This document shows positions 1-64,000 of a DNA stretch of 64,000 nt, piece after piece. Made by a program: the position numbers and the translations under genes. Each line of letters starts with the position of its first letter. Positions within the stretch are counted from its first letter, which is position 1. This DNA comes from Candidatus Bipolaricaulota bacterium (GTDB lineage Bacteria; Bipolaricaulota; Bipolaricaulia; M55B111): the NCBI GenBank assembly GCA_021735245.1, contig JAIPHJ010000006.1:2610-66609 (forward strand). The letters run 5' to 3'. The notes under the pieces are model-generated. The model had not been told where the DNA came from and did no database searches. It saw only the letters and a program-made list of their open reading frames with translations.

Positions 1-1219
1 AAGCGTAACCCAGCATCTGCGCCGGGTCCTCTATGTTTATCTCTCCCTGATTTAGAGCTACCTTCAGACCTTCCCAGCTCAACCCGTATCGGAAGAGGTT
101 ATTTGCTTTTAGAACCAGGTAACCCCCGTTAGCCTGGTGAAGTGCTCCGGGTTTAATCATCGTAAAGTCAGTCGACATCATGCCGAACTGGGCTTTTTTC
201 TCGACGGCACCGAATAGATTTGGATAGGTAGCATTATCCTCCGTAACGACGGGAGCTCCTTCCGTATCACCGTTGTTGATCAGGACGTTTGCCCGGTATT
301 TGACGAACTGATCCTGATTCGAGGTGATCTGGGCCATCGCCGCCGGCTGACCGCCGGAATTCTGGTTGGTAAACTCGTCTATATTTTCCAGTATGTCCTC
401 TTTGACGTCGTGAAGGAATTCTACCGCCTTTTCGTTTTCCTTATATTTCTCCTGGAGTTTGCGGAACATCGGATCGAGCAGGAACGATATTGCTTCCTTT
501 TTGAGGTTCTGAATTTTCTCGTTCCGTTCCTCTTCGGCCTCCATTACCTGCTGCATCGTCTCCTGGATCCTGGACTGGAGTTCCTCCTGGCGGGCTTCCA
601 GCTCTTCCCTTCTTTCGTCTTCCAGTTCGCTGAATTCCTGCTGATCCATCGGCTCTCCGTCTTCCGCCTTTGGAACAGTATTGAGCCCGAACGGTGTCCT
701 CTGGAGTATGAATCCTTTTTCTGAGGCTTCGTCCTCGAGTTGCTCGAATAAGTCTTTCTTTTTTTGGTTGAATTGCTTGTCGATTGCTTCCTTCCGCTGT
801 TTGTATTCCCCCGTCTCAAACGTATCGGATACCCCGTCTTCCAGGTGCTCCACTAGTTCGTCCATGTCGTCCTTAAACTCGCAACCCTTGCCCGCTTCGA
901 GCTGGAGATACTGGGGCCTATCCGGATTTTCGAAGTTATGAACGTAGCAGATATCGGGTGGCGCCTCTTCTTCCTTGCTTACCTTCTCGAGAAATTTATT
1001 TACCGCGGAATTCTTCCCGGTTCCCGGTTGACCCGCCACGTAGATGTTATAGCGGTTTTCGTCGTCTTTCACTCCCAGTCCCAGTTCGATGGCATCTAAA
1101 GCTCTATCCTGTCCTATTATCTCCTTTAACGGTTCTAGCTCTTCTGTCGTCTCAAAAGAAAAATTATCCGGCGAACAGGTTCTTCTTAAATCTGAACTTC
1201 CAAGTTCTCTTGTCATCAT
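1..1219 (-). CDS. Lon-like AAA+ ATP-dependent protease, N-terminal ~406 codons (gene continues beyond the window start)
   Basis: Not in the ORF track because it has no stop inside the window. My manual minus-strand translation from ATG-ATG at 1219-1214 (AGGAGG at 1224-1229) stays open to base 1: MMTRELGSSDLRRTCSPDNFSFETTEELEPLKEIIGQDRALDAIELGL..YVAGQPGTGKNSAV (Walker A)..KPGALHQANGGYLVL. Resembles LonB-like/COG1067 proteases as I recall them. The + strand ORFs 410-1389 are antisense shadows. Confidence 0.75.
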   Translation of the reverse strand, partial: MMTRELGSSDLRRTCSPDNFSFETTEELEPLKEIIGQDRALDAIELGLGVKDDENRYNIYVAGQPGTGKNSAVNKFLEKVSKEEEAPPDICYVHNFENPDRPQYLQLEAGKGCEFKDDMDELVEHLEDGVSDTFETGEYKQRKEAIDKQFNQKKKDLFEQLEDEASEKGFILQRTPFGLNTVPKAEDGEPMDQQEFSELEDERREELEARQEELQSRIQETMQQVMEAEEERNEKIQNLKKEAISFLLDPMFRKLQEKYKENEKAVEFLHDVKEDILENIDEFTNQNSGGQPAAMAQITSNQDQFVKYRANVLINNGDTEGAPVVTEDNATYPNLFGAVEKKAQFGMMSTDFTMIKPGALHQANGGYLVLKANNLFRYGLSWEGLKVALNQGEINIEDPAQMLGYA

Positions 1220-1274
1220 CAGTCCTCCTTGAGCTAATGTTAAAGGAGGGTACGGGCCAGTTCAATTCGGGTAA

Positions 1275-2597
1275 TCAGCTCTTCCGAACCACGTTGACGC
1301 TATCCAGAGCGAGCGCTGGCGCTTTTAATCCTCCCCCCACCCACTCAGCATCTTTGCCCAGTTCAATTTCTCCTTCCAACAGTTCGTAGACGTTCCCGGC
1401 AATCATCGTATCCTTTACCTTGCCAGTTATTGCCCCGTCTTCTATTTTGTAGGCTACAGAAACGTTATTGGAGAACTCGCCGGAAAGGGTATTACCCTGG
1501 CCCAGCCCCAGTACCTGGTCGACCAGCAAGCCCATGTCTATACTGGAAATAAGTTTCCCCACATTTGTACTCCCGGAGCTTATCGCCAGGGTGGTGGGGC
1601 TAATACTCGGTGGAGATCTGAAGTCGGATCCGCTTATTAAGCCACCTTTAACCCCGTTTCCCGTCGGACGGGTCCCGGCCTGACCCGCAGTTTGAAGATC
1701 GTAGAGGAAACCTTTTACTTTACCATCAGATATTAGTTCCGACCTTTGGGCCGGGTACCCCTCATCGTCGAAACTGCGCCTCGTAGGCGAACCTTCCATT
1801 GAGCCGTAGTCCTCCAGGGTAAAGTTCTCGGCAAAAACATTTTTACCCAGGTCCCCTGTTAGGGGCGAGGTTCCCTGAAATACGTTTTGGCCGTCAAGGC
1901 CGGAAAGCAATGAAACCAGTACGACCAGAGTCCCCCTCGGCGTCAATATCACTGGATAGGTTCCGGACTGAATTTTCGACTCTCTTTCCGCCCACTTGAC
2001 CTTCTGTATTGCTTTTTCCGTCGGCTTATTCAGGTCAAATTGATCCATTTTCTGTGCTACGCACGATTCCCGAAGGGTGAAGATATCGTCTTCCCGGACC
2101 TTTTTTATTTCTAGACCCAGGGAGAGTTTTGTTTTCTCTTCTTCAGTGTCCAGACCGTTAGTATTCGCTATTCTGGTTTTACCCACTGATTTAATTAAAT
2201 CTACGTTTACTTCCAGGTCCGGATCGAAGTCACGTAACCTGGCTATTACCTCTTTTCCGTAGTCAATGAGTGCCTTTGCCGTAAGGTCGGATACTTCCCG
2301 GTCAAATGTATCGACCTCATTGACGTCAGCGGGGCCGGGAAACTCGAATCCCGCTTTCTCGCCGAAACTTGCAGTTTCAGCCGCTCTATCCACTACGCTT
2401 GAACCACCGGCAAGTCTAGTAGTAGTCGAGAAGCCAAGCTTGCCGTCGTTTATAACTCTTAGAGCTGCTCCGGTCGTCTCAACGTGTTTGACGGATTCCA
2501 GCTCCCCCGAGTTAAATTTAACTGGAATCGAGCTGCCCGTCTTCTGAAATACTTCAGCGCTTTCCACTTTTTTGCTCGCCTGGTCCAGGAGTTCCAT
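1275..2597 (-). CDS. pmbA: PmbA/TldE-family metalloprotease partner subunit
   Basis: 440-aa ORF directly downstream of tldD with a 1-nt stop/start overlap (TAATG at 2595-2599). Length and sequence are typical of the PmbA/TldD fold; it lacks the HExxxH motif, as expected for the PmbA partner. Confidence 0.85.
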   Translation of the reverse strand: MELLDQASKKVESAEVFQKTGSSIPVKFNSGELESVKHVETTGAALRVINDGKLGFSTTTRLAGGSSVVDRAAETASFGEKAGFEFPGPADVNEVDTFDREVSDLTAKALIDYGKEVIARLRDFDPDLEVNVDLIKSVGKTRIANTNGLDTEEEKTKLSLGLEIKKVREDDIFTLRESCVAQKMDQFDLNKPTEKAIQKVKWAERESKIQSGTYPVILTPRGTLVVLVSLLSGLDGQNVFQGTSPLTGDLGKNVFAENFTLEDYGSMEGSPTRRSFDDEGYPAQRSELISDGKVKGFLYDLQTAGQAGTRPTGNGVKGGLISGSDFRSPPSISPTTLAISSGSTNVGKLISSIDMGLLVDQVLGLGQGNTLSGEFSNNVSVAYKIEDGAITGKVKDTMIAGNVYELLEGEIELGKDAEWVGGGLKAPALALDSVNVVRKS

Positions 2598-3973
2598 TAT
2601 CTTCCCCCTATCGTAACGTCTTCGATTCTAAGGTGCGGTGAACCGTCAGTAACGGGAAGAGGCATTTGGCCCCCTTTTCCGCAGCCACCGGCTGATCCAA
2701 TGATATCAAGGTCGTTCCCTATTCCCGAGATGTTTTCGAGGGACCTGAAGATATTTCCCGTTAGCACTACGTCCCGCACCATCGGGCCGATCTCCCCGTC
2801 CTCTATTATGAATCCGTGACCCGCGCTGAAGGTAAACTGCTCCAGCTGAGTCTGACCTCCGTAAGCGTCCTTTGCGTATATACCGTGATCGATTGACCCA
2901 ATTAGGTCCTCAAAAGATTTCTCTCCGGCTTCTATATAAGTGTTCGTCATCCGGACTATCGGCTCGTGGCGGTAAGAAATGGCTCGAGCGTTTCCAGTCG
3001 GGTCCTGGCCCATTTTAGCGGCTGTTTCCCTGTTGTGGAGAAAGCTATTGAGCTTTCCGTTCTTTATCAGATAGGTTTTTTGTCTTGGTACACCCTCTTC
3101 GTCGTAAGGGAGATTGCCCCTTCGTCCTTTTATAAAGCCCTCGTCTACCACGTTCAGGCTTTCGGGTCCAAACTTCCTTCCCAGGGTCATTATTTCCTGA
3201 AGTCGGTCGTTTTTGTAGAAATGGTCCGCCTCGCAAAGATGGCCGAAAGCCTCGTGGATAAATACTCCGGCGAGCTTGGGATTGAGTAATACGGTATATT
3301 GCCCGCCTTCTACGGGATCCGCGGATAGAAGTGAAACTGCCTGCGAGGCCACCTCTTCCGCCATTTCTTCCTTTTCCTGTACCAGTTCAAATCCCGCCGC
3401 CTCACCTATACTATCGTGAGCGGTTTGAATGTTGTTTTCATCACCCTTCGCTATAGCAACCAGGGCGAGCGTGACGTCGGGTATCTCCTGGTAAAGTTCG
3501 GTACCTTCGGAGTTTACGTAGTTAAGCTCCCGGAACGAATCGCTGTAGACGGCCCTGGTAGATTCTATACGGTCGTCGTAGTCAAGCATCTTCCGGTTAT
3601 AGTGTTTTACGGTATCACGCTTCTCTTCTAACGACACGTCCCTGAAATCCCTGATCTGGTTTGACCTGATCTCGTCGTTTTCCGGCGGAACTTCTGCAAT
3701 CTTGATTGATTCTTCTAAATTGGAAGAAACCTCCTTGCCTATCTCGTGGGCTTTTTTTGCTTTGTCCGGAATTTCGTCTAAGGAGTTGAACGTCGCAATG
3801 CCCCATCCTCCCTGGACCAGAGTCCGAACGAAGCCCCCTATCTCTTCGGACGAATCTATATTCATCAGTTTGTCTTTTTCGTATTTAACGTTTGTTCGCC
3901 GGGCTTTCTCAATTCTGATTTCAGTGAATTCGCCCTTGCTAACCCTTAAACCTTCTTTAAGTTTTTTGAGCAA
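2597..3973 (-). CDS. tldD: TldD metalloprotease
   Basis: 458 aa with the motif FIHEAFGHLCEADH (HExxxH of TldD). TTG start preceded by GAAGGGGGG. Paired with pmbA. Confidence 0.9.
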   Translation of the reverse strand: MLKKLKEGLRVSKGEFTEIRIEKARRTNVKYEKDKLMNIDSSEEIGGFVRTLVQGGWGIATFNSLDEIPDKAKKAHEIGKEVSSNLEESIKIAEVPPENDEIRSNQIRDFRDVSLEEKRDTVKHYNRKMLDYDDRIESTRAVYSDSFRELNYVNSEGTELYQEIPDVTLALVAIAKGDENNIQTAHDSIGEAAGFELVQEKEEMAEEVASQAVSLLSADPVEGGQYTVLLNPKLAGVFIHEAFGHLCEADHFYKNDRLQEIMTLGRKFGPESLNVVDEGFIKGRRGNLPYDEEGVPRQKTYLIKNGKLNSFLHNRETAAKMGQDPTGNARAISYRHEPIVRMTNTYIEAGEKSFEDLIGSIDHGIYAKDAYGGQTQLEQFTFSAGHGFIIEDGEIGPMVRDVVLTGNIFRSLENISGIGNDLDIIGSAGGCGKGGQMPLPVTDGSPHLRIEDVTIGGR

Positions 3974-4111
3974 GATTCCCCCCTTCTTTTTTAATAAACG
4001 TTAGAGTATTGGTTCGTCACTAACTATAATCAATGTCAACAGTTCGGACAAATTTGGACATAATGAACTATAGAAACCATAAACCATTGCCATAGCGGGA
4101 GGTTAAACGGT

Positions 4112-5074
4112 TTGGAACTCTTTTTGGACTCTTTTCTTGTCGTCGGTCGGGCTTTACTGCGAATATTTTTTCTTGGTCTGGCAGGATTTTTTCTATCCCG
4201 GTTCGGGTGGATTAGCGAAGAGGGATTCGACGAGGTTAGCAAGATAGTTATCTATTTTACGTTACCCGCGTTAATTTTTTCTAACTTCTTTGGTAGTTCC
4301 CATCTCGCCGAAATAACAACCTGGTGGGTTTATCCTCTAGGTATGGCCACGGTGGTTGGTATCGGCGTAATCCTGGGGCTGGTCGTATCCCGGTTTCTGG
4401 ACTGGTCCGAAAGGAGGCAATTTGGTGCTCTGCTGGGGTTTCCCAACACGGGCTACCTGCCCCTTGCACTTGCTGCTGCCCTGGTTGCTCATGTAGACCA
4501 GGCAAAAGCATTCCAGCTGATATTTCTCTTTACGCTTGGGATGACGCCAAATCTCTGGTCGGTAGGGGTCGCGTTAATATCGGGGAAGATAATTGGTGTG
4601 TGGCAATTCGTAAAGAATACCTTTTCTTCTCCGCCCTTTTTTGCAATTCTGATTTCTATAGGTATGGTTCTGCTGGGCTGGCAGGATTTCGTCCCCTCGC
4701 TGGTAGTCGATACCGCCTCTTATGCCGGCGAAGTTACAGTTCCTTTGATAATGATAGTTCTTGGAGGAATGCTGGCTAAAGTAGATAGCGACGCCCGGTC
4801 GTATCCCGGGGCAATAAGTATATTGTTGTTCGTCAAGCTGGTAGCTTATCCGGTCACGGCGCTGGTGGCTATATTTTTCTTTCGTCCGCCTGAATTACTC
4901 GCTTTTGTGCTATTGATCGAAGCCGCCACCCCACCTGCAACCAATCTTGCAGTGATAGGAAAACACTACGGTTCTGATACCGACTTGTTAAATCAGGGGC
5001 TTGTTTATAGTTATTTAGTATCTATGTTTACCATTCCCGTCTTTATTTCACTGTTAAGGTTGGTATACTCCTAG
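4112..5074 (+). CDS. AEC (auxin efflux carrier) family membrane transporter
   Basis: 320 aa, about 10 hydrophobic segments. N- and C-terminal halves are typical of the AEC 'membrane transport protein' family. TTG start; ends in TAG. Confidence 0.7.
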   Translation: MELFLDSFLVVGRALLRIFFLGLAGFFLSRFGWISEEGFDEVSKIVIYFTLPALIFSNFFGSSHLAEITTWWVYPLGMATVVGIGVILGLVVSRFLDWSERRQFGALLGFPNTGYLPLALAAALVAHVDQAKAFQLIFLFTLGMTPNLWSVGVALISGKIIGVWQFVKNTFSSPPFFAILISIGMVLLGWQDFVPSLVVDTASYAGEVTVPLIMIVLGGMLAKVDSDARSYPGAISILLFVKLVAYPVTALVAIFFFRPPELLAFVLLIEAATPPATNLAVIGKHYGSDTDLLNQGLVYSYLVSMFTIPVFISLLRLVYS

Positions 5075-5230
5075 ATAAACCGGGGTTTTGTTTACCGGGT
5101 GAATAATGAACGATGGAACGCCTGGACTAAAGAAATCGCTTGAATCGCGCTATCCCCGCTCATAGGGCGGGGGATTCTGTGAACTATTCTAAATATAAAC
5201 CTGTAGAGGTGAGTTAGGTAACGGTTTACC

Positions 5231-5728
5231 ATGGCGATATTCGGATTAGTTGTATTTCTTATCATAGCGATTTTGGGCCTCGTTGTAATTCCTTTGGGAA
5301 TTCCGGGTACAATTATTATTGCTGGTTCGACAGTAATTGTCGGACTTACCAGCGGATGGCAGGTCATTACTGTTACTAGATTGTTGCTTTTCTTCGGCCT
5401 GGCGGTTGTTGCCGAATTGATTGATCTAGCCCTGGGGATCTTCGGAAGTAGAAGTTTTGGAGCCAGCAAAATTAGCATGGTCGGGGCCTTTATGGGAGGG
5501 TTAGTAGGTGCTTTCCTCGGACTTCCTCTGCCGATCATTGGTAACCTTGTTGGTGCCTTCGTCGGAGCGTTTCTTGGGGCGTTTTTACTGGAATCTTTGT
5601 TTACAGGAGATGTTAACCGGGGCATTAAAAGTGGGTTCGGTGCGTTTTTCGGTAGGGTGATTGGGTCCCTGGTTAAAGTGGCCCTTGGAGTCTCGATAAT
5701 AGTAATGGTCGTATTTGCGGTGGTCTGA
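5231..5728 (+). CDS. DUF456-family small integral membrane protein
   Basis: 165 aa, Gly/Ala/Leu-rich, four hydrophobic helices. The N-terminus MAIFGLVVFLIIAILGLVVIPLGIPGT resembles DUF456 proteins as I recall them. Confidence 0.55.
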   Translation: MAIFGLVVFLIIAILGLVVIPLGIPGTIIIAGSTVIVGLTSGWQVITVTRLLLFFGLAVVAELIDLALGIFGSRSFGASKISMVGAFMGGLVGAFLGLPLPIIGNLVGAFVGAFLGAFLLESLFTGDVNRGIKSGFGAFFGRVIGSLVKVALGVSIIVMVVFAVV

Positions 5729-5807
5729 AGTATTCTTCCCCGGTTGCGGAAGCCTGCAGGACCTAACTTGAGAATAGAATCTTTCAGTTAAAGGAGGTTG
5801 GACTTTA

Positions 5808-6611
5808 ATGGATATGAATAGTTTAAACTTAAAAGATTATAGTTCTTTTTTTGTAGATATGGACGGAGTAATTGTCATGCACGACCAGAGAGTTCCGGGT
5901 TCGGTGGATAGCTTGAGCCAGCTTGCGAATTTTGGTGATATTTACGTACTTTCAAATAACTCCACCAGAACCAGGAAGAGATTCGCAAAAAATTTGGCCG
6001 GCCTGGGAATCGACCTTCCCGCAAGTTCAATAATCAATAGCGCATTCGTCCTCGCTAAGTATTTGCGGGAGCTTAAAGGTGCCACGAAAGCTTTCGTGGT
6101 CGGCGAGGAGGGGCTGGATAAAGAACTGGAATTAATGGGCCACGAGATCGTCCAACCGGCGGAGGCGGAAGTTATTGCGGTCGGGATGGATAGAGATATC
6201 AATTACGACAAGCTCGACGGCGCTCTGTCCGGCTTACTTTCCGGGGCAGAATTCTATGGGACGAACGCTGATAAGACGTTTCCTACGCCCGAAGGACAGT
6301 CTCCCGGTGCCGGGGCATCGGTGGGTGCTGTCAAGGGAATGGGGTTCGAGCCCGAAAGAATTGTCGGTAAACCATCAAGCGTGGCTGCTGAGGTAGCGAT
6401 GGAGGTTGCGGGCACGGATAATCCCGAGGATTGTCTGGTAATAGGTGACAGATTGGAGACGGACATACTGATGGCCGAAAGGGCTGGAATGGATTCCGCT
6501 CTAGTGCTTACGGGTGTAGAAACAAGAGAAAGCCTTAAAGAGAGCGATATAGATCCGAGCTATGTATTTGACGATCTTTGTGAGCTGGTAGCTTCCAGTA
6601 TTTCGGTATAA
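5808..6611 (+). CDS. HAD-superfamily subfamily IIA hydrolase (NagD-like sugar/nitrophenyl phosphatase)
   Basis: 267 aa with motif I FFVDMDGVIV, a later GKP motif (IVGKPS) and a terminal GDRLETDI motif. Confidence 0.8.
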   Translation: MDMNSLNLKDYSSFFVDMDGVIVMHDQRVPGSVDSLSQLANFGDIYVLSNNSTRTRKRFAKNLAGLGIDLPASSIINSAFVLAKYLRELKGATKAFVVGEEGLDKELELMGHEIVQPAEAEVIAVGMDRDINYDKLDGALSGLLSGAEFYGTNADKTFPTPEGQSPGAGASVGAVKGMGFEPERIVGKPSSVAAEVAMEVAGTDNPEDCLVIGDRLETDILMAERAGMDSALVLTGVETRESLKESDIDPSYVFDDLCELVASSISV

Positions 6612-6640
6612 AGGACGATTTTAGATAATTGAGTTAAGTT

Positions 6641-6685
6641 GACGCGGGAGCAATTTCCTCTAAGGAAATTGCTCCCTTGCGCGTC
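6641..6685. terminator. Bidirectional hairpin between the convergent HAD and nrdJ genes
   Basis: GACGCGGGAGCAATTTCC-tctaa-GGAAATTGCTCCC-tt-GCGCGTC. There is a 13-bp perfect inner stem plus an outer GC stem, lying between stop codons at 6609-6611 (+) and 6695-6697 (-). Confidence 0.7.
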
Positions 6686-6694
6686 CAGGCTAAG

Positions 6695-9337
6695 TTAGCT
6701 TATTGAACAGGTACTCCAGCCACACTCTACACATTTATTGCAGCCACCTTCGTGAATTACCTGCCCCCCACAATCCGGGCATTCATCTAGTTCTTCGACC
6801 TGATTAAGCGGGTGGGTGTCGTCGTCTTCCAGAAGGTCCTTGTTCTGTGGTTTGTCGCTCCTTAAGGATTCGGAAAAATTCTGAGTCTCCCAGTATTTAT
6901 CCCCTTCGGGAGTATTGGCGAACTCTTCCTCCAGGAAGTTCTTAACGTAGTCACTGGGCTCTAAGTTTCTTTCCTTGGCGTTTTCTCCATCCATGTTCAG
7001 TACCTGGCGGGATTTCGATCCGTCTCTATAGACGGTAAGTCCCTTCAGACCAAGCTTGTGGGCAAGCATAAAGGCGTTGAGTATATCGTCCGGGGTAGCG
7101 CTGCTTGGCATGTTGATTGTTTTAGAAATGGATGCTGTAACCCAATCCTGCCAGGAAGCCTGAGCCGTGAGGTGGTCCGTGTAATGAATGTCGAGAGCGG
7201 TAACGAATACTTCCTTTAAGTCGTCCGGTATTTCTTCGAGGCCGGCAAGACTCCCGTAGTTCTCGTTTATTTTTTGAAGAAGTTCTTCGCTGTACATTCC
7301 CCTTTCCTTTAAGCGATCCTCGAATACTCCGTTCGCGTAATAGAAGTCACCGGCAGTCACGTTCTTTTCGTAAGCCAGCGAAAACTCCGGTTCTATTCCG
7401 TGAGAGGTGTCTGCGATCATTGATATACTGCCCGTAGGTGCAATGGTGGTGGTCATTCCGTTCCGAATACCGTTTTGCTTGATGGATTCTATTAAGGCGT
7501 CCCAGTCTTTCTGATGTGTTTCTCTTTCGTAGTAGCCGGCAATCGGAATCTCACCTTCCGGATAACTAGATTCCTCGTAAAGCGGGAAGCTGCCTCGCTC
7601 CTTCGCAAGCTCCACGGATTCGTTCATGGAGTAGTAAGAGAGCGATTCAGCGAGTTTTTCCATCTTCTTGTAACCCTGTTCGGAATTGTAGGGAGTGGAA
7701 CTGTCGTAAAGCATATCCGATAGCCCCATTACCCCCAGACCTACCTTTCTGGTAGCCTTCGTAGACTGCTCGATTTTTTCCAGAGGGAAGTTGTTCATGT
7801 CCAGAACGTTATCCAGGAAGCGGGTTGCATTGCGTATTGTTTCTTCGTATTTGTCCCAGTCGAACCCTTCTTCTCCGAGTAATTTGTGAAGGTTGATCGA
7901 GCCCAGATTGCAGGATTCGTATTCGTACAGCGGTTGCTCGCCGCAGGGATTTGTACCTCTAATTTTTCCTTTGGCCGGCTCGAGCACGTTGTATTCATTT
8001 ATCCTGTCGAAGAAAATCATTCCCGGGTCCGCCGATTCCCACGCCGAGTGGGCAATTAGCTCGAGCAAAGCTTTGGGATTCTCGCGGGAGACTACCTGTT
8101 CCGTTCTGGGATTAATCAGTTCGAATTCTGATTTTTCCTCGCTTTTTAGAGACTCCCAGAAACTTTCGACAGTCCCGACGGAGATGTTGAAGTTTTCCAG
8201 CTTGCCTTCCTTCTGTTTTACGTTGATAAAGTCCTTTATGTCGGGATGATCTATATTTATTATGCCCATGTTCGCCCCTCGCCTCTTTCCGCCCTGTTTT
8301 ACTACGTCAGTAACCGTGTCGATAATTCTCATGAAGGATATCGGGCCGGAGGCGACTCCCGAAGTGGAGGCAACGATATCTCCTTCCGGTCTCAAACTCG
8401 AGTAATTTATCCCCACACCGCCTCCACTCTGGAATATCAGGGCTGCATCTTTCGAAGCGTCCATTATTTTTCCCATGTCGTCTTCCATGGGAAGCACGAA
8501 ACAGGCGCTCAACTGACCAAGTCTCGTGCCCGCATTCATCAAAGTGGGGCTATTTGGAAGAAATTTCTGGGTTACCATCATGTCGAAATAGGTTTGCCAG
8601 TCCTGGTGGTATTTGTCGAAGTAACCGTTGTCCATCAGGTCCAGGAATTTCGAAAAGTCCACCTTCATGTGTCCGTCCTCGGCAAGGTTCGAGAAAAGCT
8701 CGGCCATGGACTTGAACGTCCACTGGTTGATCCGGTGGTCGGCGAAATTATACCGATTTCCGTAATCCCGGAACGAGGAAAGATACTTTTTCGTGAGTTC
8801 CCCGGTTACAGAATATCCGCCCTGACGGTCAAACACTCGATCGTCTCTCATCAAGTCGGGAATAGTCACGTTTGTTGCGACCCTTTCGAAGAGTTCCTTC
8901 GGCGACTCTACGATCTTTCCTTCCCCGTCCCTCAGGAGATACCGAGAAGCCAGCACCCGAAGTGCTTTTAGGCTGAATTGTTTTCCGACGCTCCCGATTT
9001 TTGCCCGGTTAAGAAGTTTTTCTTTTTCTCGTCTCTTTTGTCTGTGCTCCTGTCGGTAAAGTATGTACGTTTTTGCAGTCGAGTAATGTCCCTCTTCGAT
9101 TAAAATTTTCTCAACCGTGTCCTGGATGTCTTCTACTTCCGGGAATTCTTCTTCTCCAAATTCCACGTCACCGTATCTTTCCTCCAGGTCCCCGGTTACT
9201 TTTCTTGCTAATTCATCTGCCCGGTTGACAGCTGACGACCCGGAAGCCTGGGCCGCTTTCAATATTGCGTCTCTTATCTTGGCTTGATCAAAATCAACGA
9301 TGGAACCGTCTCGTTTCTTGACTTTTTTTGTTTCCAC
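6695..9337 (-). CDS. nrdJ: Class II (adenosylcobalamin-dependent) ribonucleotide reductase with N-terminal ATP-cone and C-terminal Cys-rich zinc ribbon
   Basis: 880 aa. ATP-cone VKKRDGSIVDFDQAKIRDAILKA; active-site region TNPCGEQPLYEYESCNLGSINL; C-terminal CPDCGGQVIHEGGCNKCVECGWSTC. GTG start with GAGGTGG upstream. Confidence 0.9.
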   Translation of the reverse strand: METKKVKKRDGSIVDFDQAKIRDAILKAAQASGSSAVNRADELARKVTGDLEERYGDVEFGEEEFPEVEDIQDTVEKILIEEGHYSTAKTYILYRQEHRQKRREKEKLLNRAKIGSVGKQFSLKALRVLASRYLLRDGEGKIVESPKELFERVATNVTIPDLMRDDRVFDRQGGYSVTGELTKKYLSSFRDYGNRYNFADHRINQWTFKSMAELFSNLAEDGHMKVDFSKFLDLMDNGYFDKYHQDWQTYFDMMVTQKFLPNSPTLMNAGTRLGQLSACFVLPMEDDMGKIMDASKDAALIFQSGGGVGINYSSLRPEGDIVASTSGVASGPISFMRIIDTVTDVVKQGGKRRGANMGIINIDHPDIKDFINVKQKEGKLENFNISVGTVESFWESLKSEEKSEFELINPRTEQVVSRENPKALLELIAHSAWESADPGMIFFDRINEYNVLEPAKGKIRGTNPCGEQPLYEYESCNLGSINLHKLLGEEGFDWDKYEETIRNATRFLDNVLDMNNFPLEKIEQSTKATRKVGLGVMGLSDMLYDSSTPYNSEQGYKKMEKLAESLSYYSMNESVELAKERGSFPLYEESSYPEGEIPIAGYYERETHQKDWDALIESIKQNGIRNGMTTTIAPTGSISMIADTSHGIEPEFSLAYEKNVTAGDFYYANGVFEDRLKERGMYSEELLQKINENYGSLAGLEEIPDDLKEVFVTALDIHYTDHLTAQASWQDWVTASISKTINMPSSATPDDILNAFMLAHKLGLKGLTVYRDGSKSRQVLNMDGENAKERNLEPSDYVKNFLEEEFANTPEGDKYWETQNFSESLRSDKPQNKDLLEDDDTHPLNQVEELDECPDCGGQVIHEGGCNKCVECGWSTCSIS

Positions 9338-9380
9338 TTTTAGCCACCTCGGTATAAATAAAGTTTATTCATAGCGGGAA

Positions 9381-10322
9381 ATGAAACAAGCTGGGGGTTT
9401 CAGCGGGGGTAGCTTTGTAACCGCGTATGATCCGATAACTCCGAGCATTATATCTCATAGTTTCCTTCTACCGGGAAGTCAAGAACTAATCGAGACTCTG
9501 GCGGTTTTTAACGGAACTGTCACGTCTGATTTGTTTTTAAACGTCGGAAAGTTCGGGGTCGAACCGAAGGGTTTCGCGAACCGTAGTTTCTTGATTTCTC
9601 CCCGTGAAAGGGTTGGTCAGTTGTATCAATCACGACGCTGCTTTACACTTTTCATTAATATGCCTCAGTATTACGTTGAAACCGACGGAAAAATATATCT
9701 GACTGAATCGGGAAAAGTCTTGAAATTTCCCCGTTCGCGGGAGGAAATACCTTTCGAAATCCGGCCAAAATCCAGGATGGTGGTGGAGTCGAAAGAGATT
9801 GTTTATTCGGAGCCGGTTCTCTCTTACCACCCTCAGCAATGGTTAAACAAAGAGGACGTTCCGCTGATGGACGACGTGGATCCTATCGTTAGAAAAGCGG
9901 TAAATTTCTCGCTTCCCCGTCTCGTTGTGGAGGCAGTGATCCGCGATTCGGACAAAGTTTTACTGGTAAAACCCTCGAGAGGGTATAACGAAGATCGCTG
10001 GACTCTGCCCGGGGGGTTCCTGGTTTACGGTGAAACGCCCGCGGAAGCTGTTCGAAGGGAGGTCGAGGAAGAGGTTGGAGCCAAACCGAGTATAGCCGGA
10101 TTGGTTAACGTTTACAGCACAATAGGTGCGGAAAACAGCTATCAGTGGGTAATATTCTACTTCTCTGCCAAAGTTCCCGGCGATCCCGGGGATTTACGAC
10201 CAAACCACGAAATAAAGCAACTGAGATGGTTCGATACTGATGAGGCGGCCGAAGCAATTCATAGCCCCGTGATGCAAAACGGGTTTCGGCAAATATTCGA
10301 CGAGGATAAAGGGACGGCTTAA
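9381..10322 (+). CDS. NUDIX hydrolase (start uncertain: 9381 as in the ORF track, or ATG at 9660)
   Basis: Nudix box GGFLVYGETPAEAVRREVEEEVG in the C-terminal half. The first 93 codons have no recognisable domain and overlap what may instead be the nrdJ leader/promoter region. Confidence 0.75.
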   Translation: MKQAGGFSGGSFVTAYDPITPSIISHSFLLPGSQELIETLAVFNGTVTSDLFLNVGKFGVEPKGFANRSFLISPRERVGQLYQSRRCFTLFINMPQYYVETDGKIYLTESGKVLKFPRSREEIPFEIRPKSRMVVESKEIVYSEPVLSYHPQQWLNKEDVPLMDDVDPIVRKAVNFSLPRLVVEAVIRDSDKVLLVKPSRGYNEDRWTLPGGFLVYGETPAEAVRREVEEEVGAKPSIAGLVNVYSTIGAENSYQWVIFYFSAKVPGDPGDLRPNHEIKQLRWFDTDEAAEAIHSPVMQNGFRQIFDEDKGTA

Positions 10323-10415
10323 CCGAAAAACCACTACCTAAAGCTTCGGAGGCTATCTATCCCAGCTTTTGTTTAATCGGACTCGCTGAGAAAGCGTCCC
10401 CCGCTCTTTAGAACT

Positions 10416-12200
10416 CTATCGGGAATAAAGGCTGTTCTTGAGTAATTTAAAGTCGTTTATAGACGATCTGAGCTCGGATATCCTCTCGGTTAGAGTCGAA
10501 GTGAGATCCGAAATTTCCTCCTGCGTCCTTGCTTTAATTTGTTGAACCGCCCATTTTTTGCTGACCGTTTCTCCGTCGAGGGTCGCTACTTTATCACTCA
10601 TATTCTCTATTTTCTGGTTCAGGGTGGAATTAAACTCGTTCACCCGGCCGGTGAGGTCGTCTCTCGCCCCCTTCAGTAACTCTATTTCCTTTTCGAGATT
10701 GCTCGTCACTTTCGACAGGTCCTGTCTGAGGCCTTTCTGTTTTTCGGTCAAGCTGGCCAGACTTTCGCTGAGCTGGGTTTGGCTGGACTCAATTGAGGTG
10801 ATTCTCTCTTCAATGGACTCGTCCTTTTTCTTTAAATCGGAGACTTTCAGGTCGAGTTCTTCCTCGAACTTATTCAGCCTCTCCTCCAGGCCGGTCTCTT
10901 TGTCCATTGCCTCTTTAATTTTATCCTGGATTTCCTGGTTTGTTTGAGATATTCTTTCAGCCAGTGAATTGGTTCCTTCCTCTAGCTTTTTAATTTCTTT
11001 CGTTACGTTATCGAAAGACGAATCCGTCTTGTTGATGAATTCCGTCAATTTATTCCTCAGTTCGTCGTCTACTTCGTTAAGTTGAGCCAGGCTGTTCTTA
11101 AGTTCCCCGTCTATCTCTTTAATTTGGGTTGATAGTGTCTCGTCACGATTGTTCAACCTGCTTATCTCGTCTTCTATTTTTGCGGCGAATTGTTCGTGGC
11201 TGGAAGATAGGGCGGAGAGTTCGCTTTCCAGATTTTTGACTCTTTTTCGGAGGCTTTCGTTCTTTGTCCTGAGATCGGCCAGTTTTCCCGTTACTTCCTC
11301 TTCTACAGAACTCAGGCTAGCCTTTAGCTCGTCGTTTTCTGCCTGGAGGCTTCCTACCTTTGACTCTATACTTTCGTCCCCCGCCCTGGAAGCCTCTCTT
11401 ACTGCCTTTAGTTGTTCCTGTAAATCTTTGGACAGAGTGGTTAGGTCCTTCGATATAGAGCTAACCTGGCTGATAAGTTCCTTCTGGCTGTCTCTTAGCT
11501 GGCTGTATTCGGTCCTGATTTCCTCGAGTTCCGATCCGAGCTGGTTGTCCGATTTCTCTAGCTTGGAGATCCGGTTCGTAAGTTTTTCCAGTTCAGTTCC
11601 CTGTTCGTTCAGACTACTGGCCAGCTCGCTCGATCTCTTTTCAAGGTCGGATATTTCTGCCAGGAGTTCGCCTTTTAGGGAATCTATGTTGGCCTGGACC
11701 TTCTGGTTGTTTTTACTCAGCCGGGAAAGATCCGATTCGACCTCCCCACGCAGGGTCTTCATCTTCTCCGACAGGTCCGAAGTAAGTTTCTTCAGGCTGG
11801 AATAGTTACCCTTCAGGCCGTCGATTTGGGTGACGGTCGACTTGAGGTCGCTGTCTATATTGTCGACGCGGGCTTCCAGTTTATCGGTCCTTGTCTCTAA
11901 ATTGTTTAACCGATCGGTAACGCTGGCTCTAATTTGCTCCATTTGCGCCTTGAATTGTTCCAGCGAACCTCCCACCCCACCAAACTTTTCGGCCAGCTCC
12001 TGGTTCGTTTGTTTTAGGTTCGTTATGGATTCACCTTGCTCGCTGTTCGTGGACTCTACCCCTCCAATCTTTTCCTGTAAGCTTTCGGTTCTGTCGTTCA
12101 AGGTAGTCAGTCTACCGTTGAAATTAAAACCTACGTACAACAAGCCTCCTATTAGCATGAGAACTGAACCGTAAAGAACAATTTTGCTAAATCTTGTCAT
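10416..12200 (-). CDS. Membrane-anchored long coiled-coil protein (function unknown)
   Basis: 594 aa. It has an N-terminal hydrophobic anchor (IVLYGSVLMLIGGLLYVGF) followed by ~560 aa of E/K/L/S-rich heptad-like sequence with no Pro/Gly breaks. The S/F/L-rich + strand ORFs opposite are its antisense shadow. Confidence 0.6.
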   Translation of the reverse strand: MTRFSKIVLYGSVLMLIGGLLYVGFNFNGRLTTLNDRTESLQEKIGGVESTNSEQGESITNLKQTNQELAEKFGGVGGSLEQFKAQMEQIRASVTDRLNNLETRTDKLEARVDNIDSDLKSTVTQIDGLKGNYSSLKKLTSDLSEKMKTLRGEVESDLSRLSKNNQKVQANIDSLKGELLAEISDLEKRSSELASSLNEQGTELEKLTNRISKLEKSDNQLGSELEEIRTEYSQLRDSQKELISQVSSISKDLTTLSKDLQEQLKAVREASRAGDESIESKVGSLQAENDELKASLSSVEEEVTGKLADLRTKNESLRKRVKNLESELSALSSSHEQFAAKIEDEISRLNNRDETLSTQIKEIDGELKNSLAQLNEVDDELRNKLTEFINKTDSSFDNVTKEIKKLEEGTNSLAERISQTNQEIQDKIKEAMDKETGLEERLNKFEEELDLKVSDLKKKDESIEERITSIESSQTQLSESLASLTEKQKGLRQDLSKVTSNLEKEIELLKGARDDLTGRVNEFNSTLNQKIENMSDKVATLDGETVSKKWAVQQIKARTQEEISDLTSTLTERISELRSSINDFKLLKNSLYSR

Positions 12201-12491
12201 TTACCTCCACCCCTTGGATATCCACGAAATGGACCGGTTTTTACAGGGCCAATTTCCCGAAGCCTCCTTACAAACGAGGTTACAGAAAGGAAAATGAAAC
12301 TACCACTGCCTCTTTCGTCAAAAAACCAATCTTTCTTTTTTGAAAGCTACATGGCAGCTCCACACTAATCTACATTATGTATACTTTGGTCTATTTGTCA
12401 AATATTCCGGTTCCAGAGATGGAATGGCCTCTGTTGAGTCCCGATGAGGGCACGAGTTGGACCTTGAATTTCAACCGAATATCGGCCGGGT

Positions 12492-12526
12492 GAAGATAAA
12501 ATGCCCCGCCGTCAGGACGGGGCATT
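12492..12526 (-). terminator. Rho-independent terminator after the MttB cluster
   Basis: Minus strand reads AATGCCCCG-tcctgacgg-CGGGGCATT followed by TTTATCTTC. The stem is 9 bp perfect (12500-12508 / 12518-12526), 31 nt downstream of the stop at 12557. Confidence 0.75.
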
Positions 12527-12556
12527 GAGTATAATTATCGATGCTGGTAAGGTACG

Positions 12557-13987
12557 CTAAATCAGCGACTTTGCTTCTTCGATGATTTCTTTAAGCTGGT
12601 CGTCCTCTTCTTTCGGTAGTGGTTTTACATCAGATTCTTCTATCAGCTGGTTCGTTAATTCCCTGGCTTTCGTTACGGCAAAGTTCTCTTCCCACTTATC
12701 CTCGCCGATCCTCCGGATCAATTCGGGAGCCATTAATTCTTCCTTGAAGTGTTTGAAGGTGTGGTTTTCCCTCAGGTAATCCCCTCCGTGTTTTACCTGG
12801 TCGATAACCTCTAGTGCAATTGCTTCCTCGTTGGTTGAGAGGTCTTTTACGGTTCGTTTTGCCATACCGGCCAGTTCGTTCGTTAAGGTAAGCAGTTCGA
12901 GACTTCCCACATCTCCGGCTCCGGCAAAGGATAGGTCATGGATCAAATTCTGGCCGCCCAGAATAGCTCCGTAGAGTGAGAGGGCGGACTCGACACCGGC
13001 CTGGTAGTCGAGATCGTAGGAGTTCGTACAGCCTCCCGTGCCGTAGATCGGCATTTCTATCATGCTTCCCCATTGACCCGTCGCCGATTGAAGGATCAGC
13101 ATCTCCGGAGAAAAGTAAGTATTCAGGGCCGTGCGCATGTCCATTACGAGTGGTGAGGCTCCTAGAATAACCGGAGTCCCGGGGTTGTTTAACTGAGCGA
13201 TTACGTTTCCTCCCAGCGACTCAGCGAAGGCCTGGGCGAGAGACCCGGCCAGGGTCATCGGGGCCGTGGCACCTGCTTTTTGAGCCGGGTACCAGAGCAG
13301 AGGCAATCCAACGTCCGTCCACCTCAGGAGGACCTCCAGGTTCTCTTTCCTGAATGTCAACGGCGATACCGGCTCGGCGTACATGGTGACGAGCGGGTTT
13401 TGGGATAGTTTACCTCTGCCTCCCGCTACCACCGCAATCATATCAATTAGCTTGTCGGTTAGCTCTCCCCCGTACCAGTTTACGATAGCCCCGTGTTTAC
13501 TGCTATTGGCCAGTACAGAGTATAGCTGGTAAAAGCCAAGCATCGGGTCGTCGGTAAGGGTGAAGATGGACCAGACCACGTCAATATTCGAAAGCTGGTC
13601 CCCAAGTTTTACGGCATCGGATAAATCGTCCCTTGTGGCCTTTCTTCGCTCTTCCCGGTCGAGGTCGAGTACTGAAGTAGTACCCGTACCGGCAGTAAAG
13701 AACGATTTTTCGTAATCGAGTTCGAATTCGTTGTCACTGTTTCGGGCCCCCATCTTGAATGAAGATGGTGCTTTATCCAGCGAGTCGCTTACGATATCGG
13801 GTGGAATCTTGACAACGTGATTATCGGGGTCCACTCGACAGCCGTTCTCATCGAGAATTTGTCTTGATTTCGGGTCTTCTACCTTAATTCCTTTTTCTTC
13901 CAGGATTCTCATAGCAGCCCGATGGATAGTTTCTACCTGTTCGGGAGAAACTAAACTAAGTTGACCGCCCTTTGTCCCTTTTCGCAC
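12557..13987 (-). CDS. MttB-superfamily (trimethylamine methyltransferase-like) methyltransferase, non-pyrrolysine type
   Basis: 476 aa. The N-terminus LSLVSPEQVETIHRAAMRILEEKGIKVEDPKSRQILDENGCRVD..VKIPPDIVSDSLDKAP follows the conserved MttB/MtgB pattern. There is no internal TAG. Confidence 0.85.
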   Translation of the reverse strand: MRKGTKGGQLSLVSPEQVETIHRAAMRILEEKGIKVEDPKSRQILDENGCRVDPDNHVVKIPPDIVSDSLDKAPSSFKMGARNSDNEFELDYEKSFFTAGTGTTSVLDLDREERRKATRDDLSDAVKLGDQLSNIDVVWSIFTLTDDPMLGFYQLYSVLANSSKHGAIVNWYGGELTDKLIDMIAVVAGGRGKLSQNPLVTMYAEPVSPLTFRKENLEVLLRWTDVGLPLLWYPAQKAGATAPMTLAGSLAQAFAESLGGNVIAQLNNPGTPVILGASPLVMDMRTALNTYFSPEMLILQSATGQWGSMIEMPIYGTGGCTNSYDLDYQAGVESALSLYGAILGGQNLIHDLSFAGAGDVGSLELLTLTNELAGMAKRTVKDLSTNEEAIALEVIDQVKHGGDYLRENHTFKHFKEELMAPELIRRIGEDKWEENFAVTKARELTNQLIEESDVKPLPKEEDDQLKEIIEEAKSLI

Positions 13988-14031
13988 GATAAATCACCTC
14001 TATTGTCCATATTTGACAAAATTTCCAGTTG

Positions 14032-15483
14032 TTATTTGGGTAAGTGAATGTTAAATCGGTCTCTAATTTTTTCGTCGACTTCTTCCGATAGGAGGTTGTC
14101 CTTCGTACTGTCCAGTAGTTTCCTTGCTCGTTTCCTGGCTCGGGCGCGAGTGTCCATTGATCCGTTATTTTCCCAGGTGGTTCTGTCTTCACGATCGACT
14201 ACGCTCGGCTTGTAAAATTCCTCCGACCGGGAGTAATTTACGGTATGTTGCTGGGTAAGAAAGTTATTACCCGGTCCTACCTCTTCGATTACATCCAGGC
14301 CGATCCTATCCTCGTCCACCTCGATTCCCCGGAGAACTCTCAGAGCCATTCCAATAACGTCGTTGTCGATAACGAACTTTTCGTCGGCTACACAGAGCAT
14401 TGACTCCATCATTCCTGCTGCGTGGTGGATATAGTTACCACCTGCAAGTCCGACCTGAAGCATGTTGAGGGCGGCTTCGGCCCCCGCCTGTGTATCGGGC
14501 AATTTGGAGTCACTCTCTCCTGCGTCGGAATATATTGGGACGTCGATGTGGTCTGCCAGTTGAACTGTCGCGACGTTCATCATCCCCGTCTCAGGTGCCC
14601 CCGCCAGGTAGGCCATGTTCTTCATATTGGCCGCAGCCGGGACGGGTCCGTAGAGAACAGGAGCTCCTTCAGAAAACATCTGGGCTAGAGTAATCCCGAA
14701 CAGCACTTCTGCGTGGACCTGAGCAAGCAGGCCCGATAGAGTTGCGGGAGCTGTAGAGCCGGTGACCGGTGCCGTAGATAGGACAACGGGGAGTTCGTAA
14801 TCGGTTATTCTTCTGAGAACTTTTGTAGTTTCCGTATCCAATTTTAACGGGCTTACCATCCAGCTGGTTACGAATGAAATGAAGGGTCGGGCAAGAAATT
14901 CCTCCCTGGAGCCGGCTATTATCGCCCCCATATTTACTATTTCATCAACCTTTTCCGGTCTGGTCACCGATTCCTGAACGTTCTTGAAAGTTCCGGTAAG
15001 GCTTGCGTAGATACTGTTCAGACTCAGGTCCTCCTCGGGCACGTCGGTTGGCACCACGGGAGTTTGAAAGAAGTGAACGTTTTCCAGCTTCTCGACTAGT
15101 CGTGCCAGTCTTGCCTGATCCTCAAGAGTTGGGGGCCGGACCTCCTCGGAATTCAGGTCCAGTATTTTTACAGCCGCTCCCCCCGTCCCGTAGTGAACTT
15201 TTCTGTCCTCAAGGTTTAGGTCGTATTCTTCCTTTCTTCCGTGCAGGGTTACCTTAGACGGGGCAAGTTCGAGGTAATCTCTAACTACCTCCGGTGGCAG
15301 CTTTGCTCGTCCGTTCTTATGGTTGACCCGGGCACCGTTACTATCGAGAATTTCGAGAAATTCGTCCGAATCGACCTTTACACCTACTTTTTTTAACAGT
15401 TTTAAAGCGGATTCGTGGATTAAATCCACCTCGTCATCGCTCAATAATTTAAATTTATCGCCCACTAATCCTGCGTACTTCAT
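14032..15483 (-). CDS. MttB-superfamily methyltransferase, non-pyrrolysine type (second, divergent paralogue)
   Basis: 483 aa. LLSDDEVDLIHESALKLLKKVGVKVDSDEFLEILDSNGARVN..AKLPPEVVRDYLELAP. Full length with no internal TAG. Confidence 0.85.
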   Translation of the reverse strand: MKYAGLVGDKFKLLSDDEVDLIHESALKLLKKVGVKVDSDEFLEILDSNGARVNHKNGRAKLPPEVVRDYLELAPSKVTLHGRKEEYDLNLEDRKVHYGTGGAAVKILDLNSEEVRPPTLEDQARLARLVEKLENVHFFQTPVVPTDVPEEDLSLNSIYASLTGTFKNVQESVTRPEKVDEIVNMGAIIAGSREEFLARPFISFVTSWMVSPLKLDTETTKVLRRITDYELPVVLSTAPVTGSTAPATLSGLLAQVHAEVLFGITLAQMFSEGAPVLYGPVPAAANMKNMAYLAGAPETGMMNVATVQLADHIDVPIYSDAGESDSKLPDTQAGAEAALNMLQVGLAGGNYIHHAAGMMESMLCVADEKFVIDNDVIGMALRVLRGIEVDEDRIGLDVIEEVGPGNNFLTQQHTVNYSRSEEFYKPSVVDREDRTTWENNGSMDTRARARKRARKLLDSTKDNLLSEEVDEKIRDRFNIHLPK

Positions 15484-15509
15484 AATTCCCTCCAGTAATG
15501 TGTTTGGTG

Positions 15510-16955
15510 TTATAGATCGTAGTAAAGCATGAATTCAAACGGGTGAGGCTTGTCGTGGAACAAACTTTCCTCTTCCCGTTTGATCCTTAACCAGTTTTTT
15601 ATCTGAGATTCTTCAAATACATTCCCCCGGAGCAGGTACTCGTGATCGTTCTCCAGCGCGTTCAGAGACGCGCTTAACGACTCCGGAGCGTGTTTAATTC
15701 TTTTTTTCTCGGCTTCCGGTAAATCGTAAACATTTTTCTCTATTGGCCCGTAGCCCCCGTCTCGCGGATTCAGTTCCTTTTCTATTCCATCCAGACCGGC
15801 CATAAGGACTGCAGAGTAGGCTAGATAAGGGTTGCAGGTGGCGTCAATTGTTCTTAGTTCAACTCGCCTCCTGCTGTCGGATTGAACGTATCCCGGAATT
15901 CTTACTGCGGCACTTCTGTTTGACCTGGCGAAGACCAGATCCACCGGAGCCTCCTGTCCCGGAATTAACCTTTTGTAAGAGTTCGTGGTCGGATTGGTAA
16001 ATCCCATAAGACTCTTTCCGTGTTCGAGTAAACCGCCGATGAAATGTAGCGCCAGTTCGCTCAATCCTCCGTATTCTTCGCCCGAAAACAGGTTCTCTCC
16101 GTCCTTTACCATGTACTGGTGGAGATGCATTCCGTTGCCGGGGAAGTCGTTTACCGGTTTGGGCATGAAAGTGGCCGACATACCCGAGAGTTTGGCCATT
16201 ATCCGGGCTATATGTTTTACGTAAAGCGTATTATCGCCGGCGGTCAGAAGGTCGTCAAACCCCACTTCTATCTCCGATTCACCAGCTCCGCCGACCTCGT
16301 GATGGTGGTACTTTACGGGAATCCCCTCCCGTTCCAGAAAGGAAACTATCCTATTTCTCAATTCTATTCCGTCGTCGCCGGGACGAGGAGCGTGGTACCC
16401 ACCTGAGCTGGGCAGGGGGTGAGAAGACTCGTCGTCAGTCTCTGATTTGCTTCGATTGGTCAATTCGGTTGAATCTATCTCGAACCCACCACTGGTAGTT
16501 CCGTAGGAAAACCGGGCGTCGTTGAACAGGTAAAACTCGAATTCCGGGCTAACTAAAAATTCGTTGGCGACTCCGGTTTCTCTTAAATATCTTCTTGCTC
16601 GGGCTATCGTGCTCCGGGGATCGTCGTGAAATCTTCGTCTATTACCGTCTTCGTCGATTCGAAATATGTCACAGATTACACTTAGTACTTCCCCCTCCTC
16701 GGTGAGTTCAAATTTTGCGGTCTCCAGGTCGGGCACCAGGAGCAGGTCGCTATTCTCGACGGTACTGTAACCGTAAGACGAACCGTCAAATCCAATCCCC
16801 CTTGAGAGAAATTCCCTGGAAAAGTTGGATTCCGGAATGGTGATATGCCGCCACTTACCAATCGGGTCGACAACCTTGAAGTCTACGAATTCAGCTCCCG
16901 ATTCTTCGATTTTTCCGCTCAGTTCAACAAAAGAATCCTGGAAATCCTCATTCAT
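15510..16955 (-). CDS. glnA: Glutamine synthetase type I family ligase
   Basis: 481 aa. Motifs: FVDFKVVDPIGKWRHITIP, NPTTNSYKRLIPGQEAPV, SAAVRIPG and a KNVYDLP motif resembling the adenylylation-site region of GSI. Confidence 0.8.
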   Translation of the reverse strand: MNEDFQDSFVELSGKIEESGAEFVDFKVVDPIGKWRHITIPESNFSREFLSRGIGFDGSSYGYSTVENSDLLLVPDLETAKFELTEEGEVLSVICDIFRIDEDGNRRRFHDDPRSTIARARRYLRETGVANEFLVSPEFEFYLFNDARFSYGTTSGGFEIDSTELTNRSKSETDDESSHPLPSSGGYHAPRPGDDGIELRNRIVSFLEREGIPVKYHHHEVGGAGESEIEVGFDDLLTAGDNTLYVKHIARIMAKLSGMSATFMPKPVNDFPGNGMHLHQYMVKDGENLFSGEEYGGLSELALHFIGGLLEHGKSLMGFTNPTTNSYKRLIPGQEAPVDLVFARSNRSAAVRIPGYVQSDSRRRVELRTIDATCNPYLAYSAVLMAGLDGIEKELNPRDGGYGPIEKNVYDLPEAEKKRIKHAPESLSASLNALENDHEYLLRGNVFEESQIKNWLRIKREEESLFHDKPHPFEFMLYYDL

Positions 16956-17039
16956 TCTGCCCCTCCCTCGGCGAATTTTTTAATATTACTGCAGCAGGAC
17001 CGTACTTTCCATCCACTTTCTCCAGAGGTCGGCCCTATT

Positions 17040-18173
17040 TTACTCTATAGTAAAACTCTCTCTGTAGAGTTTTTTGACCTCACTCCGGTCTGGCTGGCGG
17101 GGGTTCGTCTCCGCATTTACGTTTTTGATGGCTCTGTCGACCATTTTGGGCAGGTCCTCTTCGTTTATCTCCACCCGGTATTTCGATAGATCGCGGATTT
17201 CGAACAAGCTTTCGACTTTATCCAGAAAATTCCCTTCCAATCTCCCCTCCAGTTTCTCCAGCCGTTCGGGGACCTCGACTTCGTTGTAATTCAACACGGG
17301 AAGGGTCAGTCTGGCATTGGCCAACCCGTGATTGGTATCGTAGAAGCCGCTTACCTGGTGTGACATTGCGTGGATTAACCCCAGGCCGACGTGTTGCATT
17401 GCAGCCCCTCCTAAAGCACTTGCCAGAGACAGGTCCCCTCTGGCGGTTATGCTGTCCCCGCTTTCCACTGCCTTTTCGAGCGACCTGAAGACAAGTTCCA
17501 TGGCTTTGATCGATAAAATGTCCGAGAGTTCGTTGTTTTTGGAAGAAAAGAAAGCCTCCAGAGCATGGGAAAAAGCGTCAATTCCCGTAAAAAACGTCAG
17601 ATCGGGGGGTAGAGTCAGAGTAAGCTCGGGGTCTATTACTGCGGTTAACGGAGCCATCTCCGGTGAACCTATCGATAACTTCCTGTTCGAGTTGGGATCG
17701 GATATTACCGCCCAGTAATCGACTTCGCTCCCGGTTCCGGACGTCGTTGGAACCGCAAAAAAAGGAACGCAGGGATTCGGTCTTTCCTCCCGTTCATCCA
17801 GCCGGACAATATTGGCTTCGTCATTTGCCAGACATAAACTAATCGTTTTGGTGGCGTCAATAGCACTGCCTCCGCCAAGTCCGATCAGGCAGTCGGGCTG
17901 GAACCCTCGTAAAGCTTCGAACCCTTCGGATATGGTTGATAGGTGAGGATTGCTGGTTACGTTAGAAAAGGACTCGATCTTCTTATCTTCCGATTTTAAT
18001 TGCTCGGTTATTCCTTCTACGAGTCCCAGCTCCAGGATGTCCTCCGTTGTCACTATACCTACGCGCTGGAAATCCCGACTCACGATCTCTTCTACGACCT
18101 GGCTTCTGAGTCCAGGGCCAAACTTTACTTTGGTGGGAAGTATGAAATCGAAGTAGTCTTCTTTCCGGTTCAT
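17040..18173 (-). CDS. Iron-containing (type III) alcohol dehydrogenase
   Basis: 377 aa. GLGGGSAIDATK nucleotide-binding motif and conserved His-rich metal region (HAMSHQVSGFYDTNHG). Confidence 0.85.
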   Translation of the reverse strand: MNRKEDYFDFILPTKVKFGPGLRSQVVEEIVSRDFQRVGIVTTEDILELGLVEGITEQLKSEDKKIESFSNVTSNPHLSTISEGFEALRGFQPDCLIGLGGGSAIDATKTISLCLANDEANIVRLDEREERPNPCVPFFAVPTTSGTGSEVDYWAVISDPNSNRKLSIGSPEMAPLTAVIDPELTLTLPPDLTFFTGIDAFSHALEAFFSSKNNELSDILSIKAMELVFRSLEKAVESGDSITARGDLSLASALGGAAMQHVGLGLIHAMSHQVSGFYDTNHGLANARLTLPVLNYNEVEVPERLEKLEGRLEGNFLDKVESLFEIRDLSKYRVEINEEDLPKMVDRAIKNVNAETNPRQPDRSEVKKLYRESFTIE

Positions 18174-18262
18174 ATCTCACCCCCCTCTGGCAATCCTGAT
18201 ACGATTAAAAAGGGGCCAGAAGTTACCCGGCCCCTTCCTTACGAGCTCTCGTCGGAACTTTT

Positions 18263-19213
18263 CTATCCTTCTATTAAGCCGTGTTCTACCAGGTACTCGT
18301 GGGCTGCTTCGTCGGCGTCCATCTTCTCTATATCAACCATACCGTTCAGAGCCGACCAGGCTTTCTGACTCTTCGACATCCGTTCGGCGGTCCAGTCTTC
18401 TCCTCCGCCCGGGAAGGTGGCGACGAGTTCGTTGAGTATCTCTTCGATCTCGGGGTATTGCTCGAGGACTTTGCTTCGGACGACCGGAGTTAGGTCGTAG
18501 GGCGGATAAAATCGCTTGTTGTCCTGGAGCACAACCCAATCGTGCTCGGCAATTGAGGAGTCCGTGGCAAAAACCATGCCCACGTCCGTTTGTTTGTTCT
18601 CGAGTGCGTTTACGGAAGCGCCGGGAGCACCCGTTTTCAAATGGCTGTTCGCTATCTCAAAGTTGTAATAATCTTCCAGGGCGGGCAGCCCGTCCGGTCG
18701 CTGGGAGTATTCGAAGTCTATAAACGTACTCACCTTGCCGTCGTTCTTCCGGTAAAGTTCCGCCAGGTCGGACATGGTTTTAAGGTCGTGTTCTTCGGCA
18801 AATTCCGGCCACACTGCAAGCGCGTAGGAATTATGGTTCCAGATCGGATCCAGCCAGTTCAAGTTGTTATCCGTCTTGTCAATTGCTTTTACGGCAGCGT
18901 AGAGTGCTTCATGTCCGATGGCTGGGTCGTAGGGATAACCCAGGTGGGTCATCCAGGCCGTACCGGTGTATTCGGCACAGACATCAATGCTGCCGTTTTC
19001 CAGCCCCTTTCTCATTGTCATCGAGGTTAGGTCCGCCTTCAATTGAACGTTGAAACCGTGCTTCTCCAGAACCTGTTTCATCAATTGCCCTATTATGTAT
19101 TGTTCCGTGAAGTTCTTGTTACCGACTACCACCTTTTTGTCCGCTGCGATTGCTCCGAGAAACGTACTCACCAGGAAAAGTGTTACCAGTACGAATACTG
19201 AAAGCTTCTTCAT
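18263..19213 (-). CDS. ABC transporter substrate-binding protein, glycine betaine/choline (OpuBC/OpuCC-like) family
   Basis: 316 aa. Signal peptide MKKLSVFVLVTLFLVSTFLGAIAA, then VVVGNKNFTEQYIIGQLMKQVLEKHGF, typical of OpuAC-fold binding proteins. Confidence 0.85.
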   Translation of the reverse strand: MKKLSVFVLVTLFLVSTFLGAIAADKKVVVGNKNFTEQYIIGQLMKQVLEKHGFNVQLKADLTSMTMRKGLENGSIDVCAEYTGTAWMTHLGYPYDPAIGHEALYAAVKAIDKTDNNLNWLDPIWNHNSYALAVWPEFAEEHDLKTMSDLAELYRKNDGKVSTFIDFEYSQRPDGLPALEDYYNFEIANSHLKTGAPGASVNALENKQTDVGMVFATDSSIAEHDWVVLQDNKRFYPPYDLTPVVRSKVLEQYPEIEEILNELVATFPGGGEDWTAERMSKSQKAWSALNGMVDIEKMDADEAAHEYLVEHGLIEG

Positions 19214-19305
19214 GTTAAAACCTCCTCTATTATTGGAAAGTTGAATTAACTTTGGTCAAAATTTTTCTTAACTAAACCAGTCACCTCCCGTTCTCGTAGT
19301 TTTGG

Positions 19306-20022
19306 TTAACCTTTCTTTAGTCCTCTGGGCGTCATTACCGCCTCGAATCCACCGAGTAGCGTGTCCAGTATTACCGCGAGTGCGGCAGTCGGAGCGGCAC
19401 CCTGGACTATCAGTAGAGGGATCTGAGTGTAAAGGCCAGTTAGGATTATCTTACCCAAGCCCTCTCCCCCGACGAGTACTGCAAGGGTGGCGGTCCCGAC
19501 ACATATCACGGTTGAAGTCCTTATACCGGCCATTATCACCGGTCGGGCGAGGGGCAATTCTATCCTCCAGGCAATTTGAGTGCGCGACATCCCCATGCCT
19601 TTGGCCGATTCGATTATTGCCGGATCGATGTCGCTTATCCCGGCGTAAGAATTTCTCAACACGGGGAGAAGGGAGTAAACAAATAAGGCGATTATCGCCG
19701 AGTTAAAACCGTAACCCAGGATCGGTGCCATTATGGCAATGACCGCCAGGCTTGGTATCGTTTGTCCCACGTTCGCGGCCCCGACTATTGGAGTGGCGAA
19801 TTTTTTCAACCCCGGTCTGGTAACGAATATTCCAAGTGGGACCCCGATACCGATGGCGAGTAACTCCGCTATTCCGACCATCTTAAGATGGTTCCACGTC
19901 TGTCTTCCTATGTCGGAGTAAGTTTTCGGTTGCATGTACTTCAGACTTCCCATCTCAGTAATCCATATCGTCACGCCTATGAAGATACTGAGGAGAATTA
20001 TTAGAACTATTCTTCGTCTCAT
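19306..20022 (-). CDS. ABC transporter permease (OpuBB/OpuCB-like)
   Basis: 238 aa, BPD-type permease with an EAA-like loop (IESAKGMGMSRTQIAWRIELPLA). 4-nt overlap with the ATPase gene. Confidence 0.85.
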   Translation of the reverse strand: MRRRIVLIILLSIFIGVTIWITEMGSLKYMQPKTYSDIGRQTWNHLKMVGIAELLAIGIGVPLGIFVTRPGLKKFATPIVGAANVGQTIPSLAVIAIMAPILGYGFNSAIIALFVYSLLPVLRNSYAGISDIDPAIIESAKGMGMSRTQIAWRIELPLARPVIMAGIRTSTVICVGTATLAVLVGGEGLGKIILTGLYTQIPLLIVQGAAPTAALAVILDTLLGGFEAVMTPRGLKKG

Positions 20023-21158
20023 CTTGGTACCTCAGGGTGTTTTCCACCGCTTTCGGTATAAGTTTCACCGATCAACCCCTGCAGGTCGTTGAAGGTCAAC
20101 AACCCCCTCAAACTGTTGTTCCCGTCGACCACCGGTATGTTCGCAACGTCGCGTTCGAGCATGACAGTCAGGGCGTCTGCGAGATTCGTTCCTATTTCCG
20201 CCGCACCCGTGTCAGTAACCATAGCGTCAGTTACCTTTCCCTGTCCTGTTTCCTCGACGTCTTCCCGATTGATCCAGCCCTTTAGCTTGTTTCCGTTCTC
20301 GACTACTATCAGGTAATTGACTCCTTCTTCCTCCATTATGCGGCCTACGGATTCGAGATCCTGGTCCTCTTTTACAACCCTTGGTGATTCTTTCATGGCT
20401 TCGTCGACCTTCATTAGCCGCAGGCTCTTCAGGGTCCTGTCGCTTCCCACGAAATCCCGGACAAACCTGTTCTTAGGGGCCGCGAGGAGTTCCGCCGGTT
20501 GAGAGTATTGAATTAACTTTCCCTCTTTAAGCAACGCCACTTTGTCCCCCATCTTTATTGCCTCGTTTATGTCGTGGGTGACGAAGACGATGGTTTTTTG
20601 TATCTCGTTTTGAATCTTTAAAAACTCGTCCTGAAGTCTGTCCCTGGTTATTGGATCAATTGCGCCGAACGGTTCGTCCATGAGCATAATCGGGGGATCC
20701 GCTCCGAGCGATCTGGCGACTCCAACTCGCTGTCTCTGCCCGCCGGAAAGCTCCGAGGGATACTTGTCAATAAATTCATCCGGATCCATTCCCATTAAGT
20801 TAAGGAGATTTCTTGCTCTCTCCTTTTTTTCCTCGTCCGACCATTTTTTCAGAGTTGGTACCGTGGCGATGTTTTCACCGACAGTCATGTGAGGGAAAAG
20901 GCCTATCTCCTGTATGGCGTAGCCCATTTCCCGCCTGAGCTCGTTCTCGTCCATTTCCCGGTTGTCGGTGCCGTCGATATAGATGTGGCCTTCGGTGATT
21001 GGAATAAGGCGATTGATCATTTTCATCGTCGTGGTTTTACCGCAGCCCGAAGGACCGAGCAAGACACACAGCTCCCCCTCTTTTATTTCGAAAGTAACGC
21101 CTTTCACCGCTTCCGTGCCGTCCTGATAGACTTTCTTTACGTTCTCTAGTTTTATCAT
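20019..21158 (-). CDS. ABC transporter ATP-binding protein with C-terminal tandem CBS domains (OpuCA/ProV-like)
   Basis: 379 aa. Walker A GPSGCGKTT, signature LSGGQRQRV, Walker B IMLMDEP, and a C-terminal CBS pair. Confidence 0.9.
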   Translation of the reverse strand: MIKLENVKKVYQDGTEAVKGVTFEIKEGELCVLLGPSGCGKTTTMKMINRLIPITEGHIYIDGTDNREMDENELRREMGYAIQEIGLFPHMTVGENIATVPTLKKWSDEEKKERARNLLNLMGMDPDEFIDKYPSELSGGQRQRVGVARSLGADPPIMLMDEPFGAIDPITRDRLQDEFLKIQNEIQKTIVFVTHDINEAIKMGDKVALLKEGKLIQYSQPAELLAAPKNRFVRDFVGSDRTLKSLRLMKVDEAMKESPRVVKEDQDLESVGRIMEEEGVNYLIVVENGNKLKGWINREDVEETGQGKVTDAMVTDTGAAEIGTNLADALTVMLERDVANIPVVDGNNSLRGLLTFNDLQGLIGETYTESGGKHPEVPR

Positions 21159-21820
21159 TTTTTCAACCCTTCCGGTGTAAATTTTTTCTCTGCCAGGGCC
21201 AACAAACCGTCAACCAACAAAGCCAGGACCGAAACGAAAACGGCCCCGGTTATGATCATGTCCGTTCTGGACGTTCTTAGGCCACGAAAAATTGGTACTC
21301 CTAATCCTCTCGCGCCAATAAAGACAGCGATGGTAGCAATACCGATGTTTATAACGACTGCGTTCCGGAGACCGGCCATGATCACCGGTACTGCCAGAGG
21401 AAGTTTGATTTTAAAAAGAATCTGTCTTGGAGTCATACCCATTCCCCTTCCAGCCTCAATCATAGCAGGATCCACTTCCCTGATTGCGGTGTAAGTATTC
21501 CTCAGAATAGGTAATTGTCCGTACAGGATTAAAGCTATGACAGCGGGTAGGAACCCGAGAGATGGTAGGTTTAGGGCTGAGAGCAAGGGCATAAGCAGGC
21601 CGAAGAGGGCCAGACTTGGGATCGTCATCATGATACCCGCCAGGTACAGAACCGTATCCGCGACTTCTTCCCTGCCTTTTCCGGCGATAAATATTCCGAG
21701 CGTTACACCGATGAAAACTGCGAAAGAGTTTGACACGAGGATGAGCCAGAGGTGATCCAGCGTCCAGCTTCCAATTGTGACCCAATGTCCATTAATATAG
21801 TTCCAGACTTCCATTTCCAC
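21155..21820 (-). CDS. ABC transporter permease (OpuBD/OpuCD-like)
   Basis: 221 aa, BPD permease with an EAA loop (IEAGRGMGMTPRQILFKIKLPLA). 4-nt overlap with the ATPase gene. Confidence 0.85.
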   Translation of the reverse strand: MEMEVWNYINGHWVTIGSWTLDHLWLILVSNSFAVFIGVTLGIFIAGKGREEVADTVLYLAGIMMTIPSLALFGLLMPLLSALNLPSLGFLPAVIALILYGQLPILRNTYTAIREVDPAMIEAGRGMGMTPRQILFKIKLPLAVPVIMAGLRNAVVINIGIATIAVFIGARGLGVPIFRGLRTSRTDMIITGAVFVSVLALLVDGLLALAEKKFTPEGLKK

Positions 21821-21870
21821 CCCCTACACACTTCTTTGAATAGTGATCTCTAGTTCAAAACTTAAGCACT

Positions 21871-22593
21871 CTATTCTGCTCCGTCGTAGTTCTTCAGAAA
21901 ATATTTTCTCGGTCCCTCGTAGTGCTCGCGAACTAACTCCTTGGAGGCCCTTACATCCTTTCTTTCCATAGCGTTCAGCAGTTGCCAGTGGAGTTCGTTT
22001 GCTTTTTCTTTATTAGCTTTCCAGTAATTAGCAACTGCCTCCCGTAAAAGTTCGTTGTGCGTTTGTTTCCAAAGACTGCTCATGCTGTTTTTTACAATAG
22101 GGTTTTCTACTGCGTTGGTGATATATAAGTGGAATCTCGCATTTACCTCGTAGGCCTCTTCGTATTTGCCCGAATCCAGGTAGTTCTCCATGTCGTCTAG
22201 AATTTGCCTCAATACACCAAAATCCCTATCTTCAAGGGAGGGTATTGCTTGTTCTATTACGCCCGGTTCGAAGACCTTTCTCGCTTCAAAAACCACCGAC
22301 GGATTTTCGCTTTCTTCTATAACGGGCAGGATTAAAGCTTCTAGTTCTTTGGAGTCCGGCAGATTCTCGATGTAAGTACCCGAACCAGCGTGAGAGCTAA
22401 CTATGTTTAACGCCTGTAACGTTCCGAGAGCCTCCCGGATGGAATTCCTACTGACGCCCATTTGCTCGGCAAGTTCTCGTTCCGGGGGTAGCCTATCTCC
22501 AACCTCGTAATTTCCCTCTATTATAGATCGGAGAATCTGCTCGGAGACTTTTATGAATACCTTTTTTTCTTCTTCTACCTTTTCAAACCCCAT
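21871..22593 (-). CDS. GntR-family transcriptional regulator, FadR/FCD subfamily
   Basis: 240 aa. N-terminal winged HTH (LPPERELAEQMGVSRNSIREALGTLQAL) and a C-terminal all-helical FCD-like domain. First gene of the co-directional cluster. Confidence 0.85.
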   Translation of the reverse strand: MGFEKVEEEKKVFIKVSEQILRSIIEGNYEVGDRLPPERELAEQMGVSRNSIREALGTLQALNIVSSHAGSGTYIENLPDSKELEALILPVIEESENPSVVFEARKVFEPGVIEQAIPSLEDRDFGVLRQILDDMENYLDSGKYEEAYEVNARFHLYITNAVENPIVKNSMSSLWKQTHNELLREAVANYWKANKEKANELHWQLLNAMERKDVRASKELVREHYEGPRKYFLKNYDGAE

Positions 22594-22614
22594 AGAGCCA
22601 CCCCATTTCGGTAG

Positions 22615-22628
22615 ATTGGTTAACCAAT
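22615..22628. promoter_or_regulatory. Perfect 14-bp palindrome ATTGGTTAACCAAT, candidate GntR/FadR-type operator
   Basis: The palindrome lies 22 nt upstream of the GntR start codon and immediately downstream of the predicted -10. It fits the t.GT...AC.a logic recalled for FadR-subfamily operators. Confidence 0.55.
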
Positions 22629-22631
22629 TTC

Positions 22632-22660
22632 ATAATATACCACTTTGGGGTGAGTGTCAA
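22632..22660 (-). promoter_or_regulatory. Sigma70-like promoter of the GntR-headed cluster
   Basis: Minus strand reads TTGACA (22660-22655), a 17-nt spacer, then TATTAT (22637-22632). Confidence 0.55.
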
Positions 22661-22673
22661 AGTCTTTGCGATA

Positions 22674-22942
22674 TCACCAAAACTTGCCGAGGAAGCCCCA
22701 CCGCTTGCTGTGGGGAGGAATCGGCTGTTTTTTGTCCTCCAGCACTCAAACGGGAACTGGTTTTCTTTGAGAGGTTCGATTGCTTGTTTTTAGTTAATCA
22801 TTACCTTTAGACTAATCAAGATACCCGGGTCCGTTTGAGTGCTGGAGGATTGACTGCTGGGTCTTCTTTTGTAAAAGAACAAAGTCCGTAGTTAAACCTG
22901 TTTTTCTACAAGCCCCGTCCCTTGGGGCGTGGTTCTTGACTT
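22674..22942. repeat. Family-A structured intergenic repeat, copy 1 (269 bp)
   Basis: Shares with 56057-56441 the left end TCACCAAAACTTGCCGAGgAAG-CCCC..GGGG-AgGAAT. It also shares a ~140-bp near-identical core with an 18-bp perfect inverted repeat (22736-22753 / 22831-22848, CCTCCAGCACTCAAACGG), and a right-end hairpin followed by TTGACT (22936-22941). Confidence 0.85.
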
Positions 22943-22986
22943 GCTCTAAAACAACTATTATAGCTTAGAAAGAAGGGAATAAGGTC

Positions 22987-23619
22987 TTATGAAAGCAAAA
23001 CGACTTCGCCCCGATTCTTCTCTAACAGACCCTCTTTCTCGAGCTCTCCGAGGCTTCTCGTGACAGTTTCTTTGGTCATTCCCGCCATTTCAGCTAATTC
23101 CTTCCGGGTTAAAAACTTAATAATGCGTTTGTTACCCTTCTTTTCGCCGAGCGGCGCGACTTTATTTAAAATAGAGTATATCCTTTCCTTGGCGGTCAGG
23201 GAAATCTGATTTTCGAGGGTTCTGTCCCTGGATTGGAGTTCGTCCGAGATCATATCCATTACCTGGAGAGCAAGCTCCGGATTATTTAATAGTTGCTCTT
23301 TGAACGAATCCCGGAGGACTTCCTGAAGTGTTGAATCAACCAGCGATTTTGCCGTACAGGGCTGATTGACGACGCTGGATGATAGGTGGTAGGTAGAAAA
23401 AATGTCACCAGGCAGAAGTATCTGATATGTAAGCAAGTTGCCGTTCGTAATTCTCTGTGACTGGGAAACACCTCCGGATTTTATCCGGTAGACTTTGTTG
23501 TCCGGCTCACCTTCCTTGTAAATTGTTTCCCCGTGATCGTAGTTAACCGTGGCTCCTTCGCTCTCGGCGAGGTCGTCGAACAAATTGCCTAGACTTGAGT
23601 ACTGCCTGCCTGAAGTCAT
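22987..23619 (-). CDS. Crp/Fnr-family transcriptional regulator
   Basis: 210 aa. N-terminal cNMP-binding-like beta barrel and a C-terminal HTH (LTRKELAEMAGMTKETVTRSLGELEKEGLL). Confidence 0.85.
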   Translation of the reverse strand: MTSGRQYSSLGNLFDDLAESEGATVNYDHGETIYKEGEPDNKVYRIKSGGVSQSQRITNGNLLTYQILLPGDIFSTYHLSSSVVNQPCTAKSLVDSTLQEVLRDSFKEQLLNNPELALQVMDMISDELQSRDRTLENQISLTAKERIYSILNKVAPLGEKKGNKRIIKFLTRKELAEMAGMTKETVTRSLGELEKEGLLEKNRGEVVLLS

Positions 23620-23631
23620 CTTCTATATTTT

Positions 23632-23708
23632 TGGTGCGCCCGGGAGGATTCGAACCCCCGACCTACGGATCCGCAATCCGTCGCTCTCATCCACTGAGCT
23701 ACGGGCGC
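23632..23708 (-). tRNA. tRNA-Arg, anticodon GCG, CCA encoded
   Basis: The reverse complement folds by hand as GCGCCCG TA GCTC AGTGGATGA GAGC G ACGGA TTGCGGA TCCGT AGGTC GGGGG TTCGAAT CCTCC CGGGCGC A CCA. All four stems pair, with one G.U in the T stem. Confidence 0.9.
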
Positions 23709-23799
23709 TTGATTTCTCGATTCTGAGCTACCGCCCTCGACCATGAACCCGGAAAATCACTAGATTATCGATTTCTCGAGTCGACGGCTAGAGTTCCAA

Positions 23800-24639
23800 A
23801 TGAAGTCGTCTAATCCGTCGTACTCTTTCAACCAAGAAGATGGTACAAAGTTAACCAGAAATGATCAACCGGATGAAAGTGTGGAGGTTGCCGAAGCAAT
23901 TGATCGTTTTTTAAGTGACAAGAGGTTGCAGGGTCTATCAGATAGGACTCTGGACCAGTACGAAGAAGTACTGGGGTGGTTTCATGGTTTTCTGGATGAT
24001 GGAGACGTCTTAATTGACGAAGTTACTGAGGTAACTGTTAAAAAGTACCTGAACGGATTGATATACCGTGGGCTAAAGATCACCACGGTGGCTATCAGAT
24101 TCAGGGTCTTACGCTCTTTCTTCAATTGGACTGAGGGCCGGGCGCTGATAGACAGGTCACCCATGGAAGATATGTAGGAACCGAAGACCCCTAAGAAATT
24201 CCCCTATGTGCTTGATGAAGAGGAGGTAGACCAATTACTCGAGACCGCTAAAGGATATACCAATAAGTGGACGGGAATCCGAGACTATACGATGGTACTT
24301 CTCTTACTGGATGCTGGACTACGGGCAACGGAGATACTGGAAGCAAAAAAGGAGAACCTAAACCTAGAACGCCGTTCTCTCAAGATCCACGGCAAAGGAG
24401 CCAAAGACAGAAAAGTATTTTTCGGCACCCAGGCCCGTAAATGGCTAAAGCAGTGGCTGCAGGTAAGAGAGGATATATCCAATCCCGTCGTGGAGAATAT
24501 ACTATTCGTTGATCTAAATGGTAATCAGATAAAGCAACGAAACCTCACCCGGATTATCAACAGGTTACAGAAGAGAGCTGACCTTCCTGTAGTGCAAGCT
24601 ACTCTACTTAACATGTCATACTCGGTTAATTGCAAATAA
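23800..24639 (+). pseudogene. Tyrosine recombinase/integrase, inactivated (in-frame TAG at 24175-24177 and C-terminal truncation)
   Basis: ORFs 23800-24177 (SAM-like N-domain) and 24208-24639 (start of the catalytic domain with GLRATE and HGKGAKDR) are in the same frame, separated only by one TAG. The reading frame ends before the H-x-x-R and catalytic Tyr region. Confidence 0.75.
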
Positions 24640-24696
24640 ATGCATTTCCACGTATCTTTATATACTCGTTAGGATGTTTGCAGATGGAGGAATATC

Positions 24697-24972
24697 GTGA
24701 GTAAAACAAATAATCCCAACCAAAACAGGATCTCGTTCGAAAAACTCGCTGAAACGAGCCCCACAGCCATTACAGAAGTAGATAAACAAGGTGAAATAGT
24801 ATATGCCAACAGCAGAGCAGAAGAGGTGCTGGGGCTTAAAAAAACCAAGATAACCGAAAGGACTTACGATGACCTCGACTGGAAAATTACTGATTTCGAA
24901 GGAAACGACTTCCCCCCAAGAACTTGCCTTTCGAGATCGTCAAGAGAACGGAAGAACCAGTCTACGACGTAA
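24697..24972 (+). CDS. N-terminal PAS fragment of the downstream HD-GYP sensor (separated by a 1-nt frameshift at a C6AA tract)
   Basis: GTG start with GGAGGA upstream. The PAS core SPTAITEVDKQGEIVYANSRAEEVLGL..YDDLDWKITDFEGNDFPP continues seamlessly in the frame of ORF 24924-27233 (..LPFEIVKRTEEPVYDVRHAIEWPDGERKLLSVNASPLFDEDG). Confidence 0.7.
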   Translation: MSKTNNPNQNRISFEKLAETSPTAITEVDKQGEIVYANSRAEEVLGLKKTKITERTYDDLDWKITDFEGNDFPPRTCLSRSSRERKNQSTT

Positions 24973-27233
24973 GACACGCAATAGAATGGCCTGATGGGGA
25001 ACGGAAATTACTATCAGTAAATGCCAGCCCCCTGTTCGACGAAGACGGTGGATTTGACGGTATGGTGGCGGTCATTGAAGCCATCACCGAGCAATTTAAA
25101 AATCAAAGGAAGCTCGAAGAGAGCAAAAAACGCTACAAACAACTATTCACCGAAACCAATGAAGGGGGTGCCCTCCACGAGCTCATCTATGACGACGAAG
25201 GCAACCCGATTGATTACACGATTCTCGAAGTAAACTCCAACTTTGAGTCGATAATTGGATTAACTGAAGGCGAGGTCAAAGGTAAAAAGGCAACCGAAGT
25301 CTACGATCGAGAGAAACCTCCTTATCTTGACCGTTACGCAGAGGTAGCAATTAATGGAGAACCGACCAGCTTTGAGACCTACTACGAACCACTAGGCAAG
25401 CATTTCAAGATATCCGTCTTCTCTCCGGAGAAGGATAAGTTTGCTACCGTGTTTACCGATATTACGGAACGAAAAGAAGCTAAAGAGAACTTAAAAGAGA
25501 GCGAGCAGCGTTACAGGAGACTTTTCGAGACCGCCCAGGATGGAATGCTGATCCTGAATGCGGATACCGGCAAGATAATAGATGCCAACCCCTTCATCCG
25601 GAACCTTTTAGGTTTTTCCAAACATGAACTGGTAGGTAAACAGCTCTGGCAAATAGGTAAGTTTCAGGATATTGTAGAAAATAGGGATAAGTTCAAAAAG
25701 CTCGTAGAAGAAGGCTACATTCGTTACGAACACCTGCCACTTAAGACAAAAAGTGGAGAAGAAGCTTCGGTCGAATTCGTTAGTAACACTTACGAGGTGA
25801 ACAGTCAAAAGATAGTCCAATGCAACATCAGGGATGTAACCGAACGCAAAGAAGCCAACGAAAAACTGGAGAAAGCAGTAAAGCAGTTCAGACAGGCCTT
25901 CCAGTTTGCCCCGTATCCCATGATGATCCATGCCGAAGATAGTCAGGTTATCGCTATCAACGATGCGTGGTTGGACATAACAGGTTGCGAAGGAGAAGAT
26001 ATTTCCACCATCTCTGATTGGACTGAAAAGGCCTATGAAGAAGCAAAAAATAATGTTACAGAGCATATCGAAAAGCTATACGAGCTTGAAGAACGGTTCG
26101 ACGAAGGCGAATACGAAATCCGGACAAAGGAAGGAGAGACGAGGGTCTGGGATTTCAGCTCCGCCCCGCTTGGCAAGGCAATAGGGGACGAAAGACGTTT
26201 AGTATTGAGCATGGCCGTTGACGTTACCGCACGAAAAAAGGTAATGTCTGAACTGAAAGAAAAAGAAAAAGAGATGTCCGTACTCTTCAACAACCTGCCC
26301 GGAATGGCCTACAGGTGTGAAAACAACAGGGAATGGACTATGAAGTTCGTTAGTCAGGGGGCCAGAGAGCTAACTGGTTACCATCCGGAAGATCTTATCG
26401 ATAACGCTTTGGTTTCATACGGAGAATTAATTGTTCCCGAAGATAGAGATAAAGTATGGAATGAAGTTCAACAGGCTCTTGATTCTGATCAACCCTTTCA
26501 GTTCGAATACAGGATAGAGACCAAGGAAGGGCAGGAAAAATACGTCTGGGAAAGGGGAAGAGGAGTATACACAGATAAAGGTGAATTGAAAAACCTGCAG
26601 GGTTTTATCAGCGATATAACCGAACGCAAAAATGCCCAAAAAGAACTTCGCCAGTCTTTCATAGAGCTTGCCGAGACCACCTCCAGAGTCTTAGGGGTCC
26701 GGGACCCGTACACCGAACAACACGAACAAAGAGTAGCCGAACTCGCACGGGAAGTTGGTAAAAGGATGGGTTTAGGGGATGACAAACTGCTGGGTCTATA
26801 TATTGGTGGTGTGTTACATGACATAGGGAAGATAGTCGTGCCGGAGACCATCCTGACAAAACCCGGCGAGCTAAAAGATGTCGAATGGCAAATGATAAGA
26901 TCACACCCGGAAGTAGGCTACAACCAGATACTGGAAGACACCGACTTCCCATGGCCCGTTGCCGAGATGACGCTCCACCACCACGAACGACTGGACGGTT
27001 CGGGTTATCCGGATGGACTGGAAGAAAATGAACTAACCACCGAAGTCAGGATACTCGGAGCGGTTGACGTGCTAGAAGCGATGAGCACCAGAAGGCCTTA
27101 CAGGGCAGCCAGAACGAAAGAGGAGACCCTTGAAGAGATAAAGAAGGGCAAAGAAGATAAGTACGATCCTAAAGTGGTTGACATACTTACCCAAATGATA
27201 GAAGAGGGAGAGATTCAGTTTGGAGGAAAGTAA
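24924..27233 (+). CDS. Multi-PAS sensor with C-terminal HD-GYP domain (c-di-GMP phosphodiesterase type)
   Basis: 769 aa. Several PAS repeats each end in DITERK/DVTERK. The C-terminal HD-GYP has HDIGKI and HHHERLDGSGYPDGL. The true N-terminus is probably at 24697 (see the previous feature). Confidence 0.85.
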   Translation: MPFEIVKRTEEPVYDVRHAIEWPDGERKLLSVNASPLFDEDGGFDGMVAVIEAITEQFKNQRKLEESKKRYKQLFTETNEGGALHELIYDDEGNPIDYTILEVNSNFESIIGLTEGEVKGKKATEVYDREKPPYLDRYAEVAINGEPTSFETYYEPLGKHFKISVFSPEKDKFATVFTDITERKEAKENLKESEQRYRRLFETAQDGMLILNADTGKIIDANPFIRNLLGFSKHELVGKQLWQIGKFQDIVENRDKFKKLVEEGYIRYEHLPLKTKSGEEASVEFVSNTYEVNSQKIVQCNIRDVTERKEANEKLEKAVKQFRQAFQFAPYPMMIHAEDSQVIAINDAWLDITGCEGEDISTISDWTEKAYEEAKNNVTEHIEKLYELEERFDEGEYEIRTKEGETRVWDFSSAPLGKAIGDERRLVLSMAVDVTARKKVMSELKEKEKEMSVLFNNLPGMAYRCENNREWTMKFVSQGARELTGYHPEDLIDNALVSYGELIVPEDRDKVWNEVQQALDSDQPFQFEYRIETKEGQEKYVWERGRGVYTDKGELKNLQGFISDITERKNAQKELRQSFIELAETTSRVLGVRDPYTEQHEQRVAELAREVGKRMGLGDDKLLGLYIGGVLHDIGKIVVPETILTKPGELKDVEWQMIRSHPEVGYNQILEDTDFPWPVAEMTLHHHERLDGSGYPDGLEENELTTEVRILGAVDVLEAMSTRRPYRAARTKEETLEEIKKGKEDKYDPKVVDILTQMIEEGEIQFGGK

Positions 27234-27235
27234 CG

Positions 27236-30097
27236 ATGGAGTTTACTGACCGTAACTGTCAGGAGTTTATGGAACAGCTACCGGAAGCGGTGTTCCTCGA
27301 GACACTGGAGGGAGATATACTCGACGTCAACAAAGAGGCCTGCGAGCTTCTGGGCTACAGCAAAGAAGAGCTGATCAACCTCGATGTTGAAGATCTGGAA
27401 CCGGAAGATGCCCCAATATTCCTCCCCGATCAAGTTGACGAGGCCACCCGCTCAGGGGAACCACTAAAAACGACTAAAATTAAAAAAGACGGAACAGAAG
27501 TACCTGTAGAGTTGAAGGGCAAAATTCTTGAGATCGAGGGCCAAAAGAGAGTTCTGGTAACCGTCAGGGATATTTCAGAACGGGTGGAGGCAAACGAAGA
27601 ACTCAGAAGAAACAAAGAAAGGTACCAGAGTTACTTCGAAGAACTGGGAGATGCGGTCTTTATAACCAAAGCAGGCGGCGAAGATCATAGCCGGATCCTC
27701 GACGCAAACACGGCAGCGGAAGACCAGACCGGTTACTCCGAGGAAGAACTTATCGGGATGAATTTGCTGGAAAACATCACGGCAGGAGAGCCGCTCGAAA
27801 TGGATTACGAAGAAGCGGACCAAAAACTCTCCCAGGGTGAAACGATAAGTTACACCGAGAAGAAGAGGCGAAAGGGTGGCACTGAATACTGGACCGAGGT
27901 GGTTGTAACCCCTATTGAACACGAAGGTGAGCGGGCAAACCTTTCCATCAACAGGGACATAACTGAACGGATGCAGGTAAAAGACCGGCTCGAACAGTAC
28001 AAAATGGCCGTGCAAGGTTCGGACGATTTAATAGCTACCTGCGACGAAGACTATAACTATATCTTTGCAAACCCGGCCTACAGAAGCTATTACGAAGTAG
28101 GGGAAAAGGAGATACGTAACTATAAATTAGGGGACTTGATCAGCGACCCTGCCTTTGAAAATGAGGTCAAGCCTCGGGTGGACAGGTGCCTGCAGGGTGA
28201 GAGGATAGACTACGAGATGGAACGTACTCATCCTACAAAAGGACCGAGGCAACTAAGGATAATGTACTATCCCCTCAAAAGTGAAGAGGGAATACACGGT
28301 GTAGTAGCGGTCATGAGAGATGTCACGGAAGTAAAAGAGATCGAGAAACAACTTGAAGAAACAAACGAGAGGCTCAGACAGAGCAGGGAAAGGTACAAGC
28401 GTTACTTCGATGAGCTTGGGGATGCAGTATTTATAACCAAAGTTGGCGAAGAAGATCACGGCTCCATTCTGGACGCAAACTCGGCCGCAGAAGACCAGAC
28501 AGGCTACCCCCTAAATGAATTGATCGGAATGAATATCGCAGATGACTTTACGGTGGGCAGGCCGGAGGAGTTAAGTTATGAAGAAATCGATGATAAATTG
28601 TCAAAAGGGGAGACAGTAAGCTTTACCGAAAAGAAGAGAAGAAAAGACGGAAATATCTACTGGACAGAAGTAATGGTCACTCTGATCGAGCACGAAGGAG
28701 ATCCCGCCACGCTTTCCATAAACAGGGATATTACCGAACGTAAGAGAACTGAACAAAAGCTAAAGCAAAGTCAGGAAAGACTACAGCTAGCCCTTGAAGG
28801 AACCGAAGCGGGAATATGGGACTGGAACTTTCAGACAGGGGAAGTAGTCTTTAATGAAAAGTGGGCTGAAATCATCGGCTATACGCTAGAAGAGCTCCAT
28901 CCTGTTACTATGGAAACGTGGGAGGAATTAGCTCATCCTGAGGATCTTAAGCGTTCGGAGGAGCTTCTGGAGAAACACGTTGACGGTGAAACCGAGGTTT
29001 ACGAGTGCGAAGTCCGGGTGAAGCACAAGAACGGGGACTGGATCTGGGTACTGACTCGGGGCAGAGTCGTGGATTGGGACGAGCAAGGGGAGCCGATCCG
29101 AATGGTGGGAACTCATCAGGTTATAACCGAAAGGAAGAAAGTGGAACAGGAGTTAAACGAGGAGCGGGATAAATTAAGACATCTCCATGATGCAGTGGAT
29201 CAGCTGCAACAGCAAAATGACGAAGAAAGTATCCTCCAGACTGCAGTCGAAGTTTCCGAAAGTATCCTAGATTTCGAACTCTGTGCTATCGACCTGATCG
29301 AAGGTGAATATCTCGAAACAAAAGCCATCTCCTCAGGCCTAAGCATTGACCAAACCAGTAAATATAAAATAGGAGAAGGAATTGGTGGATTAACAGCCGA
29401 GCGGGGTGAAACTATCTGGGAAGACGATTTAAGAGAACACCCTGAAGCCAAACCCACGAATAAAGAATTCCGGGCCATTATCAGCGTACCTATTGGTGAG
29501 GTCGGTGTTTTTCAGGTAGTTTCCAAGGAGGTGGGAAGTTTCGACAAAGAGGACGTGGAACTTGCCGAGATCTTATCCAATCACTTGCGGGAGGAAATAA
29601 GTCGAGTCCGTTTAGAAGAAGACCTGCGCCAGCAGGCAATACACGACCCCCTTACCGGGCTTTACAATAGAAGACATTTCAACATAACCCTCGATAAAGA
29701 AGTGGAAAGGTGTGCACGATACGGTCACAACTTGGCCTTCATAATGATTGACGTCAACCGATTTAAGGAAATAAATGATCGTTACTCCCACCAGACGGGG
29801 GATGAAGTGCTCCAGGAGGTCGCAGAACTGCTGCAAGCCAACGTAAGGGATGCAGATACCGTAGTCAGGTACGGTGGCGACGAGTTCCTGATTATGATGC
29901 CCGAGACCAATGGCGAGGCAGATACCACGGTAAAGCGACTCAGGAACAAGATTAAGGAGTGGAACGATGAATCCGATTTGCTGGACTTCCCCCTGACTCT
30001 GGCAATGGGAATATCTCACTGGAGCCCTGAAGAAGATATAGATGTGGAAGCGGCGCTTAAGAAATCGGACATAAATATGTACGGAGACAAGGGTTGA
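27236..30097 (+). CDS. Multi-PAS / GAF / GGDEF diguanylate cyclase
   Basis: 953 aa. PAS repeats, a GAF-like region, and a GGDEF domain with DPLTGLYNRRHF and RYGGDEFLIMMPE. The ATG lies 2 nt after the HD-GYP stop, with GGAGGAAAG inside the upstream gene's end. Confidence 0.9.
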   Translation: MEFTDRNCQEFMEQLPEAVFLETLEGDILDVNKEACELLGYSKEELINLDVEDLEPEDAPIFLPDQVDEATRSGEPLKTTKIKKDGTEVPVELKGKILEIEGQKRVLVTVRDISERVEANEELRRNKERYQSYFEELGDAVFITKAGGEDHSRILDANTAAEDQTGYSEEELIGMNLLENITAGEPLEMDYEEADQKLSQGETISYTEKKRRKGGTEYWTEVVVTPIEHEGERANLSINRDITERMQVKDRLEQYKMAVQGSDDLIATCDEDYNYIFANPAYRSYYEVGEKEIRNYKLGDLISDPAFENEVKPRVDRCLQGERIDYEMERTHPTKGPRQLRIMYYPLKSEEGIHGVVAVMRDVTEVKEIEKQLEETNERLRQSRERYKRYFDELGDAVFITKVGEEDHGSILDANSAAEDQTGYPLNELIGMNIADDFTVGRPEELSYEEIDDKLSKGETVSFTEKKRRKDGNIYWTEVMVTLIEHEGDPATLSINRDITERKRTEQKLKQSQERLQLALEGTEAGIWDWNFQTGEVVFNEKWAEIIGYTLEELHPVTMETWEELAHPEDLKRSEELLEKHVDGETEVYECEVRVKHKNGDWIWVLTRGRVVDWDEQGEPIRMVGTHQVITERKKVEQELNEERDKLRHLHDAVDQLQQQNDEESILQTAVEVSESILDFELCAIDLIEGEYLETKAISSGLSIDQTSKYKIGEGIGGLTAERGETIWEDDLREHPEAKPTNKEFRAIISVPIGEVGVFQVVSKEVGSFDKEDVELAEILSNHLREEISRVRLEEDLRQQAIHDPLTGLYNRRHFNITLDKEVERCARYGHNLAFIMIDVNRFKEINDRYSHQTGDEVLQEVAELLQANVRDADTVVRYGGDEFLIMMPETNGEADTTVKRLRNKIKEWNDESDLLDFPLTLAMGISHWSPEEDIDVEAALKKSDINMYGDKG

Positions 30098-30398
30098 TAG
30101 GTAAACCGTCAGTTTTTATCGCAAATAAAAGCTGCCCTCCTTACCGAACCGGTGTAGACGCCGCACCTTGCTTAAACTTCCGATAATACGTCTTAAAGGT
30201 CCTTGAATATTATTCCCCTCTCAGCTGGATATAATAGGGAGTTTATACCTTCATTCCTACTTACTCTATAATGCCCGTCCAAGGAGGTGATGAGGTGAAA
30301 AAGACAATAGCAACTTTAATGGTCTGTGTCTTTTGTGGCACTCTCGTAACCCCCTTGCTTTAGCCCAAGGGTAAAGTTCGGCCTACCGACGAGGCTAC

Positions 30399-30626
30399 AT
30401 GAAAGGAAAGGAAGCCGCGAATCAGGACATAAACAGGTTGGTTGGGGGTTTTGGGGGAGCACTCTGGGGAGTCTTTGCTTTTTTCTTATCCGGTTGTGGT
30501 TTCACTAACTAGCCACCAAACGCTAGTTTTAGCGCTAGTCCTACAAGCGGAGATGCACCACTAGAAGTATCGTTTGATGCTTCCGGTTCCTCGGATTCTG
30601 ACGGAAGCATAAGTTGCGTTGTGTAA
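30399..30626 (+). pseudogene. Remnant of a lipoprotein with PKD-like domain (in-frame TAG at 30510-30512, truncated)
   Basis: Manual translation gives MKGKEAANQDINRLVGGFGGALWGVFAFFLSGCGFTN* (lipobox-like LSGC), then in the same frame PPNASFSASPTSGDAPLEVSFDASGSSDSDGSISCVV* (start of a PKD-type fold). Upstream, 30295-30363 encodes an orphan signal-peptide-like 22-aa ORF behind TATAAT and AAGGAGG. Confidence 0.4.
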
Positions 30627-30704
30627 CAGGATGAATCTCCTTACCGGGTCCAAATCTCCTTGAAAACTTTCTCTTCACCATGAAAATAAATCGGTGCGTT
30701 TTAA

Positions 30705-31814
30705 ATGGAAGAAAACCTAAAACAGAATTTTCGGTTCACCCTTGAGGAGTTTTCCGGAGCATTCGGGGACTCCATAACCGTGATTCCGCTCCTGATAGGG
30801 ATCGGTATTACAACGGAAGTAGGTCTACCACACCTGCTTCTGTTCTTCGCCGTTTTTCAAATAACCACCGGACTTTTCTATCGCCTGCCGATGCCGGTGG
30901 AACCAATGAAGGCGCTCGCCGGGCTAACAATTGCCGGGACGCTAACTTACGAACAGGCAATCGCGGCAGGGCTTGTGCTTGGTATCATGCTCTTGACCAC
31001 GGGGTCTTTGGGAGTGATGAAATGGCTGGACGAATTAGTCCCGGTTAGCGTGGTTCGGGGAGTTCAGCTCGGACTCGGTTTTCTCCTTCTGCGGACATCT
31101 ATCGGATACATAACTGATAAGGTCTGGCTGTCGTCCGCCGGAATAGGAATAGTGCTGGTCTTCCTCTTCCTGAAGAAAAAATACTCGGCTCCGGACCTTT
31201 CTGCCTTTATTGTCCTCCTGCTGGGAGTAGCCTACGGGGTTTACTTCAACGGAGCGCCTGATATTGCGATTATGGAGCTACCCGAGTTCCATTTCCCGAA
31301 CATGGCTGATTTTCCCAGAGGGGTTGCCCTCGGGGCTTTTCCTCAGTTCTTTCTGAGCGTCGGTAATGCTATACTGGCCACTTCGCTGTTGTTCAGGGAC
31401 TTACTTGACAGAGAGGTCGACCCTGACAGGCTGTCCCAGTCCATGGGGGTTATGTGTATCGTTTCCAGCCTGTTCGGCGGCTTCCCCGCCTGCCACGGAT
31501 CCGGGGGCCTTTCCGGGCAGTACAGGTTCGGGGCCCGGACGGGCGGTTCCAACCTGATCCTGGGGACGGTCTATCTGGGAATAGCGTTAATTGCCGGTTC
31601 GGCAGGGTTTTTAAACTTCTTTCCTCTGTCCGTTCTGGGTGCGCTGCTTGTATTCATCGGCCTCGAGTTGTGCCTGGCGGCGAGTCAAACTGACAAGTGG
31701 CATATAACGCTGACAGTAGGGATAGTCTCGCTGTTCACGAATATAGCTATTGGGTTCGGAGCCGGGTTGGTACTGGGAAAAACAATTAGTTATAAACAAA
31801 AAGTCGAGAAGTGA
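30705..31814 (+). CDS. SulP-related / MOT1-like inorganic anion (sulfate or molybdate) transporter
   Basis: 369 aa, polytopic. The N-terminal FRFTLEEFSGAFGDSITVIPLLIG resembles the conserved start of the MOT1/'putative sulfate transporter' family as I recall it. Confidence 0.6.
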   Translation: MEENLKQNFRFTLEEFSGAFGDSITVIPLLIGIGITTEVGLPHLLLFFAVFQITTGLFYRLPMPVEPMKALAGLTIAGTLTYEQAIAAGLVLGIMLLTTGSLGVMKWLDELVPVSVVRGVQLGLGFLLLRTSIGYITDKVWLSSAGIGIVLVFLFLKKKYSAPDLSAFIVLLLGVAYGVYFNGAPDIAIMELPEFHFPNMADFPRGVALGAFPQFFLSVGNAILATSLLFRDLLDREVDPDRLSQSMGVMCIVSSLFGGFPACHGSGGLSGQYRFGARTGGSNLILGTVYLGIALIAGSAGFLNFFPLSVLGALLVFIGLELCLAASQTDKWHITLTVGIVSLFTNIAIGFGAGLVLGKTISYKQKVEK

Positions 31815-31817
31815 AGG

Positions 31818-31906
31818 TGGCGGAGGAGGTGGGACTCGAACCCACAGGGCCATACGGCCTTACCGGTTTTCGAGACCGGCTCCTTGCCAAATTCGGTCAC
31901 TCCTCC
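31818..31906 (-). tRNA. tRNA-Ser, anticodon CGA, long variable arm, CCA encoded
   Basis: The reverse complement is GGAGGAG TG ACCGAATTTGGCAAGGAGC CGGT CTCGAAA ACCG G TAAGGCCGTATGGCCCTG TGGG TTCGAGT CCCA CCTCCTCC G CCA. It aligns position by position with the class II Ser tRNA architecture. Confidence 0.9.
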
Positions 31907-32166
31907 TTTTCCTGAACTTTATAGTAGCGCTGGAAGTCGCTGAGTTCAACCCGAGCCCTTAATTGATGATTCCGTTATCCCGTTAGTTAGAACTGGCTTT
32001 ACCGGATAGCTGGAAGGGCCGGAATATTTTTCCGGCCAGGGGAAGGACCGGGGTTCCCGATACCCAAAATATCCGGACGTTAACTGTGTTTTTTGTTGTA
32101 AACGGGAACCTGGATTGCTAAAATAATTTGAGTGCAGAGCTTATCTAATTTTTTAACGAGGGGAAG

Positions 32167-33042
32167 ATGTCGATACTGATAGATAGCTCGTCGAACGTCC
32201 TGGTTCAGGGTATTACGGGCGGAGAAGGGAAATTCCATACAGAGCAGATGAAGCAGTACGGTACCGAAGTGGTGGCCGGAGTGACCCCGGGGAAAGGGGG
32301 CGATGGAGTTCTCGGAGTTCCGGTATATAATAGCGTGAAAGAAGCAACTTCCGACCACGAAATCGACGTTTCCGTGATATTCGTTCCGGCAAAATTTGCC
32401 AAGGACGCCATCCTCGAGTCCGTGGACAACGGCGTGGAGCTGGTCGTCTGTATAACGGAAAATATCCCCGTTCACGACATGTCTCAGGTTTACCATTACG
32501 TCGAGAAACATACCGATTCTCAGTTGATCGGTCCCAACTGTCCGGGTGTCATATCGCCCGGAGCGAGCAAAGTCGGTATCCTGCCGGGTGAGGTCTTCGA
32601 AAAAGGAAACATCGGGATTGTTTCCCGAAGTGGAACGTTGACTTACGAGATCTCGTCCGAGCTGACAGATAACGGACTGGGCCAGTCTACGGTCGTGGGA
32701 ATTGGGGGAGATCAAATAGTTGGAACGAACTTCGTCGACGTTCTCGAGGACTTCGACCGGGACCCACAAACAGAACTGATTGTCCTGGTAGGCGAAATAG
32801 GGGGCTCGGAGGAAGAACGCGCCGCGGAATATATCGACGAAAACCTCTCAACGCCGACTGTTGGTTATATCGCCGGGTTCAGGGCCCCTGAGGGAAAGAG
32901 GATGGGCCACGCCGGGGCGATAGTCTCCGGAGAAGAAGGTACCGCAGAAACCAAGGCGAAGGTCCTGGAAGACCACGGTGTTCCGGTAGGCAGAAGCCCC
33001 GTGGAGCTGGCTGAGTTAGCTGCCGAGGCCATGGAATCCTGA
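32167..33042 (+). CDS. sucD: Succinyl-CoA synthetase alpha subunit
   Basis: 291 aa. SILIDSSSNVLVQGITGGEGKFHTEQMKQYGTEVVAGVTPGKGG, and a phosphohistidine loop MGHAGAIV. Confidence 0.9.
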   Translation: MSILIDSSSNVLVQGITGGEGKFHTEQMKQYGTEVVAGVTPGKGGDGVLGVPVYNSVKEATSDHEIDVSVIFVPAKFAKDAILESVDNGVELVVCITENIPVHDMSQVYHYVEKHTDSQLIGPNCPGVISPGASKVGILPGEVFEKGNIGIVSRSGTLTYEISSELTDNGLGQSTVVGIGGDQIVGTNFVDVLEDFDRDPQTELIVLVGEIGGSEEERAAEYIDENLSTPTVGYIAGFRAPEGKRMGHAGAIVSGEEGTAETKAKVLEDHGVPVGRSPVELAELAAEAMES

Positions 33043-33115
33043 GGCGAAAGCTTCTGCTCCCCGCCCGGTCTTGCTTTTGAGAATAAGACCAAATATGACG
33101 AAGGTTTTTTACGAA

Positions 33116-33140
33116 CCCCGGGTTGTTCCGGGGCTTTTTA
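33116..33140 (+). terminator. Hairpin plus T-run downstream of sucD, abutting the sucC stop codon
   Basis: CCCCGG-gttgtt-CCGGGG followed by CTTTTTAATTTTTT. It lies in the 95-bp spacer between the convergent sucD and sucC. Confidence 0.6.
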
Positions 33141-34286
33141 ATTTTTTGAACTCTTTTCTATAACCTCTTTCGCTCCTTCGTCCAGGGACTCTGCGGCGGA
33201 AATACCGTTTTCTTCGAGAATTTTTCGCCCCTGTTTTTCGTTGGTCCCGGTCAGCCTCACGACGAGAGGCAAATCCCCTCCTTTTTCCTCCAGGGCTTTT
33301 ACTATCCCTTTTGCTATTTCGTCACACCGGGTAATTCCGCCGAAGATATTTATGAAGAGGCCCTCGAGACCCTCCTTTTCCGTCACTATTTGATAGGCTT
33401 TTGCCATTAGTTCGGCGTCCGCACCTCCTCCGACGTCGAGGAAGTTCGCCGGCTGCCCTCCTTTCTGATCCAGGACGTCCAGGGTCGCCATTACGAGTCC
33501 CGCTCCGTTACCTATTACCCCTATGGTCCCGTCAAGCTCCACGTACTGTAGCCCGGCGTCGGCCGCTTTTCGCTCCAGCTCCGTTTTGTCCCTTCTTTCC
33601 TCGCCTTTGGGAAGGATCCTCTTTACATCTTCCATCGCGCGACTATCGTCGTCTATCTTTACCTTGGAATCCAGGGCCAGGAGGTCTCCCCCTTTCGTAA
33701 GCGCGACGGGGTTGATTTCAACGAGGGTTGCTCCGTACTTCTGGTAGGCCTGAAAGAGCTTTTCTACCAGGTCGTAAAATCCCTTAAAGACTTTGTCTTC
33801 GATTTCCGCTTCGTAGAGCAACTCCCTTATCATGTATGGCTGTAGACCCATTATGGGGTCGGGCCGAACCTTGTGAATTTTTTCGGGGGTTTCGGCTGCC
33901 ACTTCCTCGATATCTACTCCGCCCTCGACTGAAAAGATGACAATAGGGCCTTTGGTTCCCCTGTCCAGAAGCGCGGAGATGTAGAATTCCTGCTCAATAT
34001 CTACAGGTTCTACCAGCAGGAGTCGAGAGATCTCTTCTCCTTTGAGTTCCGAACCAAGAAGAGAGTTGCTAACCTCCCTGGCTTCTTCGGGACTAGCAAC
34101 TATCTTTATTCCGCCGGCTTTGCCCCTACTACCGACGGGAACTTGAGCTTTCACCACCGCTCTACCGTCCAGCTGGTCGGAGGTAATCCTGTAAGCCTCC
34201 TCGGGTGTTTCAGCTACGGCTCCCTCCGGAACCGTGATCCCCGCTTCCTTCAACAAAAGCCTGCCTTGATATTCCAGTAACCTCAT
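33138..34286 (-). CDS. sucC: Succinyl-CoA synthetase beta subunit (ATP-grasp)
   Basis: 382 aa. MRLLEYQGRLLLKEAGITVPEG and a C-terminal GGIVRCD-like motif (FGGITRCDEIAKGIV). Confidence 0.9.
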   Translation of the reverse strand: MRLLEYQGRLLLKEAGITVPEGAVAETPEEAYRITSDQLDGRAVVKAQVPVGSRGKAGGIKIVASPEEAREVSNSLLGSELKGEEISRLLLVEPVDIEQEFYISALLDRGTKGPIVIFSVEGGVDIEEVAAETPEKIHKVRPDPIMGLQPYMIRELLYEAEIEDKVFKGFYDLVEKLFQAYQKYGATLVEINPVALTKGGDLLALDSKVKIDDDSRAMEDVKRILPKGEERRDKTELERKAADAGLQYVELDGTIGVIGNGAGLVMATLDVLDQKGGQPANFLDVGGGADAELMAKAYQIVTEKEGLEGLFINIFGGITRCDEIAKGIVKALEEKGGDLPLVVRLTGTNEKQGRKILEENGISAAESLDEGAKEVIEKSSKN

Positions 34287-34329
34287 TCGGACCTCCTTTA
34301 ATTAATTCTTCCTGCGAGCTCGAGAACTC

Positions 34330-35871
34330 CTAAAGTATTAACCCGATTAACGGTCTCAACACAAAATAGCCCAGCCCGGTTACGAGAACAAGAGCGATTA
34401 CGTTCAACCCTACCCCGTTTTTGACCATCTGGGGAATAGTTACGTGTCCGGTACCGAATACGATAGCGTTCGGTGGAGTCGCCACCGGAAGCATGAAAGC
34501 CCCCGATACGGCGATTATTGCCGGAACGGCGATGGTTAGAAAGTTGACGCCCATTGCGGAGGCAAGTGGAGCCAGCACCGGAAGCATCATTGCCGCCGTT
34601 CCCGTATTCGAAGTCAGCTCAGTTAGGGACACCATCAGTGCTATCGTTACGAGGAGGAAAACCAGCAAAGGCATGGTGGTAAACCAGTCCAGTTTTTCCG
34701 CCATCCAGGCTGCCAATCCTGTCTTCTCTATCGCACTGGCGAGAGCCAGGCCACCCCCAAATAGGATTAGTGTACCCCAGGGAATTTTTACTGCCCAGTC
34801 CCAGTCGAGCGCGAATTCTCCTTTACTGGCGTTTACCGGAATCAGGAAAAGCAGTATTGCCATAGCCATTCCGATAGTCGCGTCCCCGACCATTGGTAGG
34901 TAAGGGGTGATCAAGAAGCTTCTGATTATCCAGAGGAAAGCGGTTAGCGCAAAAATAATAAGCACCCGCTTCTCTCCTTTACCTATGGGACCAAGTTCCC
35001 GAAGTTTATCCTCTATCAGGTCGCTTCCTCCCGGGATTCGGTCCAGCTCTATTGGGCTGCTGATATTAGTTAAATACCACCAGGCAATCGGTAGCAGAAT
35101 TACCACGATCGGAATTCCCATTATCATCCATTCCAGGAAGGATATACTCTGGTTGAAGTTGCTCTCCCAGAAGGCTACCAGGAGTGCATTTGGAGGGGTC
35201 CCTATTATCGTACCTATGCCACCGATGCTACAGGAATAGGCTATTCCCAGCATCAGAGCTACCCCAAAGTTGGTTTGTAGCTTACCGTCTGCATTCATCT
35301 CCTCCTGGCCGGCGGAGGCGACGTAGGATACGACTGCTAAACCAATAGTAGCCATCATCATGGTTGTCGCAGTATTTGATATCCACATCGATAGAAAACC
35401 ACTGGCAACCATAAACCCGAGGATTAGTCTTTTGGGACCGGTACCTATTGTCCTGATAATGTAAAGCGCAATTCGTTTGTGTAAATCCCACTTCTGCATT
35501 GCCACGGCAATAAGGAAACCTCCCATGAACAGAAATATTAGCCTGTGGCCGTATTGAGAAGCGACTTCACCCGAATCCATTATCCCAAAGGAAGGAAAAA
35601 GGACTAAAGGCAGAAGTGACACGGCAGGTATGGGAAGCGCCTCGCTTACCCACCAGGATGCCATCAATACGGCAATAGCAAGAGTCCTTTTTGCCGCGGG
35701 GCTGTGTATCTCGAAAGGTAAAAACAGGATCAGTCCAAAAAAAATCAACCCTGAGACCAATCCAATTCGCTGTCTTAGGTTATACTTATCGTTAGATTCC
35801 TCATCTTTTATCAAAATCGAATCACCAGTATGTAGAGTATATTTTCCCCAGGAGCCTTTGTTGTCGGACAA
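34330..35871 (-). CDS. DASS/SLC13-family sodium:dicarboxylate (or sulfate) symporter
   Basis: 513 aa, polytopic, with the two hairpin-tip SNT motifs (WISNTATTMMM and LTSNTGTAAMMLP). Confidence 0.85.
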   Translation of the reverse strand: MSDNKGSWGKYTLHTGDSILIKDEESNDKYNLRQRIGLVSGLIFFGLILFLPFEIHSPAAKRTLAIAVLMASWWVSEALPIPAVSLLPLVLFPSFGIMDSGEVASQYGHRLIFLFMGGFLIAVAMQKWDLHKRIALYIIRTIGTGPKRLILGFMVASGFLSMWISNTATTMMMATIGLAVVSYVASAGQEEMNADGKLQTNFGVALMLGIAYSCSIGGIGTIIGTPPNALLVAFWESNFNQSISFLEWMIMGIPIVVILLPIAWWYLTNISSPIELDRIPGGSDLIEDKLRELGPIGKGEKRVLIIFALTAFLWIIRSFLITPYLPMVGDATIGMAMAILLFLIPVNASKGEFALDWDWAVKIPWGTLILFGGGLALASAIEKTGLAAWMAEKLDWFTTMPLLVFLLVTIALMVSLTELTSNTGTAAMMLPVLAPLASAMGVNFLTIAVPAIIAVSGAFMLPVATPPNAIVFGTGHVTIPQMVKNGVGLNVIALVLVTGLGYFVLRPLIGLIL

Positions 35872-36022
35872 TTATTACTCTCTCGAACTTATTACCAGCC
35901 TGCAAAACGAAGTATCGTAAAAGCCGGGTCCCGGATGACGAGTAAGGCCCCAGGATATCAAGATGATAGCAAACGTCACCGGGAATTTGTAGCGTTTGTT
36001 AAACTGCTAACTCGGGGTTAGG

Positions 36023-36613
36023 TTAAAGCTTTTCCAGTTCTTTTTGGAGGTTTTGGTCTATCTCTTCTGAAATATCCCTGTGGATGGACTCCCCCGTTGA
36101 ATCCATCGTTACGAGTAACGGTCCGAATTCTTTTACTCTTAACACCCAGACCGCTTCCGGTACCCCCAATTCTTCTAGATAATGAACGTCTTCGACTTCC
36201 TCGACCGAGCCGGCCATCAGTGATCCGGCTCCTCCCGTAAAGTGGGCGTAAACCCCTCCGTGCTGAACCAGTGCTTCAGATGTCTTTTCACCCATGCCGC
36301 CTTTGCCTACGAAAATCTTCGTCCCGTACTCCTCCATGAACTCGTCTTCGAAGATCTCCATCCTGATGCTTGTTGTTGGACCGGCGGAAACGACCTGCCA
36401 GCTTTCGCCTCGTTTTTTCATTACCGGACCGCAATGAAAGCAGGGATAAGCCGAAAGGTCGAATGGAGCCTCTTTCCCTTTTTTCGCGAGGTCGAGTAAT
36501 TTCTCGTGAGCCGCGTCTCGGGCGGTAAATATCTTGCCCGTAACCTTGAACGGTTCGTTTACCCGGAGATCGGCTACTTCTTCTGGTTTCAAAGGCGTCT
36601 CGAGTATTTTCAT
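36023..36613 (-). CDS. Class I (Fe-S) fumarate hydratase / tartrate dehydratase, beta subunit
   Basis: The track ORF 36023-36679 over-extends. The start is taken at ATG 36613 (MKILETPLKPEEVADL), which overlaps the alpha-subunit stop as ATGA. Motif GKIFTARDAAHEKL. Confidence 0.85.
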   Translation of the reverse strand: MKILETPLKPEEVADLRVNEPFKVTGKIFTARDAAHEKLLDLAKKGKEAPFDLSAYPCFHCGPVMKKRGESWQVVSAGPTTSIRMEIFEDEFMEEYGTKIFVGKGGMGEKTSEALVQHGGVYAHFTGGAGSLMAGSVEEVEDVHYLEELGVPEAVWVLRVKEFGPLLVTMDSTGESIHRDISEEIDQNLQKELEKL

Positions 36614-37494
36614 CTTTCCACCTCCACGATATCTCCTTCCGGGGTTATTCGGAACGAGGTACGCCTGTTTGCCCAGCACTGTGGCGTTATACCCACGGGA
36701 TAGGAGGCTGGGTGTCTGTGGTCGTATTCGATCTTTACGTCCAGAACTGTCGTCTCCCCTCCGACCCCCATCGGCCCTACGCCGAGATTATTTGCTCTTT
36801 GCTTTAGCTCCTCTTCCAGATCCGCTATTTCCTCGTCTTCACGCCGTACACCCACCGGTCTTAATAGAGATTTCTTTGCCAAACTCATCGCTATGGACGC
36901 CGATCCTCCCAGCCCGATTCCGACGACGGTCGGCGGACAGGGCTTCCCTTCCATGGAAGCAATTCTCTTCAGGACCAGCTCCTTTACGCCCTCCAATCCT
37001 TTACCCGGAGTCATCATAGTTAGCTGACTCATGTTCGTACTACCCCCGCCCTTCGGGAGGTATGTAACCCTGAGGTCGGTCCCGTCGGTGATATTCCAGT
37101 TTATCCAGGGGATTGAGCGTCCCGTATTGTCGCCGGGATTCTCTCCGGAGATAGGATGGACAGTATTCGGGCGAATGGGGACTTCTTCGGTGGCGAGCTG
37201 GACGGCCCTCCTGACAGCCTCCTTGATTTCGTCCAGTTGATCGATAGCCGGGTAGTCGGCCCCCAGTTGAACGTAAAAAGTGGGTGTGCCGGTATCCTGA
37301 CATATCGGTATCTCTTCTCTCCGGCCGATATCCACGGCCTCCAGTATCGCGTCCAGCTGGACCCGGGCGCCGTCATCCTCCTTCTCTCGTGCGTCTTTTA
37401 GCGCTGCCAGCGTCGGTTCCGGGAGCGTGGTGACCGACGTTTTAATCGGATCGACCAAATCCCGGGCGAGACTCTCCGGATTCATATCTTTCAC
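36610..37494 (-). CDS. Class I (Fe-S) fumarate hydratase / tartrate dehydratase, alpha subunit
   Basis: 294 aa. CQDTGTPTFYVQLG motif and Cys ligands typical of Fe-S hydro-lyase alpha subunits. Confidence 0.85.
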   Translation of the reverse strand: MKDMNPESLARDLVDPIKTSVTTLPEPTLAALKDAREKEDDGARVQLDAILEAVDIGRREEIPICQDTGTPTFYVQLGADYPAIDQLDEIKEAVRRAVQLATEEVPIRPNTVHPISGENPGDNTGRSIPWINWNITDGTDLRVTYLPKGGGSTNMSQLTMMTPGKGLEGVKELVLKRIASMEGKPCPPTVVGIGLGGSASIAMSLAKKSLLRPVGVRREDEEIADLEEELKQRANNLGVGPMGVGGETTVLDVKIEYDHRHPASYPVGITPQCWANRRTSFRITPEGDIVEVER

Positions 37495-37645
37495 CTCAGG
37501 TATTTTCTGTAATTTTCCATTTTTTAATTATTTTTTTGAAACTTCCCGGTTATTTACTATAACTTGTACTAACAATATTCAAGTAGTTCTTGTTGACCGT
37601 TCGGAAAAAATCCTTTTCAGTCGAAACTGAAGGTTGAAGCCGAAC

Positions 37646-37726
37646 GAGCACGGTTCCACTCTTTCCTCGGTCCTTGCTTTCACACTCCGGGCTTCCCGGA
37701 CCGAGAAATTTCCGACTCGCGTGCTC
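37646..37726. other. Nested three-tier stem structure in the malic enzyme / fumarase spacer
   Basis: Outer stem GAGCACG (37646-52) / CGTGCTC (37720-26). Middle stem CTCGGTCC (37666-73) / GGACCGAG (37698-705). Inner stem CCGGG-ctt-CCCGG (37687-99). Confidence 0.5.
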
Positions 37727-37799
37727 AAACTGTTCTCTTCATGGTAGTGGTTCTCACTACAGGAAGTATTACCCATAAATATTTAATCTCATTCAATTA

Positions 37800-37866
37800 T
37801 AGACATATCCCTCCCTGGAATTACCTGATGCAAGCCTCAGGTAATTCCAGGTTCGGTTAGACATAT
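37800..37866. repeat. Perfect 14-bp hairpin flanked by 9-bp direct repeats (miniature insertion-like element)
   Basis: TAGACATAT (37800-08) .. CTGGAATTACCTGA (37815-28) tgcaagcc TCAGGTAATTCCAG (37837-50) .. TAGACATAT (37858-66). Confidence 0.7.
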
Positions 37867-37949
37867 GCGCCGCTTCGCTGGAATTTTCTCGGTCCGAAAC
37901 CCTCCTCTTGCATCTCAAAAAGCGGGTCGAGCCCCCATCTACTTAATTT

Positions 37950-37977
37950 TAGCAGGCCGGGCCCCCGTGCCCGGTCG
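37950..37977 (-). repeat. Family-B GC-rich hairpin repeat, copy C (minus orientation)
   Basis: The reverse complement CGACCGGGCACGGGGGCCCGGCCTGCTA matches the core CG-N-CCGGGC-R-CGGGG-R-CCCGG-S-CTGCTA seen at 59288 and 60775. Confidence 0.7.
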
Positions 37978-38058
37978 ATAGTTTCGATACCGACCTTCCG
38001 CGCGGACAATGGGAGCCCGCGCTGGTACTGGGACTTAAGTCAATCTCAAAGAAAAGCT

Positions 38059-39414
38059 TTATTCCTCCGGTGGTTCCTCGATCAGTCCCTCTTCCATGGC
38101 ACTCTGGGTCCACTTTCGCGCCTTTTCGATCCTGGATCGGGCGGATTCTTCCAGCTCTTTCTTGGTCAGTTCGTTCCGGGCAATCCCCTGTTCGATTGCT
38201 TTCTGACCAACCGCAACAGCCTGGTTGATAAAGACCTCCCACTCGTCCATCGTGGGTACCACGTAATCTTCCCGGAGGCCCTTCTCCCGAGCTGTCTCTG
38301 CTATGGCGTGAGCCGCAGCTATTGCCATTTCGTCAGTGATGGTCTTTGCATTTACGTCTAAAGTACCGCGGAAGATCCCGGGGAAGCCAATGGAGTTATT
38401 GATCTGGTTTGGAAAGTCCGATCTACCGGTTCCGACGATCCGTGCCCCGGCTTCTTTCGCCTTCCAGGGCCATATTTCCGGAACTGGATTCGCGACGACG
38501 AAGACGATCGCGTCGTCGTTCATCTTTTCTATCCATTCCTTTTTCAACGTGTCCGGTCCCGGTGCGGAAGCGGCAACCAGTACGTCCGTATCGCGAATTG
38601 TTTCTTCCAGACCTCCGGTTCGCCCCTCGCCATTTGTCTTCTTTGCCAGGTCCCACTTGTAAGGGTTGTAGTCCTTGTTTTTCTCGAGATCTTCCCTGCC
38701 TTCGTGAAGGATTCCGGTGCTGTCGGAGATGATTACGTTTTTAGGCGGAACACCTGCAGTAAACATTACCCTGGTTAGCGCGACGTTTGCCGCACCGGCT
38801 CCTATGATAGAGTAAGTTGCCTCTTCCAGGTCTTTACCCACGATTTCGAGCGAATTAATTATTCCGGCCAGTTCTATGGAAGCGGTTCCCTGCTGGTCGT
38901 CGTGCCAGACCGGGATGGTCATCTCTTCTCGTAACGTGTCCAGTATCTCGAAACACTTGGGATTTGCGAAGTCTTCCAGATTAATACCGCCGAAGGAAGG
39001 TTCGAGAATCTTTACCGTTCTAATTATCTCCTCCGGGTCCTCCGTGTCCAGAGTAATTGGGAAGGCGTCCACACCGCCGAGGTACTTGAACAGTAGTGCC
39101 TTTCCCTCCATTACGGGCAAACCCGCCTTCGGCCCTATGTTACCCAATCCAAGGACTCTGGAGCCGTCCGAGACTACTGCGACCATGTTTGCCTTATTCG
39201 TGTGCTCGAAAACCTTTTCCGGGTCCTCGTCTATTTCCCGACACGGTTCGGCCACTCCCGGCGTGTACCAGATACCAAAATCCTCAAAACTCCTGATCGA
39301 ACACTTGGGGTTAGTCTGGATCTTTCCTTTGTAGAAAGGATGTAACCTTAGCGCATCCTCTCCCGGTTTTTCCGCCTTCTCCAGAAGCTCTTCTTCGCTA
39401 AATTCTTCGTCCAT
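38059..39414 (-). CDS. NAD(P)-dependent malic enzyme (short form)
   Basis: 451 aa. LRLHPFYKGKIQTNPKCSIRSFEDFGIWYTPGVAEPCREI and an NAD-binding region IIGAGAANVA. Confidence 0.9.
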   Translation of the reverse strand: MDEEFSEEELLEKAEKPGEDALRLHPFYKGKIQTNPKCSIRSFEDFGIWYTPGVAEPCREIDEDPEKVFEHTNKANMVAVVSDGSRVLGLGNIGPKAGLPVMEGKALLFKYLGGVDAFPITLDTEDPEEIIRTVKILEPSFGGINLEDFANPKCFEILDTLREEMTIPVWHDDQQGTASIELAGIINSLEIVGKDLEEATYSIIGAGAANVALTRVMFTAGVPPKNVIISDSTGILHEGREDLEKNKDYNPYKWDLAKKTNGEGRTGGLEETIRDTDVLVAASAPGPDTLKKEWIEKMNDDAIVFVVANPVPEIWPWKAKEAGARIVGTGRSDFPNQINNSIGFPGIFRGTLDVNAKTITDEMAIAAAHAIAETAREKGLREDYVVPTMDEWEVFINQAVAVGQKAIEQGIARNELTKKELEESARSRIEKARKWTQSAMEEGLIEEPPEE

Positions 39415-39444
39415 GGCTTTACCTCCTTTACTATTTTTTACGCT

Positions 39445-39522
39445 TCACCAAAACTTGCCGAGGAAGCCCCAGGGCGACCCCCGGGGAGGAATTGTCCGGG
39501 TGCGGGGTTGTAGTTATTGACT
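39445..39522. repeat. Family-A repeat, copy 2 (78-bp mini version lacking the inverted-repeat core)
   Basis: TCACCAAAACTTGCCGAGGAAG-CCCCAGGGCGACCCCCGGGG-AGGAATTGTCCGG..TTGACT. It fills the korB / malic-enzyme spacer, and its TTGACT overlaps the last codons of korB. Confidence 0.75.
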
Positions 39523-40380
39523 CTGCAGGTAGTCGTCTGCAACTTCGCAGTAGGTAGGTCTGTCTATGTCGACGAAATTCCCGACAACTATCTCCGCTTC
39601 CGGATCACGTTCTATTTCCGCCTCGCTCGGGTCGGATTCGTGCTTTATGACGGCTCTATTTTGGTAACTTTTCAGCTCGTCAATTCCTTCTCCGAGATCG
39701 TTCTTTCTTCCGTAACCGGTTGGACAGGGAGATAATATCTCGACAAAGGAGAAGCCTTTTTTCGAGAGAGCGTCTTCCATAGCTTGCTGGATCCTTCTGG
39801 CGTGAACGGAAGTCCACCGGGCGACGTAAACCGCTCCCGCGGAAGCGGCCAGGTCGGGAAGGTTAAAAGGATTTTCGTAGTTGCCGTAGGGAGACGTGGT
39901 TGCAGTCGCGCCCCGTGGGGTTGTGGGACCAAATTGCCCGCCTGTCATTCCGAAGTTGTAATTGTTTACGCAGATAACCGTCATATCCAGATTACGTCTT
40001 GCTGCGTGGATAAAGTGGTTGCCGCCGATGGCAAATAGGTCCCCGTCGCCGCTGAATACGGTTACGTTCATTTCCGGGTTGGAGAGTTTTAATCCCGTGG
40101 CGAACGGTATTGCCCGTCCGTGCGTCGTGTGGTAAGAATCCGTCTCGAAATAACCCGCCGCCCTTCCGGAGCAACCTATCCCGGATACTACACCGATATC
40201 GTCTATCGGAATCTCGAGTTTCTCGTAAGCGTTCGTAAGGCTCGTCACGGCGGATCCAAGACCACAGCCGGAACACCAGATGTGCGGTAACCTTTCCTCT
40301 CTGAGGTATTTGGTTGCGGGATGTTCGGCCGACGTTAATTCTGGTTTTACTTCTTCTTTTTGCTTGAGTTCTGTCGTCAT
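39514..40380 (-). CDS. korB: 2-oxoacid:ferredoxin oxidoreductase beta (TPP-binding) subunit; 2-oxoglutarate specificity inferred from context only
   Basis: 288 aa. WCSGCG, GIGCSGR and SGDGDLFAIGGNHFIHAARRN motifs. Confidence 0.85.
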   Translation of the reverse strand: MTTELKQKEEVKPELTSAEHPATKYLREERLPHIWCSGCGLGSAVTSLTNAYEKLEIPIDDIGVVSGIGCSGRAAGYFETDSYHTTHGRAIPFATGLKLSNPEMNVTVFSGDGDLFAIGGNHFIHAARRNLDMTVICVNNYNFGMTGGQFGPTTPRGATATTSPYGNYENPFNLPDLAASAGAVYVARWTSVHARRIQQAMEDALSKKGFSFVEILSPCPTGYGRKNDLGEGIDELKSYQNRAVIKHESDPSEAEIERDPEAEIVVGNFVDIDRPTYCEVADDYLQSQ

Positions 40381-41522
40381 AACAAAGCCTCCAGGCTTTC
40401 GAGAATCTGGTCTGGTTCGTGCAAACCTCCGCCGGGATGAGGTACTAGCTTTACTTCGGCATTGCCCGCGGTTGCTCGTTCGACTTCCCTGACCATCTGT
40501 CCCAGGTTGATTTCGGGAACGACTATTCCTTTTACCTGTTTACTAAATTCTTTTATCCTGTCGTCCGGGAAGGGCCATACAGTTACCAGTCGAACTATAC
40601 CTGCCTTTATTCCCTTTTCCCTTGCTCGTTTGTATGCCCCCATAGCCGTTCTAAACGCCATCCCGTAGGATACAATCAGTACTTCGGCATCTTCTATACC
40701 TATCGTTTCGATTTCCACGATATCGTCCTTGTTCTTCTCTACCTTATCAACGAGCCTTCCGACCTTCTCTTGTTGAGTTTCTACGTCGAGCTGGGGGTAA
40801 CCCTGTTGATTGTGGGTGAGGCCGGTTACGTGAACTCTGTATCCCTCTCCTGCCGAGGCCATGTGAGGCACCAGGTCCTCGTCAGGTTCGTAAGGTTTGA
40901 ATTCGTCGGGGTCTACTTCGGGCTTCCGACGGGGATAGATTTCGACTTTGTTTTCGTCGATCTCCACCCGTTCTCGCATGTGACCGATTTTCTCGTCGGC
41001 CATCACGAAGACGGGCATCATGTACTGTTCGGCTTTGTTAAATGCCTTTACCGTGAAGTCGAACATTTCCTGGGGGGACGTGGGTGCGTAGGCGATTACT
41101 CCGTAATCTCCATGAGATCCCCATTGTGCTTGCATCATGTCTCCTTGCCCAACTGCCGTTGGTAGACCCGTGCTTGGAGAACCCCGCTGAATATTTGCGA
41201 TAACGCAGGGAGTTTCCGTCATCATACCCAGCCCTATGTTCTCCATCATTAATGAAAAACCGGGACCGGAGGTCGCGGTCATCGATCTGGATCCACCCCA
41301 GGAACCGCCGAGAACGGCGGCAATTGAACTCAGCTCGTCCTCCATCTGGATGAACCTGCCGCCGACTTCGGGCATCCTCTTCGACATCCTTTCCGCTATC
41401 TCGGACTGAGGCGTTATCGGGTATCCGGCGAAGAACCTGCAGCCAGCAGCAAGAGCCCCCTCGGCACAGGCTTCGTCACCGTTCATGAAGTGTTTACCCG
41501 TCATCATGGCTTCGTCACTCAT
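40377..41522 (-). CDS. korA: 2-oxoacid:ferredoxin oxidoreductase alpha subunit
   Basis: The track ORF (to 41582) over-extends. The start is taken at ATG 41522 (MSDEAMMTGKHFMNGDEACAEGA) behind AGGAGGGG, overlapping the korD stop by 8 nt. Confidence 0.85.
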   Translation of the reverse strand: MSDEAMMTGKHFMNGDEACAEGALAAGCRFFAGYPITPQSEIAERMSKRMPEVGGRFIQMEDELSSIAAVLGGSWGGSRSMTATSGPGFSLMMENIGLGMMTETPCVIANIQRGSPSTGLPTAVGQGDMMQAQWGSHGDYGVIAYAPTSPQEMFDFTVKAFNKAEQYMMPVFVMADEKIGHMRERVEIDENKVEIYPRRKPEVDPDEFKPYEPDEDLVPHMASAGEGYRVHVTGLTHNQQGYPQLDVETQQEKVGRLVDKVEKNKDDIVEIETIGIEDAEVLIVSYGMAFRTAMGAYKRAREKGIKAGIVRLVTVWPFPDDRIKEFSKQVKGIVVPEINLGQMVREVERATAGNAEVKLVPHPGGGLHEPDQILESLEALL

Positions 41523-41790
41523 TTGTCCCCTCCTTTTCGTCCCATATCGCGAAGTCCGGGCATATGATGCTGCAGAACCCACAGTTCACGCACTTATCTA
41601 TTGCCGTTGGTTCTGGCGGATGGTATCCCTTCTCGTTAAATCCCGCCGATTCCTCGAGTACTTCCTGAGGGCAAAATTCAATGCAGTATCCGCATCCCTT
41701 GCAGTAGTCTTCTCTTATGTAAATATATCCTTTGTCCGTAGGCCATTTTTCGGTAGCCTTTTCCTTTTCTATTTCTGTACTCATATTCAC
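41515..41790 (-). CDS. korD: 2-oxoacid:ferredoxin oxidoreductase delta subunit (2x[4Fe-4S] ferredoxin)
   Basis: 91 aa. CKGCGYCIEFCP and CVNCGFCSIICP. Confidence 0.85.
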   Translation of the reverse strand: MNMSTEIEKEKATEKWPTDKGYIYIREDYCKGCGYCIEFCPQEVLEESAGFNEKGYHPPEPTAIDKCVNCGFCSIICPDFAIWDEKEGTNE

Positions 41791-41818
41791 CCTTTAATTA
41801 AATGTAATGTAATAAGTT

Positions 41819-43498
41819 CTATAATACATCAATGGATCTAGACAGTGTCTCCTCGCCCCTGTACTCAGGAACCAGCATCGGAGACTTTCTCTTCTCGTCA
41901 ACCCCCGCATTATCGAGCTGGTCGGTGTATTTTTTGGCGTGATCCAGCGTCAGCTCGCCCCAGCCGGTCTCCCTGGCTCTCTTCGCCGCTGCGATTCCGG
42001 CACGCTTGCCAAATACGTTGTAATCCAGCAGTGAGTTCCCCATCAGTCGGTTCTTTCCGTGAACACCGCCTTCTACTTCCCCCCCGGCGAACAGACCTTC
42101 CACAGCCGTTCGTCCTTCGTCGTTTATCTCTATCCCTCCATTCTGATAGTGAAGTGTGGGGAACACTAGCAGCGGATCTTCCGTGGGATCGATTCTGAAC
42201 CGGGTGTAAAGCCTGTGGATGTAAGCGAGATTGTCTTCAAACGTTCCTTCTCCGTGTAATATGTCGATCATCGGCGTGTCGAGCCATACTCCCTTCATGC
42301 CGGTAGGCGTTTCTACCCCGTTATTTCTACCGTAGCATTCCCTGATCAATGCACCCGCCTCGACGTCTCTTGGCTCGAGGTTGTAGACGAAAGCATCTCC
42401 TTCGCGATTAACCGGTATCGCCCCGGAACCCCGAACTTTCTCAGTCACCAGCAGGCCGACGATTTGTTCGGGGAAGGCCGCGCCGGTGGGGTGGTACTGA
42501 ACTGAATCCATGTCCAGAAGGTTTGCTCCCGCCCTGTAAGCCATAACCAGGCCGTCTGCCGTTGCGCCGTAATGGTTCGTGGTCGGGAATTCCTGAATGT
42601 GTAATCGGCCAAATCCACCGGTCGCCATTACCACGGATTTTGCTCTGACGACGTAGTACTGGTCCGTTTCCAGGTTGTATAATAACGCCCCTGTGATTGT
42701 ACCGTCGGAATCGGTCAACAGCTCTACTGCCGGGGAAAATTCTACCACGGGAACGTCCCTGTTTCTCGCTTCGTCTCTTATGGTCCGCATTAGCTCCATT
42801 CCGGTGTAATCCTTTGCCGAGTGAAGTCTTTTCCTCGAAGTTCCTCCCCCGTGGAGAGTCTTCATGGAACCGTCCTCGTTCTTGTCATACATCACTCCGA
42901 GGTCCTCGTGCCAGTTCAGGATTTCCGGAGCGTCTTTGGCAAGTGCCCGGGCCAACTCCGGCTTGTTTGCGAAGTGGCCTCCACCGATTACGTCCAGGAA
43001 ATGCGCCGCCGGACTGTCGTTTTCCCTGTCGGCAGCTTGAATTCCACCCTGGGCCATCATCGAATTGGCGTCTCCGTGTCGTAACTTGGTGGCGATGAGT
43101 ACGTCCTCCGGGTCGATGCCTTCCTTGATTGCCCAGAGGGAAGCCACAGTACCTGCTCCGCCCCCGCCAATAACCAGTACGTCTACCTCGTAATCTACTT
43201 TGGTCAGGTCGACTTCCGAAGGATCGACGGCGGGATAAGCCTCCAGCAGGTCGGCAAGCTCCAGCGGCATCTCGTCGCCGCGATTGGGGCCCACCTTCAG
43301 GGACCGCATTCCCTCTTCCTTGTAATCGGGGTGGAAATTGTTCAATACCTCATCCCGTTCGTCCGGGTCCATCATGTCTACTTCCTTCTCGAGCCTTTCT
43401 TCTCGAGTTTCTTCTACCTTCTTTATGGACTCCCGCATCGATTCGGAATAAGGGTCCTCTTCTGCGCTGTCGTTACGATTCAATTTCCCGGTTCTCAT
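41819..43498 (-). CDS. Fumarate reductase/succinate dehydrogenase-type FAD flavoprotein (FrdA/TfrA-like)
   Basis: 559 aa. Dinucleotide fold VDVLVIGGGGAGTVASLWA, SVQYHPTG, and HGKNRLMGNSLLDYNVFGKRAG (compare SdhA HGANRLG.NSL). The start could alternatively be ATG 43438. Confidence 0.75.
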   Translation of the reverse strand: MRTGKLNRNDSAEEDPYSESMRESIKKVEETREERLEKEVDMMDPDERDEVLNNFHPDYKEEGMRSLKVGPNRGDEMPLELADLLEAYPAVDPSEVDLTKVDYEVDVLVIGGGGAGTVASLWAIKEGIDPEDVLIATKLRHGDANSMMAQGGIQAADRENDSPAAHFLDVIGGGHFANKPELARALAKDAPEILNWHEDLGVMYDKNEDGSMKTLHGGGTSRKRLHSAKDYTGMELMRTIRDEARNRDVPVVEFSPAVELLTDSDGTITGALLYNLETDQYYVVRAKSVVMATGGFGRLHIQEFPTTNHYGATADGLVMAYRAGANLLDMDSVQYHPTGAAFPEQIVGLLVTEKVRGSGAIPVNREGDAFVYNLEPRDVEAGALIRECYGRNNGVETPTGMKGVWLDTPMIDILHGEGTFEDNLAYIHRLYTRFRIDPTEDPLLVFPTLHYQNGGIEINDEGRTAVEGLFAGGEVEGGVHGKNRLMGNSLLDYNVFGKRAGIAAAKRARETGWGELTLDHAKKYTDQLDNAGVDEKRKSPMLVPEYRGEETLSRSIDVL

Positions 43499-44162
43499 AT
43501 CTTTCTCTCAGTTCCTCCTCTGGCAGGTTGACCAGTTCTTCTAATTCGTCGTCAAACACGCCGTTATTAATTTCTTCAACTCTTTCCTTCAGGTGCTCGG
43601 ATTCCGGCGCCTGATATCGTCCGTAGATCCTCCGGGCGAGTTGCCCCACGTGGTGGTGAGGAATCTCGGCCGGGCAGCGGGCAGCGCAAAGACCGCACTG
43701 TATGCAGTCAAAGGATAATTCGGCTACTTCCTTAACGTTCCCCCTTATAGCTTCGTTAACGAAATCCATAACCTCCAGGTCCTGAGGGCACGTCTTCGTA
43801 CAGGTATTGCACGAAACACATCTTGCCAGCTCCGGATAGAGGTCGAGCAAAGGATTGTTCGATATCTCCAGCTCTTCCAGGTCGTATTGCTTTCTCCCGG
43901 CCGGAGTAAACGGTAGTTGAGTCAAGTACATGCCGTCCTGGACAGTCGTCTGGCAGGCCAGGTCGGTGTGGAGCTTGTAATCGCCCTCCAATCTGTAAAT
44001 CGTAGAGCAGGCACCGCAAAAACCCCCTCGGCACCCTACCCCTCGGATATATTGATAACCGCTGTACTCCATCGCCTTCATTATCGTCAAACCTCTGGGG
44101 ACCTCGTACTTCTTCCCCATTATGAATATTTCCAGGGTTTCGGTTTCCGGTTTATCAAGCAC
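43473..44162 (-). CDS. Fumarate reductase/succinate dehydrogenase-type iron-sulfur subunit (FrdB-like)
   Basis: 229 aa. N-terminal plant-type 2Fe-2S spacing CRGGFCGACS..C, then CVSCNTCTKTCP and CIQCGLCAARCP. Confidence 0.75.
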   Translation of the reverse strand: MLDKPETETLEIFIMGKKYEVPRGLTIMKAMEYSGYQYIRGVGCRGGFCGACSTIYRLEGDYKLHTDLACQTTVQDGMYLTQLPFTPAGRKQYDLEELEISNNPLLDLYPELARCVSCNTCTKTCPQDLEVMDFVNEAIRGNVKEVAELSFDCIQCGLCAARCPAEIPHHHVGQLARRIYGRYQAPESEHLKERVEEINNGVFDDELEELVNLPEEELRERYENREIES

Positions 44163-44166
44163 GATA

Positions 44167-45063
44167 TCACCTCTCGCTGCCCGCTTTAGTCTTTAATTCG
44201 AGAACTTCTCTCGGATCTATCGCGTGTTCGGCGAACTTGTTAACTTCTGGGTACCCAAACGCGATCGCCATCAATTGAGTGAAGTAAATAACCGGCACGG
44301 GTTTATGATTCGGAGCTACTTCGAGTAAATCGGACTGTCTGCTGTCCAGGTTGAAATGGCAGAGAGGACAGGCCGTAATGATGACGTCTGCTCCGGATTT
44401 TTTCGCCCCGGCGGTAATAGTTTGAGTCTTGTTTAAAACCATTTCCTCGTTGTCGACGGTATTATAGGAGCCGCAGCATTCCGTTTCGTAAGGAAAATCC
44501 ACTGGGGTTCCCCCAAGGCTCTCCACCAGTTCGTCGAATACAGTAGGATCGTGGGGATCGTCTAGACCGATCTCTTTTGGCCTGGTAAGCATACAGCCGT
44601 AGTAAGGAGCTACGTTTAGACCTTCCAGAGGGTTAACGACCCGGTCTCGTACCTCACCCCAGCCAAGGTCGTCGCGGAGTAACTCCAGGTAATGATGGAC
44701 TTCTACGCTCCCTTCGTAATCGTTCTCCTGGTCCATGAAGTTGTTTATCTTGTCTCTCTTGTCCTCTTCTCCCCTTACAAGCGAGTTCGCCCGTTTGAGG
44801 GTATTGTCACACATCGAACATAACGTGTACAGTTCGTCCGATCCCTCGTCGCGAGCCCTGATCAGGTTTCTGATCGGGCCAAGCTGTTTCATAAGGTTAT
44901 CATCGGTCAGGGAATATACCGTTCCACAGCAGTTCCATCGGGAAAGTTCTTTTAGGTTTACGCCCATCTCTTCCGATACCTTCAACGCGGAATCTTCAAA
45001 GCTTTTCGCGGCCTCTTTTAAGCTGCAACCCGGGTAATAAGCAATATCTCTCATTTCTATCAA
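44167..45063 (-). CDS. HdrB-like protein with two CCG (Cys-rich) domains
   Basis: 298 aa. YYPGCS..WNCCGT and YYGCM..ECCGS..CPLCHFNL patterns, as in HdrB/SdhE/TfrB C-terminal domains. Confidence 0.8.
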   Translation of the reverse strand: MIEMRDIAYYPGCSLKEAAKSFEDSALKVSEEMGVNLKELSRWNCCGTVYSLTDDNLMKQLGPIRNLIRARDEGSDELYTLCSMCDNTLKRANSLVRGEEDKRDKINNFMDQENDYEGSVEVHHYLELLRDDLGWGEVRDRVVNPLEGLNVAPYYGCMLTRPKEIGLDDPHDPTVFDELVESLGGTPVDFPYETECCGSYNTVDNEEMVLNKTQTITAGAKKSGADVIITACPLCHFNLDSRQSDLLEVAPNHKPVPVIYFTQLMAIAFGYPEVNKFAEHAIDPREVLELKTKAGSER

Positions 45064-45443
45064 CCGGTCTTTTTCCGGAGATTGCTAACCAGAGCTATTT
45101 CGGGTAGGTCCTTGGTCTCTAGTTCGTTTAGATCGACCCTGTCCAAATTTTTTCTCAGGCTGATTTCCCTCATTGCCTCCATTATCGCCGGTACGTCGTT
45201 GCCCTTCGGGCAATCAACTTCGCAGCTAAGACAGGAGGCGCAGGTCCAGGGGGTGTTGGAATCCAGGACGGATCCGTCGCCCATCTGAACCTTTCTAAGA
45301 ACCTGATTGGGCAATTGATCCATTTCTTCGGTAAACGGACACCCGGCGGAACACTTACCACATTGGTAGCAGGAAAATATATTTTCCCCGCTCAGTTCTT
45401 CTACTTCTGCCGTGAGGTCACGGTCGGAATTGGTTAAGTCCAT
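45060..45443 (-). CDS. HdrC-like 2x[4Fe-4S] protein
   Basis: 127 aa. CYQCGKCSAGCP and CASCLSCEVDCP. ATGA overlap with the HdrB-like gene; GGAGG RBS. Confidence 0.8.
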   Translation of the reverse strand: MDLTNSDRDLTAEVEELSGENIFSCYQCGKCSAGCPFTEEMDQLPNQVLRKVQMGDGSVLDSNTPWTCASCLSCEVDCPKGNDVPAIMEAMREISLRKNLDRVDLNELETKDLPEIALVSNLRKKTG

Positions 45444-45652
45444 ATTGCCTCCGGTTTTTCCTAATTGAGCTTACCTGGTAATCGTTCGATAAAACCGCAG
45501 GTGATTTCCCCAGCGAGGAAATCACTGCTTCCGATCTCGGCCTCGCTCTCCGCCCTTTCAGAGAAAGGGTGGAATCGTGCCCGCTCGGCCTCCGATAGGA
45601 TTTTCCTGAACGATCACCAGGTGAGCTAGTTATAGTTGTTGATACACCTTTA
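45444..45652 (-). other. 209-nt hairpin-rich spacer inside the operon (between mvhA and the hdrC-like gene)
   Basis: A long-range 19-bp stem pairs 45469-45487 with 45608-45626 (17 Watson-Crick pairs, 1 wobble, 1 mismatch). Inside it are perfect hairpins at 45501-45525 (9 bp) and 45553-45569 (7 bp), plus the direct repeat CTCGGCCTC at 45536 and 45584. Confidence 0.6.
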
Positions 45653-47110
45653 TTACCTTTCAATTTCTTTTATTAATTCTCCTTCCGAATCGTAGATGCT
45701 CAAACCAACGTTCAACCCACCGTCAACGCTGTGAGTCGCGCAGGCAAGGCAGGGATCGTAGGGTCGAAAACCCATTTCTACCTGATTTAGCACCTGTTCG
45801 TCGTTCATTCCGTCATCCAGAGCTTCGAGAGCTGCCTGTTTTATCGAGATGGAAAGAGCCGCGCTGTTGCTAGTAGTGGGAACGATCATGTTTGCACTCT
45901 CTACCAGACCTTCATCGTCCAAATTGTAACCGTGTATGAGCGTTCCCCGAGCGGCTTCAATCACTCCAACTCCCTCGCCGGGCTCTTCGACGGGGGACCT
46001 GAGGTCATCACTCGTTATTCCTTCTTTGGACGCCAGTTTGTTAATCCTCTCCGCGGCCTGGACCATTTCTATCAGCCTTGCCCAGTGGTAGGCGTAAGTC
46101 TGGTGAACGGGAGTACCGTCGAAATGATCGACGTACCTCTCGTACTCTTCCTGGGCGAGGTCCGTTTTCATTCCTTCCGCAACGTTTAGCCTCGCCAGCG
46201 GCCCGACCCTAAATACCCCGCTATCTTCCCCGGCCTGGAAATCCTTCCAGCCAACTTCTTTCAGGTAGGGGAATTTAACGTAAGTCCAGGGTTCGACCCT
46301 TTCTTCGAGCAGGTCCATTGCCTCCGAAGTCTCGGTTCTAAGGAATTCTTCCCCCGCTGGATCGACTACCCTGATGTCTCCGTCGTAGAACGAGACCTCA
46401 CCCCGATCGCCGACCAAGCCCATGTAGTAGGAGTTAAGCGAGTATTCCCGGTCGTCGACTAACGAACCGAACTTTTCCGTATCGATTACTTTCTCGCGGA
46501 ACAAATCCAGGGTTTCCCGGGCGAAGTCGAGCGCTGACTCGCCTATCGAGATCAATTTATCTTTTTCTTCCGGGGTTATTCCCTGAGATAGGCCACCCGG
46601 TACTCCCGTGACGGGATGAACCTGGTGTCCGCCAATTATTTCGATCGCTTCGTGGGCTAACCTGCGGGTACTGATAACCTTCTTTCCTGCCTCCTCCCCC
46701 AGTGCATTAATTACGCCAACTATGTTTCTTTCCGCCTTTTTTCCGTCCTCTACCAGGAAGTCAGGCCCTCCGAGGTAAAACAGATGGAGCAGGTGGTCGG
46801 CAAATATGTAGGAGTTATAAAGTAGCTCTCTGAGGTCCAGGGCAGTACGAGGGGGAGCAGTCGAAAACGCTGCGTCAAGGGCCTTGGTCGAGGCGAAATG
46901 GTGAGCTTCCGGGCATACCCCGCATATCCTTTCCGTAATTCTGGGCATTTCTTCCCCCTTCCGCCCCCGGGAGAACTCCTCGAATCCCCTGAGTTCGGGA
47001 ACCTGAAGAACGGCGTCTTCCGGCATGCCGTTCTCGTCCAGGAAGATTTCTATCTTTCCGTGCCCCTCCAGCCTGGTAATTGGATCGATGGATATCTTAC
47101 GTTCGGTCAT
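45653..47110 (-). CDS. mvhA: [NiFe] hydrogenase large subunit, Mvh/F420-non-reducing type
   Basis: 485 aa. N-terminal RLEGHGKIEIF and RICGVCPEAHH (CxxC). C-terminal DPCLACATH Ni-ligand motif. Confidence 0.85.
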   Translation of the reverse strand: MTERKISIDPITRLEGHGKIEIFLDENGMPEDAVLQVPELRGFEEFSRGRKGEEMPRITERICGVCPEAHHFASTKALDAAFSTAPPRTALDLRELLYNSYIFADHLLHLFYLGGPDFLVEDGKKAERNIVGVINALGEEAGKKVISTRRLAHEAIEIIGGHQVHPVTGVPGGLSQGITPEEKDKLISIGESALDFARETLDLFREKVIDTEKFGSLVDDREYSLNSYYMGLVGDRGEVSFYDGDIRVVDPAGEEFLRTETSEAMDLLEERVEPWTYVKFPYLKEVGWKDFQAGEDSGVFRVGPLARLNVAEGMKTDLAQEEYERYVDHFDGTPVHQTYAYHWARLIEMVQAAERINKLASKEGITSDDLRSPVEEPGEGVGVIEAARGTLIHGYNLDDEGLVESANMIVPTTSNSAALSISIKQAALEALDDGMNDEQVLNQVEMGFRPYDPCLACATHSVDGGLNVGLSIYDSEGELIKEIER

Positions 47111-48092
47111 TCTCGCCTCCCTCGGAAACTTTTCCGCCGAAGATCGAATTCGAAAGTGAAAAGGTGTAAAAAGTCCCTATTGGATCCGGAAGGTTGCTCA
47201 ATAGTTCCTTTTCCCGTTCCAGGGCTTGACCTTCCTCCCCAAGTTGAAGTACGGAGGCCAGGCTGTTTAGCATCTCCGTGCCCTGATCCTCGACCTTCGG
47301 AGGTGGGCCAAAACAACCCTTACAGGGCATATTTACCGCCGGACAACTACCGTCACAACCGCTCCTTGTTACAGGTCCCATACAAATTATCCCCTGATCG
47401 AGCAAGCACCTGTCGGGATCTATCTCTACTTCCTGAGGTCTTACCAGTTCATCTATCGTTTCCCGATTCCACTCTCTCGAACACTCGTCACAGACCGTCT
47501 TGCTTCCCGCTACGACTGATCCTTTCTCGGGTAACTCTCCCTTTACTAAAAGGTCGAGAAAATCCTCGGTAAGATCGGGAGGAGGCGGGCAACCGGGAAC
47601 CGTGTAATCTACGTCGACCACCCGATCCAGGTTTCTTACCCTCTCCTGAAGCCCCGGCAGGTTCAGTGTTTGTCCGTCTTTTTTCGTCGATTCTCGAGGG
47701 GTGATGCCATCGGGGTTGTTGCTCGTTGGGGTTCCTCTGTAGACCGTATCGAACAATTCTTTTTTTTCGCTCATGTTTGCCATACCCGGGATTCCGCCCT
47801 GGTGGGCGCAGGACCCGTAGGCAACGAGCAGTTCGGACTTTTCTCTCAACAGTTCGGCTATCTCTTCGTTTTCGGTCGTCCTGATACCTCCGTTAAAGAA
47901 GGTCAGGTCGAGTTCGTTTTTTCCGTAGCCTTTTAGATCGTCGTACTTGAAATCCGTCGCTGCTGGCCAAAAAGCAATATCGGCGTAATCGAGCAGGTCC
48001 AGTATTCTTTCGTGCAACCCTAATAACGCAACGTCACAGCCCCCACATGAAGCAGCCCAGTAGGCGCCTATTTTCTTCTTATTCTTGGGCAT
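47097..48092 (-). CDS. mvhG: [NiFe] hydrogenase small subunit, cytoplasmic (no twin-arginine signal)
   Basis: The track ORF (to 48155) over-extends into mvhD. The start is taken at ATG 48092 (MPKNKKKIGAYWAASCGGCDVALLG). The C-terminal half has further Fe-S Cys clusters. 14-nt overlaps on both sides. Confidence 0.8.
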   Translation of the reverse strand: MPKNKKKIGAYWAASCGGCDVALLGLHERILDLLDYADIAFWPAATDFKYDDLKGYGKNELDLTFFNGGIRTTENEEIAELLREKSELLVAYGSCAHQGGIPGMANMSEKKELFDTVYRGTPTSNNPDGITPRESTKKDGQTLNLPGLQERVRNLDRVVDVDYTVPGCPPPPDLTEDFLDLLVKGELPEKGSVVAGSKTVCDECSREWNRETIDELVRPQEVEIDPDRCLLDQGIICMGPVTRSGCDGSCPAVNMPCKGCFGPPPKVEDQGTEMLNSLASVLQLGEEGQALEREKELLSNLPDPIGTFYTFSLSNSIFGGKVSEGGENDRT

Positions 48093-48495
48093 TGCTAAAC
48101 GGCCCCGGTCCAAGTTCTTTAATTTCGGCAGTAAAGTCCTCCACGGTGCGGGCAAACTTTTCCCCCTCCGTAGCCGAAATCCATTCCAGCCTGACCCTAT
48201 CCGGATTCAGGCCGAAGTCCTCAAGAACGTGTTTCAGCAGGGCCACTCGCCTCCAGGTTTTGTAATTACCGCTTGTATAATGACAGTCCCCGGGATGACA
48301 GCCGCTTACGAGGACGCCGTCCGCACCGTCCTTTAACGCTTTGACAATGTGATTGACGTCTATTCTGCCCGAACAATTTACTGTAATCGGTACGAGGTTC
48401 GAGGGATAGCTCTCTCTGCTTACCCCGGCCAGGTCAGCTCCCGCGGAAGAACACCATTTACAGAGAAAACCAACCAATTTGGGTTCAAAATCCAT
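48079..48495 (-). CDS. mvhD: Methyl-viologen-reducing hydrogenase delta subunit (MvhD/FlpD)
   Basis: 138 aa. KLVGFLCKWCSSAGADLAG..VNCSGRID..VLVSGCHPGDCHY, the conserved MvhD Cys pattern. Confidence 0.85.
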   Translation of the reverse strand: MDFEPKLVGFLCKWCSSAGADLAGVSRESYPSNLVPITVNCSGRIDVNHIVKALKDGADGVLVSGCHPGDCHYTSGNYKTWRRVALLKHVLEDFGLNPDRVRLEWISATEGEKFARTVEDFTAEIKELGPGPFSNAQE

Positions 48496-48497
48496 GG

Positions 48498-50459
48498 TTA
48501 ATCACCGATGTGAGCGTGGATCATTTCCGTCAGTTGTTCATCCGTTAAGTTCCTTAAATTTAACGCGTTGGTCGGGCATCCGGAAGCACAGGTTCCACAG
48601 CCCTCGCAGAGTATCTCGTTTACCTCGGCAACGCCCTGAGAGTTTATTTCGAGGGCGTCGTAGGGGCACTGGCCGACGCATAATCCACAGCCGCTACAGA
48701 GATCTTCGTCTATTTCGACTACTTGTGGGTCGTGAGATATCTTCGGCTTGGCCAGTAGGTCTATGGCCTTGGCCGCGGCACCGCTTCCCTGCGAAACGGA
48801 ATCCGGAATGTCTTTTGGTCCCTGACCCGTTCCTGCAAAGAAGACGCCTCCGGTTAGACTCTCCACCGGCCTCAACTTGGGGTGAGCTTCCTTGAAGAAA
48901 CCGTTAGCGCCGAGGTTCAAGTTCAACTTTTTGCTCGTTTCGTCAGTTCCCTCGGATGGAACTACCGACTGAGCCAGGACGACGAGGTCGGCATCGATCT
49001 CCACTCTCTCGCCGGCTATCTCGTCCAAACCCCATATTCTCATCTTTCCGTCGGCTCTCTTTAGCTTCGATACCTTTCCTTTGAGGTAAAGGACTCTGTC
49101 CTCCTCCCGGACGTCCTGAATGAACTCTTCGTAATTCTTTCCACCCGCCCGGATATCTATGTAGAACACGTATGCATTACCCTCGGGAACGCTTTCCTTA
49201 TATAATTTTGCATGTTTTGCAGTGTACATGCAGCAGATTTTCGAACAATAAGAATTGTGATTTTCCGGGTCCCGGGATCCGGAACACTGGATGAAGACCA
49301 CGTTCTCCGGTATTTTACCGTCGGAAGGCCTCCGAACTACTCCACCTGTCGGGCCGGTCGCCGAAAGTAGCCTCTCAAACTGGAGTCCGTCGATTACGTC
49401 CTCGTACTTCCCGTAACCGTATTCTCCCATCTCCTCTTTCGGATAGAGGTCGTATCCCGTTGCTACTATTATTGCCCCGAATTCCTCCTCCAAGTACTCG
49501 GAACTCTGGTCGAAATCTATTGCGTCGGCGTCGCAGGCTTCGGAACACTCGCTGCACCTTAGCGGATTCAGGCCGAGACACGAGTCCGTATCCAGAGTGT
49601 AAGAGGATGGAATCGCCTGAGAAAACGGGATATTTATTGCCTTGCGGGTCTCGAGACCCTGGTTGAACTCGTCGGTTACTTCCACCGGACAGGCGTCCTC
49701 GCAGTCCCCGCAGAGGTTGCAGGCGTCCTCGTCAACATAGGTGGGTTTCCTCTCTATTTGAGCACTGTAATTTCCCACGTAGCCAGAAATATCTTTTACC
49801 TCGCTGTAGGCCATCAGTTCAATATTCGGGTGCTGATTTAATTCAACCATTTTGGGAGTCAGAATACACTGAGAACAGTCCAGCGTGGGGAAAGTCTCGG
49901 ACAGCTGGGCCATGTGCCCACCGATGGTAGGTTCTTTTTCAACCAAAATTACCTCGTTACCGGCTTCGGCCACGTCCAGTGCGGCCTGAATCCCCGCTAT
50001 TCCTCCGCCGATAACCAGGCATTTGGCTGAGTGTTCTCGCTCCACGGGCTCCATTGAGACGTTCCTCTTTACTTTTTCCACTGCCCCTTTAATTATTTTG
50101 AGTGCCTTTTGGGTGGGCCTGTCGCCGGCTTCGCCGTGAACCCAGGAGCACTGTTCTCTTATATTGGCTATCTCGCACTGATATCGATTCAACCCGACGT
50201 CCTCTACCGCTCCCCGGAAAGTATCTTCGTGCATCGAGGGGGAGCAGGCTGCAACGACGACCCCGGTCAAGTTCTCTTCCTCGATTGCCTCCTTTATTTT
50301 GTTCTGGCCGGGGTCAGAGCACATGTACTCGTAGTCGGTACTAAATGAGACGTTGTCGTAACCGATGATCTCTTCTGCCAGGTCCGATACGTCAACCGTT
50401 CCCGCGATGTTTTCTCCACAGTGGCAGATAAAGACACCGATCCTTGGCTTAATAGCCAT
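48498..50459 (-). CDS. hdrA: HdrA-like FAD/Fe-S flavoprotein (electron-bifurcating subunit type)
   Basis: The track ORF (to 50519) over-extends into korG. The start is taken at ATG 50459 (MAIKPRIGVFICHCGENIAG) behind GGGAGG. FAD fold VIGGGIAGIQAALDVAEAG, inserted ferredoxin domains (CNLCGDCEDACP, CSECSEACDADAI) and a C-terminal CSGCGLCVGQCP / CEGCGTCASGCP. Confidence 0.85.
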   Translation of the reverse strand: MAIKPRIGVFICHCGENIAGTVDVSDLAEEIIGYDNVSFSTDYEYMCSDPGQNKIKEAIEEENLTGVVVAACSPSMHEDTFRGAVEDVGLNRYQCEIANIREQCSWVHGEAGDRPTQKALKIIKGAVEKVKRNVSMEPVEREHSAKCLVIGGGIAGIQAALDVAEAGNEVILVEKEPTIGGHMAQLSETFPTLDCSQCILTPKMVELNQHPNIELMAYSEVKDISGYVGNYSAQIERKPTYVDEDACNLCGDCEDACPVEVTDEFNQGLETRKAINIPFSQAIPSSYTLDTDSCLGLNPLRCSECSEACDADAIDFDQSSEYLEEEFGAIIVATGYDLYPKEEMGEYGYGKYEDVIDGLQFERLLSATGPTGGVVRRPSDGKIPENVVFIQCSGSRDPENHNSYCSKICCMYTAKHAKLYKESVPEGNAYVFYIDIRAGGKNYEEFIQDVREEDRVLYLKGKVSKLKRADGKMRIWGLDEIAGERVEIDADLVVLAQSVVPSEGTDETSKKLNLNLGANGFFKEAHPKLRPVESLTGGVFFAGTGQGPKDIPDSVSQGSGAAAKAIDLLAKPKISHDPQVVEIDEDLCSGCGLCVGQCPYDALEINSQGVAEVNEILCEGCGTCASGCPTNALNLRNLTDEQLTEMIHAHIGD

Positions 50460-50460
50460 G

Positions 50461-51021
50461 TTACCTCCCGGTAATTTTTTCTTTGACCAGCTCCGATCCG
50501 TATTCGTACCCACTTTCAAACGCTCGCTCGTTTAGGTCTTCGGTGCCTTCGGGTACGGACGAGAGAACGGACTCTTTCATCTTTGCCCTGTCTACGGCTT
50601 CCGTTATAGCTACCAGGGCGCCTAACATGACTACGTTGGCGACTATTTTATGTCCCAGATCTTCCGCGATCTTTGTGGCGGGTACCTGGTACTGTTTTAC
50701 CCCCCCGGGTTGCTCATCTTCTTCAACCAGATCTTTTTCCAGCAACATAATTCCGCCGTCCTGAATTTGATCGCTGTATTTCTCGTAAGCTTCCTGGGAC
50801 ATCAGGACAAGAATTTCGGGAACCGTGATCTGTGGGTAATCGATCTTTTCGTCTTCAATAACTACGTCGGCGCTGCAGGCTCCGCCTCGTGCTTCGGGCC
50901 CGTAAGATTGGATCAGTACAGCGTTTTTGTCTTCGAAGATAGACGCTGCCTTTCCCGTCATGTTTCCCGCGGATATTATTCCCTGGCCCCCGAAGCCGCC
51001 AAATCTTATTTCCTTCCTCAC
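50461..51021 (-). CDS. korG: 2-oxoacid:ferredoxin oxidoreductase gamma subunit
   Basis: 186 aa. IRFGGFGGQGIISAGNMTGKAA..QSYGPEARGGACSADVVI, a typical gamma subunit. First gene of the 12-gene unit. Confidence 0.85.
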   Translation of the reverse strand: MRKEIRFGGFGGQGIISAGNMTGKAASIFEDKNAVLIQSYGPEARGGACSADVVIEDEKIDYPQITVPEILVLMSQEAYEKYSDQIQDGGIMLLEKDLVEEDEQPGGVKQYQVPATKIAEDLGHKIVANVVMLGALVAITEAVDRAKMKESVLSSVPEGTEDLNERAFESGYEYGSELVKEKITGR

Positions 51022-51261
51022 TTTACCACCCTCTATACCTCGATTTGTCCTCTTGATTTCTTTTTAAGATAGTATCGGTCCGAAGATTCTCGTTCCATGA
51101 TCAAAATCAACCAGTAAGCTGATTAAACTCAATTTAGACCGCGAGCACGAATTGCTTTTATTGACTTACGGAGAATACCCCGTACTCTGGACGGAGATGA
51201 GTTCGGAAATTCGTATTTAAATTGAAATCGAGGCGGCAAAGCCATGAATCGGGCGTAATTT

Positions 51262-51289
51262 CCCGCCCGGAAGGGCGGGGTAGTTGACT
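51262..51289. repeat. Solo right-end module of the family-A repeat (GGAA-loop hairpin + TTGACT)
   Basis: CCCGCCC-GGAA-GGGCGGG-gtag-TTGACT matches 56414-56440 (CCGCCC-GGAA-GGGCGG-agaaa-TTGACT). Confidence 0.6.
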
Positions 51290-51517
51290 CTCTTTAATTC
51301 GATAAGCCGTATGGCTCCGGGTGTTCCGGATCTTTTGGTACAGCGAACCGATAAGCTGCGATCGCCGAATATTGTGGAATGGTAATTAAGGTAGGTGGAT
51401 AAACCGTAGTTCGAAACTAATTAAGAACCCCCAGGATTTTTCCCGGGGGTAATGAAAATCTTCGACAAGTTTTATCGTCTGGAGCGAAGGTCCTGTTTAA
51501 GTTAGTATTTAATCCAA

Positions 51518-52129
51518 TTAATTGGTGAACACGGAATTCGATATGTTCCGGTTTACCCTGATATCGTAGACCCTTGCGGTTCCGTTTTCGTCCTCCACCC
51601 TGAACTCCTCACCTTCCATCTCCTGCCATTCCTTGACTCTATAGGTGAGATACCGGTCGGCCCTGTTTTGCCACATCTGAGTGAAGGCAAGTCCGGTAAA
51701 GTAAGTCCATTCGCTGGAGGAATAATCATTCACCCATCCTTCGTTCGTGCTACCCTTTAAAATGATGGTCATTTCGGCCCCGTCGTCCCTGGTGGAATCG
51801 ATTCGGATGTCCTCGGTCTCGGTCTCGGGTTGTCTTACCCTGAACCTGTGAGTGTAGCTTTCATCATCCGTGGTTACGTCAACTTTGAAGTCCAGGCTCG
51901 TAACGTTACCTGACAGGTCCGACTTATCTTCTTGCTTGGAGGTAACTCCAGTATCTTTCTGGTCTAACTGGGTTTCTTTATACTGCTGGCTTTCCTCGGG
52001 TGTCCGTTCCACGGTCGGCTGTCCTAATTCTGCCCGGGGAACCATTTGGGTGTCCATTAAAGTGCCACTGACCAGGGCAACTCCTACCACCAATCCCGCC
52101 ACCATTAATAACAACAACACCTTATCCAT
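51518..52129 (-). CDS. Hypothetical exported/membrane-anchored protein
   Basis: The track ORF (to 52303) overlaps the S41 peptidase gene. The start is taken at ATG 52129 (MDKVLLLLMVAGLVVGVALVSG) behind GGGAGG. The acidic mature part has no recognisable motif. Confidence 0.5.
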   Translation of the reverse strand: MDKVLLLLMVAGLVVGVALVSGTLMDTQMVPRAELGQPTVERTPEESQQYKETQLDQKDTGVTSKQEDKSDLSGNVTSLDFKVDVTTDDESYTHRFRVRQPETETEDIRIDSTRDDGAEMTIILKGSTNEGWVNDYSSSEWTYFTGLAFTQMWQNRADRYLTYRVKEWQEMEGEEFRVEDENGTARVYDIRVNRNISNSVFTN

Positions 52130-52248
52130 ACTGCATACCTCCCTTTCCCACGATACTAAACTTTTTGAAATTTTTTCGCAAAGATAAGTTCGGATAGAGT
52201 GGGTTCCGGGATATTGGCGGTATAGCGAAAGCGCTGCTCCCGTAGCTT

Positions 52249-53409
52249 TTAACCTTCCTCCTTGCCTGGAGGCATGAGCTGGCCCCGATTTTCCTTTATC
52301 CACTCTATTGCCCTGGTTAGATCTCCGCTCCGGTCTTCCGATTTTATGTCGGGGGTAAGCCCTTTTTCGTTCAGCCTGGACCCTCCCGGGGTCAGGTATT
52401 CGGCTGAAGATAGTTTTACTCTTATTCCCCGGCCCACGTTGTGGGTCGTCTGGACGAGACCCTTCCCGAAGCTGCGCCGTCCGACCAGTATTCCCATTCC
52501 CTGGTCCCTAATGGCTCCCGCTACGAGTTCCGAAGCGCTTGCCGTCCCGTCGTTTATCAGCACCACCAGCGGCAAATTCGGGTTGGAATTACCCCTGGAT
52601 TCGTATTTTCGGACCCCGTCCCGACCGACCGTTTTTGTTATTAAACCACTATCCACGAACTGACTGGCTACTTTAATGGCAGAGTTAAGCAAGCCACCGG
52701 AATTATTCCGCAGGTCAAGTACGTAGCCGGAAAGTTTCTCGCTCTCGATACTATTAAAGACTTTTTCTAGTTCTTGGGCCGTTTGCTGGTTAAACAGGTT
52801 AATGTCGATCAGAGCTATCTTATCATCTTCAAGCAGCGTCAATTCCACGGGAGTGATTTCTATCTTCTCCCTTATCAGGCTGATCGTTTCTTCGCTGTCG
52901 TCCGGGTGCCTTATCGTAATCCGTACTGTCGTACCTCGTTCTCCTTTCAGGGCGTCGAATACTTCCCTGAAGTTCATGGGTTCCGTAGATTTTTCGTCGA
53001 CACTGAGGATCACGTCTCCAGACCTTAAATCATTACGCGAAGCCGGCGTATCCGGAAACACTGAAACTACTCTAACGCGGTCGTCGGATTTTTCAATTTC
53101 CATACCTATTCCCACGTAGTTTCCTTCTTGCCTTTTACGGTACTCTTTGTATTCTTTTTTCGAGTAGACGTCGTTGTACTCGTCAGGTAACTGGTTCAGC
53201 ATTCCCTCTATTGCGCCCCGAATTAATTCTTCCTTATCGATTGACTCGCTGTCGTAGTAATTACTCAGGATTAGTTCGTAAGCTTCCCGGACCGGTTTCA
53301 ACTCCTCATTTACCGACCGGCGATCTTCCCCGGGTACCTGGGTTGTGAGACAGACCAAGAGGACAACCGGTATGAGAAAAACCCATTTGCTTCTGGAGAT
53401 TTTGTTCAC
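52249..53409 (-). CDS. S41-family C-terminal processing peptidase with PDZ domain
   Basis: The start is taken at GTG 53409 (AAGGAGGA 7 nt upstream; MNKISRSKWVFLIPVVLLVCL signal). PDZ region GDVILSVDEKS. Catalytic region NSGGLLNSA and ASASELVAGA..FGKG. Confidence 0.85.
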   Translation of the reverse strand: MNKISRSKWVFLIPVVLLVCLTTQVPGEDRRSVNEELKPVREAYELILSNYYDSESIDKEELIRGAIEGMLNQLPDEYNDVYSKKEYKEYRKRQEGNYVGIGMEIEKSDDRVRVVSVFPDTPASRNDLRSGDVILSVDEKSTEPMNFREVFDALKGERGTTVRITIRHPDDSEETISLIREKIEITPVELTLLEDDKIALIDINLFNQQTAQELEKVFNSIESEKLSGYVLDLRNNSGGLLNSAIKVASQFVDSGLITKTVGRDGVRKYESRGNSNPNLPLVVLINDGTASASELVAGAIRDQGMGILVGRRSFGKGLVQTTHNVGRGIRVKLSSAEYLTPGGSRLNEKGLTPDIKSEDRSGDLTRAIEWIKENRGQLMPPGKEEG

Positions 53410-53484
53410 GGTTTCATCCTCCTTGAACAAGTTTATTGGATCGATAATCCCGGTTCCCTGTTAGAACCAGAAACTAAGACCTTT

Positions 53485-54909
53485 CTACTGACTCCCCCGC
53501 TTCGGGGAAACCCAGCCCCCTGTGTGGCCGATCAAGAACCTGTAAGTCGCCCAGACCCGTGCCATTACTGTGAACTGACGGTAGCCAAATTGTTCAAAGA
53601 CCGAGGCAGCAAAGAGTTTTAGCAGATCTGAAATATTCTCGTATCGTCTAAACGAGATATCGCTCATAACTATGGCTCCAATTGACATGAAGATGTGGAG
53701 CAAGAATGCTATGAAGAACCATAATAGAAAGGCAGATAGGCTCAGGGCACCAAGGAAATAGGATACCCCGAACACTACCAGGCCAAATAGTTCCATTAAT
53801 GGTCCCAGTGCCTCGAAAAACAACAAGTTAGGCAAAGCTATGAGACCAAAAGCACCATAGCTAAGTTTACCCAGGTGGTCTTTAAATTCCCATAGGCCTT
53901 CCAGCAAGCCCTGGTGCCACCGGACCCTTTGATGCCAGAGGCCCGTCCATTTTTCAGGAACTTCTGTCCAGGCTAGTGGCTCCGTGGCGTACATCGGGGG
54001 ACTACCCCCACCTTTTTCTCTTAGCCAGGAAAAAAGCTTGAGAAATACTTTGAGATCCTCCGTAATGGTATCTACGGGGAAACCTTCAACTGCGATTAGC
54101 GCTCTGCGCCAGAAAAAGGAAAAAGCCCCGGAGAGTAGAGGTAGAGCGTTCATCGTCGCTAATCCCCGTCTTCCGTAATAAAAACTCCGGAGATATTCTA
54201 CAGCCTGGGCTTTACCTATTGAGCTCTTTGGGGGATGAATCTCCATTCCCCCATCTTCCTTTAATATACAGCCGTTAATTGGTTTTACCGCTCCCCCAGC
54301 AACCATCACTGGCCTGTTGAGGTCCGTTATATCTCGCATTAAGAGATGTATACCCTTTGAATCAAGGAAAGTGTCGGCGTCGGTGGTAGCCACAAACGCG
54401 TTGGATGCGTACGTCAACCCTACGTTTAGGGCGTCGGCTTTTCTTTCGATCTCGTTTTCCTTACGGACCACTTTTAGCTGAGGGTTTGTGGGGGAATTGT
54501 AAATGCCGGTGACGTCGCCAAATGTGGTCACGGCGTTGCTGGCATCAGTTTTAGGCTCATCGGCGGAGGGCTCCAGCTCGAAAGCTTCCTTCAATTCGCC
54601 AAAAGTATCGTCACTCGAGCCGTCTTCCACCACTATCACTTCCAGGTTAGGATAATCGAGGGAAAGCGCCTGTTTGGTCGAACCCACTATCACGGATTCC
54701 TCGTTATAGGCCGGGATAATTATGGTAACTCCAGGTTGGCGCGGGGTGATATCTTCTGCGTACGCCCCGGCGCGTCCGCGAAATGCCGCCTGTCGAACAC
54801 CAATTAACCCCAAAGAGAACTTAACTAACTGGAAAAGTGTATTTAGGACAAAATAGGAAAGAATAGCCCACTGGATTAGAACCAACACGTTTCTGACGAG
54901 AGATATCAT
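53485..54909 (-). CDS. Processive family-2 glycosyltransferase (PgaC/IcaA/NodC-like polysaccharide synthase)
   Basis: 474 aa. N-terminal TM, IIIPAYNEE, DADT (DxD), QRVRWHQG (Q-x-x-RW), and C-terminal TM bundle. Confidence 0.85.
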   Translation of the reverse strand: MISLVRNVLVLIQWAILSYFVLNTLFQLVKFSLGLIGVRQAAFRGRAGAYAEDITPRQPGVTIIIPAYNEESVIVGSTKQALSLDYPNLEVIVVEDGSSDDTFGELKEAFELEPSADEPKTDASNAVTTFGDVTGIYNSPTNPQLKVVRKENEIERKADALNVGLTYASNAFVATTDADTFLDSKGIHLLMRDITDLNRPVMVAGGAVKPINGCILKEDGGMEIHPPKSSIGKAQAVEYLRSFYYGRRGLATMNALPLLSGAFSFFWRRALIAVEGFPVDTITEDLKVFLKLFSWLREKGGGSPPMYATEPLAWTEVPEKWTGLWHQRVRWHQGLLEGLWEFKDHLGKLSYGAFGLIALPNLLFFEALGPLMELFGLVVFGVSYFLGALSLSAFLLWFFIAFLLHIFMSIGAIVMSDISFRRYENISDLLKLFAASVFEQFGYRQFTVMARVWATYRFLIGHTGGWVSPKRGSQ

Positions 54910-54926
54910 CTGATTTCTAACTAGTT

Positions 54927-55925
54927 CTAACTCCTGGAGTGCAGTTCGTCAACCTCTCTCCTGGCTCGGGGCGACCCCTCTCTTTTTACTTTATCGAGGT
55001 AAGAATTCGGGGAAGAACATTTGGCTAGTAGTCTCACTGCCCATAACTGGACGAAATCTACCTCTACTCCAATTGCATCCTTTGCCAATGGTACCAGGCC
55101 CGTGAGACCATGTTTCGCGGCCACGCCAAGTATTCTAGCTTTTATCTCGTTATTCGCATTTTTCCAAAGAGTCCTAAGACGCTCTTCCAGGGATTCTTTA
55201 ACTTCGGGAGCTACCTCCTCGACCTCTTTGAAAAACATCAGGAAAAGCAGCTGAAGGTTAGGAGGGGAATAGGAGGTCAGGTAGTCCATAGCTAATTCCT
55301 GGGTCTTTTGACCCCGCTGAGAAAGAGCCCCTATAATCGGTTGATTGAAAGCCCTGTCGTTAATCTCGTACCTTTCGGCGAGGGAAGCCATCTCTGAAAC
55401 CAGTACCTGATCGGCGTTGTGCCCGGGCCAGTAACTTAAAGCGTGAATAGCCGCAGTCCACTGCCAGCTACCGTGCTTATCCAACCACTTTAAGCTGGTT
55501 TTCCATCCTTTATCCAATCCCAGCGCGCTTGCGACGACCAGCAAGCCGTAGTCTTTTTCTTGTTCCTCAATCTTGACGTCAGCCAGTACTTCACCGAAGT
55601 TTAATTCCTCCAGGTGGGTAAGTATTGCTTCCTTTTCCTCTTCTCCGGAGTTACTTAAAAGATCAAAAACTACCTTGGTAGTTTTTCTGGGATTTTCGGA
55701 AAGCAGTTTCACTTCTGGTTGACCCGTCAGTGGTTGACCCGTCAGAATTCGCCTGATCCTATTGGTTAGTTCGTCGCCCTGGGAAAGTCTCTTTTGTCTT
55801 AACCACCGGTGAAGTATCCAGGACAAGAACAGTACTATCAAAACAACCAAAGTAGTGCCTATATAAAATATCGGCTGTGTTGAGTACCGTTCGAGTATTG
55901 TTTTTATCTGTGTTGTAAATCTCAT
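54927..55925 (-). CDS. Membrane-anchored alpha-helical (HEAT/ARM-like) protein, unknown function, upstream partner of the GT2 synthase
   Basis: 332 aa. One N-terminal TM (IFYIGTTLVVLIVLFLSWIL) and a helical-repeat-looking remainder. It lies 17 nt upstream of the GT2 gene. Confidence 0.45.
   Translation of the reverse strand: MRFTTQIKTILERYSTQPIFYIGTTLVVLIVLFLSWILHRWLRQKRLSQGDELTNRIRRILTGQPLTGQPEVKLLSENPRKTTKVVFDLLSNSGEEEKEAILTHLEELNFGEVLADVKIEEQEKDYGLLVVASALGLDKGWKTSLKWLDKHGSWQWTAAIHALSYWPGHNADQVLVSEMASLAERYEINDRAFNQPIIGALSQRGQKTQELAMDYLTSYSPPNLQLLFLMFFKEVEEVAPEVKESLEERLRTLWKNANNEIKARILGVAAKHGLTGLVPLAKDAIGVEVDFVQLWAVRLLAKCSSPNSYLDKVKREGSPRARREVDELHSRS
55716..55745. repeat. Perfect 15-bp tandem duplication inside the CDS (encodes LTGQP-LTGQP)
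   Basis: TGGTTGACCCGTCAG occurs twice back to back (55716-55730, 55731-55745). Confidence 0.9.
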
Positions 55926-56056
55926 ATCGAATCCCTAATTCAGAGTTGAGAAAACTATTCACTACTATAATTATACCTAATTTCTCAACTGTTAGACATT
56001 TTCATATAGGTATTAAAAATAGAAAAAATTTTTATTTAGTTCTTTTATATATACTG

Positions 56057-56441
56057 TCACCAAAACTTGCCGAGTAAGCCCCGGGGAACCCCACTGCTGG
56101 GTGTAGGGGTCCCCAAAGTCGAGGACGCTGGAAGTGGCTTCGGCCAGGTCTACGAAGGATTTACGGAGGGTTTACCAATACTAGCTGAGAACCCCCAGGG
56201 CACCCCCTGGGGATGAATCAGCTGGTTTTTGGTCCTCCAGCACTCAAACGGGAACTGGTTTTCTTTGAGAGGTTCGATTGCTTGGTTTTAGTTAATCATT
56301 ACCTTTAGACTAATCAAGATACCCAGGTCCGTTTGAGTGCTGGAGGATTGACTGCTGGGTCTCGTGTTTTTGAAGTACTTAGCTGTTAGTTATAAAGGGG
56401 TTTTCTACATACCCCGCCCGGAAGGGCGGAGAAATTGACTG
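56057..56441. repeat. Family-A structured intergenic repeat, copy 3 (385 bp, expanded)
   Basis: It has the same ends and the same 18-bp inverted repeat core (56234-56251 / 56329-56346) as copy 1. A ~130-nt multi-hairpin insertion sits inside the CCCC..GGGG stem, including GGC-TTCG-GCC and CCCCAGGG-cacc-CCCTGGGG. Right-end hairpin CCGCCC-GGAA-GGGCGG (56414-29) + TTGACT (56435-40). Confidence 0.85.
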
Positions 56442-56482
56442 GGAATGACAATTATTTCTGCCTGTTCGATTCGTTTTTCCAG

Positions 56483-57439
56483 CTAGATTCTTACAAACAA
56501 ATTTTCGAGATCGTATCTGGACGGGATAATCTCCTGCCGGAGGCTGTATTCCTGCAATTTGTCGAAAACTCGAAGATTCTCCTCGGTTAGTCCGTACGAC
56601 CAGGGTGATCCCCCGAACAAGGACTGTTCCTCCTCGAGATACTTGCGAGCCCAGACCAGTGCTTGCGTCCTGGGGTCTTCGAGCTTTTTTAAGCCAATAT
56701 CCCTGGACTTTTTAAAAGCCTCGTAAATACTTTCTGCCGCCCAGGGGGCCTTCTCCAGAACTTTGTCTCGAATTACTATCGCATGCATTAGAGGGAAAAT
56801 TCCGGTCTCTCTGTAATAATTCTTCTCCTCCTGGAAGGGGTTTTCGAAAATGCGCTCGCAGCCCTTGCCCCTCTTAACTGAGTCGAGAAGTGCAGGATAG
56901 AAAGCCCCCTGAAGGTACCCCTCCGATAACATCTCTTCTAGGTTTCGGTCTTCCGGTATCTTGTGAATGTCGAATTTTCCTGAAAGCTCCAGCGGGACAT
57001 CCTCCGGGGCTCTTCTATACCAGGTGACGCTTTCAAGATCTAACCCGTATTCCTCACTTGCTATTCCCCGCATCCATATTCCGGCCGTGGTCTGCCACGT
57101 ATTTAGGCCGACCTTCTTTCCGGTGAGATCTCCCGGGTCCTCTATAGAGGTATTGGAGCTTTTGAACATATAAGAGTGGCGGAAGTGCCGGTGGGGGAAG
57201 ACCGGAATTGCGGTGAACGGATGGTCGTCCGGTATTGACCGGGATGCAAGATACGAACCCAGGGAAAGTTCGCAGACGTCGAATTCGGTTTCCCGGATCA
57301 TTCGCCAGTGTCGTTCCGGCGCGTAAGGGGTTGATACCTCCCAGTCGATCCCCTCGGGCTTTACCTCTCCGGTTTGAATCGGCCGGGTAATTTCGTGATC
57401 GCCGCACGCTAAAGATAATTCGAGGTCATTTCGAGACAT
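56483..57439 (-). CDS. Periplasmic-binding-fold protein of the PhtD / NMT1-like family (annotated in relatives as 4,5-dihydroxyphthalate decarboxylase)
   Basis: 318 aa with no signal peptide. N-terminal LELSLACGDHEITRPIQTGEVKPEGIDWEV..FDVCELSLGSYL is the pattern I recall for PhtD-like proteins. Confidence 0.55.
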   Translation of the reverse strand: MSRNDLELSLACGDHEITRPIQTGEVKPEGIDWEVSTPYAPERHWRMIRETEFDVCELSLGSYLASRSIPDDHPFTAIPVFPHRHFRHSYMFKSSNTSIEDPGDLTGKKVGLNTWQTTAGIWMRGIASEEYGLDLESVTWYRRAPEDVPLELSGKFDIHKIPEDRNLEEMLSEGYLQGAFYPALLDSVKRGKGCERIFENPFQEEKNYYRETGIFPLMHAIVIRDKVLEKAPWAAESIYEAFKKSRDIGLKKLEDPRTQALVWARKYLEEEQSLFGGSPWSYGLTEENLRVFDKLQEYSLRQEIIPSRYDLENLFVRI

Positions 57440-57540
57440 AGTTAGGATATTCCTCCTGCTTAACTCTGAACTGTTAGAGTGTAAACCATTATTACATTTT
57501 AATTACAATGGGAGACGCCAGAAACCAGCTTTTCTCCAGA

Positions 57541-58002
57541 TCAGTCAATGCTTACTATCATTTCGACCTCGATCGGGATATTGCCGGGGAGGTCGGACGT
57601 TCCCAGAGCGGACCGAGCGTGCCTGCCGTGCTCGCCGAAGATTTCCTGGAGAAGCTCCGAGGCACCGTTAACGACGGCCGGCTGTCTGTCGAATCCGGGA
57701 GCACTGCTGACGAAACCGCGAACTTTTACGATTTTATCGATTTTGTTAAGGGAACCTATTTCAGACTTTATTTCGGCCAGACAGTTTAAGGCGCTGACTC
57801 TGGCCGCTTCGTATCCTTCTTCCACTGTCAGGTCCGACCCGACTTTACCCAGGTGAACGAACTCGTCGCCTTTCTTGGGACCCTGCCCGGAACAGAAGAC
57901 CAGGTTTCCGGCTCTCCTCGCGGGTATATAAGAACCAACCGGTTCTGGCGGTTCTGGTATTTTGATCCCCAGCTCTTCAATTCTACCTTCGTAATTATCC
58001 AT
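57541..58002 (-). CDS. RidA/YjgF/RutC-family reactive-intermediate deaminase
   Basis: 153 aa. GSYIPARRAGNLVFCSGQGP and a C-terminal P..I.VE motif (LPGNIPIEVEMIV). Confidence 0.8.
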   Translation of the reverse strand: MDNYEGRIEELGIKIPEPPEPVGSYIPARRAGNLVFCSGQGPKKGDEFVHLGKVGSDLTVEEGYEAARVSALNCLAEIKSEIGSLNKIDKIVKVRGFVSSAPGFDRQPAVVNGASELLQEIFGEHGRHARSALGTSDLPGNIPIEVEMIVSID

Positions 58003-58239
58003 TAATAATCACTCCCGTTTAAACTTTAGTATACCGATTATTTAATTATTTTGACAGATTCCGGGCAGCAATTAAACTCCTGGCGACCAACAGGTTTATT
58101 ATGAAATCTTTTGACGAAATCGCTTCAGGAACTACACAATTGTCGGTTTTTTACTGGCGTGATAAATTCTCTCAATTATAGTTGTGAACCTGATTAAACC
58201 GGAGTATAATGGATGGCCTAATTCTATAAGGAGGCGCTA

Positions 58240-58824
58240 ATGGAAATCAAAACGAATCAAGTTGTTACGGTTTTGCTGGTCACGGTTGCACTGGTTTTTA
58301 CAGTAGTAAACTCCTATGGAGCAACATGGGAGCCGTTTCAATTCCGGGGGAACGAACGCTACAGCTTCGAGGTTACGTGGGAAGGCTCCGAGGGGGAGGA
58401 GAGTTCGATATACGAATTTCAAATAATAGAGGATAACGACGGAGGGTATACAGCTAGGTTCATTTCCGAGGTAAAATTATCTTCATCGGACGAGCTTACC
58501 GGGGACCTCGTTTACGGTTCCTGGAGCGGTTACGGAGTCCCGATAGGTTATCTTCTGGTCAACCCCGTATACTCGATGATGTTCGGCGAGCTCGATCTGA
58601 AAGTAGGGGAGAAGATGAGCTTCTACGGCCAGGGCAGAATGGAGGTCGTCGGTACTGAAACGGTTGCCGGCCGAAAGGGCTTCCTCTGTAAATTAACCGA
58701 CGACGAGGGCCTGTTGGGCGAATGGGTAATCGACCCCGACCTCGCTCTGCCTTTGAGGAGTAAAATGTACGAATCCAGCGGGTTTGACGGAGCGGTCGAG
58801 CTCGTAGAATACGAAAGGTTATAG
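58240..58824 (+). CDS. Hypothetical exported protein
   Basis: 194 aa with an N-terminal signal/anchor VVTVLLVTVALVFTVVNSYG. No recognisable motif. Confidence 0.5.
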   Translation: MEIKTNQVVTVLLVTVALVFTVVNSYGATWEPFQFRGNERYSFEVTWEGSEGEESSIYEFQIIEDNDGGYTARFISEVKLSSSDELTGDLVYGSWSGYGVPIGYLLVNPVYSMMFGELDLKVGEKMSFYGQGRMEVVGTETVAGRKGFLCKLTDDEGLLGEWVIDPDLALPLRSKMYESSGFDGAVELVEYERL

Positions 58825-59005
58825 AAAGATTAGACTCAGGAGTCGGATTGGTAATCGGACGATTGTTCGTTTTTATCTGTTGGTTGCAGGACAGTCCGAC
58901 TCGAATTACAGAGACCTTATAGGCTTTCAATAAACCCGGTCTTTAATTTCTTTCCCTCGCAACGGATATGTCTTTGCGTGCTTAATAGAAAATCAACCGG
59001 TGTAG

Positions 59006-59272
59006 TTAGAGAGTTTCGAGCTTCTCTTTCACCAGAGACTTCAAGAGGTACCGGTGACAGTGTTTGTCCTCGCCTTCGTAGCAAATTAACAGAACATCCT
59101 TTCCTTCGGCAACTTTTTCGGTAATCTTCTGGAGCCGGGCCTGGCTCTCTGGATTCTCTATTTCCTCCAGGAAGATCCCTTTATATTCTTCCCAGTCGGA
59201 TCTCTCCGTTCTTCCTTTTGTTAAGTAGTTCTTCCTAAAACAGGAGAAGGGGTCCCTGTGCCCCGTTAGTCC
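59006..59272 (-). pseudogene. DUF488-family gene remnant (C-terminal ~88 codons only, no start codon)
   Basis: Manual minus-strand translation between stops gives GLTGHRDPFSCFRKNYLTKGRTERSDWEEYKGIFLEEIENPESQARLQKITEKVAEGKDVLLICYEGEDKHCHRYLLKSLVKEKLETL*. The LLCYE..CHR ending is the DUF488 signature as I recall it. No Met/Val/Leu start is present, so it is absent from the ORF track. Confidence 0.6.
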
Positions 59273-59287
59273 CTATATCAACCAAAC

Positions 59288-59323
59288 GCCCGGGCACGGG
59301 GACCCGGGCTGCTATTCTTTTTT
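59288..59323 (+). repeat. Family-B GC-rich hairpin repeat, copy A
   Basis: GCCCGGG-cacgggga-CCCGGGC-TGCTATTCTTTTTT. The core is shared with 60775-60808 and (inverted) 37950-37977. Confidence 0.75.
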
Positions 59324-59381
59324 AAACGTAGGAAATCGTGCGGCTTATCTCTTACATATGTAAAAACTCTGCTGGTGAAAC

Positions 59382-60497
59382 TTACTGTAATTCTTCGGTT
59401 ACCTCTTTTACGTCCTGGGCTTTTTCTTCGTCCAGAAGTATTTTACTAGCTCCACCGGTTTCGAAATCTAATTCTTTCAAATCGATTTTCCTGATCCGTC
59501 TGTTGTACATGGTGTGGAAGTAAGTAACCAGGTTATTTGTATCGTGGGCTACTGTCCATTGGGTATCCGATGGAAGGGCGGGGGTCTGTCCGTTACTGCT
59601 AGTGCCTTCACCCTGGTTCGCGGGGACGTTAAAGCTATCCATTATTCTGAAAAACTGGTTAACCGTATCGAAGCCGCCTTCCGTTTTTCTTGAAACCTCC
59701 TTCAGTACCGTTGCCCGGACGAACCTTGATGGTGCAGTGTAATCGCCGGGAAGACCGAGCAGGCCGGAACCGGATGCCAGAGGAGTAATTTCCAGGTCTC
59801 CCCAGGTTTTCTTTTCGAATGGGTCGTTCGATAGGTACCCGTAGTTTCTGAGGTTCTGCAGGTGCCAGTCGAAGGTCGGGTTGTTGGTAATTACTCCTAC
59901 TGGATTGTCGAAGATTTTTTGTTTACCGTCGGTGAACTCGATGACGAGTGAATCCCCGCTCGATTCTACGATCATAAGGTGCAGCGGCGCTACTTTGTTT
60001 AGCGTTGGGTCAACTACCGATACCACCCTTACGTCTTTCATTCCTTCCCGAACCTCCGAAATACTGGAGAAGCTGGAAAGAACGTAGGGCAAAACGTCGG
60101 TCGGAGCCATGCTTTTGTCGGAAATACTCGGGTCGTAGTCCCCGTATTCGGCGAACCCCGTATGGTAAAATACCCCACCCGCAAGACCCGCTTCGTTCAT
60201 TCCGTCACCAGCCGTCCTATCCGCTAATTCTATTCCCAAAAAGCCGTACTCACTTTTCCAGGAAATACCGTTTTTTCCTTCGGGAGTGGTTCCCTGAAAC
60301 TCTTTCCCCTTTGGGTAAACGACCGCCCTGGCGTGCCAGTCAAACGCTCCCCACTCCATTGTCCTTCCGTAGACTGCAGTGCCGTCCTCCCCTTCCAGAA
60401 CTATCCCGGTACACCCTGACGCTGTGTATCCAATAAGTGGAAGTAGGAAAATTACAAATATCAATGCTGGTAAGATCCGGCTGTTGTTTCTCTTCAT
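59382..60497 (-). CDS. Choloylglycine hydrolase / linear amide C-N hydrolase (Ntn) family protein, secreted
   Basis: 371 aa. A signal peptide is followed by the nucleophile Cys in ASGCTGIVLEGEDGTAVYGRTMEW. Confidence 0.85.
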   Translation of the reverse strand: MKRNNSRILPALIFVIFLLPLIGYTASGCTGIVLEGEDGTAVYGRTMEWGAFDWHARAVVYPKGKEFQGTTPEGKNGISWKSEYGFLGIELADRTAGDGMNEAGLAGGVFYHTGFAEYGDYDPSISDKSMAPTDVLPYVLSSFSSISEVREGMKDVRVVSVVDPTLNKVAPLHLMIVESSGDSLVIEFTDGKQKIFDNPVGVITNNPTFDWHLQNLRNYGYLSNDPFEKKTWGDLEITPLASGSGLLGLPGDYTAPSRFVRATVLKEVSRKTEGGFDTVNQFFRIMDSFNVPANQGEGTSSNGQTPALPSDTQWTVAHDTNNLVTYFHTMYNRRIRKIDLKELDFETGGASKILLDEEKAQDVKEVTEELQ

Positions 60498-60774
60498 CTT
60501 GGTCTCCTTGTGTGATTTAAAACACCTATTTTTCGCAAATTAGAATCCTAACTGTCCAACACCTAATTATACGATAAAGGGCGATAGATAGCTTGTAGAA
60601 AGAATTTAACGCTAAAGCAACAACTGGAAGGTGAGGAATTGTTGTTTGTGCAAGTTATCGCCTCGGCACGAGGACCGAGACTGCTTTGTGATTTAAGTTC
60701 CGGGTTGCTAAGTTCGTTTAAAATTAGCTTTCCGTAGGTCCATGCGCTCAGTATACTGGAAATCCAAACCAATC

Positions 60775-60808
60775 GTCCGGGCGCGGGGACCCGGGCTGCT
60801 ATATTTTT
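60775..60808 (+). repeat. Family-B GC-rich hairpin repeat, copy B
   Basis: GTCCGGG-cgcgggga-CCCGGGC-TGCTATATTTTT. The stem is kept by a T.G pair where copy A has C-G. Confidence 0.75.
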
Positions 60809-60847
60809 CAAATTCAATCTTTTGGCTCGATTGCTAAAACTGATTGG

Positions 60848-62077
60848 TCAGCTTACATCATCTTTAACTGGACTATTTGAACTTCCAACGTAGAAAATGA
60901 CGGGTATGGTGGTCATAATCACGAATATAAAGACCAAGAAACTCCACCTGAATCCGATATTGTCGATCAAAGTCCCGAGCAGGCTGGGACCGACGGCGCC
61001 AAATACTGTCAAGCTAACGGCAAAGAGCCCGTATAGCAGGTCAACTGATTCGGCGGGAGCACTATCCAGAAGGTTCGCGTGCATTACCGTATATAGTCCG
61101 CCTCGGGACGGCGCGATCAGGAAAATCCCGAGAGCGAGAGCCCAGAGCCCTGGAACCTGAGAAAAAAGGATTAATCCCAGCAGCACCAACCCGACCTGAA
61201 ATAAAAACGTCCAGCGAAACCCTTTACGGTCAACCACTCCGCCGGATAAGGTCTTACCCACTATCACCAGACCCATAAAGGCTACGTAAACGATATTTCC
61301 GAATCCTTCGGTAAACCCTCTGCCCTTGACTACGTAGGCGGGAATGAAGTTCTGAACCCCGAGGGCAAAAATACTTACCGGAATTATCAGTGTTACCATC
61401 TGCAAAAAGACCGGACAGTTCTTGGCCTCCTTTAACGCGCGGGCAATCTTGCGGGACGGGGAGAAGGCCTCTTTGGTGTCGGTTTTTCCTTCTCGGCCCG
61501 GAGAGCGGTAGAGAAAGTAGAAGACGATTGAAGCCAGGAATAAGAAAACCCCAATCAGACCAGCGGTGTATCTCCAGCCTCCCAGCAGGTTGCTTATCCT
61601 TACAATCCCGTAGGCCCCAAGGGCAGAAAGCGGAAATATTGCATCATATAGCCCCACGAATTTACCGCGCCTTTCCGGAAAAAGACTCGAAACGGCTGCA
61701 AATCCTGCAGGAATGAATAAACCCTGTCCCAGGCCTGCAATGAAAATGAACAGAGAAATAGACCAATAGCTCGGGGAGAAGGCAAAACCGATCATGCCCA
61801 GGACCATCAGAAAACCGGGATAACGTACAAACAACTCCCGGCCGTAGTGGTCTGCGGCGAAGCTTTCAACGAACTTCCCCAGGGAGTTGGCTGCCAGTAA
61901 AATCGTATAAAGTAAGCCCGCCAGGCTGTGAGAGATGTTCAAGCTTCGCTCCAGGGGGAGTGTTAGGAGGGGAAAAGAGGTAATAATTAGGGATGCCCCG
62001 AAAAATACCAGGGCCAGTAAGGAAAAAGACAGAATCTTTGACGTCTCTGTATCTTTCATTGCTTCACCATTTGGCAT
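60848..62077 (-). CDS. MFS transporter
   Basis: 409 aa, about 12 hydrophobic segments, with a loop 2-3 motif-like DHYGRE. Confidence 0.8.
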   Translation of the reverse strand: MPNGEAMKDTETSKILSFSLLALVFFGASLIITSFPLLTLPLERSLNISHSLAGLLYTILLAANSLGKFVESFAADHYGRELFVRYPGFLMVLGMIGFAFSPSYWSISLFIFIAGLGQGLFIPAGFAAVSSLFPERRGKFVGLYDAIFPLSALGAYGIVRISNLLGGWRYTAGLIGVFLFLASIVFYFLYRSPGREGKTDTKEAFSPSRKIARALKEAKNCPVFLQMVTLIIPVSIFALGVQNFIPAYVVKGRGFTEGFGNIVYVAFMGLVIVGKTLSGGVVDRKGFRWTFLFQVGLVLLGLILFSQVPGLWALALGIFLIAPSRGGLYTVMHANLLDSAPAESVDLLYGLFAVSLTVFGAVGPSLLGTLIDNIGFRWSFLVFIFVIMTTIPVIFYVGSSNSPVKDDVS

Positions 62078-62385
62078 AGTGATTTAAGATTAGCCGAAAC
62101 CTCGCTGCAGGAGTGGTGGTATACTCATCCTCGGTCTTTTATTTTCGCGGAAGGTTCCCAGCAATATTACCTTAACAGCACGAATACTTACAGGCTGTTT
62201 GAAAGTTAAGGATAGCTGGCTTCAGTGAAAAGTTCAATTGGGTCTCTTGAAATTGGCCCGTCAGTGCAGGCGTGGGGTTTGCGATTGTCGATATCGCAAA
62301 TTTTTGCCAGGGGATGAACCATTGGGAGCTACTAAACTGCTCACGGGTCTTTTCCTGGTGGGAGTTACAACCGGGCGGTTCTGGC

Positions 62386-63039
62386 TTACAGGGAATAGGG
62401 TCGGTCCAAAAACCTGAACGTGGAAGCGATCCCGCTGAAAACGTTTGCCTGGCTTCGGTCGAAATCGGGTGGCGGGGAATCAAAAACTCCGGGATTTATG
62501 GAATGCAGGACGAAGTCCAGGACGAAGCGACTGTTTCCTTCAACAGTTGAATATATTGTATGCTCGTAAAGGTGGCCGGCGGCACCTTCTTCGAACTCTT
62601 TTTTGTCGAACGTCCGGTCGTTGATAGAAACTTCTTTACCGGGCTCTTCCCCCGGAGTAGTATCAGGATTCCTTTCGGAAACCTTTTCTACTTTTACCAG
62701 GAAAAACTTCTCCTGCAAAAGAGTTTCCCCTGTAACTGGTAGGTCTACCCTGACCTTCCTCTGGTGCGTATCGCTGTAAGTTTGGACCCGCCCGGCTGGT
62801 GGATACTTGAATCCGAACCCGTGTGCTTCGCTCCTAAAAGTTTTCCATTCGGACAATTCTGCAGCGGGGAAACTTGCCTTCATTAAACTACAGGACGGAC
62901 ATTGTAGCTCTTCTGCGATGACGGGTATTGCCCCGAAGGTGGGTTCAATACGGAACTGGAAATTGATGAATGGTCCCCCTGACACAATCAGGAGTACCGT
63001 AAAGAATAGAACGAATAATCCCGAAACTCTATCGGTCAT
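62386..63039 (-). CDS. Hypothetical exported protein
   Basis: 217 aa with an N-terminal anchor GLFVLFFTVLLIVSGG. No recognisable motif. Confidence 0.5.
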   Translation of the reverse strand: MTDRVSGLFVLFFTVLLIVSGGPFINFQFRIEPTFGAIPVIAEELQCPSCSLMKASFPAAELSEWKTFRSEAHGFGFKYPPAGRVQTYSDTHQRKVRVDLPVTGETLLQEKFFLVKVEKVSERNPDTTPGEEPGKEVSINDRTFDKKEFEEGAAGHLYEHTIYSTVEGNSRFVLDFVLHSINPGVFDSPPPDFDRSQANVFSGIASTFRFLDRPYSL

Positions 63040-63082
63040 AGAATATCAAATTGGATAACTAGAACGGTTCAGTCGATCCCTG

Positions 63083-63562
63083 CTAGAGGTCTATAAGTTC
63101 CGGGTTGGCCACCCGGATTAACTCTTCCGGCGCAATCGGAAAGACGGTGTTTGGAGTTCCGGCCGCCGCCCATATGGTATCGAAAGACTTCAGGCTGGTG
63201 TCCAGAAATATCCCGGGGTCGGATTCGTGGGCAAATGGAGGGACGCCGCCGATACCCCAGCCTAGCCTCTCCTTCACTTCGTCCGGATTTGCAGGCCTTA
63301 CGTCTTCCGGGGTAACTCCGATTTTCTCGGCGAGCTCCTCTTCGCCGACATAGTTTACCCCGCTTGTAATTACTACGACTAGTTCGTTTCCTGCCTTCAT
63401 TACTATGCTTTTTGCTATCTGTGCTACCTCGCAGCCGATGGCTTCCGCGGCGTCCGCTGCAGTCTTAGTCCCCTCGTCGAACTCCTTCAACTCGAGATCC
63501 AGGTTAAATTCTTCGCTAACGGTGTCTTTGAATTTTTCTGCCGTGGGATGCAACTCAATCAC
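63083..63562 (-). CDS. YbaK/EbsC-type aminoacyl-tRNA editing (deacylase) domain protein
   Basis: 159 aa. AKSIVMKAGNELVVVITSG..GGVPPFAH pattern of the YbaK/ProRS-INS fold. Confidence 0.8.
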   Translation of the reverse strand: MIELHPTAEKFKDTVSEEFNLDLELKEFDEGTKTAADAAEAIGCEVAQIAKSIVMKAGNELVVVITSGVNYVGEEELAEKIGVTPEDVRPANPDEVKERLGWGIGGVPPFAHESDPGIFLDTSLKSFDTIWAAAGTPNTVFPIAPEELIRVANPELIDL

Positions 63563-63801
63563 CTCGATAAAAAATATCTTGTTAATCGGAAAAACTCAAT
63601 TAATGCTACACTTATTGTTTTGATTAATTATTTTTAATTGTAGCATTTCGAGCCCTCACTCTCTGTTGAGCGGCCGGAGACGATACTTTCGGACGGGCTA
63701 GTTATTTTTAGGGGTATAGAGGTTTTGTAGAGGAAAGCTTTGGCTTTCCATAATCTCTGGAAGTCTAAAAGACTTCCTCTATCTCAGAGAGTTATAACTA
63801 T

Positions 63802-64000
63802 ATGACTGGATTTGTAGTTCCATGCCGGCCCGCTATAGGTGACATTTCCGCTGGTGGCGGCGATAATCGATAAAGGTGTCCGTGTTCTGAACATCTTGGT
63901 CTTCCTATCGGCCTGGCCCTATATCAAGATCCCCAGGAGATGATAGAAATGCAGTTTCTCGGACCTGGCTTCTTGGCCATGGGCCGATACTGGCCATCTT
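63802..64000 (+). pseudogene. Possible ArsP/'predicted permease'-family gene with two compensating frameshifts (runs off the window)
   Basis: Three overlapping frame segments read as follows. MTGFVVPCRPAIGDI (frame of 63802). Then VTFPLVAAIIDKGVRVLNILVFLSAWPYIKIP (63839-63940). Then back to the first frame, QEMIEMQFLGPGFLAMGRYWPS. The middle segment resembles the ..PLA.GL..KGV..G.alAFL.AAP.INP.. core I recall for this family. Confidence 0.3.

What the first reader, a model, noticed from the sequence alone, without database searches (positions are those of the whole stretch)
12557..22593. GntR-headed 10-kb cluster linking an OpuB/C-type importer, a type III alcohol dehydrogenase, a GS-type ligase and two MttB-family methyltransferases
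Nine co-directional genes are separated by gaps of 100 nt or less and bounded by a promoter/operator (22615-22660) and a terminator (12492-12526). They are a GntR regulator, permease, CBS-ATPase, permease, betaine/choline-binding protein, Fe-ADH, GlnA-like ligase, MttB-like and MttB-like.

Known:
- Non-Pyl MttB homologues demethylate quaternary amines (glycine betaine, proline betaine, carnitine, gamma-butyrobetaine) onto a corrinoid protein.
- Bacillus GbsB, a type III ADH, oxidises choline next to opuB/opuC.
- GS-like ligases gamma-glutamylate amines in methylamine, ethanolamine and polyamine catabolism.

Inference: this is an uptake-plus-catabolism route for choline or a related quaternary or N-methylated amino alcohol. 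The ligase would either assimilate released ammonia or activate a demethylated amine. This exact gene combination is not one I know as a described pathway.
Basis: partly seen in the sequence, partly recalled or inferred. Interest (0 to 1): 0.62.

Follow-up and report, generated by a model that had tools for sequence, protein, structure and literature searches.

The report
Bipolaricaulota methylated-amine uptake and demethylation operon
A salt-lake Bipolaricaulota bacterium carries a conserved nine-gene operon with an osmolyte-type importer, an iron alcohol dehydrogenase, an ordinary-looking glutamine synthetase and two uncharacterised MttB-family methyltransferases, most likely for taking up and demethylating a choline-like amine; it is a new variant of a known kind of pathway, not a new kind.

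Summary
Nine co-directional genes (12557-22593, minus strand) have gaps of 92 nt or less. They are bounded by a TTGACA-17-TATTAT promoter with a unique 14-bp palindrome and by a strong terminator.

The gene order is conserved across two genera, and in a variant form in a second family of Bipolaricaulota, at 55-96% protein identity. The linkage is therefore selected, not chance.

- **The ligase.** It is not a GmaS/GlnA4-type amine ligase. It keeps every catalytic and ammonium-site residue of glutamine synthetase. It is the orthologue of the only GS in complete genomes of other Bipolaricaulota families. Sister genomes carry a second, GSI-alpha-type GS, and the operon GS is present in only 8 of 15 genomes of the genus. 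In one relative the operon has eroded around an intact GS.
- **The two MttB proteins.** Both lack the Arg that binds the acid group in MtgB, a position reported conserved in MtcB, MtpB, MtyB and MthB. This points to a non-acidic substrate.
- **The Fe-ADH.** Its subfamily sits next to MttB1-type genes on many unrelated contigs.
- **Partner genes.** Corrinoid protein, methyl-THF transferase and RamA lie elsewhere in the genome. EutB and aldehyde dehydrogenases are absent.

Best reading: uptake and corrinoid-dependent demethylation of a choline-like amino alcohol, with GS capturing released nitrogen. The substrate and the role of GS are inferred, not shown.

The parts
22632..22660 (-). sigma-70-type promoter TTGACA-17-TATTAT of the operon
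   Evidence: Scores 11 of 12 in the consensus scan. The hexamers are conserved in relatives L002, L083, L086 and L087.
22615..22628 (.). perfect 14-bp palindrome ATTGGTTAACCAAT, candidate GntR/FadR-type operator
   Evidence: Read in the sequence. Single full copy in the genome. Kept as ATTGGTT(A/T)ACCAAT in five relatives of the genus. Absent in the g2 genomes, which lack the GntR gene. Binding is not tested.
21871..22593 (-). GntR-family regulator, FadR subfamily (GntR HTH + FCD domain)
   Evidence: Pfam PF00392 and PF07729. Present in the genus g1 operons, absent in g2.
21155..21820 (-). ABC permease 1 (OpuCB/OpuBB-like)
   Evidence: PF00528. 90-97% identical in relatives.
20019..21158 (-). 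ABC ATPase with C-terminal CBS pair (ProV/OpuCA type)
   Evidence: TIGR01186 scores 379 bits, above the cut-off of 326.6. Also PF00005 and PF00571.
19306..20022 (-). ABC permease 2 (OpuCD/OpuBD-like)
   Evidence: PF00528.
18263..19213 (-). secreted substrate-binding protein of the OpuAC family (OpuBC/OpuCC/ProX type)
   Evidence: PF04069, 177 bits. The best solved relatives are sensor scaffolds whose PDB names give acetylcholine and nicotine as ligands, then ProX, OpuCC and OpuBC. Has an N-terminal signal peptide. Ligand not determined.
17040..18173 (-). iron-type (group III) alcohol dehydrogenase of a Bipolaricaulota-centred subfamily
   Evidence: PF00465 and PF25137. The GGGS motif and the Asp and His residues I expect from memory as the metal ligands of group III ADHs are visible. 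Below the cut-off of every NCBIfam equivalog, including GbsB (221 against 550). Its subfamily sits beside MttB1-type genes on many contigs.
15510..16955 (-). glutamine synthetase, GSI with the beta-type insertion; operon-embedded copy
   Evidence: TIGR00653 scores 476 bits, above the cut-off of 429. All catalytic and ammonium-site residues are kept, with only N264P changed. Orthologous to the sole GS of other Bipolaricaulota families.
14032..15483 (-). MttB1: non-Pyl MttB-superfamily methyltransferase with Glu323 (GAG) at the pyrrolysine-equivalent codon
   Evidence: PF06253, 386 bits. At the four MtgB substrate positions it has G, Y, H and M in place of Y97, R312, H348 and F356. The Rfam PYLIS_3 hit 14418-14517 begins at that codon.
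12557..13987 (-). MttB2: divergent non-Pyl MttB-superfamily methyltransferase, about 31% identical to MttB1 between the orthologues in L002
   Evidence: PF06253, 282 bits. At the four MtgB substrate positions it has T, Y, H and G, and Cys at the Pyl-equivalent position. Relatives above 70% identity that carry a source name are all Bipolaricaulota. Named relatives at 45-46% are in Halodesulfurarchaeum, beside a corrinoid protein and RamA.
12500..12526 (-). intrinsic terminator closing the operon
   Evidence: Stem of 11 pairs, 7 of them G-C, followed by TTATCTT. Listed first among the terminator-like sites of the region.

Best explanation
This is a GntR-repressed operon of halophilic Bipolaricaulota for uptake and anaerobic, corrinoid-dependent demethylation of a methylated amine that has no acidic group. 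The substrate is most likely a choline-type amino alcohol.

Proposed steps:
1. The OpuC-type ABC system imports the compound.
2. MttB1 and MttB2 each pass an N-methyl group to a corrinoid protein.
3. That corrinoid protein, its methylcorrinoid:THF methyltransferase and two RamA activases are encoded elsewhere. They feed the methyl groups into the folate and Wood-Ljungdahl genes.
4. The Fe-ADH is the conserved partner of the MttB1 subfamily. It interconverts the alcohol and aldehyde of the substrate or of its demethylated product.
5. The embedded ligase is a true glutamine synthetase. It captures ammonia released once the carbon skeleton is broken down, for example through glycine cleavage.

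Shown here: gene identities, conserved order, the regulator site, GS orthology and intact GS residues, absence of the MtgB signature, and the location of the partner genes.

Inferred: co-transcription, the substrate, the order of the ADH and MttB steps, and the reason GS is in the operon.
For: - **Families and spacing**; one strong promoter and one terminator.
- **Conserved operator** that is unique in the genome.
- **Conserved order** Opu-ADH-GS-MttB1-MttB2. Complete in four genus g1 genomes (G002, G003, G006, G010). Contig-truncated but consistent in G004 and G007. Kept in g2 (G015, G017), where the contigs end at MttB1 so MttB2 is unknown. G020 (family f3) has a variant order, MttB-Opu-SBP-SBP-ADH-GS.
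- **ADH and MttB1 subfamilies are adjacent in other contexts.** L099 and L101 have Opu-ADH-MttB. L100 has MttB-ADH-MttB. L102 has ADH-MttB-MttB. L097 has Opu-ADH-ALDH-Amidohydro_2-MttB, with an MttB1-like gene and a corrinoid protein alongside. At least 14 contig lengths are shared between the two homologue lists.
- **GS recurs next to MttB genes.** L099 has GS-MttB-pterin methyltransferase in one direction.
- **GS residues.** D50, S53, E129, E131, Y179, E212, E220, H269, R321, E327, R339, E357 and R359 are all kept. Of these, D50, Y179 and E327 are reported as not conserved in GlnA4 and PauA7 (PMC6529630).
- **GS tree.** The operon GS clade is sister to the sole GS of G021, G023 and G026.
- **MttB1 and MttB2 have Tyr at MtgB R312.** That position is reported conserved in MtcB, MtpB, MthB and MtyB, where it contacts the acid group (PMC13080624).
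- **Partner genes.** Corrinoid protein, GcvPA/PB, pterin methyltransferase, Fhs and FolD are together on C66. There are two RamA genes.
Against: - No transcript data.
- No enzyme that would release ammonia from an amino alcohol is evident. EutB is absent from all 21 genomes searched.
- The genome has no Aldedh-family enzyme to take an aldehyde onward, although it has four AOR genes.
- The Arg-absence argument for a non-acidic substrate rests on only a few characterised enzymes.
- FCD-type GntR regulators usually sense carboxylates (my own knowledge), which fits choline poorly.
- In L001 the GS survives after the rest of the operon eroded. Its value therefore does not depend on the pathway.
- The SBP ligand pocket was not analysed.
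Confidence: 0.5

Rival explanations
1. The ligase is an amine ligase. It would gamma-glutamylate the demethylated product (ethanolamine, N-methylethanolamine or methylamine). The Fe-ADH would then oxidise the gamma-glutamyl amino alcohol, as proposed for the Streptomyces GlnA4 pathway. The pathway would end in glycine plus glutamate.
For: - GS and ADH are always adjacent in the operon.
- The predicted GlnA4 route uses a GS-like ligase, a dehydrogenase, an ALDH and an FGase-family hydrolase under a repressor (PMC6529630).
- L097 carries ADH-ALDH-amidohydrolase in the same slot, and has an FGase and a RimK-type ligase nearby.
- L095 has a Peptidase_C26/GATase gene directly upstream of an MttB1-type gene.
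- N264P, and H or Q at position 326 next to the E327 flap, are specific to the operon clade.
- The operon GS evolves faster than the GSI-alpha copy: 66-68% against 82% identity for the same genome pairs.
Against: - The ammonium pocket (D50, S53, Y179, E212) and the E327 flap are intact. D50, Y179 and E327 are reported as not conserved in GlnA4 and PauA7.
- The protein scores 375 bits to Salmonella GS but only 116-136 bits to solved GmaS-type enzymes.
- It is orthologous to the only GS of complete relatives.
- No gamma-glutamyl hydrolase or ALDH is in the operon, and no ALDH is in the genome.
Confidence: 0.18
2. There is no pathway link for the GS. It is an independent nitrogen-assimilation gene that became trapped between an Opu-ADH module and an MttB module by rearrangement of an ancestral neighbourhood. 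It stays there by inertia.
For: - Other Bipolaricaulota show the likely precursor layout: Opu-ADH-MttB, then a convergent GSalpha-RpiR, then GSbeta-MttB-MT2.
- L001 keeps an intact GS between an ADH 3' remnant and an MttB1 5' remnant.
- The GS is catalytically orthodox.
- It is the only GS found in G000.
Against: - The tight spacing (84 and 26 nt) and the order are kept while proteins diverge to 55-65% identity, in two families.
- Within the genus the GSbeta copy occurs only in genomes that carry the operon or its remnant (8 of 15). The GSI-alpha copy is in 12 of 15.
- GS-MttB adjacency recurs in several different arrangements.
Confidence: 0.15
3. This is an osmoadaptation operon. The importer accumulates compatible solutes. 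The GS makes glutamine and glutamate as osmolytes, as reported for the salt-induced second GS of Halobacillus halophilus (my own knowledge). The MttB proteins and the ADH adjust or recycle the solute pool.
For: - The ATPase has the CBS pair typical of osmoregulated OpuA/OpuC-type systems.
- The closest named relatives are MAGs whose isolate names begin 'GSL'; that these are from the Great Salt Lake, and so hypersaline, is my reading of the names.
- A second GS exists in the genus.
Against: - A GntR/FCD repressor and two demethylases point to catabolism.
- Relatives place the same module beside FolD/FTCD and methyl-THF transferase genes.
- The genome holds 11 MttB paralogues plus a C1 island, typical of methylotrophic acetogenic use of such solutes.
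Confidence: 0.12

Closest known systems
MtgB/MtgC/MtgA glycine betaine:THF methyltransferase system (Desulfitobacterium hafniense; PDB 2QNE, 9YCE)
   Same: A non-Pyl MttB-superfamily enzyme methylates a corrinoid protein, and a pterin-binding enzyme passes the methyl group to THF. MtgB is the best solved match to both proteins: 264 bits for MttB1 and 186 bits for MttB2. The genome has the corrinoid protein, MT2 and RamA.
   Different: The substrate signature Y97/R312/H348/F356 is not met. MttB1 has G/Y/H/M and MttB2 has T/Y/H/G. Another paralogue, C28:21368-22786, does meet it. The corrinoid and MT2 genes are not in the operon. An ADH and a GS are present.
MthK/MthB/MthC/MthA choline pathway of Eubacterium limosum (PMC12155760)
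   Same: Anaerobic, TMA-free demethylation of a choline-type compound by an MttB-family enzyme, with an accessory enzyme that handles the hydroxyl end of the molecule.
   Different: MthB uses phosphocholine made by the kinase MthK, and MthB is reported to keep the Arg equivalent to R312. This operon has no kinase and no such Arg. It has an Fe-ADH, a GS, an ABC importer and two MttB paralogues instead.
Bacillus subtilis OpuB/OpuC importers with GbsB/GbsA choline oxidation (my own knowledge plus NCBIfam NF053866)
   Same: A four-component OpuC-type importer (two permeases, a CBS-ATPase and an OpuAC-family binding protein) next to a type III alcohol dehydrogenase.
   Different: The ADH scores 221 bits against the GbsB cut-off of 550. 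There is no GbsA, and no Aldedh-family gene in the genome. The purpose here is catabolic demethylation, not betaine synthesis.
GlnA4 gamma-glutamylethanolamide synthetase pathway of Streptomyces coelicolor (PMC6529630); GmaS; PuuA
   Same: A GS-family ligase encoded with a dehydrogenase and a repressor in an amine-utilisation cluster.
   Different: D50, Y179 and E327 are reported as not conserved in GlnA4 and PauA7. Here these residues, S53 and E212 are all conserved, and the protein passes the GlnA equivalog threshold.
Pyl-containing TMA methyltransferase MttB (Methanosarcina barkeri; PDB 7XCL, 7XCM)
   Same: MttB1 shares the local active-site strand: PIYSDAGESDSKLPDTQAG against PSYVAGS(Pyl)SDAKVPDDQAG. 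Tyr replaces the MtgB Arg in both. Rfam PYLIS_3 matches from the equivalent codon.
   Different: There is no UAG. The codon is GAG (Glu). Overall similarity is lower than to MtgB (208 against 264 bits). The RNA match follows coding homology and is not evidence of recoding.

Membership tests
MttB superfamily (PF06253), non-pyrrolysine branch | Full-length match to the MTTB profile | tested here: met
   MttB1 scores 386 bits and MttB2 282 bits, against a cut-off of 25.
MttB superfamily (PF06253), non-pyrrolysine branch | No in-frame UAG | tested here: met
   Open frames of 483 and 476 aa without stops. The Pyl-equivalent codons encode Glu and Cys.
MtgB glycine betaine methyltransferase | Substrate-binding residues Y97, R312, H348, F356 (PMC13080624) | tested here: not met
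   MttB1 has G, Y, H, M. MttB2 has T, Y, H, G. Only H348 is kept.
Characterised quaternary-amine MttB members (MtcB, MtpB, MtyB, MthB) | Placement in a clade with a characterised member; Arg at the R312 position | tested here: inconclusive
   The Arg is absent. No phylogeny was possible, because these sequences could not be fetched with the tools and NCBIfam has no model for them.
Glutamine synthetase type I (GlnA, TIGR00653) | Score above the equivalog cut-off | tested here: met
   476 bits against a cut-off of 429.
Glutamine synthetase type I (GlnA, TIGR00653) | Metal, glutamate, ATP and ammonium residues intact | tested here: met
   All 19 other checked positions are kept; only N264P is changed. 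Activity not measured.
Gamma-glutamyl-amine synthetases (GmaS, GlnA4, PauA, PuuA) | Loss or replacement of the ammonium-site residues D50, Y179 and the E327 flap | tested here: not met
   All three are conserved across the operon clade, except E327D in G020. The match to solved GmaS-type enzymes is weak, 116-136 bits.
GbsB choline dehydrogenase (NF053866) | Equivalog score, and a partner betaine-aldehyde dehydrogenase | tested here: not met
   221 bits against a cut-off of 550. No PF00171 match in the genome.
OpuB/OpuC-type ABC importer | Two permeases, a CBS-domain ATPase and an OpuAC-family binding protein | tested here: met
   (TIGR01186 is above its cut-off). Solved relatives are OpuBC, OpuCC and ProX.
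OpuB/OpuC-type ABC importer | Aromatic-cage and ligand-selectivity residues | not tested
   The EYTG, NSYA and PPY motifs are visible in the sequence. No residue-level alignment to OpuBC, OpuCC or ProX could be obtained.
GntR family, FadR subfamily repressor with palindromic operator | GntR HTH plus FCD domain | tested here: met
   PF00392 and PF07729.
GntR family, FadR subfamily repressor with palindromic operator | Cognate operator overlapping the promoter | tested here: inconclusive
   The palindrome is conserved, is unique in the genome, and is absent where the GntR gene is absent. Binding is not testable here.

The most novel reading that the evidence does not exclude
The operon encodes an undescribed anaerobic route that demethylates free choline or N-methylated ethanolamines stepwise. 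It would use two new MttB subfamilies that need no phosphate or carboxylate handle. MttB1 would use a Glu at the former pyrrolysine position to hold the amine. The route would be coupled through a dedicated Fe-ADH and AOR to glycine and C1 metabolism. A dedicated glutamine synthetase would capture the nitrogen. The result would be complete, TMA-free mineralisation of choline nitrogen in hypersaline sediments.
Probability: 0.22. Interest if true: 0.7.

Novelty: new variant of a known kind. Interest (0 to 1): 0.48.

Why it matters
Only a handful of MttB-superfamily enzymes have known substrates. The known ones mostly remove a single methyl group from an acidic betaine or from phosphocholine.

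This operon marks out two uncharacterised subfamilies that lack the acid-binding Arg. It also shows a conserved partnership between one of them and an iron alcohol dehydrogenase across Bipolaricaulota. That gives concrete candidates for direct demethylation of neutral amino alcohols. Such a reaction bears on TMA-free choline turnover and on methane-precursor budgets in saline sediments.

The analysis also settles that the 'GS-like ligase' is an orthodox glutamine synthetase. The repeated GS-MttB neighbourhood in this phylum remains an open, testable question about how nitrogen capture is tied to methylamine catabolism.

Tried and rejected
- **Housekeeping GlnA as sole copy.** It is the only GS in G000. 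I rejected this as a full explanation. Sister genomes carry a GSI-alpha-type GS flanked by interspersed repeats, often on short contigs, so it was probably lost from this MAG. The operon GS is accessory in the genus.
- **Foreign or neofunctionalised GS on a long branch.** Rejected. The tree places it as the vertical Bipolaricaulota orthologue with an ordinary stem length.
- **Choline to ethanolamine, then EutBC, with the ADH as a EutG analogue.** EutB is absent from all 21 genomes searched.
- **GbsB/GbsA-type oxidation to glycine betaine.** There is no Aldedh family member in the genome. Four AOR genes could substitute, but this is untested.
- **Pyrrolysine recoding.** The PYLIS_3 hit begins at a GAG codon in an open frame and follows coding homology. 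Rejected as a recoding signal.
- **Riboswitch or leader in the intergenic gaps.** Rfam found none.
- **Phylogeny against MtcB, MtpB, MtyB and MthB.** Their sequences were not obtainable with the tools. I used the residue signature from PMC13080624 instead.
- **Aromatic-cage analysis of the binding protein.** Only engineered sensor scaffolds were shown as alignments, so this was not pursued.
- **Transcript evidence.** The look-up of sequencing runs first rejected the query as too long. It was then closed.
- **Contexts of distant MttB2 relatives.** Halodesulfurarchaeum has corrinoid protein-MttB-RamA. Another contig has proline-racemase and DAO neighbours. Neither gave a substrate clue that transfers at 44-46% identity.

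Full report
**1. The observation**

The nine ORFs lie at the stated coordinates on the minus strand.
- GntR+FCD regulator
- permease
- ABC ATPase with a CBS pair (TIGR01186, 379 bits, above its cut-off)
- permease
- OpuAC-family binding protein
- Fe-ADH
- Gln-synt_N plus Gln-synt_C
- two MTTB proteins, about 31% identical between the L002 orthologues

Gaps are 50, -4, -4, 92, 89, 84, 26 and 44 nt.

The best promoter-like site of the region is TTGACA-17-TATTAT at 22660-22632. The terminator-like site listed first is the hairpin at 12526-12500. Nothing comparable lies inside the cluster on that strand. The 14-bp palindrome ATTGGTTAACCAAT sits at 22615-22628.

**2. Origin and conservation**

The window is contig C31 of a 1.95-Mb MAG of 83 contigs, 85% complete. 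The closest named relatives are Candidatus Bipolaricaulota MAGs whose isolate names begin 'GSL'.

The order Crp | GntR-perm-ATPase-perm-SBP-ADH-GS-MttB1-MttB2 | coiled-coil protein is complete in L002 and in G003, G006 and G010. It is contig-truncated but consistent in G004 and G007. All six belong to the same genus. Two genomes of a sister genus (G015, G017) have it without the GntR gene, and their contigs end at MttB1. G020, of another family, has a variant: MttB-perm-ATPase-perm-SBP-SBP-ADH-GS. Protein identities range from 55% to 97%.

The promoter hexamers and the palindrome survive in the genus while the flanking sequence differs. The palindrome is unique in the genome. It is missing where the GntR gene is missing.

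The cluster is therefore a selected unit, and the operator assignment is reasonable.

**3. The ligase**

It passes the GlnA equivalog threshold, 476 against 429 bits. It aligns end to end with Salmonella GS at 375 bits, including the beta-type insertion and the Tyr397 motif.

In an alignment numbered on Salmonella GS, these residues are all kept throughout the operon clade: D50, S53, E129, E131, Y179, E212, E220, G265, H269, H271, R321, E327, R339, R344, E357 and R359. The exceptions are N264P in every member, and S53T and E327D in G020. The nearest outgroups have Ala or Asn at position 264.

D50, Y179 and E327 are the residues reported as not conserved in GlnA4 and PauA7 (PMC6529630).

A maximum-likelihood tree puts the operon GS clade (12 rows) as sister to a clade that holds the only GS of G021 and of the closed genomes G023 and G026. 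Together they form one well-supported Bipolaricaulota clade with ordinary branch lengths. By sequence and descent the ligase is an orthodox glutamine synthetase.

**4. Is it the housekeeping copy?**

G000 has no other GS. In the genus, however, 12 of 15 genomes carry a GSI-alpha-type GS that is 34-36% identical to the operon GS. Only 8 of 15 carry the operon type.

In sister genomes the alpha-type gene is flanked by the interspersed repeat family and often sits on short contigs. This makes its absence from G000 a likely assembly loss.

The alpha type is more conserved than the operon type between the same genome pairs: 82% against 66-68%.

In L001 (G009:C172) the GS stands alone between Crp and the coiled-coil gene. 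About 90 codons of the ADH 3' end, frame-broken, lie upstream of it. The first 55 nt of MttB1 lie downstream. The operon eroded there while the GS stayed intact, so the GS has value of its own.

**5. The MttB proteins**

The genome has 11 MttB homologues, none with internal stops.

MtgB binds glycine betaine through Y97, F356, R312 and H348. R312 is reported as conserved in MtcB, MtpB, MthB and MtyB, where it meets the acidic group (PMC13080624).

MttB1 has G, Y, H, M at these positions. MttB2 has T, Y, H, G. Only the paralogue at C28:21368-22786 and a fragment on C4 carry the R312 and H348 residues (R, H, Y), and only the full-length C28 copy also shows Y97.

MttB1 orthologues in GS-containing operons all have Glu at the pyrrolysine-equivalent position. 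More distant relatives have Q, L or M there. The local strand resembles true MttB. The Rfam PYLIS_3 model matches 14418-14517 starting at that GAG codon, which I read as coding homology.

The two proteins are therefore new subfamilies with unknown, probably non-acidic, substrates.

**6. The ADH**

The GGGS motif and the Asp and His residues I expect from memory as the metal ligands of group III ADHs are visible in the sequence. It is below the cut-off of every named equivalog, including GbsB at 221 against 550 bits.

Its homologues fall off from 42-50% identity (those with a source name are mostly Bipolaricaulota) to 36%. Members of that subfamily lie next to MttB1-type genes in several different arrangements. 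At least 14 contig lengths are shared between the ADH and MttB1 homologue lists.

This ADH-MttB1 pairing is the most conserved core of the cluster. It is the best clue that the substrate or product carries a hydroxyl or aldehyde group.

**7. Wider neighbourhood**

In L099, L100 and L101 the ADH-MttB unit faces a convergent GSalpha-RpiR pair. In L099 a GSbeta-MttB-pterin methyltransferase unit follows. The present operon could have arisen from such a layout by loss of the middle genes.

GS-MttB proximity thus recurs across the phylum. This argues for a link between nitrogen capture and methylamine catabolism, but shared ancestry of gene order cannot be excluded.

**8. Partner and missing functions**

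Present elsewhere in the genome:
- One 211-aa corrinoid protein and one pterin-binding methyltransferase lie on C66 with an OpuAC protein, GcvPA/PB, Fhs, FolE and FolD.
- Two RamA-type activases.
- Four AOR genes.

Absent:
- EutB, from 21 genomes.
- The Aldedh family, from G000.

This rules against an ethanolamine ammonia-lyase step and against a GbsA step. Glycine cleavage remains a plausible ammonia source.

**9. Verdict**

The cluster is real and conserved. It is best read as an uptake-plus-demethylation operon for a choline-like, non-acidic methylated amine, with an orthodox GS attached.

It is a new variant of a known kind. The MttB subfamilies and their ADH partner are the interesting part. 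The ligase is not exotic. The substrate, the order of steps and the role of GS remain inferences.

Noticed in passing
window 14418-14517 (minus strand), inside MttB1: Rfam PYLIS_3 (pyrrolysine insertion sequence of mttB) matches at 39.4 bits, just above its gathering score of 38. The match starts exactly at the Pyl-equivalent codon, which here is GAG (Glu323), one base from UAG. Relatives have Q, L or M at this position; whether their codons are also one base from UAG was not checked. It looks like coding homology, but it hints that this subfamily descends from Pyl-containing MttB.
   Followed up: partly
L001 1996-2269 and 3859-3939 (G009:C172): An eroded copy of the operon. Frame-broken remnants of the ADH 3' end and the first 55 nt of MttB1 flank an intact GS. 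The same MAG also has an ADH-GS fragment on another contig (L090).
   Followed up: yes
L081 (G002:C96:117000-120500), L091: The second, GSI-alpha-type glutamine synthetase of the genus is flanked on both sides by the interspersed hairpin repeat family. In several MAGs it sits on contigs whose GS coordinates start within about 1.5 kb of the contig end. It is missing from the window's genome, probably for that reason.
   Followed up: partly
G000 C66:23674-34595 (L108): A C1 island: OpuAC binding protein, corrinoid protein, glycine-cleavage P subunits A and B, pterin-binding methyltransferase, formate-THF ligase, GTP cyclohydrolase I and FolD. It holds the only small MtgC-sized corrinoid protein found for 11 MttB paralogues; the two other B12-binding hits lie in ORFs of about 600 aa.
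   Followed up: partly
G000 C28:21368-22786: The only full-length MttB paralogue with the complete MtgB glycine-betaine signature (Y, R, H, aromatic). It is probably the genuine glycine betaine methyltransferase of this organism.
   Followed up: no
whole genome G000: No aldehyde dehydrogenase (PF00171) match at all, but four tungsten-type aldehyde:ferredoxin oxidoreductase genes. No EutB in any of 21 related genomes.
   Followed up: partly
L095 11467-12823 and L096 5890-7246: A GSI-alpha-type GS next to an MttB1-type gene is split into three ORFs in two independent assemblies. It is a pseudogene or a recoding event. A Peptidase_C26/GATase gene lies directly upstream of that MttB.
   Followed up: no
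L097 463-20244: A 491-kb contig of an unidentified organism carries Opu-ADH-ALDH-Amidohydro_2-MttB, a divergent MttB with a corrinoid protein, RpiR and a third MttB. These are followed by hydantoinase A, CN hydrolase, FGase and a RimK-type ligase. This may be a fuller version of the pathway.
   Followed up: partly
window 22674-22942: A copy of the mosaic hairpin repeat lies between Crp and the operon promoter. A 62-nt piece of it also matches L001:300-361 in the opposite orientation.
   Followed up: no

Follow-up and report, generated by a model that had tools for sequence, protein, structure and literature searches.

The REP/BIME elements of Enterobacteria and Pseudomonas are high-copy extragenic mosaics, built from short (20 to 40 nt), imperfect, GC-rich palindromes combined with other motifs. 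They contain no open reading frame (ORF), are not framed by target-site duplications, and have units in either orientation, including inverted doublets. Their hairpins are conserved in shape and persist across species, a GTAG (or equivalent) tetranucleotide lies directly 5' of the palindrome, and the host genome encodes a cognate RAYT (TnpA-REP, Y1 HUH), often with repeats on either side of the gene. The BOX elements of Streptococcus pneumoniae (boxA-boxB(n)-boxC) and the ERIC/IRU elements with internal insertions are likewise intergenic and form stable secondary structures. They combine fixed end modules with variable inner ones and have no known dedicated transposase. Here, we describe repeats from a candidate phylum that belong to this known class of intergenic palindromic mosaics. 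The family consists of previously undescribed hairpin-rich mosaic repeats in the intergenic DNA of halophilic Bipolaricaulota; full-text searching of the literature turned up no paper that describes repeats in Bipolaricaulota or Acetothermia.

The starting point was a 64-kb window (the whole stretch of DNA that was analyzed), in which a first-pass annotation had reported a structured repeat of 269 bp next to the promoter of a GntR regulator gene. All features listed for this element, here called copy 1, were found base for base. Its existence and position therefore stand, but the true 3' end lies at 22941, which sets the length at 268 nt. Both ends are sharp and common to about 90 further copies. 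Copies within the window were located by repeat finding and with a covariance model of the 5' module, and their parts are listed in Table 1.

Table 1. Copies of the repeat family in the 64-kb window and the component modules of copy 1.
Feature	Position	Strand	Description
Copy 1	22674-22941	+	Complete element, 268 nt: leader, hairpin 1, spacer, core, spacer module, hairpin 2, trailer
Module A (copy 1)	22674-22737	+	Leader TCACCAAAACTTGCCGAGGAAG (22674-22695), hairpin 1 (22696-22715), then AGGAATCGGCTG-TTTTTTGT
Core, type T1 (copy 1)	22736-22848	+	Separable palindromic unit; perfect 18-bp arms, 77-nt loop
Extra right-arm remnant (copy 1)	22849-22863	+	ATTGACTGCTGGGTC, from another core type (T2/T4)
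Spacer module C (copy 1)	22864-22912	+	TTCTTTTGTAAAAGAAC...GTAG...CTACAAG, 49 nt; common to many copies, at least three alternative versions in the family
Module D (copy 1)	22913-22941	+	Hairpin 2 (22913-22932) and trailer TTCTTGACT; 3' end of the element
Copy 2, composite	56057-56440	+	Outer leader, insert, inner module A, T1 core, variant spacer, hairpin 2, AAATTGACT
Mini copy	39445-39522	+	78 nt: leader, hairpin 1, AGGAAT, hairpin 2 remnant, TTATTGACT
Decayed copy	9472-9607	-	TCAC, then GGGGAGAAATC ... CTCGATTAG-TTCTTGACT; site orthologous to intact L053 7247-7492
Solo 3' module-like relic	51262-51289	+	Hairpin CCCGCCCGGAAGGGCGGG, then GTAGTTGACT

Module A of copy 1 forms an imperfect 64-nt palindrome, in which CAAAAC/GTTTTTG and GCCGA/TCGGC enclose an 8-bp hairpin, and receives 86 bits from covariance model R1. 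The enclosed hairpin 1 has the arms CCCCACCGC and GCTGTGGGG, with an 8-bp GC stem and a CTTG loop. The 18-bp perfect inverted repeat reported for the core is present; its left arm is CCTCCAGCACTCAAACGG (22736-22753), and the right arm (22831-22848) is the exact reverse complement. By our own arithmetic, such a repeat within 100 nt is expected about 1e-4 times per 64 kb. The adjoining ATTGACTGCTGGGTC remnant is identical in sequence to the right arm of CCAGCAGTCAAT...ATTGACTGCTGG cores, and the terminal TTGACT occupies 22936-22941. The predicted fold of the + strand reaches -104 kcal/mol (z = -5.9 versus shuffles) and that of the - strand -93 kcal/mol (z = -5.4).

Copy 1 sits between genes encoding a Crp-family regulator and a GntR/FCD regulator (Pfam assignments), and the crp stop codon lies 45 nt before it. 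The GntR promoter-like site (TTGACA-17-TATTAT, 11/12; minus strand, 22660-22632) is intact, and there is no sign that the element disrupts its neighbors. The TTGACA box adjoins the element as annotated before, at a gap of 13 nt instead of 14 nt.

A second copy 33 kb away had been recognized by its shared ends and nearly identical core. The analysis bears this out, and the flanks of the two copies are unrelated. Copy 2 is composed of an outer leader (56057-56078), a 93-nt insert (56079-56171), a complete inner module A (56172-56234; R1 score of 60 bits), and a T1 core (56234-56346) that differs from that of copy 1 at 2 positions. The block common to both copies spans 168 nt at 90% identity (22727-22894 versus 56225-56392). 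The mini copy scores 50 bits with the module A covariance model and is an internal-deletion derivative. The copies lie about 16 kb apart, among housekeeping genes. As in REP-type repeats, short palindromes (here 20-nt GC hairpins) occupy many intergenic sites, and the window alone holds three intact copies plus relics. The mini copy, the relics, the second 5' module of copy 2, and the separability of the core had been overlooked by the first-pass annotation.

A scan of one genome per prokaryotic species (596 Gb) located the leader 18-mer TCACCAAAACTTGCCGAG at 73 loci. The loci with the family architecture amount to about 66 copies in 13 species-level metagenome-assembled genome (MAG) assemblies. 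Nine isolated matches in unrelated phyla lack this architecture and are chance matches, about 17 of which are expected in 596 Gb. By label, the host assemblies comprise six Candidatus Bipolaricaulota/Bipolaricaulia (from Great Salt Lake and other saline sites), six "uncultured Thermotogae," and one "Hadarchaeota." Synteny with the window, at 71 to 84% nucleotide identity, is seen for at least one of the assemblies labeled "uncultured Thermotogae" (that of L053) and for the Bipolaricaulota locus L031. Twelve of the 13 host MAGs are of the Bipolaricaulota type, and the 2-kb "Hadarchaeota" contig is probably mis-binned. A single fragmented MAG contains at least 19 exact-leader copies. Metagenomes contributed 30 loci with approximately 22 additional copies, and the module A covariance model gave 63 matches in 466 kb of family loci, including leaders that have diverged from the 18-mer. 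The 18-mer was absent from viral contigs, and a distant blastn search of plasmids and phages gave no match to copy 1. About one-third of the 18-mer matches lie no more than 200 nt from a contig end. In addition, each of the three window copies coincides with a break in the Logan contigs of the window's own sample, the signature of a multicopy repeat. The earlier description of copy 1 as one of several copies of a non-autonomous element that has no coding capacity and carries a hairpin close to each end is supported.

Family members share a polar frame, in which a 22-nt leader, GC hairpin 1, AGGAATCGGCTGG, a palindromic core, a spacer, GC hairpin 2, and TTCTTGACT follow one another. The ends of this frame are fixed and asymmetric (5' TCACCAAAAC..., 3' ...TTGACT). 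Across the family, module A comprises the leader, hairpin 1, AGGAATCGGCTGG, and usually TTTTTGT, again as an imperfect 64-nt palindrome, and the trailer reads TTCTTGACT or TAATTGACT in 33 of 36 copies. The cores have arms of 15 to 21 bp with the shared terminus CCAGCA[CG]TCAA and a loop of 60 to 90 nt. They fall into at least five sequence types, all of which occur in both orientations with respect to module A (T1, 6:1; T2, 4:12; T3, 6:4; T4, 9:3; T5, 7:1). For example, the core of L009 is the T1 core of the window, inverted relative to the frame.

Modules A, C, and D and the core are variously combined, giving mosaic units in both orientations as in REP-type repeats. A lone core without a frame was found in one case (L019, 5040-5150). 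A core-like unit lies between the leader and hairpin 1 in L008, L035, L037, and L011, and extra or tandem right arms occur in L083 as well as in copy 1. At L012-6233, modules A, C, and D are present and the core is absent. Seven minis of 51 to 59 nt (L038, L066, L006, L092, L049, L047, and L052) retain only the leader, a single hairpin, and the trailer. Chimeric hairpins with mismatches are frequent among them (e.g., CCCCACAGC/GCTGCGGGG), which fits a deletion between the two hairpins and not an ancestral form. Another variant, L076, is a tail-to-tail doublet that shares hairpin 2, while L058 terminates right after the TTGACT of its own core arm. Group II introns insert after terminator-like stems. 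In the family, such introns are inserted 3 to 4 nt past hairpin 1 or hairpin 2, and the elements are landing pads for them. A module A that seemed to lead into a Cys-rich ORF at L013 was rejected as a candidate; the element there is truncated, and the ORF belongs to the 3' end of topA.

The hairpins are under selection and maintained in shape. Among 37 distinct module A sequences, pairing in hairpin 1 reaches 96%, with compensatory double changes in four of its eight pairs (C-G/U-A, A-U/G-C, G-C/C-G, and G-C/A-U), and none of 500 shuffles reaches the observed covariation score. The GCCGA/TCGGC stem is invariant across the module A sequences and therefore uninformative either way. Hairpin 2 also covaries and frequently shows a T.G wobble at pair 6 of the + strand, which corresponds to an A.C mismatch on the other strand. 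Judged from the sequences, these wobbles mildly favor the + strand as the folded strand. However, the G.T versus A.C asymmetry is clear for hairpin 2 only and may represent a single inherited wobble.

In 36 complete copies, the flanks diverge exactly before TCACC and after TTGACT. No target motif is conserved in either flank of these copies, the lone signal being a T at position -1 in 18 of the 36. Direct repeats of at least 2 nt occur at 4 of 46 junctions, compared to 4.1 expected from shuffled pairings, and no target-site duplication surrounds the lone L019 core. Terminal inverted repeats are absent as well, since comparing the reverse-complemented 5' end GTTTTGGTGA with the 3' end GTTCTTGACT gives agreement at only 6 of 10 positions. 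The element had been described from the outset as lacking an ORF, an obvious target-site duplication, and terminal inverted repeats, and this description holds. Direct reading of the ends also revealed none of the R''(RYYYAAC)...R'(GTTRRRY) boxes of an integron attC site, and there is no co-oriented cassette array. Xer/dif and sigma-54 readings were likewise ruled out on sequence.

Comparison of loci reveals both dispersal and turnover. An element in another MAG (L036, 3619-3889) has unrelated flanks but matches copy 1 at 97.8% identity over 271 nt. At L031, a spacer holds a 265-nt element, whereas the orthologous spacer of the window (about 52200-52267) is empty. As the flanks are 75 to 82% identical, gain and loss are not distinguishable and the exact junctions are unreadable. 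The decayed window copy and its L053 counterpart share TCAC...TTCTTGACT and the downstream flank (tcccggtag...), and both hairpins have been lost from the window copy. The elements of L009 and L067 also occupy an orthologous site beside orthologous genes and differ in their hairpins and core types. Together, the filled orthologous sites with altered insides and the filled/empty pair indicate that the family is old. Sites are gained or lost and inner modules turn over, while the ends stay conserved next to coding DNA of about 75% identity. For copy 1, a flank-plus-flank pattern had no matches in metagenomes. Exact-protein look-ups of five flanking genes did not yield an empty allele either, with the outcome being no record at all or a single Logan contig broken at the element.

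The orientation of the copies relative to genes is biased. Of 16 copies located between co-directional genes (crude ORF calls), 13 are antisense and 3 sense (P = 0.02). A tendency of the 5' end to face a gene start (23 of 36 cases) is not significant. The three intact window copies are all antisense to their minus-strand neighbors; most window genes are on the minus strand, where the GC skew is negative. On the + strand, T-runs follow the stems of module A (TGGTTTTTGT), the core (GGGTCTTCTTTTG), and hairpin 2 (TTCTTGACT), and hairpin 2 was flagged as terminator-like. This combination of stem and T-run suggests that a sense-oriented copy would act as a terminator. Sense copies would then be polar inside operons and selected against, which could account for the antisense excess. 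Alternatively, the bias may stem from replication-linked insertion, and the two readings are not separable from these data. Two other general roles were considered and set aside. Donation of a Shine-Dalgarno sequence by the GGTGA end would suit L036 and L056, where a start codon follows 6 to 7 nt downstream, but the window copies have their own promoter or Shine-Dalgarno sequence. For hybrid promoters formed by an outward -35 box (TTGACT), the downstream genes show no uniform orientation.

Overall, copy 1 belongs to a large, dispersed family of non-coding mosaic palindromic repeats. The best reading, held with some reservation, is that these are non-autonomous REP/BIME-like elements that are probably mobilized in trans. 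The first-pass annotation had named the REP/BIME type among its options. Mosaic palindromic extragenic units, present in high copy number and in many species, make this a better analogy than PATE, although of the hallmarks of strict membership, GTAG is absent and no RAYT partner was seen in 707 kb around the repeats. A segmental duplication or an assembly artifact, which the likeness of the two window copies alone would suggest, has practically no probability. The flanks of all copies are unrelated, so the check for a duplication proposed at first pass is answered in the negative, and the family recurs in 13 independent assemblies and several metagenomes. A further reading is that of a functional cis-regulatory or RNA module (a terminator/insulator or mRNA-end stabilizer), selected at intergenic sites and not mobile. 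It would account for the strong structure of copy 1 and the covarying hairpins, the + strand T-runs with the terminator-like hairpin 2, and the orientation bias. It would likewise fit the persistence at orthologous sites of genomes that are about 75% identical and a 22-nt leader more conserved than the neighboring coding DNA. We nevertheless consider it unlikely, as the core has five unrelated loop sequences and is wholly deletable in the minis, and near-identical copies at unrelated loci break assemblies. Most copies are, moreover, antisense between co-directional genes, where the terminator-like strand is usually not co-transcribed. Nothing positive was found for its variant proposed earlier, a conserved non-coding RNA: copies occupy unrelated loci, no promoter-like site was found inside the element, and a single defined RNA would not easily accommodate a core that lies either way round within a fixed frame. 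At the gathering threshold, an Rfam 15 scan of the whole window returned only two tRNAs and PYLIS_3, all elsewhere in the window. A permissive scan of copies 1 and 2 (E up to 10) gave WsnRNA46 (21 bits versus 65), MIR6201 (25 versus 69), and HEARO (16 versus a gathering score of 83). For the element, both scans thus give only noise, in line with the initial statement that it belongs to no known RNA family.

Two mobile-element classes remain to be weighed against the REP/BIME-like reading. Nested classical MITEs would require a core bearing terminal inverted repeats, moved by a DDE transposase into a preferred site of another non-autonomous element. The long core arms with their common terminus, the occurrence of all five core types in both orientations, the frame-free L019 core, and the extra or tandem right arms (window 22849-22863 and L083) all point in this direction. 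However, the five core types always occupy one place in the frame, which would demand an extreme target specificity, and there is no target-site duplication around the cores or the whole element. No transposase with core-type ends was found in 707 kb around the repeats. The whole element, with its 6/10 ends, is not a classical MITE, because it lacks both terminal inverted repeats and a target-site duplication, and the nested arrangement strikes us as improbable. The second class, PATEs, had been suggested at first pass. A PATE would be a deletion derivative of IS200/IS605, moving as single-stranded DNA via a Y1 TnpA, and might keep a TnpB omega-RNA scaffold at its right end. The asymmetric ends, the subterminal hairpins (at distances of 22 nt and 9 nt from them), the lack of terminal inverted repeats and target-site duplications, and some strand asymmetry in the hairpin 2 wobbles agree with this origin, and the orientation bias could follow replication. 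It is nonetheless very unlikely, since the defining target test fails: none of the 36 copies has a conserved 4- to 5-nt target beside either end. Neither tnpA/tnpB nor any other enclosed ORF was present in about 95 copies, no Y1-like ORF occurs in 707 kb around the repeats, and the 16-bit HEARO match is far from its threshold. Also, an element whose + strand is the active top strand on the lagging-strand template would apparently have the reverse polarity relative to genes.

The 707 kb around the repeats, a small sample per genome, was also searched for a mobilizing partner. Within this sequence, phmmer returned no homologue of the E. coli RayT at E values up to 10, a crude regular expression found no HUH+Y motif, and no multicopy ORF cluster was present among 429 ORFs. 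If the REP/BIME-like reading holds, the elements would be spread and maintained in trans by a candidate enzyme encoded by the host or by an insertion sequence (IS). Such an enzyme would recognize the conserved leader or trailer plus the shape of the adjacent hairpin, probably on single-stranded DNA, following the logic of REP/RAYT and other HUH systems. The single-stranded DNA step is proposed by analogy and with modest confidence, because the ends are asymmetric and hairpin-adjacent and leave no duplication. The core would be a second, nested palindromic unit that either undergoes independent insertion or is flipped through recombination or template switching between the two arms; neither route is favored by the data. 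The elements would mostly be genomic passengers, although their retention at orthologous sites across genomes of about 75% identity could reflect function rather than passenger status. There is also a small chance that the fixed asymmetric ends, whose 22-nt leader is conserved in at least 12 species, combined with the lack of a target motif, duplication, or recognizable partner, betray an undescribed mobilization system (a lineage-specific domesticated HUH-like or other hairpin-recognizing enzyme) or an actively flipping regulatory core. The latter is suggested by the presence of all five core types in both orientations.

For a REP/BIME-like family, the main interest lies in the mobilizing activity and in whether the cores flip. 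The repeats offer a well-bounded substrate for finding a mobilizer of REP-like repeats in a candidate phylum without described mobile-element biology. The 18-mer is essentially diagnostic and can serve as a lineage-specific marker. In addition, the family explains the fragmented assemblies of uncultured halophilic Bipolaricaulota, whose contigs end at the repeats. During annotation, structured intergenic blocks of 50 to 390 nt should be masked as repeats and not called as novel non-coding RNA genes.

The family shares individual traits with several described systems. Like rolling-circle elements (IS91/ISCR and Helitron-type ends), the repeats start with 5'-TC, carry a GC hairpin at a distance of about 9 nt from the 3' end, and lack a target-site duplication. 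The end of L058 at an alternative internal TTGACT is a further likeness to this group. However, rolling-circle elements end in CTRR and the repeats in GACT, and neither an A|T or GTTC/CTTG target nor a Y2 Rep gene was seen here. Classical bacterial MITEs (Correia/CREE, RUP, and Nezha) are small, non-coding, structured, multicopy, and located near genes, as here. Taken by itself, the core, with its long inverted arms, looks MITE-like, in contrast to the whole element, which has no terminal inverted repeats; neither the element nor the core shows a target-site duplication. Asymmetric ends, subterminal hairpins, and the absence of terminal inverted repeats and target-site duplications are shared with PATEs and IS200/IS605 ends. 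PATEs differ in having a conserved target beside the left end and an autonomous relative, neither of which was found here. At hairpin-to-end distances of 22 and 9 nt, there is also no demonstrable guide/cleavage pairing of the IS200/IS605 kind.

The architecture of fixed end modules, variable inner modules, and stable structure in intergenic DNA, with no known dedicated transposase, is common to the family and to BOX and ERIC/IRU. The inner module of BOX is a tandemly repeated box, whereas here it is an invertible long palindrome; the sequences are unrelated, and the phylum is different. The Bipolaricaulota unit differs from REP/BIME in its polarity, running from a conserved 22-nt leader to a 9-nt trailer, and its core of 110 to 130 nt has no REP counterpart. 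Instead of GTAG, GGAAG precedes hairpin 1 and CAAG precedes hairpin 2, and the 707 kb around the repeats yielded no RAYT gene. Nevertheless, both are high-copy extragenic mosaics of short imperfect GC-rich palindromes and other motifs, with units in either orientation and neither an ORF nor a target-site duplication, and both combine shape-conserved hairpins and inverted doublets (here L076) with persistence across species.

Two loci outside the window carry copies of the repeat family together with group II introns, recognized by their domain V-VI. Each intron runs off the end of its contig. One is located 3 nt past hairpin 1 on the plus strand of the element, and the second 4 nt past hairpin 2 on the minus strand. 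These positions suggest that the family repeats serve as homing sites for class C-like group II introns, which target terminator hairpins.

Features in the window and at other family-bearing loci (L012, L034, and L103).
Feature	Location	Strand	Remarks
Group II intron domain V-VI (RF00029)	L034 62-136	+	56 bits; within family element
Group II intron domain V-VI (RF00029)	L012 7-81	+	55 bits; within family element
GC-rich insert in copy 2, 93 nt	window 56079-56171		between outer leader and complete inner 5' module
Second GC-rich palindromic repeat	window 59280-59321, 60652-60693, 60767-60808
Second GC-rich palindromic repeat	window 37950-37984	inverted
Second GC-rich palindromic repeat	L103 ~6900-6960		immediately adjoins module A of the copy 1/copy 2 family
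tRNA genes (two) bounding ~8 kb	window 23635-23708 and 31821-31906	both minus
Split tyrosine integrase	window 23800-24177 and 24208-24639		inside the ~8-kb inter-tRNA stretch
PYLIS_3 match (mttB pyrrolysine insertion sequence)	window 14418-14517	minus	39.4 bits; threshold, 38

The insert in copy 2 contains the palindromes CCCCGGGGAACCCC...GGGGTCCCC and GGCTTCGGCC. In addition, degenerate sequences (..TAATTAAGAAC-CCCCCAGG..CCCGGGGG-TAATGAAAATC) resembling the mini-elements, the deletion derivatives of the family, occur at orthologous positions in the window (~51420-51465) and the syntenic locus L031 (~500-585). This suggests that the intergenic DNA holds many more relics of the family, decayed past recognition. 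The window also contains a second GC-rich palindromic repeat family (..CGCCCGGGCACGGGGACCCGGGCTGCT..), unrelated to that of copies 1 and 2.

The tRNA-bounded stretch, which also encodes large PAS-domain sensors, is probably an integrated island. At the syntenic locus L053, this stretch is absent and the crp-side tRNA adjoins the second tRNA. A 41-nt motif (..GATATTACCGAACGCAAAGAAGC..) occurs seven times between 25452 and 28761, spaced 360 to 960 nt apart, inside ORFs of 769 and 953 amino acids. Its copies are probably repeated PAS-domain linkers (..DITERK..), i.e., coding repeats and not a DNA element.

Downstream of the GntR regulator, an MttB-like gene clusters with ABC transporter genes (20019-21820). 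Its PYLIS_3 match has GAG at the UAG position of the model and, judged by this sequence, the gene looks like a non-pyrrolysine member of the MttB methyltransferase family.

Follow-up and report, generated by a model that had tools for sequence, protein, structure and literature searches.

The window, a stretch of 64,000 nucleotides from the genome of a salt-loving, uncultured bacterium of the Bipolaricaulota, carries twelve minus-strand genes for a 2-oxoacid:ferredoxin oxidoreductase (Kor), a hydrogenase module (MvhADG), HdrA, HdrC-like and HdrB-like proteins and a fumarate reductase-like pair (Table 1). All genes of the first-pass annotation were found in the open reading frame list, in the order and at the positions given there, and its family labels agree with the Pfam and NCBIfam assignments. 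Recomputed junctions, which match its gaps of 1-28 nt and overlaps of 4-26 nt, are +1, +2, -14, -14, +209, -4, +4, -26, +28, -8 and -4 nt from korG to korB. Shine-Dalgarno-like GGAGG or GAGG motifs precede most starts of the set, and all parts of the cluster are intact.

Table 1. Features of the cluster and its surroundings (positions in the window)
Feature	Position	Strand	Description
korG	50461-51021	minus	gamma subunit, four-subunit 2-oxoacid:ferredoxin oxidoreductase
hdrA	48498-50459	minus	FAD and iron-sulfur flavoprotein; ATG at 50459 within a longer TTG ORF
mvhD	48079-48495	minus	[2Fe-2S] adaptor between hydrogenase and HdrA
mvhG	47097-48092	minus	[NiFe]-hydrogenase small subunit without Tat signal
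mvhA	45653-47110	minus	[NiFe]-hydrogenase large subunit, group-3c-like
mvhA/hdrC-like spacer	45444-45652	minus	209 nt
dispersed repeat in spacer	45474-45621		about 148 nt, terminal inverted repeats
hdrC-like	45060-45443	minus	two [4Fe-4S] clusters
hdrB-like	44167-45063	minus	two CCG domains
frdB-like	43473-44162	minus	[2Fe-2S] domain and two [4Fe-4S] motifs, no CCG domain
frdA-like	41819-43498	minus	flavoprotein, by its sequence a distinct subfamily
korD	41515-41790	minus	delta subunit, two [4Fe-4S]
korA	40377-41522	minus	alpha subunit
korB	39514-40380	minus	beta (thiamine-diphosphate) subunit
malic enzyme	38059-39414	minus	99 nt downstream of korB
class I fumarase	36023-37494	minus	alpha 36610-37494, beta 36023-36679
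dicarboxylate symporter	34330-35871	minus	DASS family, sodium-coupled (TIGR00785)
succinyl-CoA synthetase	32167-34286	mixed	beta 33138-34286 minus; alpha 32167-33042 plus
terminator-like hairpin	51427-51450	minus	3' of the upstream gene; consensus match only

The hairpin, whose 10-bp stem includes seven G-C pairs and runs into a T-rich tail, likely marks the 5' limit of the unit. At the other end, the unit probably reaches past the coordinates of the first-pass annotation into positions 32167-39414. There we found a malic enzyme (Pfam malic and Malic_M; 324.6 bits with the NADP-dependent malic enzyme subfamily of NCBIfam), at a position common to the related loci L001, L007 and L009. Both fumarase genes pass their cutoffs (PRK06246, 310.9 bits against 276; TIGR00723, 206.1 against 145), as do the symporter, whose position is shared with L001 (286.1 against 198.6), and both succinyl-CoA synthetase genes (PRK00696, 441.5 against 370; TIGR01019, 430.3 against 353).

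As RNA, the 209-nt spacer folds strongly (-81.2 kcal/mol, z = -5.75); an Rfam search of it gave no match, and its minus strand carries no terminator-like site. The corresponding gap spans 19 to about 565 nt across related loci and 30-381 nt in the closest relatives. In the window, a multi-copy element whose ends are inverted repeats of about 14 nt, CCTGGTGATCGTTC...GAACGATTACCAGG, adds to the length of the spacer. L007 and L009 carry the element at the same junction (91-94% identity), as do L006 (two pieces, 88-97%) and L096 (86%), with inverted orientation in L009 and L096; the sequence immediately beyond its ends is not conserved. A 21-nt core of the element recurs in 23 stretches of sequence in a few metagenomes, spread over about 20 contigs, and only one of these contigs carries the cluster.

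Families and cofactor sites of the subunits

HdrA aligns over its full length (residues 4-647) with the HdrA of PDB 5odc_A (680 bits). It contains 29 cysteines and reaches 809 bits with NCBIfam HdrA2 (cutoff 1100); HdrA is the electron-bifurcating subunit of methanogen Hdr complexes. MvhD, with five cysteines, matches Pfam FlpD (176.6 bits). MvhG, with twelve, matches NCBIfam VhuG (202.8 bits) and Pfam Oxidored_q6; its N-terminus, MPKNKKKIGAYWAASCGGC, has no RR motif, in line with the earlier statement that a twin-arginine signal is missing. The closest PDB match of MvhA is MvhA 5odc_F (351 bits), and NCBIfam VhuA gives 386.9 bits, so that the large subunit is group-3c-like, as expected at first inspection. 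MvhA has exactly four cysteines, located in RICGVCPEAHH and DPCLACATH; these are the NiFe ligands. A membrane-anchor-like segment was found in no protein of the set, and the parts list holds no NADH-binding subunit; as stated previously, everything looks cytoplasmic.

The eight cysteines of the HdrC-like protein form two CxxCxxCxxxCP motifs; the protein is shorter than methanogen HdrC, aligning to residues 30-107 of 184 (5odc_C, 9sfi_E), and scores 63 bits with NCBIfam HdrC (cutoff 350). In the HdrB-like protein, which matches Pfam CCG in two stretches, both CCG motifs are complete (10 of 10 cysteines: C13, 45, 46, 82, 85, 157, 196, 197, 232 and 235). It scores 150 bits against methanogen HdrB (8rvu_b), 166 with NCBIfam HdrB (cutoff 345) and 158 with SdhE of methylmenaquinol:fumarate reductase (cutoff 500). 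Such a complete disulfide-reducing site is not strictly required by the direct wiring that we favour below, and counts against it. The FrdB-like protein has twelve cysteines, as Cx4Cx2C...C plus two CxxCxxCxxxCP motifs, belongs to the Fer2 and Fer4 families of Pfam and is far diverged from E. coli FrdB (E = 0.004). The claim of a split TfrB holds: the N-terminus of the FrdB-like protein, the HdrC-like and the HdrB-like protein tile the TfrB profile at positions 19-85, 168-224 and 262-484, all with weak matches. A fusion with CCG domains occurs in none of the best 120 FrdB-like homologues, so fusions lend no support to contact. Since there is a single hdrCB pair in the cluster and the FrdB-like protein itself lacks a donor domain, FrdBA would need the Hdr proteins for electron input.

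The FrdA-like protein combines Pfam FAD_binding_2 (residues 106-490) with a conserved N-terminal extension of about 100 amino acids and a shortened C-terminus, in which Pfam Succ_DH_flav_C has no match. Among NCBIfam models it scores highest with TfrA (309.8 bits, cutoff 718), followed by SdhA/FrdA (279) and NadB (261). N145, H336, T352/E353/R356, R377 in LEPRD, H450 and R484 are invariant across 19 relatives. In alignments to FrdA and Sdh1, N145 stands at the position of the covalent-FAD histidine, and FAD is predicted to be bound non-covalently. An affiliation with a non-fumarate clade, named earlier as one possible refutation, did not emerge: TfrA is nearest and the fumarate-site residues are retained. 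The AlphaFold model (pLDDT 71.6, N-terminal extension confident) resembles complex II flavoproteins best (TM 0.56-0.60). Judged from these features, the protein represents a distinct subfamily of FrdA-type flavoproteins.

The Kor subunits score highest against 2-oxoglutarate families, with the OGOR-specific models under their cutoffs. KorG reaches 113.6 bits with Pfam POR and 232.5 with PRK08537 (cutoff 235), and KorD, which has eight cysteines, 73.3 with OGOR_delta (cutoff 125). KorA passes PRK08659 (565, cutoff 411), its next best model being 2-oxoglutarate synthase alpha (393; PorA/VorA 89-101). For KorB, the 2-oxoglutarate ferredoxin oxidoreductase beta model gives 254 bits (cutoff 364; PorB 65). 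Sub-cutoff scores of this kind do not prove the substrate specificity of Kor and count against the reading preferred below.

Conservation of the gene set and its order

The arrangement recurs in independent assemblies (L001, L006, L009, L048, L078 and L096), and the shorter contigs L007 and L053 match it up to their ends; it is thus not an assembly accident. We compared 80 species-level genomes, all metagenome-assembled and from many bacterial and archaeal phyla, that encode this FrdA-like protein. Within 10 kb of its gene lie hdrB in at least 60, hdrA in at least 51, korA in at least 40 and mvhA in at least 36 of the 80, all four being minimum values, as many contigs are cut short. Direct adjacency was seen in 76 loci for frdB-like and frdA-like, in 44 for hdrB->frdB, in 43 for hdrA->mvhD, in 35 for frdA->korD and in 21 for korG->hdrA.

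Read as a circle, the twelve genes follow one and the same order in twelve complete clusters, which are exact rotations of each other or identical; 24 partial clusters agree with this cyclic order. There are three such rotations, one being that of the window, and each of the twelve has one hdrCB pair. The first-pass annotation had taken the module for an insertion that splits a G-D-A-B operon between gamma and delta. We reject this, as the window shows one of the rotations and most relatives keep an intact D-A-B-G kor block beside the module. In Bipolaricaulota, Anaerolineae, Thermoplasmata, Heimdallarchaeota and others the neighbourhood is kept with its order shuffled; the set occurs widely among anaerobes that have not been cultured. 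That the frd, hdr, mvh and kor genes stay together across many phyla supports functional coupling, as had been suggested from the window.

A departure from the cyclic order was found in 33 of the 80 loci. Hydrogenase genes are missing from some loci (L031, L077). Seven of the 80 have frdBA without other genes of the set nearby, several of them on short contigs. L033 has two hdrCB pairs, which fit a thiol shuttle. These deviations, the hydrogenase-less and isolated loci, the L033 pairs and the absence of CCG fusions among the best 120 FrdB-like homologues count against the explanation given in the next section, as would a second hdrBC elsewhere in the genome.

Proposed function

We consider it modestly probable that the cluster encodes a soluble, cytoplasmic, HdrA-based H2-dependent fumarate reductase together with a 2-oxoglutarate:ferredoxin oxidoreductase that takes the low-potential electrons. 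This explanation builds on the tight junctions, ribosome-binding sites and terminator-free spacer, the intact cofactor-binding parts of HdrA, MvhA and the HdrB-, HdrC- and FrdB-like proteins, the invariant fumarate-site residues with Asn145 where the histidine for covalent FAD would stand, the downstream malic enzyme, fumarase, succinyl-CoA synthetase and symporter genes, the Kor scores, the conserved linkage with its rotations, and a like logic proposed independently for related clusters (PMC6315080, PMC11636981, PMC8542988).

We infer that the proteins form one directly wired complex bifurcating electrons in the direction of fumarate reduction. MvhAG would oxidise H2, MvhD would relay the electrons to the FAD of HdrA, and electron pairs would be split there. 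The high-potential electron would pass through the iron-sulfur clusters of the HdrC-like and HdrB-like proteins and the FrdB-like protein to the non-covalent FAD of the FrdA-like protein, where fumarate would be reduced to succinate, whereas the low-potential electron would leave via the ferredoxin domains of HdrA to free ferredoxin or directly to KorD. The sum would be 2 H2 + fumarate + Fd(ox) -> succinate + Fd(red) + 2 H+, for which we calculated about -70 kJ under standard conditions from E0' values of -414 mV (H2), +33 mV (fumarate; PMC5861303) and about -500 mV (ferredoxin). One reduced ferredoxin would arise per succinate, exactly the amount that KorDABG would spend on carboxylating the succinyl-CoA derived from it. 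With the neighbouring malic enzyme, fumarase and succinyl-CoA synthetase genes, the cluster would cover every step from pyruvate to 2-oxoglutarate, a reductive branch that is the methanogen route to glutamate. If so, H2 reduces fumarate and the leftover energy drives the CO2-fixing step forming 2-oxoglutarate. Such bifurcation is plausible, thermodynamically easy and already published as an idea.

The same net chemistry could run through a diffusible thiol carrier, with MvhADG-HdrA and HdrCB bifurcating H2 electrons, as they do in methanogens, to ferredoxin and a heterodisulfide and a thiol:fumarate reductase (FrdBA with a CCG site) re-oxidising the thiols with fumarate. Such a model has been put forward for Ca. 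Celaenobacter and its Mvh/Hdr/TFR/OGOR cluster (PMC8542988), with a precedent in methanogen TfrAB as cited in PMC6315080. It accords with the ten cysteines of the disulfide-reducing site in the HdrB-like protein, with L033, where one hdrCB pair lies by mvh/hdrA and the other by frdBA, and with a homologue of ComA (coenzyme M pathway) that a Thermoplasmata relative encodes 9 kb away from its cluster. With one hdrCB pair in the window and in all 12 complete rotations, and a FrdB-like protein devoid of a CCG domain, however, a single CCG site would reduce and re-oxidise the same carrier, which would be pointless. HdrA and the HdrB-, HdrC- and FrdA-like proteins also score far under the equivalog cutoffs of CoM/CoB enzymes. 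Bipolaricaulota are not known as producers of coenzymes M and B. We regard such a shuttle as unlikely.

Reversal by confurcation strikes us as quite improbable. Here, in a 2-oxoglutarate or glutamate fermentation, Kor-reduced ferredoxin and the weak reductant succinate would together yield H2 and fumarate, the latter continuing via malate to pyruvate, much as KOR, SucCD, TfrA, FumAB and MaeA of Culexarchaeia are read oxidatively (PMC9723716). The adjoining symporter would fit, the 1:1 ratio of ferredoxin to succinate suits both directions, and bifurcating enzymes are reversible in principle. Yet the donors average about -233 mV, and by our calculation protons would be reduced only under roughly 0.1 Pa H2, less than H2 consumers usually leave. 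Asn145 also speaks against it: E. coli FrdA His44 variants, whose FAD is not covalently bound, still reduce fumarate but do not oxidise succinate efficiently. Moreover, H2 oxidation is typical of group 3c hydrogenases (PMC8542988).

Finally, the genes may sit together for no other reason than joint regulation of anaerobic redox metabolism, encoding an Mvh-HdrABC with another high-potential acceptor, a FrdBA with another donor and an ordinary Kor on the free ferredoxin pool, a reading in keeping with the order-deviating and isolated frdBA loci, the lack of fusions linking the parts (best 120 FrdB-like homologues) and metagenome papers that label the Mvh-Hdr genes in these phyla simply heterodisulfide reductases (PMC11287216, PMC6092417), but hardly probable given a FrdBA without its own electron-input module, adjacencies recurring across distant phyla and a set kept through three rotations, which is hard to explain without selection on it.

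Comparison with known systems

All six subunit types of MvhADG-HdrABC, the H2:CoB-CoM heterodisulfide,ferredoxin reductase of hydrogenotrophic methanogens (PDB 5odc, 8rvu), are also present here, the likeness being carried by the full-length HdrA, the closest PDB match of MvhA and both CCG motifs. Our locus differs in its bacterial host, in HdrA, HdrB-like and HdrC-like scores far under the equivalog cutoffs and in an HdrC-like protein without the C-terminal third. As frdB-frdA directly follow the hdrCB pair, the terminal acceptor is likely fumarate rather than CoM-S-S-CoB.

Thiol:fumarate reductase, TfrAB, supplies succinate for 2-oxoglutarate synthesis, the same role as proposed here. The enzyme of Methanothermobacter (Heim et al. 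1998, as cited in PMC6315080) is soluble and anchor-free, as ours would be. TfrA is the best model for the FrdA-like protein, and the TfrB profile is tiled by three proteins, whereas TfrB is a single polypeptide. Scores are far under the cutoffs (TfrA 310 against 718; TfrB 45, 25 and 38 against 385), the FrdA-like protein stands apart by its conserved N-terminal extension and shortened C-terminus, and the predicted donor here is HdrA/H2 instead of free thiols.

Kor and fumarate reductase genes interspersed with an HdrA-based bifurcating module are also known from the flxABCD-hdrABC/tfrAB/korABCD clusters of tubeworm symbionts and Thioflavicoccus (PMC6315080). For these, bifurcation by the Hdr complex to fumarate and ferredoxin/OGOR was proposed (PMC6315080, PMC11636981, PMC13147460), with co-expression data from Endoriftia (PMC11636981). 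The donor module there is FlxABCD (NADH) and not a [NiFe] hydrogenase (H2), the fumarate reductase is annotated as two-subunit TfrAB, and the bacteria that carry it oxidise sulfur under aerobic or microaerobic conditions and have the complete reductive TCA cycle. By description alone, the same gene content as here is found in Ca. Celaenobacter (Cloacimonadota), whose Mvh/Hdr/TFR/OGOR/fumarase/succinyl-CoA synthetase cluster with a group 3c hydrogenase was read as H2-driven reductive TCA chemistry (PMC8542988). That organism belongs to a different phylum, its cluster was read through a CoM/CoB-type heterodisulfide shuttle, and ATP citrate lyase is encoded elsewhere in its genome (full cycle).

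Bifurcation to fumarate and ferredoxin is not new as an idea. The first-pass annotation was right about the parts, the cytoplasmic look, the split TfrB and the linkage, but not about the insertion. Its remark that no such complex was characterised stands insofar as we found no characterised enzyme, and no biochemical test of bifurcation to fumarate and ferredoxin/OGOR, in the literature; the idea itself had appeared (PMC6315080, PMC11636981, PMC13147460, PMC8542988).

Two further complexes show individual elements of the proposed design. The NADH-dependent fumarate reductase of Hydrogenobacter thermophilus, FrdABCDE, reportedly has two Hdr-like electron-input subunits. As related in PMC13147460 (Miura et al. 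2008), it is soluble, anchor-free, part of the reductive TCA pathway and equipped with extra electron-input subunits. It uses an NADH-binding subunit, which is not encoded here, and is not known to involve HdrA or bifurcation. In the Fdh-Hdr-Fmd supercomplex of Methanospirillum (PDB 7bkb), chains of which matched HdrA and the HdrB-, HdrC- and FrdB-like proteins, an Hdr complex physically bears the CO2-fixing enzyme that takes its low-potential electrons. The partner in that case is formylmethanofuran dehydrogenase, joined via polyferredoxin; by analogy, and because korG->hdrA and frdA->korD adjacencies recur, we hypothesise that Kor docks to HdrA in the complex proposed here.

Layout of the cluster and its surroundings

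The twelve reading frames lie between 39514 and 51021 at the coordinates assigned to them in the first-pass annotation, and Pfam and NCBIfam families were assigned to them (see table). The tight packing noted there was recovered on recomputation, with junctions from korG to korB of +1, +2, -14, -14, +209, -4, +4, -26, +28, -8 and -4 nt; GGAGG or GAGG precedes most of the starts. The lack of a membrane anchor, of an NADH-binding subunit and of a Tat signal on MvhG also held. An anchor-like hydrophobic segment is found in none of the cluster proteins (the highest 19-residue hydropathy, 1.85, belongs to a buried strand of KorG) and no anchor family was matched; no gene for an NAD(P)H-binding protein lies within 39514-51021, where Rossmann-type matches are limited to the FAD sites of HdrA and the FrdA-like protein. 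All cluster proteins are acidic (14-21% D+E versus about 10% K+R), which fits a salt-adapted organism.

Promoter and terminator consensus scans gave counts not above those of shuffled sequences, with no signal placed in the 209-nt spacer, and are therefore silent on a single transcript. Very likely the unit continues downstream of korB into the malic enzyme, fumarase and succinyl-CoA synthetase genes.

Features of the window; genes from 261-aa ORF to korB are listed in their order on the minus strand
Feature	Position	Strand	Assignment or remark
261-aa ORF	51518-52303	minus	no Pfam family; directly upstream of cluster
Terminator-like hairpin	51427-51450		between 261-aa ORF and korG; strongest of the region (consensus scan)
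Cluster, korG to korB	39514-51021	minus	twelve genes
korG		minus	POR gamma domain
hdrA		minus	Pfam/NCBIfam assignment
mvhD		minus	FlpD
mvhG		minus	NiFe small subunit
mvhA		minus	NiFe large subunit
81-aa ORF	45418-45663		over spacer; no family match, overlaps dispersed repeat; treated as spurious
Dispersed repeat	45474-45621		inside mvhA/hdrC-like spacer
hdrC-like		minus	two-[4Fe-4S]
hdrB-like		minus	two CCG
frdB-like		minus	[2Fe-2S] + two [4Fe-4S]
frdA-like		minus	FAD_binding_2
korD, korA, korB		minus	Pfam/NCBIfam assignments
Genes downstream of korB			malic enzyme (99-nt gap), fumarase alpha/beta, DASS dicarboxylate symporter, both succinyl-CoA synthetase subunits
Multi-PAS signalling genes	24924-30097	plus	two, very large; HD_5/HD end (769 aa), GAF-GGDEF end (953 aa)
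Putative quaternary-amine region	12557-22593	minus	glutamine synthetase, iron alcohol dehydrogenase, glycine-betaine-type ABC transporter (OpuAC, two permeases, CBS-domain ATPase), GntR/FCD regulator
MttB-family methyltransferases	12557-13987, 14032-15483	minus	two genes
594-aa protein	10416-12200	minus	weak coiled-coil-type matches (EzrA, apolipoprotein, filament), all below cutoff

The gap between mvhA and the hdrC-like gene folds far better than shuffled sequences (z = -5.75). An Rfam scan of 36000-52500 (E <= 1) returned no family, so this folded sequence does not belong to a known RNA family. It is enlarged by a small dispersed repeat, an element of about 148 nt with terminal inverted repeats of about 14 nt and a very stable predicted fold. 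Related loci from other assemblies carry the element at the same junction: it is 91-94% identical in L007 (about 1809-1969) and L009 (about 7819-7971), split into two pieces of 88-97% in L006 (about 6895-7127), and 86% identical in L096 (5342-5485). Its orientation is inverted in L009 and L096, one relative has an internal insertion of about 100 nt, and the sequence immediately flanking the element is not conserved. L001, L008 and L010 are without it and have gaps of 112, 77 and 30 nt, respectively. A 21-nt core of it recurs in 23 metagenome stretches (L086-L108), representing about 20 contigs from a few metagenomes, of which only one contig carries the cluster. The element resembles a miniature repeat of the mobile or invertible kind. 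The spacer that it enlarges is no evidence for a separate transcription unit.

Elsewhere in the window, the genes of 12557-22593 suggest that glycine betaine, or a related quaternary amine, is taken up and demethylated. The plus-strand multi-PAS genes account for a local reversal of AT/GC skew, and the 594-aa product is probably a long coiled-coil protein.

Distribution and gene order in relatives

In Candidatus Bipolaricaulota (Acetothermia) of hypersaline sites, Great Salt Lake and 'Tobar' among them, counterparts of the FrdA-like protein share 85-93% identity with it; the value is 57-71% for those of Thermoplasmata, Theionarchaea, Methanofastidiosum, Bathyarchaeia, Heimdallarchaeota, Chloroflexota, WOR-3, Spirochaetota and others. 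From at least 581 confirmed candidate relatives we retained 80 species-level loci, all from uncultured organisms. The window proteins were compared by tblastn with 85 loci, and same-strand genes in the retrieved flanks were counted for the 80 species-level ones. The cluster genes remain together while their order varies. Together with frdA, in these flanks, we found frdB in at least 76 of the 80 loci, hdrB in at least 60, hdrC in at least 58, hdrA in at least 51, mvhD in at least 44, korA in at least 40 and mvhA in at least 36; mvhA, hdrA, hdrB and korA all accompany frdA in at least 20. Many contigs being short, these counts are minima.

Twelve complete loci share a single cyclic order, korD-A-B-G-hdrA-mvhD-G-A-hdrC-B-frdB-A, of which each is an exact rotation. 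The first gene is korG in four (Bipolaricaulota and an Anaerolineae MAG, the form seen in the window), korD in two (Thermoplasmata) and hdrA in six (Thermoplasmata). A further 24 partial loci are consistent with the cycle, 33 deviate, and 11 show fewer than four of the genes. Among the deviating orders are frdBA-korDABG-hdrA-hdrCB-mvhGA, hdrCB-korDABG-hdrA-mvhD-...-frdBA and a four-gene core hdrC-hdrB-frdB-frdA (e.g. L016 and L044). The commonest junctions between modules in the 80 loci are hdrB to frdB (44), frdA to korD (35) and korG to hdrA (21). These rotations contradict the first-pass reading of the window's order as an insertion into a canonical G-D-A-B operon: kor is an intact D-A-B-G block in most relatives, and G-[8 genes]-D-A-B is a lineage-specific rotation. 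A recent horizontal insertion of the eight genes was likewise discarded, G+C being even (0.49-0.54 over 38-52 kb) and the rotation pattern explaining the order better. Tandem duplication with subsequent loss of the ends would be expected to leave exact rotations, as would a circular intermediate.

Some loci depart from this picture in content. According to tblastn, L031 (Fraserbacteria), L077 (Thermoplasmata) and L049/L051 (Chloroflexales) have kor, hdrA-mvhD, hdrCB and frdBA with no hydrogenase genes nearby; HdrA may receive its electrons from another donor there. L031 and L077 count among the deviating loci. In a Thermoplasmata genome (L004/L005) a homologue of ComA (phosphosulfolactate synthase of the coenzyme M pathway; 20426-21439) lies about 9 kb downstream of the cluster, which may be a coincidence. 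The FrdA-like and FrdB-like proteins (41819-44162) are 71% and 64% identical to those of halophilic Thermoplasmata, versus 63% and 60% to those of other Acetothermia (loci compared: L011/L012 and L048/L053), while KorA and HdrA behave in the opposite way (49% and 46% versus 60% and 63%). The similarity of FrdBA reflects either transfer of frdBA between co-habiting halophiles or convergent salt adaptation.

Subunits and proposed electron flow

The hydrogenase large subunit carries RICGVCPEAHH and DPCLACATH, the two CxxC NiFe-ligand motifs, which hold its only four cysteines. Its best PDB match is MvhA of the methanogen MvhADG-HdrABC structure (5odc_F, 351 bits; NCBIfam VhuA 387 versus a cutoff of 800), and we would class it as group-3c-like. 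Residues 4-647 of HdrA align end to end with residues 3-646 of 5odc_A (680 bits), the bifurcating HdrA of that structure; the protein is thus a full-length HdrA, with FAD and with N-terminal, inserted and C-terminal iron-sulfur domains. MvhD matches Pfam FlpD (176.6 bits). The HdrB-like protein retains 10 of the 10 cysteines of both CCG motifs; it scores about equally with HdrB (166 bits, cutoff 345) and with SdhE, the electron-transfer subunit of methylmenaquinol:fumarate reductase (158 bits), in both cases far below the cutoff. The HdrC-like protein, of 127 aa, spans only positions 30-107 of the 184-aa HdrC. None of the CoM/CoB equivalog cutoffs is reached (HdrA 809 versus 1100, HdrB 166 versus 345, HdrC 63 versus 350). 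Non-methanogenic carriers of Mvh-Hdr are not known to make coenzymes M and B.

All four Kor subunits are intact (POR, POR_N + PFOR_II, TPP_enzyme_C and a two-[4Fe-4S] delta). KorA passes the generic alpha cutoff (PRK08659, 565 versus 411), the sole Kor model above its cutoff. The 2-oxoglutarate-specific models are the best ones but stay below theirs (alpha 393 versus 579, beta 254 versus 364, delta 73 versus 125), PorA/VorA models (pyruvate, 2-ketoisovalerate-type) score much lower, and VorB is intermediate with 305 bits. The neighbouring succinyl-CoA synthetase and fumarase genes support 2-oxoglutarate as the Kor substrate, and every step from pyruvate to 2-oxoglutarate is encoded at the locus. 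Methanogens make 2-oxoglutarate by the same reductive branch, with Tfr at the fumarate step.

The twelve cysteines of the FrdB-like protein form one plant-type [2Fe-2S] motif and two CxxCxxCxxxCP motifs. Pfam detected no CCG domain in it, and a fusion to CCG domains, sought as a sign of physical contact, occurs in none of the best 120 homologues. The FrdB-like, HdrC-like and HdrB-like proteins match the TfrB profile weakly, at positions 19-85, 168-224 and 262-484 respectively (45, 25 and 38 bits versus a cutoff of 385). Comparison with solved FrdB/SdhB sequences was abandoned as these are too divergent (E = 0.004).

To judge from its sequence features, the FrdA-like protein represents a distinct subfamily. 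TfrA is its best model (309.8 bits versus a cutoff of 718; profile positions 6-427 of 546), followed by SdhA/FrdA (279 bits) and NadB (TIGR00551, 261 versus 452.75); an iron-sulfur partner gene, which speaks against a stand-alone flavoprotein such as NadB, adjoins in 76 of 80 genomes. An N-terminal extension of about 100 residues, with a confidently predicted structure, is conserved in 19 diverse members. The protein lacks Succ_DH_flav_C (no PF02910 match), ending about 75 residues past R484, and an invariant N145 aligns with the covalent-FAD histidine of FrdA/SdhA; together with the missing anchor subunits, these features separate it from membrane-bound complex II. Residues corresponding to the substrate-binding and proton-shuttle residues H232, T244/E245, R287, H355 and R390 of E. 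coli FrdA are invariant in the 19 members (H336, T352/E353, R377, H450, R484), R377 being placed by its LEPRD motif because the printed HMMER alignment shifts there. These residues are common to L-aspartate oxidase and alone are no proof of fumarate as substrate. The fold was also tried as a substrate test: Foldseek ranked complex II flavoproteins first among PDB matches of the FrdA-like model, with L-aspartate oxidase about equal (TM 0.55-0.60), so that the fold does not tell the two apart.

All modules are complete and stay linked from locus to locus; FrdBA itself lacks an electron-input domain, and there is only one hdrCB pair in the cluster. On this basis the functional idea of the first-pass annotation stands as the best available reading, and we consider it somewhat probable: a soluble H2-dependent fumarate reductase, bifurcating electrons and feeding a 2-oxoglutarate synthase. 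H2 would be oxidised by MvhAG, MvhD would hand the electrons to the flavin of HdrA, and bifurcation would take place there. High-potential electrons would pass through the HdrC-like, HdrB-like and FrdB-like proteins in turn and reduce fumarate at the FAD of the FrdA-like protein, bound there non-covalently; low-potential electrons would go to ferredoxin, or to KorD directly. With standard potentials of -414 mV for H2, about -500 mV for ferredoxin and +33 mV for fumarate (PMC5861303), the fumarate branch yields about -86 kJ and the ferredoxin branch costs about +17 kJ. The net of about -70 kJ per 2 H2 would be enough for operation at very low H2. One reduced ferredoxin would be made per succinate and one needed per succinyl-CoA carboxylated, and this 1:1 balance would give a direct reason for the linkage to kor. 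The cluster and its relatives, in at least 80 species-level genomes of many phyla, point to fumarate as the acceptor.

We think it unlikely that the twelve proteins are assembled into a single soluble super-complex without free carriers, in which H2 electrons would be split at HdrA, and HdrCB and FrdB would wire the high-potential branch to fumarate and KorD the low-potential branch into 2-oxoglutarate synthase. A single bifurcation event would in that case power two steps of one pathway at a fixed 1:1 ratio, and fumarate, not heterodisulfide, would be the long-sought high-potential acceptor of many non-methanogen 'Mvh-Hdr' complexes.

A thiol/disulfide shuttle between Hdr and fumarate reduction, with the same net chemistry, has been drawn for a Cloacimonadota cluster (PMC8542988). 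It would agree with the intact CCG site of the HdrB-like protein and with L033 (Thermoplasmata AUK146), where one hdrC-hdrB pair lies by mvh/hdrA and a second by frdBA, but the window cluster and all complete rotations have a single hdrCB pair, and we rate the shuttle as rather improbable here. Loci of the L033/L046 type, with two hdrC-hdrB pairs or several hdrA/mvhD copies, are where a shuttle or two separate complexes are most plausible. Reverse operation, in which succinate and reduced ferredoxin would yield H2 in glutamate fermentation, is the direction in which Culexarchaeia genes were interpreted (PMC9723716); it seems a distant prospect for this cluster, since by our own thermodynamic estimate it requires H2 below about 0.1 Pa, and loss of the covalent-FAD histidine favours the reductive direction. 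Mere co-location of separate enzymes is hardly to be expected of a gene set kept through rotations and across domains.

Should H2-dependent, bifurcating fumarate reduction apply, H2 would directly, cheaply and independently of membranes drive the most difficult carboxylation in the reductive branch of the TCA cycle. This would matter for how carbon is fixed and glutamate made in sediments and brines that are fed by hydrogen and starved of energy.

Comparison with known systems

The concept is not without precedent. Rubin-Blum et al. (2019) described korABCD and tfrAB interspersed with flxABCD-hdrABC and suggested a complex that supplies OGOR and fumarate reductase (PMC6315080); Mitchell et al. 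(2024) found a flxABCD-hdrABC/tfrAB/kor cluster to be co-expressed (PMC11636981); and a 2026 survey restated bifurcation to fumarate and ferredoxin (PMC13147460). Williams et al. (2021) reported a cluster of Mvh (group 3c), Hdr, TFR, OGOR, fumarase and succinyl-CoA synthetase genes in Ca. Celaenobacter (PMC8542988). In papers on Bipolaricaulota, Thermoplasmatota and WOR-3, Mvh-Hdr and a 'fumarate reductase flavoprotein' are given separately and unconnected, and where Mvh-Hdr sets occur in non-methanogenic bacteria and archaea, as they do in many, the routine annotation is CoM-CoB heterodisulfide reductase (PMC11287216, PMC6092417, PMC12542636). Source annotations of the FrdB-like protein vary ('HdrC', '4Fe-4S dicluster protein', 'Fe-S oxidoreductase'), and the FrdA-like protein is similarly masked as 'FAD-binding protein', which may explain why the link to fumarate has mostly been missed. 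New from our analysis are how widely the genes are associated, the rotation pattern, the delimitation of the FrdA-like subfamily and an explanation of the spacer.

Full-text literature searches found no characterised H2:fumarate bifurcating enzyme. The Hydrogenobacter FrdABCDE type has an NADH-binding electron-input subunit, whereas the cluster in the window is without one. In TfrAB, TfrB is one polypeptide with an FrdB-like part and two CCG domains, the equivalent of which is spread over three genes here. Relative to characterised enzymes, what is new is the joining of an Mvh-HdrA module to a split Tfr-like fumarate reductase and to Kor.
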